In this document: positions 1 to 64,000 of the stretch, piece by piece
Layout of the letters: every line of letters begins with the position of its first letter
Numbering within the stretch: the stretch's first letter is position 1
Origin: Podarcis filfolensis
Lineage: Eukaryota
Reading direction: 5' to 3' (one strand)
DNA: 64,000 nucleotides
NCBI GenBank assembly: GCA_964270895.1
Contig: OZ185440.1
Translations under genes and position numbers: made by a program
The notes under the pieces: model-generated
Seen by the model: only the letters and a program-made list of their open reading frames with translations
What the model was told of the DNA's origin: nothing
Database searches by the model: none

Positions 1-199
1 TGCCTTCAGATGTCTTCTGAATGTCAGGTAGTTGTTTATAGCCCCAAATGTAACCTAGTGCCCATTATCCCTCCCCGTAGTTGCTCCCCAGTGCTTAACT
101 CACCTACGTCTCGGCCCACCGAGCCCACTTCCGCCCCAGACCTTTTACTCTCCCCACACTTCCTCACTCACTACGGACTCACGGACATAACTCTGCGGT

Positions 200-1350
200 A
201 GCCTCACCTGCGACACCGGGCGGAGGGGCGGAGGGCCAGGCGTATTGCCCTATCCGAGCCCCCTCCACCCTCTAACTCTCTGGAATATAAACTCGCCGTC
301 TCCTTGGAAACGCCCCGCCGCGTTCCTCTGAAGCCTCGCCTCTTAAAGGAGCCGTGCCCACGAGGCAGACAGGATGTCGGTCGAGCGTGGAGACGGGGGT
401 CTCGGGGGAAGGAAACGTGTGCGTTGACGCTCTTGGCGCGCCCGCGCTTGCACCCAAGCAATCGGAGGTAAAGAGAAGCCACACGTCGGCCAGTTTTCAT
501 CCGGAAGGGGTCCCACTGGCTTTACGCTTTGGCAACAGTACAGTATTGAGAAACTTCTTTCTTTGCCCATTAATGTTCCCAGGAATAGAGGGGGGGGGGA
601 ATAGAGCTGCGCGTGTTTTGGAGGCCACGGAGACTGGGAACTGGGGAGACGCAGCATTCGCTCCCCGGATGAGTGTTCGAGGGGTTTGGAGAGGGAGCAC
701 AGTGGACTTTTCTTAGCAGGCTTTTCCTGAGGTGCAGATAGGGGGCCAGGTCCCTCCCACCGCCCCGGTCCCGCCCGCTCCGTTGGGGAGGGGGTGCTGT
801 GCCCCTGGGCGGGCTCGGGTTGCAAGAAGGGGCGGGCCGGGCCGGGCGGCGGCTGCACAAAGGCCGAGGCACGCCAGGGCGGTTCTTAGCCGCAGCTTCA
901 GCAGGCAACCTCCCGGCGGGACCCCGCGGGCGGCATTGGAGCGGACTGGATGCCCACTTTCCCCGCCAGCTCTCCTCCGCTTCGCTTCCCTACTGCTGCT
1001 GCTGCTCTGCTCCTCCCTCTCGCCAACTCCCATGCCCGGCATCTGTCCCTCGAGTTCAGCGATGCCCTTTCCCTTGGCACAGCTGAGCTTAGCGCTGCTG
1101 CTGACTCTGGTGCCCATCCCAGGACTGGCAGGGCCAGTGACCACGTGCGATGCCAACGGGAGCCTGTACTACGTTGGGGAGTGGTATTTCCTGGACAGTG
1201 ACCACTGCACCCAGTGCGAGTGCACAGCGGAGGGGCCCGCCTGCGCCCGCACGGACTGCACCGCTCTGCCACCTGCCTGCATTCATGTCAGCCACTACCC
1301 CAGCGACTGCTGCCCACGCTGCGAAAGGGTTGGCTGTGAGCACCGTGGAC
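200..1350. promoter_or_regulatory. CpG island / promoter region of the VWC-domain gene (possibly bidirectional)
   Basis: High GC and CpG density; GC boxes GGGCGG at 218-223 and 226-231; TATAAA at 286-291 on +; candidate + donor GAG|GTAAAG (468) and acceptor ttttcttagcag (719). Confidence 0.7.
208..340 (-). other. Putative first (probably non-coding) exon of a divergently transcribed gene running off the left edge; by recalled human synteny possibly CCDC24
   Basis: Minus-strand consensus donor CAG|GTGAGG (exon ends 208, intron GT 207-206) inside a CpG-rich segment. The 5' boundary (~340) is a guess. Identity rests only on recalled gene order. Confidence 0.35.
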
Positions 1351-4300
1351 AAGTGTATGAGCTGGGGCAGCATTTCCAGGTAAGGCATTCACGGGAGAAT
1401 TAGGCATGGGGGTGGCATGAGAAGGAATCTAGAGCGAGGTGGGCAGGGATGGATATGTGATGGATGGCAAAGTGAGGATATTCAAAAGCAGGAGAAAAGG
1501 CAAATGCTCCTGAAAAAGGCACTGTCTAAGAATTGCAAGCGGTCACTTCTGTTTCTTAAATCTTGTTCTGAAAGGGAGGCCTAGGCAGGAGAGTAAGAGA
1601 CTGGAAGCAGGAATGCTGTGTCTTTATAGTTTGCTGAAGCAAAAGAAAATACAACACAAATACAAACAAAACTAATAAATTGCATTTTTCCAAAGTGGGT
1701 GAGAAGCACCAAATCAAAAGTGAAAACAAAAATTTTTTTTCCAGTAGCACCTTAAAGACCAACTAAGTTAGTTCTTGGTATGAGCTTTCGTGTGCATGCA
1801 CACTTCTTCTATCTGAAGAAGTGTGCATGCACACGAAAGCTCATACCAAGAACTAACTTAGTTGGTCTTTAAGGTGCTACTGGAAGAAAAAAAAATTTTT
1901 TGTTTTGACTATGGCAGACCAACACGGCTACCTATCTGTAACCAAATCAAAAGTGCTTTATGAAGCTGGAGGTGCTCTTAAGATGTTCCCATAAAACCAA
2001 AGCTCTTTAATAATTCAGAAGGCAATTTTATTGGCTGTAGTACCTAGCTGAGCATCCTTTGACTAACTGAATTTCATTTTCATCCATTTCTTAGGCCTGA
2101 CATTGACCTGTTCAGACCTTGCTTCTGGCTATTGTCTGTTGCTGCCAAAAATGTGTGTAGTTTATTTTAGGACTTGAGTCAGACCAAACAATCTCTAGCA
2201 TGGCTGACTTGGACAATTGAGGGTGGGTGGGGAAAGGAGTATTTTTGGCACTAAGCCTGCACTAGCCGAAGGGAGTCAAATTCTGGCCCTGAGGCTGCCC
2301 TCCATTCCTGGGCTCCATGCCTCTTTGGATAGCATGAATTGAGTGTTTGCAAAAAATAAGTGTATTGATGAAGAAAGGACCAGTTGCTACATATAGTCAA
2401 AGAATGGGCAGTGGGGTTCTTCCTAGGTGAATTGTCCGTTAGCTAAACACCAAATTATTGTGTGTCTGTTTGATGACTTATCTCTTGGCCTGTCCCATTT
2501 ACCCAAACACAAAATTCTATTGAAAGGTACACAGAAAGTAAATGCTTTCTGCAAAGCCATATTGAGCCATAATTTCCCCCCAAATAATAACTTTATTATG
2601 GCCAACCAAAATATCATATAATAGCAAGCAAGCTTTTGATTATCCAGAACCATTTAGCTGGGGCCTAACTTGCCCTAAAATACTTTGCTCAGCCAAAGCT
2701 TCTCAGTTCTTTACTAGGGATGGCCATTTTGCTCTAGGTCCAGAACATCTGGGTTGTGGATACAGTAATATAGGGCTGCTTCCCAGCACCTCCTGGAACT
2801 AGGTTATCTTGCATTTGCTTACAAGCAAGACAAGTGCTGTAGATCTAGAGAGAGAAAAGTTCTGTAATTAGGAAGGGTAAACACTTTCCTTTGTACTGTA
2901 GGTTTGTAGTAAGAACAAGATATCAACTTGCCAGTGAAGTTGTGCAATCTCCTTCCCTGGAGTTATAAAGATGATCATGGACAATTACATCATTAAGATA
3001 TGATTTTTGGTGTTAAATGTTGATGTCATCTTCCAGCTTTGTTATTTTAAAGTATTGTGACGAGTGATCTAGAACAAGTGACCAATGTTTTTATTTGCAA
3101 CCACTTGAACTTCAGTGGAGCCCAGTCTTTATCATCACCCACCCTGAAGATGTGAAATCAGACAACCAATCTATTAGTTCAGGAGGGAGGGAATTTGACA
3201 GAAGGTAGAATCTTGGAATTTTCCCCTTAGGGCAGAGAACAAAAGCATGTGGCTTGGCTAGAATTACCTCATGTTTTGCAAGTGAGAAAGTGAATGAGAG
3301 GTGAGGTGCTGAAAATGACTTCAGTATCCTTTGCTGGATATTTTAAGGAGGAGCTTGATTGGTTAATGGGTTCCAAAACACATTCATGGGCCTTTTTAGC
3401 ATATTGGGATCCTTGATGGTTCTGTGCTACTGGGGACAATCTCTCACTCACTCACAGTTTTCTCTAGTCAACATTTTCTTATGACCAGTCAGTTTCCCCA
3501 GTGGCCAGCCGCATGATTATTTGAGAGTAATCTTGAGTTGGCCAGAGCTGACAAGATACACAAAGTCAAGGGAGATTGGGACAGAAGCTTTTCCTCCCTC
3601 ATTATCAATTCTTGGTTGATAGTGCCATCTGATGGTATAATCCCAGTACTGCTATGGCTATGCATTCAGTTTGGAATGCTTCTTCACACATTACAAAAAA
3701 AGGAAGATGATGGGCCTTATATTTCTTTTGTGATCACCCCCTCCCCTGATACTTAAAGCACAGATACAGGTAAGCAAAGATGCAGCCAGGAGCCTAATCC
3801 AATTAAGTATCTGAGGCATGAGTTTCCCACCTGCTTGCATACACACATCTCTTTTTGCAAGTTACAGACAGAAGACATGACTAATTCATTCTGGAACTGC
3901 AAAATCCAGTCAATTCTGCAACCTGGTGGTGGTGGGGGGATGGGTAACCTATTTCTCTCAGCCTAATTTCATTAGGAGGAAAAGGGGGAGGGAAACAGGG
4001 TAGCAGAGGAGGTGCCCTACCCACTTTGACTCTGAACCAGCACACCACTGGCATGCAATTCTGAAGATTCCCAAGGGAATGCAAGTCTCAGAAAAGAATA
4101 AGCTTCTGCACCACTGATGCAAAATAGTTCTGGAGCTGCATCATCATCATAACAACCGTGTGCAGTCCACGTAAAGCTGCCTTGCTCTATTGACCAATAT
4201 TTGTCTCTCACAGCCCTCAGAGTGTGAGCAGTGTACCTGTGACCTAGATGGCATCGCTCGTTGCCTAGTGGCAGACTGTGCCCCTCCGCCCTGTGTCAAT

Positions 4301-5074
4301 CCAGTCTACGAGAAGGGCCACTGCTGCCCCACCTGTGAGGACGGTGAGAAAGACACACCTTCACAGCAAGGGACAAGTGTTCCACTTCAAGCTGTCCAGA
4401 AGGGGGAGAGAACTTTGTCTCCCTCGCTGTTCAGGGCCCCTGTCCTACTGGAGCAGGGAAGCGAGAGGAATTGGGCCAAGCTGACCAGACACAAGGTTGC
4501 TTAACTGAACAGGAAGCCTCCTACTTAGAAAGGATGGCGGGACACCTGGTAGCCCCCACCTCCTCTTGAAGGATTTGGCAGGTGTTTGGCCCTAGGGTTA
4601 GAAGAGGGGCTCCCCCCCAAAATGAAAAATGTCCTCCTGGTACAAAAGCAGCCTGTAGCACAGAACCTGTGGACGAACAGGCACTAGGTGAGCTCCCGGT
4701 AGAGGATAGGGGTGCAAGGCTGGAGTAGTAATAATTTATAATTTTATTATTTATACCCCGCCCATCTGGCTGGGTTGCCCCCACCTACACACGTACTCTT
4801 AAACTGCTTGCCATTTCTGCTTCTAAAAGTCACGATGAGACTTCTGCAAACAATGGCAGACTCTAATACATGGACATGTCTCTCCACAGGGCCCAACTGC
4901 TACGTGGATGGGAGCCAGCGACGCGTAATTCCTGCTGGGGAGAGCATATGGGTGGGGCCCTGCACCCGTTGCCGCTGTCATGATGGCCAGGACGCCGGTT
5001 ACTGGGAAGGAAACCGCTTAGCTAAATGCGAGCGGCTACGGGGATGCCGGGCTACAGGTGCACATCACACCTGA
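1062..5074 (+). CDS. Secreted von Willebrand factor C domain protein, brorin (VWC2/VWC2L) family, 210 aa
   Basis: Exons 1062-1379 (phase 0, CAG|gtaagg), 4214-4343 (cacag|CCC...G|gtgaga, phase 1) and 4890-5074 (cacag|...TGA) total 633 nt. Signal peptide MPFPLAQLSLALLLTLVPIPGLAG, two full VWC repeats (C..G..Y..GE...C..C.C...CC..C) and a third partial Cys repeat. Motifs PSxCExC, CVNPVYE..CCP.C and GPNC...IPAG match VWC2/VWC2L. An in-frame ATG at 1032 has weaker Kozak context. Symbol withheld because orthology is uncertain. Confidence 0.93.
1723..1940 (+). mobile_element. Penelope-like element (PLE) derived insertion with inverted terminal-repeat segment
   Basis: Flanked by a 15-bp direct repeat ACCAAATCAAAAGTG (1708-1722 and 1941-1955). 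Perfect inverted arms at 1739-1809 and 1815-1885 with a 5-nt spacer. Sequence ctgaagaagtgtgcatgcacacgaaagctcatacc...aaggtgctact recognised as a squamate PLE-type repeat (family call from memory). Confidence 0.7.
1810..1846 (+). ncRNA. Minimal type I hammerhead ribozyme motif (PLE type)
   Basis: Stem I 5' UAU (1810-1812), core CUGAAGA (1813-1819), extra A, stem II GUGUG/CACAC with CAUG loop (1821-1834), GAAA (1835-1838), palindromic mini stem III AGCU, cleavage triplet CUC (1840-1842), stem I 3' AUA (1843-1845). Activity not shown. Confidence 0.45.
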
Positions 5075-5313
5075 GCTGCTCCAAACACCAAACAATTCCT
5101 GGGCCAGCCATTCTTCAGCACCTGCAAGGCTTCTGCTTACCCAGACAAGCCCTAGTGTGCCCTTACACCCAGCCCTGGCCCAACTCCTTCAACCATACAC
5201 ATAAGCAATTGCCAGTCGCAGACCCCTTTCCAGATCTACCCCCTTTCCCTTGACGATGTCTAGAGTTATAACACAGGGGAGTAGCTCATATGAGAAAGCC
5301 CGTTTTATTTAGG

Positions 5314-5437
5314 ATGGGTGGGCAACCTGTGGCCATTCAGATATAGTTGGACTCCCAGCTCCCATCAGCTGTAGCCAGCATGGCTAATGGTTAGGAATAA
5401 TTTAGCCACATCTTGAGAGCTAGAGGTTCCCCATATG
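5314..5437. mobile_element. Degenerate hAT MITE in the VWC gene 3' UTR
   Basis: Similar to the 7438/16878/43726 family; ends tgggtgggcaacc ... ggttccccatatg; imperfect TSD atttagga / atttaggg. Confidence 0.5.
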
Positions 5438-5542
5438 ATTTAGGGAATCACCCACCAACCACCACCACATTCCCACTCCAGCTTCAACTAAACATAGCAT
5501 CTTTTGCTACTATTTAACAGTTTTTCTCTGTGTGTGAGCATC

Positions 5543-5548
5543 AATAAA
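5543..5548 (+). terminator. Poly(A) signal, VWC-domain gene
   Basis: AATAAA about 470 nt after the stop codon, with U/GU-rich sequence downstream. Confidence 0.65.
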
Positions 5549-5801
5549 AGAACCTTGTAGAATAGTTCTCTCTTGTCTTCTGGGCTGAGTAACTATGCCC
5601 AGAGTTTCCTGGGCCAGAAAACCCAGTCCCTGGTTTAAACAAACATGTTGGGGAAGCACAATGAGGTGCCATTCATTTGGAAACGAATTTAATTCTTAAT
5701 TTTGTACCTTGCCAAGATAGATTGCATAAACCTGCAGTGTTGCCTCTATCCACAGACCCCACCTGAATCCCATAGGCAAGGAGTCTCCCAAGTTTTGAAA
5801 C

Positions 5802-5807
5802 TTTATT
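5802..5807 (-). terminator. Poly(A) signal, B4GALT2 (3' UTR about 1.4 kb)
   Basis: TTTATT on + = AATAAA on -; convergent with the VWC gene signal about 250 nt away. Confidence 0.6.
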
Positions 5808-7184
5808 GAATACAAAAGTCTGATCGTAGTGACCAGTGCTGCATTCACCATAGGCTTGAAAAGGGATCAAAACATTCAAATGTACAAAAGTCACCAACAC
5901 CTGGGCTGCGCAACACGCTGGTGCCTGGCTTCAAGCCTGGCCCAGCTGCCATCCCAAAGTGGACCAGCGCAGGAGATTCTACCTGCCAGGCACCATAACC
6001 AGAGATGAGGGACACCAGCAGCTTCCTAGCTCCAGGAATTAGGCACACGGCCACCATGTGTCATGAGCAGACGGTCGGACCCAGGGGCCTGGCCTCAGGT
6101 GGTGGCAGATGGCAGCTTGACAAAGAGGGCACGATGAGTGGTCAACGGCAGGTTGCCTGGCAGATGGCGGGAAGGTTGATTGGTGAGTGAGGGTTGGTAT
6201 GGGGTAAGTGGGTTGGAGGTGAGAGGTAGGGGACAGGCAGCAAGAAGCCAACTTCACCTTCCTCTGTTCTGTAGCCATGGCCATAGGCCTATCGGTGCCT
6301 GTAAAAAAGAGAAGCTAGCCCACACCAGAGAGTAGGCAGAACCATGCCATTTTGATTCCACCCTTGCTGAGAAGTGAAGCACACACTGCCCAACCAATAT
6401 TCCCCATTCACAGACAGAAGAGCAAACACTGCTAGGAAGAATGACCTGTTGTCCCTTGACAGACAGGCTACCTGTCACACTAACCCAGGAAGCACTCAAG
6501 TATTCTAATGAGGGTTTTGTATAAAACGCCCCTGTGTTACTGGAGCCAGAAGTGACACCCAGGGCCCAGCAGGGGGACAGCACCAAGCCATGAATGGAGG
6601 TGGGCAGTGGCCAGGCCCATGAGAGCTTCTCCTTTGGAAGAGCTTCTCCTCAGCTGGGCACGAGTGAACCACCTGGACACCTTGCGAGCTGGCATTTGTC
6701 GTAAGGCCAGGCCACCCCCTGGAAGGAAGGCTCAAATGGCACTCTTGCACACTGAGAGGAAAGGAAAACAACTACCTGTACTGTACTTCCGGGATCCTTA
6801 AGGGATGCCGCTCTGTGAAAAGTTCTGGGAGAGGATAGGGAGGTTCAAGAACCTGCACAAGGTTTCTCTGCTCTCAGTGCCTTCCAGCCAGGAGTGGGGC
6901 TTGGCTGTGCCCAGGACCCCTAAGCGCTGCGCCAGGCACCATGACACACTCACACTTCCTCCCCAACCTGTGAAGGGCACTGTGGAGAACTGACTAGTGA
7001 TCAGGAGATGGGCTTCAGCCAAAGGCTGGGGCAAGGCGAAGGTGTAGTCTTGGCCTTTCCCGCATCCCCACAAAGGAGGCAGACAGCTCCTCCAAGCCAG
7101 GACACAGTCCTCTGAACCAGTCAGGGCTGGGATCCGCACAGCTCCTCATGCATGGGGCCATGGGCAGAGCCAGGCAGCAAAGAG

Positions 7185-10100
7185 TCAGCCCCGAGGGGGG
7201 CGTGGTGGTGGGCGGCCAATCTCCACGGTTACATTGGTGTACATGGGACGACGAACCACCTCCACCAGGCGGTACTGAAGCGAGCCAATGCCATCGCGTT
7301 TCATGGTCACCTTGGTATTCTGGATTTTGGTGAACCTGCCAGGAGAACCAGAGAAAAACTCATCTTACACATGAAAGTAGGCAGTTAGGTTAATTCAAGT
7401 TAAACCTACAAGCCATTCCTTGATGAATGGAATAGAGCAGGCTTCCTCAATCTTGGCCCTCCAGATATTTCGAGACTACAATTCCCATCATCCCTGACCA
7501 CTGGTCCTGCTAGCTAGGGATCATGGGAGTTGTAGGCCAAAAACATCTGTAGGACTGAGTTTGAGGAAGCCTGGAATAGAGAGTCTAATGACAGTTCAGG
7601 CCACTTGGAAGGATTTTGGGTAGAGCCTTACGTGACATTATCCACGCACAATAAAGCAATTTCTTATGTCAGATTTCCAGCATACAAAGCACTGTGGGAC
7701 TTCCAAAATGAAATTGTGTCTTCTGAACACATGAACGGACAGTCACCATGCACAGCCCTCCCAGGTTGAAAGTCCCAAGTAACAGAGTGAGCTTCTCCAC
7801 CCAGAGCTCAGCTGTAAAACAACAGTCCCTGTCAAATGATATAGCAAGGTTGCAAAGTGTGATGGCGTCATAGGATCCTGGAGGGCCATGGATGGTGACT
7901 GCATTTAGTTTTCATGATAGGTGATTACTACCACCACACAACCTTCTCAAGTGGAATGTCAGGGTCTCATGAAATAAGGTTTAGTGTATTGCCCTGAAAC
8001 CATGCCAGCTGTGGCTTTTCTCTGGTTCCAGACAATAAATGTTAGGGCACAGGACAGGAGTGCCTTTCTCTTTCCTTGCCTAGAACTAGCAGAACATAGA
8101 TTTAACCAAACACACCTGGTGCATGGTTGGGACTCTGATTCATGTCTGTGTCTCTTAGAAGAGGCAGAGAGCGGAATTAAAACGGGGGGTAGATCAGAAA
8201 GAGAGGAATGCACACGCAGTAATAGAAAACACTCTCTGGGGGAAGGCTAAGGACTTGTAGGCTATCTTGGTTTGTTTCATGGACATTCTACAGGGAGGCA
8301 AACAAATGTGGCCCCTCTCTGCTCATGAGGTGTAGAGTAGTATGCTATAAAAGGGAAGATGTGTCTGGAAGATTATATTCCATTGGAAATCAGGCTTGAA
8401 AGCCATTATGTGCCCAGGGAAATGGTGCAGAAATTTTGTGGGAGCTTTCTATCTCCTTATGTAGCTTGCAATGGACTAGGTAGGGAGCTAGCAAGCACAT
8501 TGTCTCTCTCACCGCTGGGGATTGGGCTCGTTGTGTCGGTCACGCTCGTGCTTGATCATGCGGTAGCGCCCAATGCGGGCATCAGGACGTGACACTTTCA
8601 TGCCATTAAGCGAGATCCTGTGTGAAGAAAAAGTGCAGCTCAAAGACCAGCAGACAGGTTGGGGGCAAACTCTAAATAAAGCTGGAGTTAGTCCTCACCC
8701 TCCAGTCCTCAGCACCCCCAACCCCTTCTGCCTTTCAGAGTATTGGCTCCCCAGGCCCTGCCTGTTATGTGCTGTGGAATACCAACCTGCCTATGTCCTC
8801 CTCTCTCAGATTTGGGAGCATTGTTATAGAAAAGGCAGGTGTTGCATATTACCACCTGCCATTTGCACAGCTACCCCACCCCAGAAGAGAATGCTGTTCC
8901 CTGCCACTCAGCACATTCCCAGGAGACACCACACGGAAAAACAGACTACATGGCTACTACAACCAACTTGCAGAGAACAAGTTCTGGCTAGGCTTGGCCC
9001 AGCCTCTCACGCACCGGTTAAAGATGTCGTCATCTTCCCCACCCCAGCCCCAGTACTCGTTAGGGAAGCCATTGATCTTCAGAAACTGTGTCTTGCTCAG
9101 GCCAGAGACACCTCCGAAGTAGCCAGAGTATGGCAGCCTGCAGAGGACAAGCAGGAGAGATGGGAATCAGTCAAGCCACGAATGGGTTCAGGAGCACAGA
9201 ACCTGGGTGGTCCAAGCTACACCTGACACAGTCTAAATCCCAGTTTCCAAATCAGCCATGTGATGGCAACCCATTGCTCCCACTGCATCAGGTCTCTCCT
9301 AAATCCTTCCCATTTCCCTTCTCCTTAGCTGGAATGCAGGGTTCCATTTTATACACACTGTACCTCCTCCATCTCCTTTTGCCATGTTTGGCAGGTAAGA
9401 ATATAGGCAACACAGAACATTCACATGGGGATCCTGTCTGCTTGTTTACATCACCTTCATATAGGTTTTGCAAGCGCCCATTCCATAATGTAGTATCACA
9501 AGGACTTCCCTGGAGCATTTCATCTAGTCATATAAGAGGCAGCAAAGTTTAAATTAGGGGTATGGACCAAACGGAAGATTCAGTCTGGACCTTGAGTCAG
9601 TACTTCAGAAAACAACATGCCTAAGTCCCAAGTGCTTCTGAGTTGGGGAAAAACAAGATTTCATTTCCCCTCGTTCACTATTGGGTTGTTGTTGTTTTTT
9701 AAGCTATACCTTTCCCCCTTTTTACAGTGGATAAAATTTGCAGGCACATTAGCTGCTCCACAGTGGATTCAGCCAGCCAAATAGTTCCAGGGTGGGGCTT
9801 TTTTCTGTCAGGTACCTTTGAAATTTTATGGTTATTTTTCTAAGGAAACTTTTCCCCCTCCCCCACTATTGGATGAAATTTGCAGGCATCAGAGTCTCCA
9901 AGAAAGATGAATCCTGTCAAATTTCTCAATGATAGCTTCATTGGTTTTCCCACAAGGACAGCCTTCACAGTTTGGGGATGGGTAAAAAGTGTTCACTTAA
10001 ACTTCCCATGTCTTTTGAGGGCAATTATTCGGAAACCAGACATGAAAGAAGTTTCCCTAGGTATGAAACTTGCCAATGGCAGACAAATTGGTTCAATTTT

Positions 10101-13100
10101 TGTGAACTAGGGACTTTTAAAGTTAATCTTGGGAGTCAGGGGACAGAACTAAAAATGATTTCCTTTCCTCCTCACAAAGCACTGGGGTTGAAGACTCCAG
10201 GTGAACTCATTCCCTCTGGTTACAAGCTTGACCTGTCAGTCACAGCAAAATCCCGCCCCCCTTACCCTGGCATTTGTTCTACTTCAGCCATTCCACACCC
10301 CTTGTGTTTTCCTTATACACTAAGGTTAGCTACATTAGTTTTGCTTTCAGCAGGCAATTGTCAGAGTTGTCACGGTGCCATGAGGCACTTTGGTTAATCC
10401 CCACTTTGTCTCTGGATCCCTGAAGAGGTTCCACTTTGTCTCGGACAATCCCAGAATCCCTGCAAAGCACACTGCATTGGCTTGGGATTCATCCAAAGCC
10501 GTTGTATATCTCCACTTTTAAGTACAAAACCCCTGCAAATTATGAAGAAATGTGACATGGTAGTCTTAAGAATGGGGGAGGTTCCTGTACTGTAATCTGG
10601 ATAAGAAACATATTTCACAGCTTGCAGGTCCCCACAAGGTCCAAGCCACACAGAATGAGAGCACACACTGCAGGAGGGATATTTCTCCCCATACGGTCTC
10701 CAACAAGGCAGTCTCAATTATGCTACATTGGCAAGGTAAGTTATGTGTGCAATAAAGTCATATGTTCGTCCTTCCATTTTGCCTCTGACACTCTGAACAA
10801 TTTCAAGGGGCCACTGGCATTTCAAAAAGATCAAAGTGCACAAACTCACCGGAAGCCAAACTTATCCATGGCAACAGCAAAGTGCCGGGGTTGGTCATAA
10901 CAGCGATAGAGATTCCGGTCATCCATGGGCACTAGGTCAACGTCGCTGAAGATGAAGCAGTCATAGCTCTCATCATCTCGAAGGGCTTCTAGGAAGCCCA
11001 CATTCAACAGCTTAGCTCGGTTAAAGGTGTCTTCACCAAACTGTATGGAAAGATAATGAAGGACGGGGTCACATCAACTGCCACGACCCTCTTTCTCTTA
11101 CCTGATGCAGCTGGCTGACCTCTCTCTTGTTACATTTCATTGTGAATAACATTCTATTTTTTTCTAGAACTGTTCTATCTCCCTTTATAGATCTTGCAAA
11201 GTCCCACCAACTGTATTTCAGGTTTATTGTCATGTCAGAGAGCAGGCCTGATTTTTTTAAATGAGAAGCAAGTGAGAAGCATCTACGTCACATTCCACAC
11301 TTACCATAGGTGCAAAGTTCATGGTGCATTGTAAGGCCCACACTCTGCTTCCTCCACAAAGCAGGAAGCCTTTGCTTCCAATCAGAACAGAGATGCATAT
11401 ATTCATGAAAACTAACATACCGCTTTCCCTAATCAGGTTCCTCTCAAGGGAACCAGATGGACCTATGTTCTAAACCCAACCATCTTGCTCTCTTCCGCAT
11501 CTGTGGTGCCATTAGGACAGAACTTTGGGTCAGATATCTAGGCCCTACTCCTTCTGCTTTGGAGCACAGCAGGGCTGGAACACCATATTTTGACGTAATG
11601 CACATTACCATCTGAAGGGGTTGCCCATGAGACCATTCAGTCCAGAATGCTCAGTGACCCAAGTGCACCACTGCCCCCACATTATCATTCTCTACGCACC
11701 TGGTTAATTATATAGATGCCGTAAGACACCTTCTGGCGCCGTAGAATCGGGTGCAGGTAGTGCAGCCAGTACTTGAGGTGGTGCTCCCGGTGCCGGAACG
11801 GAATGAGGATGGCCACCTTCTGGCGAGGCACACAGTCTGGGGGAGAATACTTGCCGCCCTCCCGCACATCTGGGTTTTCCCGTTGCACCCGCTCCATGCT
11901 CATGGGAGTGCTGAACTCGATAAGGAGCCGGCCCACTGCAGGAGAAAGGACTCCATTATCTATGCATCAGCCACAGCCTCTTGACTTACACAAACAGCTC
12001 ATGTCCCTTTCACCAGCCAAGTTGGCAGGGCACTGCCCAGGAAAAAATCAGCAAAGAAACCTAAAAACTGAAACATGTATCAAGCATAGAGACAGCAAAC
12101 AGTCAAAGCAGAGTTAACTCGAATACCCAGCTAAGTGATTCAGAGTTAAGAGGAAAGGTTGTTGCTTGTTGCAGATTGCATTGTTTAATAAAAGTTTTAG
12201 CCCGAGTTTAATATTAATACAGTCATACCTTGGGTTAAAGTAGCTTCGGGATGAGTATTTTCGGGTTGGGCGCTGCGGCGACCTGGAAGTAACGGAGCGC
12301 GTTACTTCCGGGTTTTGCCGCTCGCACATGCGCAGGCGGTCAAAATGACGTCACGCACTTGCGTGGAAGCAGCGAATTGTGACCTGCGCACGCACAGACG
12401 TGGGTTGCATTCACTTCAGGATGCAAACGGGGTTCTGGAACGGATCCTGTTCACATCCAGAGGTACCACTATACCAAAGCTTATGCTTCAACTCTTTATC
12501 CACCTGTCAGGAATAAGGATATTAAGTTCTCTATGCCTTAAATGTTTTGCCCCCTAGGGTGAGGAGATGCTCTATTTTGGTTTTCACCAACCAGGTGCTC
12601 TCCAGATGTTTCTGCGCTACAAGTTTCATCAGCCACAGCCAGTCCAATACATCTGGAGGGCATCAGGTGAGTGAAAGCTGGTCTACTTCGTGCATTCATT
12701 AGAAGAGATCAGCATAAGAAGGAGCTAGCCCTTGTAGCCCCTACTAAGCCATGTCTGTGCAGAAGCTGAGCCCTTTCCCCAATTACTTGTAGCCCACTTG
12801 CAGAAAGGCACCAGCTAGGTACAGTGGGGCTGGGAAAGAGACAAGGAGTTGCCATGGCAAAAAAGGAAATAAAAAGTCTGCTATCTGATCACTGTAAATA
12901 TACTAAGAACACTATTCAGTTTGCCAGCTTTCAACAAATACTGTCTACATATTCCCAACTGTTTTTCCACTGCAGGATTGGCTCCAATGGTAGAGGCTAT
13001 TGGAGCCTATGATTTGCAATACCATGCCTGTTCTGCAGATTCCTAGATCTTCTAGTTCCTATTATCAGGAGCCAAAGCCACTTGACATATTTGCATTGAC

Positions 13101-13544
13101 AGGCAGCAGAGACAGGGAAACAGCAGGTGGCAAGCAGGGCACAAATAAACCCAATAAGTGCAATACAGTTTCCCCACTAAAGGGCCTTCTGTAGGACACG
13201 GCATGAGGCAGACAGAGCTCATCTGTAATCTTACCTAGGCCAGGAGGCATCTCTGGGCAAGGTGGTAAGGGCTTCTCGGTGACAGTGCTGTTCATACTGA
13301 CGGACTTCACACTCGGGGCCAGGAGCTCAGGGCCCAGAGGCCCGGCGGTCCCGTTAGGCCGAGAGACGTTGACGTAGGGCAGAGTGCGGGAGGAGTTGCG
13401 CATATTGAAGCGGCTGAAAAAGTCCAGGCGCTGGGCGTAGACATCAAAGTAGAGGATCATGATGATGAGGAAGTGCAGTAAACATAAGAGCAGCACAGCT
13501 TTGCAGATCCTCTCCAGGGTCACTCCCACCAGCAATCTGCTCAT
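7185..13544 (-). CDS. B4GALT2: Beta-1,4-galactosyltransferase 2, 371 aa
   Basis: Coding exons (-): 13544-13235, 11935-11700, 11040-10850, 9137-9015, 8617-8513, 7335-7185 = 1116 nt, all GT-AG. N-terminus MSRLL..TLERICKAVLLLCLLHF (type II anchor); GT7 motifs FNRAKLLNVG, SDVDL (DxD), WGWGGEDDD, YRMIKH; C-terminus IGRPPPRPPRG. The first coding exon starts at acceptor 13611. Confidence 0.97.
7438..7573. mobile_element. hAT (Buster-type) MITE, 136 bp
   Basis: TIR caggcttcctcaa / ttgaggaagcctg; exact 8-bp TSD GAATAGAG (7430-7437, 7574-7581); fold-back interior. Confidence 0.88.
12220..12471. mobile_element. Tc1/mariner (pogo/Tigger-like) MITE, about 252 bp
   Basis: TA at 12218-12219 and 12472-12473; ends cagtcatacct / gaggtaccacta resemble the cagtggtacctc TIR; internal inverted repeat ggaagtaac..gttacttcc; CpG-rich against AT-rich flanks. 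Confidence 0.7.
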
Positions 13545-14699
13545 CTTCTGGGCACAGGCCAGCCAGCATCAGGGGGGCACAGTGTAGGGGGCTCTGGCCC
13601 AGGCACCAAGCCTGTTTGGGAAAGATGGAGGGGTCAGCAAATACACCTTCCCTACCAGCAGCACCCACCAAACACTCTCATAAGAGCACAGTGTGTTAAA
13701 GGCAAGCAAGTACTACCCCTTCTGTCTTCCCCACAAATTTTGGGCATGTTTCATGGGGAAAGGGTGGCCATCCTATCACTACCATCACCCACAACCTGCA
13801 GAATGACTATGCATGCTTACACTATGGCATTGATTCCAGTCTAAGTAGATGAGCTTTTTCAATCTAATAACTCTCCTGACATTCTATCTCCCCCTATAAA
13901 GAAATGTTGGCAAATGGGCAAGAAGCAGCCCAGCCAAAGAAACAAAAACAAAAGAGATGAAGGGCTGGCACTCAACAAGGGGTTATTAAGAAGGAAGGAG
14001 AGGGCTTCCCACTTGCCAGCACTGATATCCTCCTGCCCTTAACATCAGAAATGAAAGAAGGGCAGGTGTCCCTTGAGCTTTGGGGAGGGCAGACACAGGA
14101 ATCAAGAGGGGAATGATCCAAGTTAGGCAATGCATCCCTTTCCAGGGATCAGGGCCTGTCTTATCTCTCCAACAGCAACTCAGATACCAGCTCTGGAACT
14201 AGACCTTTACCACAACAGACCAGCACCCCTTACGCCCTCTTTTCTGTATTCAATTATCCTTTGCTCCCTCAAAGACCTACATCCTGCACACACAGACATG
14301 ACAGATAACACAGATCAATCACCCATCATCACACCTCTTATCAGAAAAAGGCACCAGTTCCACAGCATTTGGAAGGGAACAATTCTCAACAGGAGCTTTA
14401 TTTAAGAGGGACTGTCCCACTTTCACTTTGAAATCCTGCCATCCCATGCTGGAGTCCCTTTTGTGTGTGTGTGGAGGGGATAAAAAAGGCAAGCTGGATC
14501 TAAGGCACAATTGCACACATGTGGAGAGTATCTGATCTTATCCTTATCAGCAGGATCCCCCCTCATCTATGACAACGAATTTGTAGGATAATAGCAGAAA
14601 GCAGGCAGAAAGAACAGAACGCAGAGCAGGGCTGCACTCCTAGCCCCACTTATCTGGAAGTAAGCCCCACTGTGTTTAATAGGACTTGCTTCTGAATAG

Positions 14700-15062
14700 A
14701 GGGATGCGGGTGGCACTGTGGTCTAAACCACTGAGCCTAGGGCTTGCTGATCGGAAGGTCGGCAGTTCAAATCCCCGCAATGGGGTGAGCTCCCGTTGTT
14801 CGGTCCCAGCTCCTGCCCACCTAGCAGTTCGAAAGCACATCAAAGTGCAAGCAGATAAATAGGTACTGCTCCGACAGGAAGGTAAATGACTTTCCTTACG
14901 CTGCTCTGGTTTTGCCAGAAGTGGCTTAGTCATACTGGCCACATGACCTGGAAGCTGTCTGCAGACAAACGCCGGCTCCCTCGGCCTATAGAGCGAGATG
15001 AGCGCTGCAACCCCAGAGTCATTCGCAACTGGACCTAATGGTCAGGGGTACCTTTACCTTTA
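14700..15062 (+). mobile_element. Sauria SINE, full length
   Basis: tRNA-derived head (gggatgcgggtggcactgtgg; B-box-like ggcagttcaaatccc), tail (ACCTTT)n, 11-bp TSD CTTCTGAATAG (14689-14699, 15063-15073). Confidence 0.88.
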
Positions 15063-15092
15063 CTTCTGAATAGGAATGGTTAGGATGGCACT

Positions 15093-15178
15093 CTTAGGAT
15101 TCCCAAGGAGACTAAAGTCTAACTAGAGAAGTAACCTTAGGATTCCCAAGGAGTCTGAAGTCTAATTAGAGAAGTAAA
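15093..15178. repeat. Diverged tandem duplication, 2 x 43 bp
   Basis: cttaggattcccaaggagactaaagtctaactagagaagtaac followed by cttaggattcccaaggagtctgaagtctaattagagaagtaaa. Confidence 0.85.
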
Positions 15179-16397
15179 TTTTCTGGAAATATTGAAGCCA
15201 TGATTAAAAAACCCAGGGTTTTTTCCACCACTACCTCAAAATAGACATTTCTGGGGACCCTGAAACATTTGCAATACTTTTGAAATGCACTATGCAGATT
15301 GAGGGTGTTAGGGGAGGAGGAGTACCTCTGGCAGCGGACTCGTAATGCTCTTTCTGGGAAAGTTTGTCCGTGTTTGGTTCCCACCCTGCACTCAGCTCTC
15401 ATCTGTGGCTCCTATAGGCTGTCAGAATGTGACAGTGGCACACTCCAGGAAATGGCTTCAACTGGCCAGCTAAACCAGGTAAGGGTGGCCAATGGATCTC
15501 AAATCCTCAGTAAGTTAAAGACTTTCCCTGCATGCAAAGACAGGCTCCAACATGTTCAGCAGAAGAGACCAATAGTGGGCCAAGTGGTCAAGAAGGTTGT
15601 AAGGAACCTAGCATCTCTTTGGTTCTGCCAGTTTATGAGGAGCAGGCAAAGCACTATACAGAGAGAATAAATCATCAACATTATAGCAAGACAAAGAATA
15701 TTATTGTCTCCTCCAGACCTCCAAAGTGTCAAGCAGACATAAAGCACTCAATTCCATAAAAAGAACTGAGAGGGGGAAAGAGGGTGACCAAGACTCAATG
15801 GATACTACATGGAAGTTAATCAGTCTCATTTTCAGAGCTATTGCCATCAGTTTCCGCTTCTTAATATCTGTCATCATATTTATCAGACTTCTAAAACCTC
15901 TACTTTCTCCACTCACACCCACAGTCCTTTGAGGCCCAGGCAAGAGCACAGAAACAAACCCAACAACTGTGCCAACAAGAGGAAGCCCACAAGCAAAGTA
16001 ACTGGATCTTTCTCATGTCAATTGCAGTGCCTCACAGAGGTAGCAATGCAACTTGCTTTTGCATTTGAGAATTGTGCTTTCAGTGTGCAACTCATGACCT
16101 GCTTATTCTAAGTGTACAGGAATAATATTTTAAGGATCTTGTACTATACAAAGTCTTACATAAAAGTATTCCTATTACGTAGTTTTTAGAAATCATTTTG
16201 GGGGGTAAAACTCTATCCACCATTCCAAAAGAAAATGTTTCATAAGTCTATTTTTTCACTTTTAGGGGCAGGGGAAGGCTTTTTGGTGTGGAACTGGGTA
16301 TCCCCCCAAATATTTTTGTTTCCCTGCCCAGACCTTCATAATCCCTGTCAGGGAAAAGTGCAGGGTATAAATATATAATCATCATCATCTCAAGTTA

Positions 16398-16765
16398 AAA
16401 GGTAAAGGTAAAGGTACCCCTGCCCATACGGGCCAGTCTTGACAGACTCTAGGGTTGTGCGCTCATCTCACTCTAGAGGCCGGGAGCCGGCACCGTCCGC
16501 AGACACTTCCGGGTCACGTGGCCAGTGTGACATCGCTGCTCTGGCGAGCCTGCACCAGAGCAGCACACGGAACGCCGTTTACCTTCCCGCTATAAAGCGG
16601 TACCTATTTATCTACTTGCACTTAAGGGTGCTTTCGAACTGCTAGGTGGGCAGGAGCTGGGACCGAAAGACGGGAGCTCACCCCGCCGCAGGGATTCGAA
16701 CCGCCGACCATACGATCGGCAAGTCCTAGGCACTGTGGTTTTACCCACAGCGCCACCCGCGTCCC
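16398..16765 (-). mobile_element. Sauria SINE, full length
   Basis: (AAAGGT)n tail at the left; head gggacgcgggtggcgctgtgg and B box ggttcgaatccc on -; homologous to 14700-15062. Confidence 0.88.
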
Positions 16766-16877
16766 TGAAATATCAGCTTAAAAATAATAATAAACCTGCT
16801 CCTTTAATTCATTCTAGCTGTTTGAAATGTTAGGAAGTACTGAACATGGGACTGTGTGTAAGTAGGTTTTGTTAGAA

Positions 16878-17012
16878 CAGGGGTGGAGAACTTTTGGCCC
16901 TCCTGGCGTTGATGGAATACAACACTCATCATCCCTGTCCACTGTCCATTTCTGCGGTGGGGCTGATGGGTAGTTCAGAAACATCTGAAGGGCCAGGGGT
17001 TCTGCATCCCTG
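16878..17012. mobile_element. hAT MITE, 135 bp
   Basis: Ends caggggtggagaac / gttctgcatccctg; exact TSD TGTTAGAA (16870-16877, 17013-17020). Confidence 0.82.
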
Positions 17013-17430
17013 TGTTAGAAGAAGAATAAAGTCTCTATAACAACAGATTTATTTATTTTGAGTCTTACCTTATGCCAAAGTCAAACATTTCACTGCACAC
17101 ACTGCCACTGATGGAAGGAAATAGGAGTTTTCAAGTAACTACTTCAGGCACCACGACAAAGCATCTGGCTCTCAGCTTAATACAGAGGAAAGTTATAATA
17201 AGCTGTTTCATTCAGGCAAATGCTGGGCTAATCACAAAGCATTTAGCACGTCAGACAGCTGCATATTCAGTACATTCACCCACATACCTTAATCCCATAA
17301 AATCTCTTTCATCCTTTGTGACTGAAACAGCAGACTTTCTGCCTTACTACTGCACTATAGAGTTCTATGACCCTCACAAAAAGGGAAGAAGCCAATAGCT
17401 CTCTCCTTACATGGGGAGGCAGTGAATAAC

Positions 17431-17570
17431 AGAATAATAGAATACAAGGGACCACGAGGATTATCTATTCTAGTCCAACCACCTGCAATGGAATCTTTCA
17501 CCCAACATGGGGCTCAAACCCTTGACCCTGACCCTGAGATTATGAGTCTCATGCTCTTCCAATTGAGCTG
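17431..17570 (-). mobile_element. SINE with tRNA-Lys-like head and CR1-like 3' end
   Basis: The minus strand reads agctcaattggaagagcatgagactcataatctcagggtc...gagccccatgttggg, then ggactaga...cctcgtggtccctt and an attct-type tail. Too degenerate to be a functional tRNA. Confidence 0.6.
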
Positions 17571-18327
17571 TCAGAATAAATTTTGGTTTTGAGTGTGGGA
17601 GTAGTCACTCTTTCCAAAATATGTATGCACAAGAAAACACTCCCGTATTCATTTTACAACAATCAGTTGATCATCACTACTTCCCTTCCGCCTCCAAATT
17701 CACAACGACTGTGGGCAGTGTCCAATGCTCCTGTTCCACTGGTACAAAAGACCTTGCGCTAATGGAATGGAACCTCCTCTCCCATTCAGCTCCACATGCA
17801 CTCTCAAAATCAGCTCTGGAGGATTGGGGAACCCTCTGGAGAAGATTTTGGGGGAACACCAGGGGTAGGAGAAGAAACAGAAGTGCCACTGTGCCAGCAG
17901 GACTCTGTTGATGCTGCTTTGGATGCAACCCTAACGGATAGGAATCTTCACTTCATCCAGGTCTAGATCACACAGCCAACAGATTAAATTGTAACACTCT
18001 TCCTAAAGATCTATCATCTGACCTGAAGGTTTGGAGCGAGGTTGAATGCTTTCCCATGGGGGAAAATGCATGCACAAAGTAATGTAAATGTCAGGGAAAG
18101 CATGGATTTCTCCCAAACATCCACATTTCTATGTGCAGGTAGTTTTTATATCAGCTGTGAGCTAGGGGTTGAAAAGAGTTGAACTAAAATGACAGCATTC
18201 ACCCTGGCACACAAACCACAGCTTTTCACAACTTCTGAAATACATGCTGGGACATTATATGGGGATAGAACAGAAGTCTTGAGTCCTGGATCTTTTGCAC
18301 TAGGTCCTAGATCTCTTGCCCCCCTCC

Positions 18328-18351
18328 TTTTTTTTTTTTTTTTTTTTTTTT
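18328..18351. repeat. Poly(T)24 run
   Basis: 24 consecutive T. Confidence 0.95.
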
Positions 18352-20799
18352 GCAAAACCATTTTGCTTGCAGGCTAGCTTTCCCTTTGAAAGGGAGCCTA
18401 AATTTACACCTACACGTGAACGGAAATTAACATATGCAAATATATATATCATGGGCATGTGCCCTGAGTATTTTAATGCCCCTAGGTATGTTTATTGTGA
18501 ATGCAGCAGAGTGGAAAAAGGATTTATAAGGCACTCTCATTTAATTTTAACCTTGCATGTCCCAATCATCCTACTTACTTGCTCCAGGACACAGTGAAGA
18601 AAGTGCAATGAGAGGAACAATATAAACATCTGAGCTGAAGCAACAATTCCCATTCCAGAGATTCACACATCTCACCTGCCGCTACGGCACACCCAACAAA
18701 GCATACACTAAGGAGAGCTCAAGAGCAGAAGACAACATAGCCAGGGGCATTCTGATGGTCCAGGGAATGAAAGAAGCCCCGTACAAATTTGCAGCTTCCT
18801 TGCCAAACCAACCGACACCAGCACCACTGCTGTATATGGGTCATGCTCCAAGCCAAAGCGGGTTGCAGAGCACATCACACTGGTCTCAGGGCCATGTAGC
18901 TTCCTAACGGTTCGCAATGGGCTGGGTGCACTTGCTCTACTCAACCACATTGCAGAGCTGGAATCTCAAAAGTAGCCATTTCTCAGAACATGTGCCAGGA
19001 CGGCATCCCAGTGCCTTGCTGAGTCTGCTGGAGGAATAACCTCACCAGAGTTTGCTCTATTCGTGGTGAAGATAACAAGGCCTTGCTTAAATGGAAGGGT
19101 GTGGGGAACCTCAGAGGCAGTTTTACGGTAGCGCGACCAGTTTGGCCGCACTAGGCACTGGCACCACTGGGGGCACCACAACAGTGATGTAGAACGGGGC
19201 ACGAGAGGTGGGGGGCACCAAAGTTTAGCATCACACAGGGTGCCACTGAGATTTGGGGATCCAAAGTCTGCCACTGGGAACCTGAAGATTGAGAAAACCA
19301 GTCCAAACACATCTTTGTTCACAATAAGATGGCTCCTCTTAAGGAACAAAATATCTCAAAACAGAATATGTGGATACACATTGGCATCCTAGAAACACCA
19401 CGTTTTACCTGTCAACCAGATGTCTCTTGTCCTAAAGCAGCCCTTGTCAACTTAGCACCCTCCAAAGTTTTGAACTATAACTCCCAAACAGCCCTTAGAT
19501 GGCACATGCTAGCTTTGCCTGGTAGAGGTTGTAGTCCATAATGTAATTCCTTCAAAATTGTGGCTTTCCTGCACTCTGGCTAGTGGAGTGGCTGCCAAAG
19601 GAATATAATTATCTCCTCCCAGGAGCTTTGCTGGTCCCCGAGTTCATCCTCAGATACTTCCTTTGCCAACCTACATCCACTGCATTCAAGAAAACCCTTG
19701 GCCTCCTCTCACACAAGAGGATGAGAAACAGAGGCAGAAGTCAGAAACTGCTTAAGTGGCAACTTTGCCCGTGTGTCAGAGACAGCTCATCTCTGGGGCA
19801 AGAAAGACTATTTGTGAAGCTAGTACACATTGCAGGAGCCCATTAGCCACCATCTTATTCCTAGGATATTATCTACAGCAGCCTCTTAAATGAGATGGCA
19901 TCCCAGGTCTGCCTGTGTTTTCCCTCACAGGAGTCTCTCCATTCCTTTCCCCTCGATTAAGTATGTAGCTGGATATCCCATTGTACAAACAGAGTGCAGG
20001 CAAGCTGTGCAAAATACAAGTTAGCAAAGCTGGAGAGATGGGCTTTTGCAATGTTAACAATCCACTAATGGAGCCAGACTGCAGCTGGGCTGCTCCTTGG
20101 CTGTGAATAATTTATCTGGAAATTCAGTCTTGTCTTCTGCCTGATGATCACCAGAGAGCAGACACCAATGTTTATACAATTTGTGGGCATTAAAAAATAT
20201 CCAGGTTTTAACTGGAGTCAGAAAACATAGCCTCGGGTCAATAATGTTCCTTGCTGACCTGACTTGGCATAAGCATCCCTAACAGTTACCTGTTTTGGAA
20301 AGTTACCTATCTACCTATCTGTGAAAACAGGAAAGTGAAACATTCGTAAATGGTGCCTGCAGGAAGGCACAGGCAGCACAGAGCCCCCTGCTTCCCAGGC
20401 ACACACATTTCTAGGCTATATATAGTGCTAGCCCCTAGTCCCATATGGGCTCCCAAGGGGCAACAAAACCAGTTGGCTGAAGAGAAGCCCATGGGGAAGC
20501 CCTGGGAAAGGTAAGTGGATGCCAGCCAAGGGTTGCTGTTGTGTGTGTGTTTATTCCTCTTTCTTCTTTTTTTGCAAAACTGATCCAAAAGACAGCAACA
20601 AGGCCATTCTGTTCCACACAGAGCACACAGCCTGGTAAACATATACAAGCTCCATTATTTTCCGCCTGGGCTGCCTTGGCTGTGAGGCCCCTCGTTCCTA
20701 AAAGCAGCTGCCCCTTCCCTTTTCCTAAGAGAAAGGCTACATTGTTTCTCCACGGATCCCCCTGCCTGGAACAGGAAATCCCCCGTCTTGTCAGGAACC

Positions 20800-22050
20800 T
20801 CAAACGGGTAGAAGAACCTCAAAAGTGATCCGGCCCAGAGGCGGAGGGGCTGAGAACAAGCTTGTGCAGCAGGTGCCAGAGCGCCCCCCTCCCCAATTCC
20901 CAGGCGGCCCAGACACAGCCCCAGCCTTTCTCTGCTCGAAGAAGCGCCTTGGGGATTGTGCAGGAGCCATCTTGGGGGAGGGGGAGCGAGGCTGGCTGGG
21001 GGAGGGGCTCAAGTGCCAGCATCCTAGAGATACGCGCAGACAGACAGCCAGAGGCACACCTTTACTCTCGCCCACGTACCTGCTTGTAAACAGACATCCG
21101 TGCACAACTGTTATCTAGAGACACGCATCTACGCTGCACACCACCGAGAACTGGTACACGCGAGAGCATCCATCCGCGCCTCTCGACACACCTATGCCCA
21201 AGCCCATCGGTCCACACAATGCCCAGTTTGCCCAGGAGTGGGCGATCAGACGAAACATGGCTGAGGTGCCGAAGGAAGCGCCCCGCCTGGGGATGCGCCC
21301 CTGAACCCCGGAGGTGGGTGCAGGTGATGGAGGCGCCGAGAGGAGCCGTGTGAGGAAGACCTGCTGGGAACACACCCAGCCCCTTCTCCACAACAAAAGG
21401 AGGCTGGCAGCCGCAAAGGCAGGGTCTCTCTCTTCGCCCACCCGCCCGCCCGCGATGGGTGCAGCCCCTCTGGGCTCCCCGCCCCCGAGCAGCGGACTCC
21501 CTCCCCGGCTCGGCCCCGCTCGCTCCAGCTCACCGCCTGCTCGTTCCCGGCCGCGCCGTGCGCTCGTGGTGCCGCTGTCTCTCGGCGCCCGGGCCGGGCG
21601 GCTCAGGGGACGGCGCGGCGGCTCCCCCGGCCCCAGCCCGGCCCGGCCTCAGAGCGGGCGGCTGCCCGGCCAGCTGCAACAGCGGTTCCTGCGCCCCATC
21701 CCGGGCAGCACAGCGGAGCCCAGGCAGGACGACGAGCGGCGCCCACACCGGGGAGCGGATCAGGCCTGCTTGGGCGCGCCGGCAGCTCCGCCTCCTGCGC
21801 GCTCAGCGCCGCCCCTGCCAGCTCCGGCCAGCCATTCCCAGCCAGCCCGCTCCCCGGGCCGCCGTCTCCGCCGCCGCCGCCGCCCTCGTCAGCCCCGTTT
21901 AGTGCAACAGGACGGGGGGCTGCTCTCCAAGAAGTCACGTGGGAGATTAGGGAACGCGGAGAGAGCGTCTTCGGGATTGGTGGAGATCACAGGTTCCTCG
22001 CCGGCTCTCAGTCCCGATCAGAGGAGAAGATCTTAGGGGGTGGGGTGGGG
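20800..22050 (-). promoter_or_regulatory. B4GALT2: B4GALT2 CpG island with non-coding exon 1 (3' end at 21534)
   Basis: Extreme GC/CpG content; minus-strand donor GCG|GTGAGC (GT 21533-21532); (CCG)5 at 21868-21882; GTCACGTG at 21934-21941; ATTGG near 21976. The TSS is not determinable. Confidence 0.75.
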
Positions 22051-24094
22051 AGTACCCATTCATCACACACGCACTCCAGCCAAGGCATGAATCTCATCAC
22101 CCAGTGGTGATGATGCTCACCTGAGGGGTGAACCGGCGATGTATTGACCTCCTCTGCCGATCTGTGATGTATTTCGTACTTGTTTTGTGAATCTCATGTT
22201 ATTGTTGATTTTATGCTGTTCGTCGCCATGATATTTTCCCATAATGTCAACTGTACACACCATATTGCAAATAAAATAAATAGAATCGCATATATTAAAC
22301 GTTGTGGGCTCAGCTCCATGGGACACACACGTTTTCAGTCGTGGGCTCTGGAGCATGTGAAGATACAACAAGGGAACGGGTTTGACTGCATACAGAATGC
22401 ATCTCCCTCCCTTCTAAATAGCCCACTCCTTTTTCTCACTTTTGAACTTAGCAGCAGGGCTCCCAGGTACGCAGGGTCCAGGCACGCAGAAATCTAGGCC
22501 CCACTCTTACAAAGGTACACCGAACAGGAGGAGTTGGGTTGCCACATCAAAAAAAAGAAGGAGCATTTAGTTGGTATTCCAAAATTAATGTTTTCTGTGG
22601 TTGTGAGTTTTTGACATGCGAGATAGGGTGGTGGCCCATCTGTCCCTTCCACAGAGCTCGCCACCCTGACCCATTTTCTGTGGCACTGTGGTTCATCATA
22701 AGCCACTTACTAGTCCTGCCCGCCATATTTTAAGCTAGAATATGGTGTTACTTAGGGTAACCAAAACCAGCAGGGAGCCTGAGCCCAACTGGTGAAATGC
22801 AACAAACAAGGAAGTTTGGGCCTCCTTCCAATCTGCAGCTCTCTAGAATTAAAAAAAAAAATCTCGCTTTTAAGATTCCTTTCAAGTCTAGGGTACTGCA
22901 AAAGCAAAGGGGAAGGTCCTTCCATTTCCTGATGCCTCTCCACTCTTCTCTGAATTTGGCATATAATGTTCAGGTGGCAAGTTTATAAGCACATCTGCTG
23001 AGGCCCCAGGACAGTGTTAACTGAATGTTTCCACTAAATGTGGCTTCACAGGACCCGCCTCTCAGCAGGGTTATATAGCCAGAAATGTAAAATGTGGCTG
23101 TCACCATGTTGGTGCTTGGTTAGGCAACTTGGAAATGAAGTGGAGATGCAAGGGAAATTCATGCTGCCGAAGGTATGATAGGGTGATGTCAATGCTGCCC
23201 ACAGAAGCGGCACACAGAAGTCACACTTCTAGGCATGCTGGAGTAGAACAGAACCCAGCAAGTGGCAGTTGCCTCTCCCTGAAGCAAGCTCTGTATTAAT
23301 AAGAACTTTGGGCTATCACTTGGATAAGGGGGTGCATAATCAGACCCATGGAATTTGGTAGGGTATAGATGTGCCTAACACCAGAGATTTGGGCTCTTCA
23401 TTTCCAGCACTACATCAGTAATCAAAATATGCAAAATAAATAAAAATAAAGCATACATAAAATGTAACTCATCGGCTATAGCAAGGTATTAACTTGCTTA
23501 GGGTTTCCCAAAATGTCCATATGTTTAGGAGACTGTTATCCAACCTGTGTCTGCTAGTGCACTGTCACCTTCCTACCTGGCATGGACCATTCAAATGTTC
23601 TCTGTCTTGGTCTGTCTGTCTGCCGCCGCCCCCCACCCCACCAGTTCAGTTCAATTTGTGACTCCTTCCTCCCAAAGTTTCTCTTTCCAGCTGTACTATA
23701 GAATGCTTTTGGGATACATTTCCAGGTAACTGTGAACCGAGCCTTCTTCATAACGGACATTCTAGGAGAGAAGGAGCTCATTAAATGAGAATATGGTTTG
23801 GCAGACATGCTACATGTTAACAGTGGTGAGAGGCCCAGGAAATTTGAACGATGAACTTGTCATAGTTACATATATTTAATACAAATGCATCTTTCTTTTT
23901 ATTTCATCTCTGTATCCTTTTCTTTAATAAATAGGATTGAACTTTAACTTGGGTAAACTATGGCAGGGCTGATGGAACATCACCCTCTCTGAACATTTTT
24001 GAGCTGAGACAAGCAAATAAATGCCACTTGTTTGTATGTTACACTTCAGAATGGCTGTTCTTGCAACTACACAGGTAGGCCTTGGGAAGAACTC

Positions 24095-24240
24095 ACAATA
24101 GACAGCACTGTCTATCTTAGCAGTGGCAGTCCAAGGTTCTTATTTTTCTCCACTTGGTATCTTTTCAGTTGGAAATGCTAATTATTGAACCTGGGGCATT
24201 CTGCATGCAAACCATGTTTTCCCCCAGGGAACTATAACCT
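24095..24240 (-). mobile_element. Degenerate tRNA-derived SINE (Squam3-like)
   Basis: The minus strand reads tttgcatgcagaatgccccaggttcaat...ggactgccactgc...tagacagtgctg, similar to 57982-58172. Confidence 0.55.
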
Positions 24241-24839
24241 CTGCCAATAGGACCATGCTGCTGTTGCCAAGACAGTGCCATTAACACTAGCCTCCAAAAT
24301 CTCCACACCCTAATACCCTCAAGAATCATCAGGAAGTATTGTTTGTTCCTCACTAGAATTTGGAGAACCCTGTAAGTTCCGAACAAAGAGCTTCTTTTGT
24401 TTTTCTCCCCTCTCAGCCACCCAGCCCCACCCAGCCTTCCCCTCCAACTATCATGTAACGTAACCTAATGAGTTCAGTGCTTCCAGGCACTCTGCAAGCC
24501 ATGCCAACATTCTTGCCCAAGCACATCTGAGCTCCTTCAGTCCCAGTGCAATATTGCGGGGCTCATGTGTTTATTATTCTCTCTCTGTGTGAGAGCTGTC
24601 AAGCTCCCCAGTTCTTCTGTACAGCTTCGCATGCTAGCCTAGTGCCTCGATCTGGTAATCTTTACCTTCCTACCACACCCAGCAACTTGCATGCTCATTA
24701 AGTGGGAGGCAGGATACAAATATCCTGGAAGACTCTCCCCACAACACCCACCCACGATGCTACAAGGATCCCTGCCAGCTCATTAGTCTGATGAGCCAGC
24801 TTGGCTCCTTATGCCGGGCACTCTACAAACATCCAAAGT

Positions 24840-25400
24840 GAGTGGATTTTCTGCATCTTACAGCAGATTTGCAGGGATGTGGCAGAATCACCCAGGGAGC
24901 CAACACTAAGCCAGCAAAAGCACTGTGATTGTACTTAAGCCTCCTAGAGAGGAAAAATGGAGGACTTCACTTTCACTCCTTGTATAGGCTCAGGCCCAGT
25001 CTGCATCGCCTCAGAGGTCATCCACATGAGACACAGGACCTCATGGCACTAAGGAAAGAAACACCCTCAGAAAAATGGTGTGGCAAGATTCCTGAGGACA
25101 ACAGCTCCTAACATAGTGCTAGGAGGCAACACCATTTCAGTGTAGGAAAAAACACAGCAGGTGGCAGGTGGGGACTACAGAAAGGGCCTTCACCATTTTA
25201 GCACATCACTGGAATGCTTTCCCAAGAAAGCACACCTAGTGCCAACTACAATGCCTTTTTGATGTGACGCACATAGCCTTTTAATTCCCTAGACTTTTAT
25301 TTTCCTAGCCTTGTAAATATCAGTTGAAGTGTTTTGTAGTTTGCTGCTGTTTTTATTTTCAAGCATTTGATTGTGCTGCCACTTCCATTGCTCACTAGTC
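24840..25400 (+). mobile_element. Old L2/CR1-clade LINE 3' remnant
   Basis: Degenerate translation near 25180-25225 (ERAFTILAHHWNAFP) resembles the L2 ORF2 C-terminal RAFS..AP.LWN.LP motif. Boundaries approximate. Confidence 0.5.
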
Positions 25401-27713
25401 GGAATCTGTTCTTCTTTTAAGCTGCTTTTATTACCATCAGCCTGGCACATAGCAGACAGTGCAGGACACACATTTGTTAAATAGAGAGAATTGTCTGCAG
25501 CACAGAAACACGCAAGGCCAGTGTAAGGTTCCTAAAAAGCAATGGGCATGCCAGGGTTATGCCTCTGCAAGATAAGCCACCTCAAGGCAGTAACCACAAC
25601 ATGTTTTGAGGGGGGAAATGTGGAGCTACAGTGTAGCAGGCCCTACTCATGCCACAGAACAGCAACCTGTCCTGATCTGAAGGAACCCTCACAACTTCTC
25701 CAGCATATTTCCAATGAGAATAAAGCCAAACTAGCCCATTTCTTGGAACAGTGACAGTTACTATGATTTCACATATGACAATCAGAATGTAGGTGTTTTG
25801 TTTGGATCAAGATTCACCTTGTGATACTGACTGCTCACCCAATGACTGTATTTAAATACACAGAAGTATGCAAAATCAAGGACCTGAGGTTATGTGTACA
25901 GGTCAAATTTTGAGTTATTATCTATGTAAAGAAAAGCCCCCCCTAAGCTGCAATCACAATGAGAAGAACATTAAGAGTAGGAACTGCAGGCAAACGAAGC
26001 CATCACAAGTAACTGAGATGCAGACCTTGAAGAGACTTGTTATACATATCTCAGTGCTTAAGAAATGTTGTGTAGGGACCACCGGGCTGCATTCAAAAGC
26101 AGGTAAGTCTTGTAGTGCAGCTTAAAGGTTAGGAAAATAAATCCCTCATCCCCACCTATAGCAACTCCAGTTTGTGTTAAGGCTATTCTGGACATATTGT
26201 TATAGTCCTATATGTTTTAAATAGGAAAGATTTTGTAAATACATCACCAGGAAAGAATGTATGTGGCACTAGACAAAACAATGTTTGTCTTTTGAAATCC
26301 GTTTTGCCCCACAGCAAGATGTTAGGCTTGTCAGTTATCAAGCTGAACTGAAATTTGAGGCTCTATGTCCTCTAAATTTACACAAGCCATCACATCTAGC
26401 TATCAAAACATGTACAGATCTGAAGTGAATGAAACGTCCTTGACAGAGCCATTCACTGGAGGGCTTCTTCCACCACCTGACCTACATCATTTTTTAAACA
26501 CTAAATGAATCCATTTCAGTCAGCCTATGAGAGAGCATCAGGGTATCATCAACATAAAGATGATGTTCTCTATCCTTTGATGACTTTTATAACCACATGC
26601 TGATAAAGGTACAGTTTGACAATCAAATTATGGAGAGCAAGGGAACATGCAACCCCATCTGGTAGCCCTGCTCTAGCTTATATGGGTCAGATCTTGCCCC
26701 ACTAGCAATGTTCTTAAAAGCTTTATTTAGATGAACACCAGTTATGTCATTGAGAAGTGCCGAGAGTGTCCCAAAGGAACATCTTTGCCTTCAGAACAAA
26801 CAGCAGAATGGCTCACACATGTAAATTCAAGTGTTTTTACTCAGAGTAGTGGGAAACGTGGAAAAGACGCTAAATATACAGTTGTCAAAAGTGTTTCAGG
26901 AAATCTCCCAGGGTGGGGCTCTGTCCCAGCAAGGAACCCAAAAGGTGACACTAAACATCCTGCCACATAATTTTTTAAGTTCCTGTAGAAAAATAAGCAC
27001 AGCTCTGTTGCTCTCCAAAAGCACTGAGCCAATCAGAACAGTGAAGACTTGCTGTAAATAATGAAATAACAAACAAACAGAATCAGTTTTCTTTTTTTAT
27101 ATATTCCTTAAAATAAGAATATATCACAATACCCCCCCATTTGACTATCTAAACTTTGCAGGGAAAATAACAAATTTTGCTGCCTAGAATCCAGCTCTTT
27201 CCTCCCACCCTTACAGTTACCAGGTAAGGCTGGCATGGGATTGGATTACAGATGGCAAATCCTGCTCAGGGCTTAAGCTATAAGATCTTTAGATTCATCC
27301 TACCATAAGTGTTTCCCCTTCTGCAATGTGACTCTCTGGCTTCTAATTTTCACCTAAGTTTTGCTTTAACTGAAAGCTGTCTTTGGCAACTCCCAAGATA
27401 GGATACAAATAGAGTTTTGTAAATTAATATGCTTCATGATTCTAGGACTGCAAAACTACCCACCCCTAGGAAGTGGTAGCAGGAATACTCTTTACCCTGG
27501 GAGAGGGAACCTCCAATCCATGGGGGTCCAGTGTAGAAACTCAGATATATAAGCTAATCACTAAATGGTAATTTAAACCTAGGTTGCGGCTGCCAAAATG
27601 GAATGTCCAGGTCTCATTTTCTTTTTCAGGGATGATGTTATGATGATTAATTTCATTTCTATATCACATTATAAAGGAAAAAAACCCTTAAAGTTTACAA
27701 CACTTTAAAACAT

Positions 27714-27795
27714 CAGGGTTCAAATCCCCACTCAAGTCATGAAGCTCACTGGGTGACCTTGGGACTGTTACAGCCTTTGCACCTTCCTCACAGGC
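27714..27795 (+). mobile_element. tRNA/CORE-type SINE fragment (Squam2-like)
   Basis: cagggttcaaatccccactc..catgaagctcactgggtgaccttggg, shared with 50041-50248. Confidence 0.55.
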
Positions 27796-28447
27796 TCTAT
27801 CAAACCTCTGAGTGATTTGCAGTCAATCAGCAGGGCTTTTCAACTATTAGCGGTCTAAAGGAAATAACAAAATGACCTTTCCCATCTAAATTTGGCCACT
27901 GAAATGATGAAAGTTACGCAGGAGAAGACTTGGGCAAAAGGACTATGAGCCCCGTTCTAATACTGAAAACCAATTCCTAGGATTCAAAATGGGCTCAGAG
28001 GAACCCCTTCTAAAAAAAAAATCTATATTTTGCCCCTGGTTAGTAGATTTTGGATTTCAGTTAAAGAAACAAAGACAATCAGATAAGCCTGAAGTTTGCC
28101 CACCCCTGCACTGAGCAGTTTGATGAACAGCGGGCACACCACAGAGAAACAGCAACTATTAATCACAGTACAAGACATTTCCCATAATTAATTTTAATTA
28201 ACCAATCATTTGTGAAGTTTCAGGGAACTCAAAAAATCACAACTTTTAGCTCCTATGCACCCCTTCAGTATGGAACAGATGTGCCTAGGAGGGCACCTTC
28301 CATAGCCTGCGGAGCCAAATCTTCAGCCAGTACCACTGGCTGTTCCAGAAAATGTGGACTGTGAGAGGCAGCAGGAGCCGGGGTAGCAGGAGGGGCACAG
28401 CAGCACGGGGCGCACAAGGAAGGGAAACTACTTGGGACACGGATGAG

Positions 28448-28453
28448 TTTATT
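28448..28453 (-). terminator. Poly(A) signal, ATP6V0B
   Basis: First TTTATT below the stop codon (28760), giving a 3' UTR of about 330 nt. Confidence 0.6.
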
Positions 28454-28759
28454 TCACAGAACATGGCATTGCTGTTGGCAGTGGTTGCCACAAAGAGTGC
28501 AAGGGCTGGAAGACTCTAGGTTCCTTCTCCTAGGTCCATCCAGCCCCTTTCTTCAGGGGAAGTGGAGCAGGAAAGGATGGAAGGAAAGGAGGACAGATTC
28601 TTTCTCACACACACATCAATTGGTCAGGTTCTTCCACGGCCTCGCAGGGAAAGATCACGGGAATAAATTTATACACCAAGCTCCATCCCAAGCCAACAGA
28701 ATACATTAAATAAATATGTACAGAGTCTGCAGCTGGCAGACAGGCTGGTGGCAAAGGGC

Positions 28760-43143
<14,384 letters not shown>

Positions 43144-43479
43144 GGCGGCGGCGAGTCCTCAGCACGGACTGAACGCGACCGGGAATCACCTGACCCACAG
43201 AATGACGGGAACCACGCTCCACGTGACCAGACGAAGTTTATCTGACGCCTCTCGCCGGCTGGGATGATTGGTCGGATGGGAGGAAGGCGAAACTCCAACC
43301 CCCACAATGCACCGCGCCGATAGGCTTCCCGTTTATTCTACTTTCCGAGGGCCTTGCTGTGTCGGGATCTTTTATTGGCTGCAAAGCTTCCCGCTATTGA
43401 CGTAGGAGAGAGAAAGAGAAGCAAAGCGATAGAAAAAAGACGCGTTCCGATAGGGAAAGGAGCGTGGCGTTCTCATTGG

Positions 43480-43544
43480 GTGCCTTTAACCCCACCCAGG
43501 AAATGTATTGGTGGCCATGTGGTGGATGTTGGGGGGTCCTCTAG
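43480..43544 (+). other. DPH2: DPH2 putative non-coding exon 1
   Basis: Strong donor TAG|GTGAGT (GT 43545-43546). The matching acceptor tatttttgtag (44186) lies 17 nt before the DPH2 ATG. The 5' boundary is a guess. Confidence 0.65.
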
Positions 43545-43599
43545 GTGAGTAGAGTGACAGTAATGAGGCACAGTAGTTAATGTTTCTTATGGCGGGCGG

Positions 43600-43912
43600 G
43601 CGGGGGGATACAATTGTTTTGTGTGCAAAGGGGTTCCAGATTCAATTCCTGGCAGTTCCAGGTAAGGTTGAGAAATGCTTCTGCCCGAAATGCCAGTCAG
43701 TCCTCTTGACAACATGGAACTAGAGCAGGCATAGGCAAACTCGGCCCTCCAAATGTTTTGGGACTACAACTACTATCATCCCTAGCTAACAAGACCAGTG
43801 GTCAGGGATGATGGGAATTGTAGTCTCAAAACTTCTGGAGGTCCGAGTTTGCCTATCCCTGAACTAGAGAGACCGGTGGTCTGTCTTTGTGTAAGGAGCC
43901 TTCCTGAGTTCT
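43600..43912 (+). mobile_element. Degenerate Squam3-like SINE interrupted by a hAT MITE
   Basis: tgtgtgcaaaggggttccagattcaattcctggca...gccagtcag..gacaac before the MITE and agaccggtggtctg..taagg..cttcct after it; collinear with 57982-58172. Confidence 0.55.
43726..43861. mobile_element. hAT (Buster-type) MITE, 136 bp
   Basis: TIR caggcataggcaaactcgg / ccgagtttgcctatccctg (1 mismatch); exact TSD AACTAGAG (43718-43725, 43862-43869). Confidence 0.9.
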
Positions 43913-44203
43913 TCTGTTTCCCAAGCCGCTTCAGTGCCATTTTCTTGTCTCTCTCCAAACCCATTTCAGTGCATGTTTCTGAATGAAGGAGGCATTCTAA
44001 TCAGTGTTAGTGATTAGAAGCATGGATACAAAGGGTTTTAGCTATGTTGGTTCCCTACTGATTAATATAGAATATGATCCTGTAAATGTGACCTTGGAGA
44101 ACTGACGCTCAGGACCATTCTCATCCAGCATCTTGCTAGTAGTGGGATATTGCTATGCGGACAAGCATCACCTTGTATTTTTGTAGTTTGGATATAGGCC
44201 ACC

Positions 44204-47200
44204 ATGGCAACAGCATTCAGCAGTGATGGTGCTGAGGTTATGCAGCGGGCTGTGATTCCTGCAGAAGCAAGTGGACGTCCCCCAACCACCAGGCTGGAAG
44301 AGTTCTATGAACTGGAGAGAGCAGCTGCATTTGTATCTGATAATGGCTTCACTAAGGTGAGACAGTAGTTTGCCCTTTTGCCAGAAAGCTACAGGCATGA
44401 ATGTCAGTTCTTCCCCTAGAGTTAGTGGACATCCCCGCCCCAAATAGTCAAGTATTGGGGCACTAAATATGGGGGACTTTTAAAAAGTTTTGTTTATCAA
44501 GTATGTCAAACAAATAAATATGTAGAAGCAGCTCACACACTACAGTATTTAAGGCAGAGATGTGGAATCCTCCCCCAAGGGCCATATCTCCCAGGGGGAA
44601 CATGCCAGCGATGGGAGAGCTGAGGCCGCCCAAGGCACATCTCTTTTCCCCCCACCTTTTCCTTTTCACCAGTGATGTGAGGTGGACTTTCTGGTGCTTT
44701 ATTTTTCCACAAGGAAAAAATATGTTTCATAAGGTCACGATCAACAATGAATGGATGCCAGTTGCAAATACAGCATTAGGCAAACTTGGCAGTTTCAAGT
44801 TTTTAGCTCTTGTTTGCTAAATACAAGTAAAATAAAAATACCAAATTAGACCCTTCTCTAAGGCAGGTATTCTTCAACCTTTTCAGACCCAGGACCCACT
44901 TTTAACCCCAACATACATATGGAAAACTATTTCTTAATCTTTTATCATATATTTGCATGGTGGTTATGCTCCTGTTGTGACCCAACTTGGATCAGGCCGT
45001 GACCCACCAGTGGGTCCAAGTCTACCTGTTGAAGGCCAGTGTTCTAGGGCATCACATATTGCCCTGTTCACACTATCCTAATTTTCGAAGGATTTTGTTC
45101 CAGTTCAGAATTGACTGGCAAACCCACATCACTGCTTACACATGTATGTCCATCCATTCTATTCTGTCTCCCCACCCATTCTTCCTCCTTTTTTTGCTTT
45201 TGCTCTTTGCCCTTCCCTGCTGCAATTAAGCTTAGAGGAAATTCATTTCACTCAGTATGCAGGTTTTTGAGGGAGTCACAATGCAGATTGGGGGGGGTAA
45301 ATTAACCCTCTCCCCAGTGCTGCCACCCTCACCCTTCAAACCCCTCCCCCCATGGCAATTAGACTACAAGAAAAAATCCTGTCCATGTGGATGGGACCTT
45401 TTTCTTCAAAGCCTAATTCCCCAGGAAACCCACAGTACTGCTAGCTGTGTACAGTGGACATGTCCTGAATAATTATCTTGGGTTTGTTTTGTAGGTTGCT
45501 CTTCAGTTTCCCGATGAACTCTTGCCAGATTCAGCAAGCCTTGCTAGCAAGATGGAAGCAGCAACTGGTGCCAAAATGTACATTCTGGGGGACACATCAT
45601 ACGGCAGGTGAGGTCACAGCAGGAACCTCCTTCCACATAAACACATGATAGAAGCTCAGGCCGTAGTCCTATAGACACTTGGGAGTGAGCCTCATTGAAA
45701 ACATGGAACTTAGTGCTGAGAACATGCATAGGACTATACTGCAGGCTTGCATTTTCAAGGGGTTCTGTAGTAATATGTCAGCCTCTGGATGTTCAGCAGT
45801 CTCTTGACTGCCTCTGCTGGGGTGGGGGTACTATTTATGACAAGAGAGGAGGACTTTGGGATCATTAGTTGCTCCCCAGTTCCTGCATCTTGGGTGTTGG
45901 TAACAGAGTATTTTTCCCATCTGCTGTCAGGCCTGGGGCTCCTTGCATGCTGAGTGAGCTGGTGACAGGGGAAATCCAGTCTCTACAATGGTAACCCATT
46001 TACTACAAAGGAAGCATTTTTCTGTGTGATAGAGGTGGTAGGTGTTTTGAGGAAAGCTGCCCTCCATAGCTAATGCTGTTGCTTTTCTTTAGCTGTTGCG
46101 TGGATGAAGTGGCAGCAGAGCACGTGGGCGCTGAGGCTGTGGTGCACTACGGCCCTGCCTGCTTGAGTCCCTGCCGCAAGCTGCCCGTGCTCCATGTGTT
46201 TGGTCGCAAACAACTAGACGTGGCGCGCTGCACAGAAGTCTTCCAGGAGTTGCATCCAGACCCTCTAGCTCATGTGGTTGTGCTGAGTGAAGTGGCCTAT
46301 TTTCATTCTCTTGGTGAGACCATGGGGATCACAATGTGGGTGGTGGGTGGTATTCAAGAGATACATCAGGCCAGGATGGGAAAAAGCTACAGTGGGCACC
46401 CTCTAACCTCAAACAGTGCTCTCCTTGCCAGTCCTGCCCTTTATGTCTTATCTGCCTTCCAATGTTACTCAGTCCCAGCTTTTAACCCTCTCTACTATCC
46501 TCAGGGCTGGATTAACCAGGAAATGCCTATTTCTCTCCGTGCTCCCCACCTCATTTGCCACTAGGATACTAGTTTGCAGTTTCCTCAACAATAACATTCT
46601 TCAGAGCAAAGCTAATAGACCTGCATGCTAATGTTCAAAGGCAAAACCACATAAATTAATCAGTGTTTACTCCTTTGTAGTTTGAATGAACTAGGAATGT
46701 GGTCAGTTAATGCACAGATACCTGCCAAAGAGGCTTTTATAAGTTCTATGATTCTATGAAAGTGAGAAAATTCAAAACAATACTCCTGTGAATGTTCCAA
46801 TTTATATTTCTGATTTGGCGGCTGGAGGGGTTGTTCTCTTTTAAAGGACCACAGAAGTAATCTTTCCTTGTAATACTCGCTTTCAGTTAACTCCCCTCTG
46901 TTTACATCCTTTAAATCAGGGATGGGGAACCTATTGCTCTCCAGATGTTGTTGGACTAGAACTCTCATCATCCCTGACCACTGGCTATGCTGCATGAGGC
47001 TGATAGGAGTTCCCCATCACAGCTTTAAACCTAGTGTCTAGCACAAGGGCCCTTCCCTGTCCATGGAAGAGGCCTGCTGAGTATTTGGAACAGTGAGGCC
47101 TATGTGACAGTTATTGTCTCTAAACTGAATGACTTTTCATTTCTCTTCCCCTCAGATAACCTGGCCGCTCTGCTGCACCCCATTTATCCCAATGTAGTTT

Positions 47201-49270
47201 TCTCTCAACTGGATAACAAGGAACTTCAGCCAGTTCCCGGGCTGGTGAAGAAATTTGGGCGGCACTTTGTGGTGGACAGTCAGCATGGTCTTGACAACTA
47301 CGCCATGTTCTACGTGGGTTGTGAAGGCCCAGAACTCACAAACTTCATGCTGAGCTGGAACCGGTGTCCCTTCAGCTCCTTTAATCCTCAGACAGGACAA
47401 GGCCGACGGGAAACATTGGATGTGAACCGGGCCCTGAGGCGACGCCTCTATCTAGTGGAGCGGGCACGGGATGCCCAAGTAGTGGGCATTGTGGTGGGCA
47501 CTCTTGGTGTGGCAGACTACTTGTCTGTTCTGGAGCATCTGCGTGGCATCATTCAGCGGGCAGGCAAACGGGCCTATACCTTGGCTGTGGGTAAACCCAA
47601 CCCTGCAAAGCTGGCAAACTTTCTAGAGGTGGACATTTTTGTGTTGGTAGCCTGCCCACAGAACTCTTTGCTTGATTCAGCTGACTTCTACCGGCCTGTG
47701 GTCACACCCTACGAGCTGGAGATGGCATGCAATCCAGCACGGACCTGGACAGGCAGTTATGTCACAGATTTCCGTCACCTCCTACCAGGTAATACTAGGC
47801 TTCGTAACTGGAGAAATGAGTAGAGGCAACAACCAGTGAGCTCCTTTCACACCAGACTCTGGAAATTATGTTTGGTCACACACTTTCAAAATTCTCTCTG
47901 CAGGCATAAGGGTTTGAAAGTTGCTTTATTATAATGATAACTTGAGTCTCACGATGAATTGCAATTTCAGACTCATAAAAGCTGCACAGCTCTACCAATG
48001 CTCTTGGGCCTGCCCTGAAGGCATAGTCTGCTGCAGCAGCAATGACCATAAAGTTCCCTACACCCACACAAAGACAGACCAGTGGCAGGGAACAATTTCT
48101 ACATTGGGGATAATTCAAATACATAGGATTGTATCCAAAATAGTAACATGTCCTGTCAGTGCAAAGACTTTCACTTGCGCAATGAAACTCCCCCCTCCTC
48201 TTGCCCTGAATCTATTCTAGGGGTTTCCCTAACCCTTCAGAGCTGATTTGGGAAAGGAGGAAGTGGGGAAGTTCCATTGTGCAAGCAGATATAATTGGGC
48301 TATGCTTACCTCCCATAGTCCTCTCCACATTTGCCATATGAAATGGTGGTCAATGAAGGGCAAGGCAGTGGGGAGCTCAGTGTGGTGTAGGTGCAGGAAA
48401 GGAAGCATCAGAGTAGCTATGCTCTTATCATGTTGGGAAGCCAGGCGAGCAATGCCAACGCCACCCACTGCTGTTTTTCCATGTGCTAATTCTGCACATC
48501 TTGATCATCCTTAGGTGGGTAAAAGCAGGGTATGATTCTGGATGGGCCAAGCTTAGCTGTTACTCTTTCCCTTGCTGTTGCCTGCAGGAGCATGTGCGCA
48601 CACCCCTTTCCCAGACAAGATTTCAGAGGCTGACAGTGAACCCAGCATTTCACTCATCACCGGCGAGCTACGCTCAACTTCTCTTTATACAGCACCAGAC
48701 CCAGAGCCAAGCTCTGGCACTTCTGTGACCTGCCGCAGCCATATGCATATGGCTGAGAGTAGCCCAGCAGGTATGTATCCGAGGGGTCGGGAACGGATTA
48801 TGTTAACAGTCCACACAAATGGTGGCAAATCTCATCTGTCAGGACCTTTCTTGTGACTAATGGTTGTTCTTGGGAGATGAAAATGGCTGTTTTGAAGTCT
48901 GTTATGTGGTGAATGTTTCAAAGATTTATGCTAGTGTCAGAATAGCAATTAGCAGCCTAGTCACCTTCCTCCATTTACAGTTGCAGTACTGAGTGGGGCA
49001 GTGGGCCCCATGGGCTCTTTCATCCATAATCTTGAATATACTGTAAGCTCTGTTCTCTTCCAGAGTGGTGTCTGGAATTCAGCTTGGGGAAATCATTTAT
49101 GCCATGATCATTGCTCTTCTGTTTTGTTTGCTTTTTTTGTCTTAGCCTCATTTTTGGAGTCACGAAGCTGGCGGGGGCTTGAGCAGCAGCTGGGGCAGTC
49201 AGCAGTCACAAAAGCTGTGGCTGGACGACGGGGGATTGCCATCGCATATGAAGATGAGCCTTCTGGATGA
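44204..49270 (+). CDS. DPH2: 2-(3-amino-3-carboxypropyl)histidine synthase subunit 2 (diphthamide biosynthesis protein 2), 475 aa
   Basis: Exons 44204-44356, 45495-45607, 46093-46313, 47156-47788, 48588-48770, 49146-49270 = 1428 nt. Kozak gccaccATGG. Motifs [48 protein letters not shown] (Fe-S ligand Cys motifs retained) and C-terminal [12 protein letters not shown]. Confidence 0.97.
46917..47022. mobile_element. Internally deleted hAT MITE
   Basis: cagggatggggaacc...gttccccatcac; near-exact TSD ctttaaat / ctttaaac. Confidence 0.7.
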
Positions 49271-50040
49271 CAGTTCCAGCCAGGCCATGCTGAGAAAAAG
49301 TTGCCTTCCCTTTCTGCATCTAGATGAGATAACCAAACATGGTTTTTATCACAACCTTCTCCCTCCTACCCACAACTAGACACATGTATAAGGCAAGGAA
49401 TATCACTTTCCCTGGCCTGGACATTCCTCTTGGTGGATGGACAGATCAACATTTTAACTGGCTGACATCTACAATACAGTAGTTCTGCCAAATGGTGTTT
49501 TTTATGTTAAGAAGCTAAGTAAACCTATTCTTCTCACTGTGCTCTCAATTGTGCTGGTGTTTATCTGTGCATATAAAGCAGCCCTGGGCTAAGAGTGGCA
49601 GCACAGTAGATTTGGGGTTCTGTTGGGGGAACAGGGGTGTGTAGCATTGCAGCTTAATTCACATGTGGAATTATACCACAGATCCCCATTTATCCAGCTT
49701 CCACTGGCTGTATAGCTATAACTTAGGGCACTCTTGGAAGCCAATCATGCCCCTACATGCCCAGGCTCAACCTCTGCCGTATTCTCATACATGGGAAAAG
49801 CAGGTAAGAGTGTGATTGAGGAAGGAGGGCAGGTTTCTATACTCTGGTTGAACCTTGATCTAATCCACACTGTCCAGTGTTAAAGGTATAACTAGAAGTC
49901 AGGAAAAGTTTTCCTATTGAGGCTAGGATTTTGTATCCTCGAAGAGTTAGATTTGCTGATAGCATGAGGAATTGAATTCTAGGACTCAGAAGCAAGAACC
50001 AGGCTTTGAATAGCTGGGGTATAAGAATCCTATGATAAAG

Positions 50041-50248
50041 AGCCAGTATAGTGGGTAGAGTGCTGAACAGGACTTTGGAGACCAGGGTTCATATGCCCAC
50101 TCAGCCATGAAGCTCACTGGGTGATCTTGGGCCACTCAACTCACTACAACCCTGTAAGGTGGGTTGAAGGTAAAATGGAGAGAAGTATATATATCTCCTT
50201 GATATCTCTTTGGAGGAAAGGCAGGATACAAATGTAGTAAATAAATAA
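50041..50248 (+). mobile_element. tRNA/CORE-type SINE (Squam2-like) with A-rich tail
   Basis: gtatagtgggtagagtgctgaac..ggagaccagggttc...catgaagctcactgggtgatcttgggcca...ggaggaaaggcaggatacaaatgtagtaaataaataa. Confidence 0.65.
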
Positions 50249-50915
50249 GAACAGCCTTGCTGCATTAAACCAAAGGCCCATCTTGCCTAGGATCCTGTTT
50301 CCCACAGTGGGCAACCACGTACCTACACCTATGGGAAGCACACAAGAACATGAGAGGCAATGGCATCCTAGAGAAACAAGTAGAAATGGAGCCCAATAGT
50401 TCTCCATACAGTTATAGTCCTACAAAATATGCATTGTCTGCTCAGCTGGAGGTTACATATTTTGCAGCTCTTTGGAGTTTAAAAGCACAGAATGAAGAAA
50501 GGGGTGGCTGTTGATCTGTGTTGGAGAAAGAGTTTTGTACTAGCATCTTTCCTCCCAGTAGCAGGATAGCATATGTTTATCCACTCGTCATTTCCGACCC
50601 ACAAGCATAAGTCACTGACATCCTTAGATGTGTACCATCCAATATAACGCTCAAAGTTATTTCTGTTGAACATGACTATATGACACTGCCTATCAAACAG
50701 AAAGGAGAAACATCATTCCATATCCTAATAGAGAAGAAAAATATAACACAGCTGGCACTGTGTTGTGTAAACATCTGCCATCCAATCAGGAATCAAAACA
50801 GCATTGAGCACAAGGTACAAGATGTACCAAGTAAGGGATATATACATCCCTTAAGTCAAGAACCTAGTAACCTAGTTAAAGCTAGTAACATTTTTAAGAC
50901 TTAGAATAATTTGCC

Positions 50916-50975
50916 AATAAAAAAACCATTTTTAAACTCTATTTGTAGACCTTGCTATGCCAAATAAAGTTTATT
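50916..50975. terminator. Cluster of poly(A) signals between DPH2 and IPO13
   Basis: AATAAA (+) at 50916-50921 and 50963-50968; TTTATT (AATAAA on -) at 50970-50975. Confidence 0.45.
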
Positions 50976-51822
50976 TTAAATCCATTGGCATCCTTCCTTT
51001 CTCCTTATTTGGGCAACTTTTCTGAAGCATTAATACACCCAAATCAACGTCATAATTGTTTATCAGATAATAGGAGGGCCACTGTATGCTATGCACATTA
51101 CAGCCCATCTGGCCAATGCTCTTAGTATCTGGCTGCGTATGTATGATCCCTGGGGTGGGGGCTTGTGATACATACCAGCAAAAAAGAAAAGTCATGGGAG
51201 TGGGAGAAGGAGAGATAGTAACTGGTAGAATGGGAACCTCCAGAAATGAGCACAGCATAAAATAGCGCAGGGTAGTACAGAGAAGTAAGACTAGCTTATA
51301 CCCAGTGTTCCAAATTCCCATTGTTCTAGGCACATTTTGCGACATGGAATTCCATTAGCGCAAGTAGCTTCTGAGCTCTGGGTGCAGTACTGTGCCTAAG
51401 ATTTCAGATTAAAACTGCAGAGTGGAAGGAAAGGACCTTTTCCTACCTTTCCACTTCCAGCTACTCTCTGAAGACTGGAGAAGAGACCCTCAAGAATATT
51501 AGTGGGGTGAGCAGTAGAAGGATAGACCATGTGAAAAATGAACATAATATTTTAGCTGCAGTTCATTCATTTTCAGCTCTGCAATCTTGTTACAAAAAAG
51601 TGTGCCTAGACATTCCGTTGTTGCGCCCATACCCTAAGTTTAAGGTGCCATTTAGCTCCAAGCTTTCATATTTCTGTTTATAACACTGCTTATACCATGT
51701 CATAGCTGCTTTCCTGGTGCTCCTGCTCACCTTCTGCTGCTGTTATAATAGTTTGCTGAAGTGAGAGGGGCATCCTGTAGCAGGCCAAGGCCCTAGAAGC
51801 AGCCAGGTGAGTTATTTTACAC

Positions 51823-51953
51823 CAGGGTGGCTAACCATTGGCCCTTCAGATGTTGTTGAACTACAATTCCCACAAGCCCCAGCCAGCATGGCCATTAGTT
51901 AGATGTAATGGTAGCCCATCATAATTAGGAGGGCACCACATTGGCTATCCCTG
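51823..51953. mobile_element. hAT MITE, 131 bp
   Basis: Ends cagggtggctaacc / ttggctatccctg; exact TSD TTTTACAC (51815-51822, 51954-51961). Confidence 0.8.
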
Positions 51954-54363
51954 TTTTACACGGCCACCCGCAATGTAGAGAAGTCACACACCTCTACCCT
52001 TCACACATGGTCCAAAAAGTGAAGAAAGAGACCACCGCATAGCAATAGACAGAAAGGCTAAGATAGACAGGAGTGGGGCAAACAAGAATACTGAATAACC
52101 AAGGAAGTATGCAACTCCATAAGCCATACTACAAAATGCAGCATAACTGTGGAGAAGCCATGTTTAGACATGAGCACTGTTCCTAATCTCCTTAAGTTTG
52201 TTTCCTCTGAACACTATTTTCAGAACATCACCTCCACATTCCATTCTCCAACTGCCATGCCATACCAGACAAAAGACAAAAAAAAACCCAAAACCAAACA
52301 CCACAAGAAAGGTATAACAGGCAGTCTTTTGCACAAGCTAGTAATGATTATGTTGCTTTTTGCTCCATGCTGCAAAGTAAGATTCAGTTCCATGGCCTCT
52401 TACAGTCTCTTGCTTGTACCTTCTATTCTACTTATACCACCTATGAAGACATGTGCAATGCAAGCTCATCAGTCAAGGTCCTGGACAGCAGTTGCATAGG
52501 TATCAGGTTCCGGAAAGCAGCAACATCATATGCTAAGCCCTGTAGCAGCCCATGACCACACCAGTGATCAATACCTTTCCTAATAAGGCAAAGTGTGGAG
52601 TGCTTAGATAAGCAGCATGGAAGTAAGAGCTTCAAATAAATAACTGAAAGGTATAGCACACAGCCTCAAAATGCTAATTTTTAAAGGAATGTTTCAGTGC
52701 AAAGAACACCAGACAGAAACACTGAAATCAGTGGAAAGAGAGAAGGTGCAGCAATGTACCACATGCCCAAACCTAGAAGGCACATTCTCTGCCAAGTACT
52801 GCTTATTTTGTGCATTAATGTAGATACTTCTCTTTACCGGGGTGTAATCATGGTCACTGCTATAGAAGTACCGGAGTACTGCTTTTTCCCTAATATAGCC
52901 AACTGTACTTTGTTCTTTCCATGTGCAATGTGAAGGTTTCACAGCTATTCAAGATAAGCCACCAAGCCATCTTATAGATTACTTAATTACAGATCACTAC
53001 TCCAATTTCTGATCAAAACACATAAACTACTTGGTTGCACTGATTAGTTAAACATTAAGTCCACATTTGATGTGAAGGTTTCTGATGTAATTTGACTTTT
53101 TTAACCAGTGAAAACAGTTACTTAACAAGCCAGGATTACACAAAATGCTTATCTTGTTTCCAGATTCAGAGTACTTCATCTGCCTGAACTGGAACAACCC
53201 TTACTTGGAAAAAAATACAGTATACCCTATTCACTTTTCAAGACTTGACCTAGAACAGTGCATTGTCAGTATGCTACTTTTTGCATTTACTTAAGATGCC
53301 TGATTTTGTTTCAGTTTCTGTTGTCCCATAAGCATATTCTTCCCCAAGAACATGTTTTGCCTTGGAAATGCAGAAGCTCCAGCTGATGTCTACATAAACC
53401 TCTAGTACAGCAGTTCTCAAACCATTTTTTCATGGACCACTTGGAAAATGCTGTGGATGGTGCAGGGCTCGGCCAGCTACTTTTTTGTTTTATAACTCAT
53501 ACTCTAAATAACTGCAGTCTTTTATTTCTAATGCGATGGATATGCCTGTTTTTTTGTGAGCAACGTTCTGTGAAGTCCATCTCCATCATCAGAAAATATA
53601 AAGTGCGGGGCCAAGTACAGATACTTTTGACCACCCCACAAACCACCTCAATGGAGCCTGCAAATGTGTTTGAGAACTTCTGCTCCAGTACTTACCACAC
53701 TGGTATCTGCTATTGTTATTTAGATGGTTCAACAGTTACTTTGGTAAGCTCTTGTTAAATAGAAAGGATTGACTAAGGTTCAAGCCATCCCAACCTGCTC
53801 TTATGTAAACTGAGTTTCACTACCGAGGGTTAGGAAACATTACAGCAAGTCCCAAGTTAGGAACCTACTCGTGTTGTATGGGGAGGTAAGACTGAAACTA
53901 GCCCTGGAGTCATTCTGAATTGCACATTTGCTCAAACTGGTTAGCCTCCAAACCTGCAATACCAACAGTCCCCCATATGAAAATTATTTGCTCCTCTTCC
54001 ATCCTTCCACCATAAACAGTAGCGCACCCTCAGATCCATTGTCACATCTTGATCTTCAGCTGTAGAAGCAACCAGGGATATTTTTCATCAGAGCGCGTAA
54101 AGGTGGCTGCAACCCTTTTAAATGAACCTAGAAACTATCATTCATATTACAGGCTAGTATGATAATATGCCTTCCACGGGATGCTACTATAGATTGTTGA
54201 CTGCAAAAAGAAAATTTGAACTGGTTACGAAACTTTGCCAGCACACCAAGAAATGCAAAGGCTGGCAGGTATGCTTCCTTCTGAGAAGCTAACTTTGATT
54301 CTTTCCAATACTTTGTTGCAGAATTTGGATTTCTTCTTTGTCCAAAACGACATCGTACTCTTC

Positions 54364-54369
54364 TTTATT
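54364..54369 (-). terminator. Proximal poly(A) signal, IPO13
   Basis: TTTATT about 500 nt below the IPO13 stop codon. Confidence 0.6.
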
Positions 54370-54871
54370 ACCCGTTAGGCTAGGGCAGCTATAAGTGCAA
54401 CTGCAGCTGCTACAGCTTTTTACCCTCCCCTGCCCAATATTGTCCAGAAGTTACATCTCTTCCCCCAATTCACCAAACACCACAGCTTAGAAAAGCCTTA
54501 ATATAATTCAAGGCTGCAGGGCCTTCCACTTCAGTCAGACACAAGCTGCCTCATGCAGGGCAAAGGCAGACTCTTTAGGAACAGACAATACCACAGATAT
54601 GTCTACAGGAGTGTGCTGGGAAAACAAGGGGCAATCATTGCACCAGTCTAGCAGGGGGAGGAAATCTCCTCAGCTCCAGCCTGTGCTCCAAGTCCTTGTA
54701 GCCTGCTGCCTCTGAACATGCAGGAGGGATGGACAAACAGCTCATTCTTGAGAGGAGCAGCCTCAGCAGGTTAGTTGCAGTTATCGTCCTATGAGCTGGT
54801 TCAATAGCAGCATTAGGCAGTGGCAGGTAGCCAGCAGATCTGTTCATGCTCCTGTTTTGCTACATGGCCCC

Positions 54872-57800
54872 TCAGTAGTCTGCTGTGTATTCGGTACCAT
54901 GCAGTCCTCGGCACAGCAGTGTGAACTCCTTTACCATCTCCTTCACACGCCGTTTGTTCACACGCTCTCTGCTAACACAGAAAAAGAATGATAAGAGGCT
55001 GATATAGAAGAATGGTGAATGAGTCACTTAAAAAAACCAGCTAGAGCTGAGTCGGATGTTCCCATACACAAGGGCACCACCCAGTGCCAAACCCATAGAA
55101 TCCCCAGCACTGAGAGCTGGGTACTGCAGACGTGCTCCACACAGCTACTATAATCATTGCTGCCCTCCATTAAGACATCCTCTTTCAAATAACTCATGTT
55201 CCTGTTCTGCAAATTATCGTTCACCAGTGCATCTCAGTTCATCGGTGGCTGGATTAATCTAGTGAATCCTGCTCTTCCAGCCATAACAATACAAGAAGAA
55301 CCTGCCAGAACAGGCCAATGGCCCGATACAGCAGGCTCTGCTTATGTTCCTGTTATAATAATTATTAAATGCTGGTGAATTCATGGGTGTTTACATGGAG
55401 TAGCAGGGGCTTAAAGGAGAAACCAAAGCAACACCAATATAGGTACCATGTCTCTACAAGGATAAAAACTCAAGTTCATGTTTAGTTTCTGTGCTGCCCT
55501 TTTCTATTTACCTCTACTTTATATAAATACCTTGAACCTTTCTGAACATCTTAATTAATTTACAAAAAAATAAAAAAATAAGCAAGCTCTTTATTGTAGA
55601 AGATTCTGGGGAGGACTATTGAACCTGGAGAAATGCTCAGTATCTATCATGATCACTCATGACAATTTGGGGGCACAGATAGAAAGCTGAAGAGCCAAGA
55701 AACCCGCTCACACATCTTCCCCAACTCAGTCTTCCAGAAAAGTCTTCAAGAGAAAGTTCACCTGAGAATTTGCTGGCTGAAGATTTCCTTTTGTTCAGGG
55801 CTGACACGGGCTGATGGAAAACCATCCTGCTGCATCACTTCCTTGATCCAGACACTCAAGTAACTGAAGCAGTGCTTGTTGAGAGCAAAGAGGATCTCAG
55901 CAAAGTGATCCATCAAGTTGCGTGCGGCTTGGCCACCTACACCCTGCAGATGGAGCAAATCCAGTTAACACCAGACAATAATCCTCCCAGGAGACTGCAC
56001 TGCAGGAGGGAGCATTACATTACAAACCTAAAAAGGCTCCAGCAGATTGCATCAAGGAAGTGTTTTTAAAAAGGAAGTGGCCAAGGTGGCACACTTGCTT
56101 GGGAGTAAGCACCACTGAACCTAGTGGAACACGCTTCCAAGTAAGACACGAAATACTAGATCAGGTTGCAAATCATTCAGGGATATTCTGGTTAGAAGGG
56201 AGCTGAATTAATAAAACATACTGGAATAAGTGCAGCTTATCTGTGAGCATGGCTCCTTCCAGTTATTCCTTCTAATTGTCCCTGACTTAGCTTGAAAAGC
56301 CTCACTCCTTACCTCAAGCACAGCCTGCAGCAGCATTTTGCCATTCTCATGTACCACTTGTCCCACCGGTGGAATCTCCCCACAACGTGGCAATAACTCA
56401 GTCTGTAAGAAACAGTGAGAAGGAGTTGATGCAAACTGTATTGCTAGAACTCAGATATATAGCCATCTGTCTCCAGTTCCATGTAGGAGACAAGCACATT
56501 CCTGTATTCATGTCCAAACAGAGTGGAGGCATATACAGTTAGGAGGAAATGCCTCCATACAAAAAATCCCAACTGCAAAAGAAAATAAAAAGGCCCAAAT
56601 GGCAACTTATGAAAGGAGAAGCTCCTTTCTGGAATTTGGAGGACGCTCCCTCTCACCAGTTCTGGGTGCTTCTCCATCCTGTCCCAGCACAAGTGCTTCC
56701 AAGCCACTTGGCCCAAACGCAACTCTGCCTGTACCATTGGCCAATGGCAGATCTAGCAAAAGCAAAACACTCACAAAAAAGCCACAGGCAGCTTTGACAG
56801 TTGGTGCTTCAGGGAACTTCAAGGAGATCACACCTAGAGGGAAAGCAACACTTCAGGACTCAGCTAACACAATTCAAAGCTTTCCACAGGAGCGGGAAGG
56901 AAAGAAGCCTTCCCTTCTCCAAGCATAAGGACTTTACATGGAGCTTCAGCTGGTCTGATTGGAGGGGTGTTTCTACATCAAACATGCAGGCTGTTGTCAT
57001 ATATCTGAACCTTTAAGAAACACTGCCTCGTTTGGCTAAATCAGCTTTCCCAACTGCATCAAAGGAGCTCAGTTTTTTGATAGCTTAGTCTTACGGGGCC
57101 TGCCTACTCACCACAATGGAATACTGCTTTGACATCCAGGCTGCTACACAGGAACAGGTCAGGTTTCCGTTTGAGTGCCTGCAAGGTACACACACATACA
57201 CAGACAATAAACACAGCTCTGGCAAGCCGGGGCAAAAAAGTGCCACAGAATAGCTCCCTGGCCAAGACCCCCATGTGCACTTACCTGGCCATCAGCCATG
57301 GTGCACAGTAAGTCAGATATGGCAGGAAGGGAAAGAACATAAGTAGGACACTTCTGAAGTCAAGGGCATCAAGGACTCCAGGTAATTAAGAGCCTCTGAA
57401 GACACATGTAATTGAAACATTACCTAGAAACAACCTACTAGGATTCCTACTTTGCTACAAATGAAGAAATCCAGATATGTGGGAATTCCTTTCTTATACC
57501 GTCAGGAAAGGGGGCTCATCTAGTTTCAGTATTCCTGTTAAACTACAAAAAGGCTGATTTTACTTGTGACTTAATATAAATATTGCTGCCTGGCAGCTTA
57601 TTTCAGCACCATAGACAGCAAGCACAGGCAAGAATTTTACGAGCCTATCCATTTCAGCACCTTGGACAGCAATCCCCACTGTTACTTCCATTCCTGAATG
57701 ACCTAAACATCTGCTCCACCATGGCATTCGCAAAACAAGGTGAGACCTATTAACAAACAGGGCCCTAAACAACTTATACTCCCATATAGCTATGTGAAGT

Positions 57801-60800
57801 ATGTGCTTTGTCAATGAAGCACGATCTTCCGGGGCTGCAGAAGTATTGCTTGTTGTACCTGCAACTGGATACCAATCGCTGCAATGACTAGCTTCCAAAG
57901 CTTTGCATTCTCAGTTTCCACTCTACACACCTTGATTGTCCACTTGTTCATCACCCAGGTGGAAGGAGCAAAGAGAGTTAAGGGAAGGGCTGTAATTCAG
58001 TGGCAGAGCATCTGCCTTGCACACTGAAGCTCTCAGGTACAATTTCCGACATCTGCAGGTAGGGCTAGGGATGCCCCCCGCCTGAAACCTGGCAGAGCCA
58101 CTACCAGTCAGTGTAGACAATACTAAGCTAGATGGACCAATGGTTTGACCTGGTGTAAGGCATCTTCCTATGATCCAACGTTATGTCCCTTTCTGTCATG
58201 CAATGGTAAATATCTGCCTGGTGCTAATCTGCATTGTTTTCAATGGCTCTTGTATCGCAAATGCTACTGTTAAAACTGCAACGGAATATTGCTAATACTC
58301 TAAAGTTTTAAAAATGATTTTTATTCCATCACCCTAGTAAAGAATGTTTCGTTTGTTTGCATCCCTCCAAGTACATTTTTACATATTGACGGCCAGTTTC
58401 AACTAATGAGCCCCACTAGCAGAACTAGCGCAATGGGGCTTCCCCTCTTCCCTCTCCCTGCACCCAAATTGGCTGGAGAAGGGCCAGGAGGCCCCCCAAA
58501 ACAGCATGCAGGAGGAAGAGAGGGGCATCATTCCATATGGCAAGATGAAGCGCTTGCTTTGACAGAATGATTGCCATAGTGCTATGTTGAATTCCTCCCG
58601 CAATGTGTTACAGCCAACTAAGTGGAAACAGATTTGCTTAGTACACAGTGCATTGTGAGCCATCAGTATAGAAATAGATAAAAAGGCCAATTAAATCAAA
58701 TGTCTGAGCCCACACATCTTTGTATTCCATTACTGAAACATTTGCTCATATCCAAAGTGAAGCAAATTAAACCATGCAGAATAAATTATATTAATACCTA
58801 TACAGGTCTCCATAAACAATTTAGCCAATATACCACATAATGACAGCCAGTTAAAGGAAACTCAGTGCTAGCTCACAATATGCTCATGACTTGACACTAA
58901 CCCTTTGTCTCTCAACAACTACCTTTGTATCAAAGCAACCTTATGGGGGTGCGCTAAAACTAGGACCTCTAAGAACATATTTAAAATTTTCATGTAAACA
59001 CCTATGCTAGAGGAATGACTCTAGTGTTCTGACATTTTAAGCAATTAAAATTGTTCCAACAAAAGATCATTCTTTTGCATCTCCCTTTCCTCTTCACTTC
59101 TTTTTTTCTTCTACATGGCAGTACACACACACAATTTCAGGAAAGCTCAAATCTATATTTAAGCCTAGGCTGCTGGTCTTTTGATTTAGGGATAATATAG
59201 GCATTAGTGGGGCAATACTTGCAAATCAAGATGATTTGATTTTTGAACAAAGAAAGGAAAATGGTATATATTCTTGCATAATTCTTCCCACAGACACAAC
59301 ATTTATGTTTCACAATGTACCAGTCCACTTGAATGGACAAGCAGTGTTGTTACATACTCAATGGTCTTCTCATTTTAGCAAACTGACCCTTCTGCTAGGC
59401 CTGTATTCTAGTCTCACTAGATGGCTTCAAAGAAAGTGCATGCCTGATGCTGATGCTGTGAAGAATTTTCCTACTGATTTGTCTTCACACTAAGCGTGAG
59501 GGGAGAACATTCCCCTAGGATTTCAGACTTCTCAAATATTCCTATATCCAGTGTCTTTTAACTTGGTTGTTGGGACAGAACGAGCCTGGACATGGGCCAC
59601 CAGTTGGGCAAGTTAAACACAGTAAATGTTAACATAAGTCTTCTAGGGCATTGCCAATTTAGGCTTACTCCAAGAGAGAAGGGTATAGGTGACATTCTGC
59701 CAACGGGACACCGTCAGCAAATTATAGGAAAATGGCAGACTGCAGAAGTTGCACTTTCAAATGCAACCCAGTCCTCTTTGCCTCATACAGAATCCAGAAC
59801 CATGCATAGTTTGGAACCATGTTACCTCAAGGGTCATATTCTCCCATATAAATCCACTCTGCCTCTTTTGTTTTAGTTGAGTTCTTGCTCCAAGTACTAC
59901 AGGTGTATGTAGGCTGGTAGCCATAAAGAGCATGACTCTTTGGGTGATGGCAGCCTGCCCTTGGAAGTGTCTCTCTAGAGAGTCTGCTAAGATGCATTTT
60001 GGTGCATGGCCCAAACATATTTTTAGCAAGGCAGTTGGAAGATGAAGAGTTTCAAATGCTGGACTACTGTAATTAATCTTTTAGTTACAAGTGTTTCGAA
60101 TATTGCTTCAAAATTTTATTGTATCTTATTGTAAGCTGTTTTGTGGGACTGGCGGACCAGGAGGTAGTATTTTATTTTTTTACTCAAAGAATGAAAGTGC
60201 TAATGACAATATGGGGAATAACCAGTATATCAGCTGCCTCTCTCTCCTCTTTTGGGGTGTGTGTTAAGTTTTAATGTGAATGCTGAGAGATAGCAAAAGT
60301 GCAATGGGACTTAGGCTCACAGATGAAGTAGAATAAGAGACAATAAGAATGCCAGTGACCCCAAGATGCAGGGTGCAGTGTCTCCAGACCACCAGCTTTC
60401 ACATCTCCAAATGAAGTGGTGAACAAAACATACTGGGCACTGGTAGCTAAATCAGCCCAAACCCAGGCAACTTCTAATTTGAGCTTCTCTCAAATTTTAT
60501 GGAGGCAAACAAACAATATTTATTCAACCAAGGGAGGAAAGTGTGTGTGTATGTGTGTGTGTATATATGTGTGTATATATGCAAGAGAGGAAGACATACA
60601 ATATAAAAAAGTATTAATAGCGTTGTTTTGAGTCCACTGAAACACTACTGCTTTAATTTCCAGCATGGGCCAAACTATGACACCCACTGTCCCAGACACA
60701 GTGCTGCATTTTTTAATTCTTCAGGATGAATATTGGCTGGTGATTAGGTCTCATCTGGATGCAGTCAGTCAGAAGATCTGGGGTCCCAAGTTGTTCCATG

Positions 60801-63800
60801 TCGAACTGCATGAGCTACTGTGGGGCTTTCAACTGTGTCTGGATGCCCCAGGGGCTTCTCCTAGTCCCTCTCTTCACATCTACCATTCCAACTCCTTTTC
60901 CTTCATCTGGCTAAAGCTACTCCCTACCCCCCTCCTAGGATGAGATTGTTCCAACCCTTTCCTGAGAACATGGATCCACCATAGGGCTCCACCTATATAA
61001 TTATAACTGATTTCAGTATTTGATATTTAACTGTACATTGATAGCTGACATCCCCTTAACATGATGACAAAACAAGAATAAGAACTCTAAAGGGTGGCAT
61101 TTTAATTTTGCGATTTGCTGTTGTCAAATTTCAGAATTTTCTGGAAGTTTGTTACTGTGTTACTGAAGAGAAGTGTGAGTATTAGCTGATGGTCAGGGGT
61201 CCCTTTACCTTTACCTATTAGCAACATTGCCTCCCATATTTGCATCTGTATTAACTGCCACAAGGGGGAGCTAAGCACTCAGATGCTTCCCCCATCACAG
61301 TATACAGAAACCCCATTAGGCAACAATAAACCAGAGCCAACGAGAAAGCATCTTATTACAGTCAGGAGATCAATATATAAGATCCCACCCCATTCTGCTC
61401 CATCAGTTCTTAGTGCTGCAGCTTATTTTCAGTCTAGGGATTGCTCATTCTAATCCACTTGCTGTGGGTGCTTCATCCTTCACTTACTCCAGGGAATGAT
61501 ACCCACCAGCCTCTGTTTGTATTCCACCACCACTGCTTTGCCCTGCCCTGTGCATGATGTCATTACAGCATTAGAGACAGAGCTCTATGGAAGATGCACA
61601 ATCTGGGGGGAAAAACAAAACACCAGACACAGGAAGCCTTGGCAGAAATGCTGGAGTGCAGAAGGGTTTTGGGGTCAAACACGGGAGACAAGGCTCATCT
61701 GCTATGCTTGCCCATTAGATCAGCTGCCCCTCCCAGATCCACCAAGTTACTGAATACATCACTCCTACCTAATAAACAGAAACTATGGACTTGCCAGCAT
61801 TTGTAAAGAAGTCAGAGTCACTTCAGAAAACCATGCAGATCTATACCAGGACTGGAATGCTGCTGCCAGAACTCTTGAACTACATTTACCAATTTTTCAG
61901 CAGCCCCCTTCTGGGCAAGGCCACACCACATGACCTGAAAACAAACCCAACCTACAAGCCTTGTTGCATCACTAGGTATTGCCCCTTGGGGAATGGAAAG
62001 GGCAAACTCACACCTATGAAAAAGGAGAATGTTTTGTTTTCAACTTCCACGGAAACAGATGGAGAAACTCGATATTCAACTAAAAGGAAAAAACGTTGTC
62101 AACAGAAAGCTAAAAATAGGTTTAAATTGAATTAAAAAAGAGAAAGAGAGAGAACAGAAAGTGAATGAATAAGAAACTAAAACACACCTGTGCCAGGAGT
62201 TGCATAAATGAATCAACAATATCAGGATGATCCCTGGGCCCTAAAAATATAATAAAGATGTAACTGAAGAGAAAAATCATACAAACAGCAACTCAACATC
62301 ATATAGTTATGTGATACAGAAAGAATTTACAAGTGAAAACAGGAGTAAGGGAAGGAAGGGGAGGGTGCAAGGGGGTGGGTTGAGGAGGGCAGGCACATGA
62401 GCAGCTTGAAGCAAGTTAAAGAAACAAAACATACAAAAATCATGGAGCTTGGAAACCCAAGAACAGAAAGAAAGTGCAAAGGAATAGGCCTGTGCCCAGA
62501 GTCCCCTGCCAAGCACCGAGGATAGGAAGGGGAGAGCTCATTGCACCCTAGCAAGGGAAGAGAGAAGCAGGAGCTAACTGGAAACCAGCTTCATGTGGAG
62601 AACGAGCACATTTGAACTGGATACATGTTATCATGATTTACTTGGTCCTGAAAGACAACTCCAGAGTCAAACAACAAATCCAGTATTGACATGGAGTAGG
62701 CACAAAGTATTGGAAATCCACTAGAGTGCCGGATGGACAGTCCCAACACAGTATTTTCCTAACACCCATGTCCACATGCCTGCCTAGTTGGGAAGAACCC
62801 AACTTTCTGGCATTTTCTGCAGGGAAAGGCCAGTGTGGTTGCTGGTAAGCATACTTCCATTCCACAAAACAGAAAGCCTTGTGGCATTATAAATTTAGCA
62901 AATTTATTATCACATAAGCTTTCCTGGATCTGAGAATTCTCTTCCTCCATGTTGGCTATGCCTGACCCAGTCAGGCAGTAACAGGGCATCACTCCAAGTA
63001 CTAGTTGCTCCCCATCAATTCTGAGTTCAAACAAGAACCTGGAGAAGGAAGCAGATACCCCACCAACCATGCTGACTGGATCTGTACATGTATTCCAAGT
63101 TTTTCATCTCAGCTGGGGTCAATATGGCAGTTCCATGCAAAGGCAAGTCCAAACACTTGCTGGGAATTTCACAAAGCTGTAAAAGGAATCCTTTGAGCTG
63201 GAGAACCAGGGAGATAGGATACAGAGTCCACATGACAAATGTTTTATTTAGGCCACAGGAAAAAAAAACCCTGATGAATATGGTCGACTCCATAAAGAGC
63301 CATGATGGGGTTAACTGAAAGACATTACAACACACTCCTGAGTGATTCTTGCTTTCTACTCAGAGCCGATTGCTCGCTTCATCTTCCTCTTGGGGCCCTA
63401 ACCCAGGAATCTGACACGGGGAGGGCACATTTCCAGTCATGAAGGACAGGAGAAGAGGGGGAAATGGCAGCACTACTGTCCACTCAGGCACTGATACCTG
63501 AGGAGAAGCATGCCAGAGAGTCCACCTTAGCAAGAGCTTTTCATCTTCATCTGTACCAGCTAAAAGCTTTTGGAACTGAACGAGCACAGCCATGACCTGA
63601 GGAAGGTGTTCCCTCCCCCCACCTGCACACACCTTATAGTCGAGTCTGAACAGCTGAAACCAGGAACAGCAGTTTTCAACGTGGCAGCCTCACAAGACTG
63701 AAGGTGCCCAAGCACACGTACCTTGCTGAAACAGTGTTAGCGTAACTGATGTGACGAGCAGAAAGAGTGCCTTGATAGGTGGGAAATGGGCAGGCTCATG

Positions 63801-63818
63801 GGCAAAGATGTGAACCAG
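54872..63818 (-). CDS. IPO13: Importin-13, C-terminal 214 aa (last seven exons; 5' part outside the window)
   Basis: Exons (-): 63818-63722 (LVHIFAHEPAHFPP), 62240-62188 (GPRDHPDIVDSFMQLLAQ), 57178-57112 (ALKRKPDLFL), 56833-56775 (LKFPEAPTVKA), 56402-56313 (TELLPRCGE), 55943-55762 (LFALNKHCFS..SPEQK), 54968-54872 (ERVNKRRVKEMVKEFTLLCRGLHGTEYTADY*) = 645 nt; phases consistent. Confidence 0.97.
57982..58172 (+). mobile_element. tRNA-derived SINE (Squam3-like)
   Basis: gggctgtaattcagtggcagagcatctgccttgc (A box region)...ggtagggctaggg...gagccactaccagtcagtgtagacaatactaagctagatggaccaatgg...cttcctatg. Confidence 0.75.
60541..60581. repeat. Compound (GT)n/(AT)n microsatellite
   Basis: gtgtgtgtgtatgtgtgtgtgtatatatgtgtgtatatatg. 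Confidence 0.9.
61187..61215 (+). mobile_element. Extremely 5'-truncated Sauria SINE (29 bp)
   Basis: tgatggtcaggggtccctttacctttacc matches the 3' end of 14700-15062; flanked by TATTAGC (61180-61186, 61216-61222). Confidence 0.8.
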
Positions 63819-64000
63819 CTGGGGATATAAAATACAAAGGAGACTGAAGCCAGAGCAGTCTGGTTTGACCCATTCCATTCCATCCCATATTTGTAGCCCC
63901 TAGCTATCCCCCGTGTAAGTCTAGCTGTCTGTTCTTTGCCTAAAAACATCAACAAGACCCTTGCTGCTAACACAGCAAAGGAGACAGAGACCAGCTGGCA

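What the first reader, a model, noticed from the sequence alone, without database searches (positions are those of the whole stretch)
1062..5074. Probable third brorin (VWC2/VWC2L) paralogue at a site where mammals appear to have no such gene
Seen: an intact 210-aa secreted protein with two VWC repeats plus a partial third, clean splice sites and a poly(A) signal. Knowledge: VWC2 (brorin) and VWC2L are neural BMP antagonists, brorin is an AMPA-receptor complex component, and as I recall both map to other human chromosomes while human B4GALT2 directly abuts CCDC24. This protein lacks the N-terminal acidic segment preceding the first VWC repeat in VWC2L, has a divergent first repeat (YYVGEWYFLDSDHC) and has an insertion in the last repeat (GQDAGYWEGNRL). 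Inference: an ancient paralogue retained in reptiles (perhaps fish and birds) and lost in mammals, i.e. an uncharacterised BMP or glutamate-receptor modulator.
Basis: partly seen in the sequence, partly recalled or inferred. Interest (0 to 1): 0.78.

Follow-up and report, generated by a model that had tools for sequence, protein, structure and literature searches.

The report
Ancient brorin-family gene missing from mammals
This lizard-type genome carries a real, spliced and strongly conserved gene for a small secreted brorin-like (VWC2-family) protein, the counterpart of the unstudied zebrafish gene zgc:113531; it has sat beside B4GALT2 since lampreys and was not found in any mammal or bird protein set.

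Summary
Exons 1062-1379, 4214-4343 and 4890-5074 (+) have GT-AG introns and encode a 210-aa, 26-Cys protein. Each exon matches one Pfam VWC2L domain (1st, 2nd, C). Public run contigs carry both predicted splice joints and end about 20 nt after the AATAAA at 5543.

- **Not a VWC2 or VWC2L orthologue.** It belongs to a separate clade (zebrafish zgc:113531) found in lamprey (exon 3 only), chimaera, sharks, ray-finned fishes, lungfish, amphibians, turtles and squamates.
- **Phylogeny.** The clade has 97/94 support. All VWC2, VWC2L, a fourth fish/coelacanth/lungfish clade and the other cyclostome paralogues lie across a 100/99 branch. AU tests reject the alternative groupings (p<0.001). Shared indels agree with the tree.
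- **Synteny.** CCDC24(-) – gene(+) – B4GALT(-) is conserved in pike and an agamid lizard. The B4GALT link also holds in turtle and lamprey.
- **Constraint.** dN/dS is 0.04 against another lizard.
- **Distribution.** No mammal, bird or crocodilian member appeared, but genomes could not be searched.

So it is one of four gnathostome paralogues, not a third, and the earliest-diverging. The gene is already annotated ("VWC2-like") but I found no study of it. BMP antagonism is inferred only. The scan had not noted this gene on other DNA.

The parts
790..1061 (+). G+C-rich promoter and 5' UTR region. It holds an out-of-frame upstream ATG at 950 and an in-frame ATG at 1032.
   Evidence: Conserved with the agamid locus L004 (window 790-1387, 75% identity). 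Run contigs cover 900-1379 continuously. ORF list.
1062..1379 (+). Coding exon 1 (106 codons, phase 0): signal peptide, first VWC repeat and the start of the second.
   Evidence: Pfam VWC2L_1st 1.5e-14. The start ATG aligns with Candoia, Thamnophis and Gekko. Conserved at DNA level with lizard, turtle, pike and shark.
1380..4213 (+). Intron 1 (GT..AG). It contains a repeat/hairpin insertion at about 1708-1940.
   Evidence: Joint 1379|4214 in contigs of 4 runs. The insertion is absent from contigs of X1, X9 and X13 (joints 1707>1941 and 1715>1951).
4214..4343 (+). Coding exon 2 (130 nt): the rest of the second VWC repeat.
   Evidence: Pfam VWC2L_2nd 4.7e-10. It is the most conserved exon, 78-86% DNA identity to turtle, lizard, pike and shark.
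4344..4889 (+). Intron 2 (GT..AG, phase 1). It holds a high-copy repeat around 4603-4924.
   Evidence: Joint 4343|4890 in 4 runs. Very high summed depth over 4603-4924.
4890..5074 (+). Coding exon 3 with the TGA stop: the C-terminal partial VWC domain with the clade motif GYWEGNR.
   Evidence: Pfam VWC2L_C 2.1e-17. The motif is conserved from lamprey to lizard.
5075..5564 (+). 3' UTR, with AATAAA at 5543-5548 and the transcript end near 5562-5564.
   Evidence: for the signal. Contigs of X1, X2 and X13 end at 5562-5564.
5731..13559 (-). Neighbouring B4GALT2 gene, convergent with the VWC gene (context, not part of the gene).
   Evidence: Colinear blastn blocks match the Glyco_transf_7N/7C genes of L004 and L002. 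The exon-1 ORF is at 13065-13544.

Best explanation
A functional, transcribed three-exon gene encodes a 210-aa secreted cysteine-rich protein with two VWC repeats and a C-terminal partial VWC. It is the squamate orthologue of zebrafish zgc:113531. This is a separate and very old branch of the brorin (VWC2) family. It split from the lineage leading to VWC2, VWC2L and a fourth fish-type paralogue before lampreys and jawed vertebrates diverged. It has stayed next to a B4GALT gene ever since, and it has apparently been lost in mammals and possibly in archosaurs.

Shown here: the gene structure, its splicing, its conservation, its phylogenetic position and its synteny.

Inferred, by homology at 38-43% identity with the VWC fold: after signal-peptide cleavage near residue 23-24 the protein is secreted and binds BMP/TGF-beta-family ligands through its VWC repeats, acting as an extracellular antagonist or modulator like brorin and brorin-like. 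I put about 0.9 on the identity and evolutionary position and about 0.5 on the BMP-binding mechanism.
For: - **Gene model and domains:**
- **Splicing:** spliced contigs in 4 runs from 4 studies, with exon depth well above intron depth.
- **Orthologues:** 59-92% identical from shark to lizard, against 38-43% to VWC2 and VWC2L.
- **Constraint:** dN/dS is 0.04 against Phrynocephalus at dS 0.78, 0.125 against Emys and 0.07 against Esox.
- **Tree:** the clade has 97/94 support, and the opposite clade holding all other vertebrate members has 100/99. The lamprey exon-3 fragment falls inside the clade at 100/99.
- **AU tests:** 'all gnathostome members form one clade' is rejected (p 0.0007), and 'this clade plus VWC2L' is rejected (p 0.0009).
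- **Shared indels:** this clade keeps the CxxCxC spacing and the longer 'HYPxxCC' loop seen in Ciona, a mollusc and P0092. All the other vertebrate members share a 1-aa deletion, a 2-aa deletion and the DYRGKGC motif.
- **Intron positions:** the same as in Esox brorin, matching the two-intron structure reported for brorin (PMC5407822).
- **Synteny:** CCDC24(-)/gene(+)/B4GALT(-) in Esox and Phrynocephalus. B4GALT lies downstream in Emys and Lampetra.
- **Fold:** AF2 model with pLDDT 84.7. It matches tandem VWC domains of NELL, the collagen IIA VWC (5nir, TMt 0.65) and CV2 VWC1 bound to BMP-2 (3bk3_C, TMt 0.67).
- **Family function:** brorin and brorin-like are secreted BMP antagonists (PMC5407822, PMC6502786).
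Against: - No functional data exist for any member of this clade.
- The N-terminal DYRGKGC segment shared by VWC2 and VWC2L is missing and repeat 1 is divergent, so ligand specificity may differ.
- The tissue of expression is unknown because run identities were coded and are only guessed to be RNA.
- Absence from mammals, birds and crocodilians rests on protein databases. One search drew its search words from exon 1 only and was limited to proteins of 118-376 aa. No genome search was possible.
- Only exon 3 of the lamprey gene was found within 16 kb.
- The outgroup branches are long, so the root is less secure than the unrooted split. The AU groups were named after the tree had been seen.
Confidence: 0.8

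Rival explanations
1. The protein is secreted, but its main role is not BMP antagonism. It could be a ligand for another receptor, a matrix component or a synaptic complex component. VWC2L binds CD36 in a screen, and brorin and brorin-like co-purify with AMPA receptors.
For: - Only 38-43% identity to VWC2 and VWC2L, a divergent first repeat and no DYRGKGC segment.
- VWC2L-CD36 binding was reported in PMC9578707.
- AMPA-receptor association of brorin and brorin-like, with unknown role, is reviewed in PMC6502786.
Against: - The VWC fold and all cysteines are conserved.
- The nearest characterised relatives are BMP antagonists.
- Nothing specific links this clade to other partners.
Confidence: 0.3
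2. The gene is not truly lost in mammals. An orthologue exists but is unannotated, highly divergent or sited elsewhere.
For: - Only protein databases could be searched.
- The turtle copy already has a strongly divergent, G+C-biased first repeat, which shows that amniote copies can drift.
Against: - No mammalian protein was among the 68 hits found with words from the highly conserved exon 1.
- None was among the named clusters checked from the exhaustive search.
- Mammals do appear readily for VWC2 and VWC2L.
- From general knowledge, human B4GALT2 and CCDC24 are immediate neighbours.
Confidence: 0.07
3. It is simply the species' VWC2L or VWC2 gene, relocated, as the NCBI name 'VWC2-like' suggests.
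For: Database names and the shared Pfam architecture.
Against: - Trees and AU tests.
- Indel characters.
- Canonical brorin occurs alongside this gene in Candoia and Esox, and squamates also carry canonical VWC2L (Anolis).
- The genomic neighbourhood is different.
Confidence: 0.02
4. It is a pseudogene or a chance ORF assembly.
For: None found.
Against: - Intact frame and canonical splice sites.
- Spliced transcripts.
- dN/dS of 0.04.
- All 26 Cys are kept in squamate orthologues.
Confidence: 0.01

Closest known systems
zebrafish zgc:113531 and its NCBI/UniProt-annotated orthologues ('von Willebrand factor C domain-containing protein 2-like', e.g. Candoia aspera P0006, Gekko japonicus P0003, Esox lucius P0019)
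   Same: Same orthology group: 59-92% identity, the same three exons, the same CCDC24/B4GALT2 neighbourhood and the same GYWEGNR motif.
   Different: Nothing essential differs. Only signal-peptide details vary. No member has been characterised in the papers searched.
VWC2L (brorin-like)
   Same: Similar size, signal peptide, Pfam architecture VWC2L_1st + VWC2L_2nd + VWC2L_C, and two introns at homologous positions.
   Different: - About 38-40% identity.
- VWC2L has the DYRGKGC N-terminal segment, a 1-aa shorter CxCxC motif, a 2-aa shorter loop before the CC pair and a shorter C-terminal domain.
- It lies at a different locus and in a separate clade.
VWC2 (brorin)
   Same: Same core domain architecture, exon structure and VWC fold.
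   Different: Brorin has a roughly 150-aa N-terminal extension and shares the derived indels with VWC2L. Identity is about 40%. It lies at a different locus and is present in mammals and birds.
Ciona intestinalis 'VWC2-like' (P0088) and other invertebrate brorin-like proteins
   Same: They share the longer CxxCxC and 'HxxxxCC' spacing and a W-x-G-N/S motif in the C-terminal domain. Ciona was the best non-clade BLAST hit.
   Different: About 37-38% identity, with long N-terminal extensions. They served as outgroups, and orthology to this clade specifically is not shown.

Membership tests
VWC2/brorin family (Pfam VWC2L_1st + VWC2L_2nd + VWC2L_C) | All three family-specific domains are present in order and score above the curated cut-offs. 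| tested here: met
   54.1, 40.0 and 63.2 bits against a cut-off of 27. The orthologue P0006 gives the same result.
VWC2/brorin family (Pfam VWC2L_1st + VWC2L_2nd + VWC2L_C) | Coding region split by two introns at homologous positions. | tested here: met
   Window exons. Esox brorin exon ends fall at ..EFK|VS.C and ..CK.G|PNC. The two-intron structure is stated in PMC5407822.
VWC2/brorin family (Pfam VWC2L_1st + VWC2L_2nd + VWC2L_C) | N-terminal signal peptide (secreted protein). | tested here: inconclusive
   The N-terminus is hydrophobic (LSLALLLTLVPIPGLAG) and the AF2 model of the orthologue has a helix at 6-15. No dedicated signal-peptide predictor was available.
VWC2/brorin family (Pfam VWC2L_1st + VWC2L_2nd + VWC2L_C) | VWC fold. 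| tested here: met
   AF2 pLDDT 84.7. Foldseek matches NELL VWCs, collagen IIA VWC 5nir (rmsd 2.3) and CV2 VWC1 3bk3_C.
VWC2/brorin family (Pfam VWC2L_1st + VWC2L_2nd + VWC2L_C) | BMP binding and antagonism. | not testable with these tools
   Known for brorin and brorin-like only (PMC5407822, PMC6502786).
VWC2L orthology group | Groups with VWC2L in a phylogeny and carries the DYRGKGC segment and the derived indels. | tested here: not met
   AU p 0.0009. Alignment.
VWC2 (brorin) orthology group | Groups with brorin, and is the species' only copy of that type. | tested here: not met
   Candoia and Esox have a separate brorin.
zgc:113531 orthology group | Monophyly with fish, amphibian and turtle members, plus conserved CCDC24/B4GALT2 synteny. 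| tested here: met
   Clade support 97/94 and 100/99. Synteny.

The most novel reading that the evidence does not exclude
This clade is the ancestral-type brorin gene. It keeps the tunicate and invertebrate domain spacing and an ancient linkage to a B4GALT gene, and it arose before or at the first vertebrate genome duplication. VWC2, VWC2L and the fish-only fourth paralogue would then be a derived trio on the Hox-linked paralogon. On this reading the gene has a ligand specificity or role of its own that non-mammalian vertebrates still use, and that mammals (and perhaps archosaurs) dispensed with independently.
Probability: 0.3. Interest if true: 0.6.

Novelty: new member of a known kind. Interest (0 to 1): 0.45.

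Why it matters
Brorin and brorin-like are treated in the literature as a two-member family of neural BMP antagonists and AMPA-receptor-associated proteins. This work indicates four gnathostome members. The oldest is under strong purifying selection from shark to lizard (with an exon-3 copy in lamprey), is absent from the mammalian models and has not been studied. For zebrafish, Xenopus and reptile work this matters in two ways. First, redundancy with this gene could mask brorin or brorin-like phenotypes. Second, an extracellular BMP-pathway modulator exists that mouse genetics cannot reveal. It also gives a clean case of deep synteny with B4GALT2 and of lineage-specific loss.

Tried and rejected
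- **Papers.** Searches for zgc:113531 in three spellings found no relevant paper. Supplements are not indexed.
- **Solved structures.** A sequence search of PDB with the orthologue gave nothing at E<=0.01.
- **Lamprey gene.** Exons 1-2 were not found within 16 kb upstream of exon 3 in L006. The introns may be longer, as in shark where intron 1 is 13.6 kb, so the full gene is unconfirmed.
- **Mammalian, bird and crocodilian loci.** These could not be fetched.
- **Exhaustive representative search.** It clusters at 50% identity, so it cannot by itself show absence in a taxon. I therefore named 30 clusters. All named close relatives were fish, turtle, chimaera or lamprey.
- **Earlier scan notes.** They held nothing on VWC2 or VWC2L loci of this genome.
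- **Spliced window protein.** It has no reference, so the orthologues P0005 and P0006 (84-92% identical to it) stood in for the big search and for folding.
- **Expression.** Tissue could not be read because run and organism names are coded.
Full report

Yes. Reading the window and splicing 1062-1379, 4214-4343 and 4890-5074 gives a 633-nt open frame. The introns are GT..AG in phases 0 and 1. The protein is 210 aa with 26 cysteines, and AATAAA lies at 5543.

Each exon on its own matches one family-specific Pfam model above the curated cut-off:
- exon 1: VWC2L_1st, 1.5e-14
- exon 2: VWC2L_2nd, 4.7e-10
- exon 3: VWC2L_C, 2.1e-17

One run search found 12 runs of a closely related organism holding about 30% of the sampled words, which is the exonic share. 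I laid four runs from four studies on the stretch. All four carry contigs joined exactly at both predicted introns. The joint reported as 1376>4211 '(cut +3) GT..AG' is 1379|4214. The joint 4341>4889 with a 'T' between is 4343|4890 plus a synonymous C>T at 4342. Depth over exons is 10-60 times the depth over introns in X1, and contigs end at 5562-5564, about 20 nt after the poly(A) signal. The runs are only guessed to be RNA, and their identities are coded, so tissue is unknown.

**2. What is it?**

A word-index search with exon 1 returned 68 relatives. I used an in-frame upstream extension as length padding. The hits came from squamates, turtles, frogs, caecilians, lungfish, gar, teleosts and sharks. 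Most are named 'VWC2-like' by NCBI, and some are named zgc:113531 in UniProt.
- Squamates: Gekko 88%, Phrynocephalus 92%, Candoia 84% and Thamnophis 80% identity over the whole protein.
- No mammal or bird was among them.

Identity within this group is 59-92%. To VWC2, VWC2L and every other relative it drops to 43% or less.

The exhaustive representative search plus cluster look-ups added several more turtles, the chimaera Callorhinchus and an 89-aa Lampetra fluviatilis product. The lamprey product is the clade-type exon 3 (…CHDGLETGYWEGNRVARCERL).

**3. Phylogeny**

I collected named VWC2 and VWC2L proteins from mammals, birds, turtles, squamates, amphibians and fishes. I also took in lamprey and hagfish paralogues, a Ciona protein, a mollusc protein and one unnamed invertebrate-like protein.

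The IQ-TREE analysis (LG+C20 PMSF, 60 rows) gave these results:
- The candidate clade is monophyletic (97/94).
- Every other vertebrate member lies on the other side of a long branch (100/99, length 2.04).
- On that side sit VWC2L, VWC2, a fourth clade (si:dkey-283b1.7 type) from teleosts, coelacanth and lungfish that is sister to VWC2, and three cyclostome groups.

Adding the lamprey exon-3 fragment, Callorhinchus and Chrysemys placed all three inside the candidate clade (100/99).

AU tests reject two alternatives: 'all gnathostome members form one clade' (p 0.0007) and 'candidate clade plus VWC2L' (p 0.0009). The groups were named after the tree was seen, and the outgroup branches are long.

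Independent indel characters agree with the tree:
- The candidate clade shares with Ciona, the mollusc and P0092 the CxxCxC spacing and the longer loop before the CC pair in repeat 1.
- All other vertebrate members share a 1-residue deletion, a 2-residue deletion and the N-terminal DYRGKGC segment.

The same species carry the canonical genes too: Candoia has brorin P0251 and Esox has brorin P0306, alongside their copies of this gene. Anolis, another squamate, has VWC2L P0370. The intron positions are the same as in Esox brorin, as reported for brorin in PMC5407822. The gene is therefore not a retrocopy.

**4. Synteny**

- The orthologue lies between CCDC24 (-) and a Glyco_transf_7N/7C gene (-) in Esox lucius and in Phrynocephalus.
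- The B4GALT gene follows it in Emys.
- In Lampetra a B4GALT gene lies 8 kb downstream on the opposite strand.
- The window is colinear with the lizard and turtle loci, with B4GALT2 exons on the minus strand from 7187 to 13559 and a conserved 3' UTR from 5731. The two genes are convergent, with under 200 bp between their ends.
- CCDC24 lies just outside the window, as inferred from L004.
- Further along the window are diphthamide-synthesis (DPH2-type) exons at 46-48 kb, as expected for this chromosomal neighbourhood.

**5. Constraint and structure**

dN/dS over the mature protein is 0.04 against Phrynocephalus (dS 0.78), 0.125 against Emys and 0.07 against Esox.

An AlphaFold2 model of the Candoia orthologue, built with alignment A1, has mean pLDDT 84.7. 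Foldseek matches it to the tandem VWC domains of NELL, to the collagen IIA VWC (5nir, rmsd 2.3 Å), to the CCN3 VWC and to Crossveinless-2 VWC1 in complex with BMP-2 (3bk3_C). No solved structure is detectable by sequence.

**6. How it probably works**

Shown: a conserved, spliced gene for a cysteine-rich protein with a hydrophobic N-terminus and VWC folds.

Inferred: the signal peptide is cleaved near residue 23-24, the protein is secreted, and its VWC repeats bind BMP-family ligands. That would make it an extracellular antagonist or modulator like brorin and brorin-like (PMC5407822, PMC6502786).

The missing DYRGKGC segment and the divergent first repeat leave room for a different specificity or partner. 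VWC2L also binds CD36 in a screen (PMC9578707). The role of brorins in AMPA-receptor complexes is unknown.

**7. Comparison and novelty**

The gene is the squamate member of the zgc:113531 group. Its existence is already recorded in public annotation, under a name that hides its distinctness. I found no paper that mentions it.

What this analysis adds:
- It is not VWC2L.
- It is the earliest-diverging of four gnathostome paralogues.
- It predates the lamprey split, with conserved B4GALT linkage.
- It was not seen in mammals, birds or crocodilians.

From general knowledge of human map positions (not tested here), VWC2 (7p12) and VWC2L (2q34) lie on the Hox-linked paralogon. The fourth clade sits next to an RPL23-type gene in Girardinichthys, and RPL23 is at 17q12 in human, which is on the same paralogon. 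B4GALT2 (1p34) is on a different paralogon. That fits a split of this clade before, or apart from, the duplications that produced the other three.

**8. Verdict**

This is a new (uncharacterised) member of a known kind and is of moderate interest. The main open points are the loss claim, which needs genome searches, and the function, which needs experiments. The scan had not noted this gene on other DNA.

Noticed in passing
L007 (Girardinichthys) 10001-29318; proteins P0397, P0403, P0398-P0410, P0424: There is a fourth VWC2-family clade (si:dkey-283b1.7 type) in teleosts, coelacanth and lungfish. It is sister to VWC2 (100/98) and no tetrapod member was seen. In Girardinichthys it lies next to a 140-aa Ribosomal_L14 (RPL23-type) gene.
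   Followed up: partly
window 1708-1940: The hairpin element in intron 1, noted earlier in the scan as s1-312117, is an insertion that is absent from contigs of runs X1, X9 and X13. The joints are 1707>1941 (with 15 shared letters) and 1715>1951. The element belongs to a very high-copy family, with summed depth in the thousands to 100,000.
   Followed up: partly
window 4603-4924: A second high-copy repeat lies in intron 2. It has a TAA-rich edge near 4736-4743 and many contigs break at 4738-4785, so it is probably a SINE-like element.
   Followed up: no
window 950-1201 and 1032: An out-of-frame upstream ATG at 950 opens an 83-codon ORF that overlaps the start codon. An in-frame ATG at 1032 would add 10 residues. 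Run contigs cover this region, so translation may depend on leaky scanning.
   Followed up: no
window 1093: The Leu-rich signal-peptide core varies in length. GCTGCT or GTT is inserted after 1093 in contigs of the related runs.
   Followed up: no
L002 (Emys) 10001-10315; P0067, P0077, P0078: Turtle copies have a strongly divergent, Ala/Arg/Gly/Pro-rich first VWC repeat and an odd overall composition, while exons 2 and 3 stay conserved. This may reflect G+C-biased drift in amniotes and bears on the apparent absence in archosaurs.
   Followed up: no
L006 (Lampetra fluviatilis) 16238-16390 and 24286-26474: The lamprey has a clade-type exon 3 annotated as an 89-aa product, with a B4GALT gene 8 kb downstream. 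Exons 1-2 were not found in the 16 kb upstream.
   Followed up: partly
window 5564-5731: The 3' ends of the VWC gene and B4GALT2 converge with under 200 bp between them.
   Followed up: no
window 46073-47823 (+): Two large exon ORFs match Pfam Diphthamide_syn (DPH2-type), at 2.3e-21 and 5.6e-56.
   Followed up: partly
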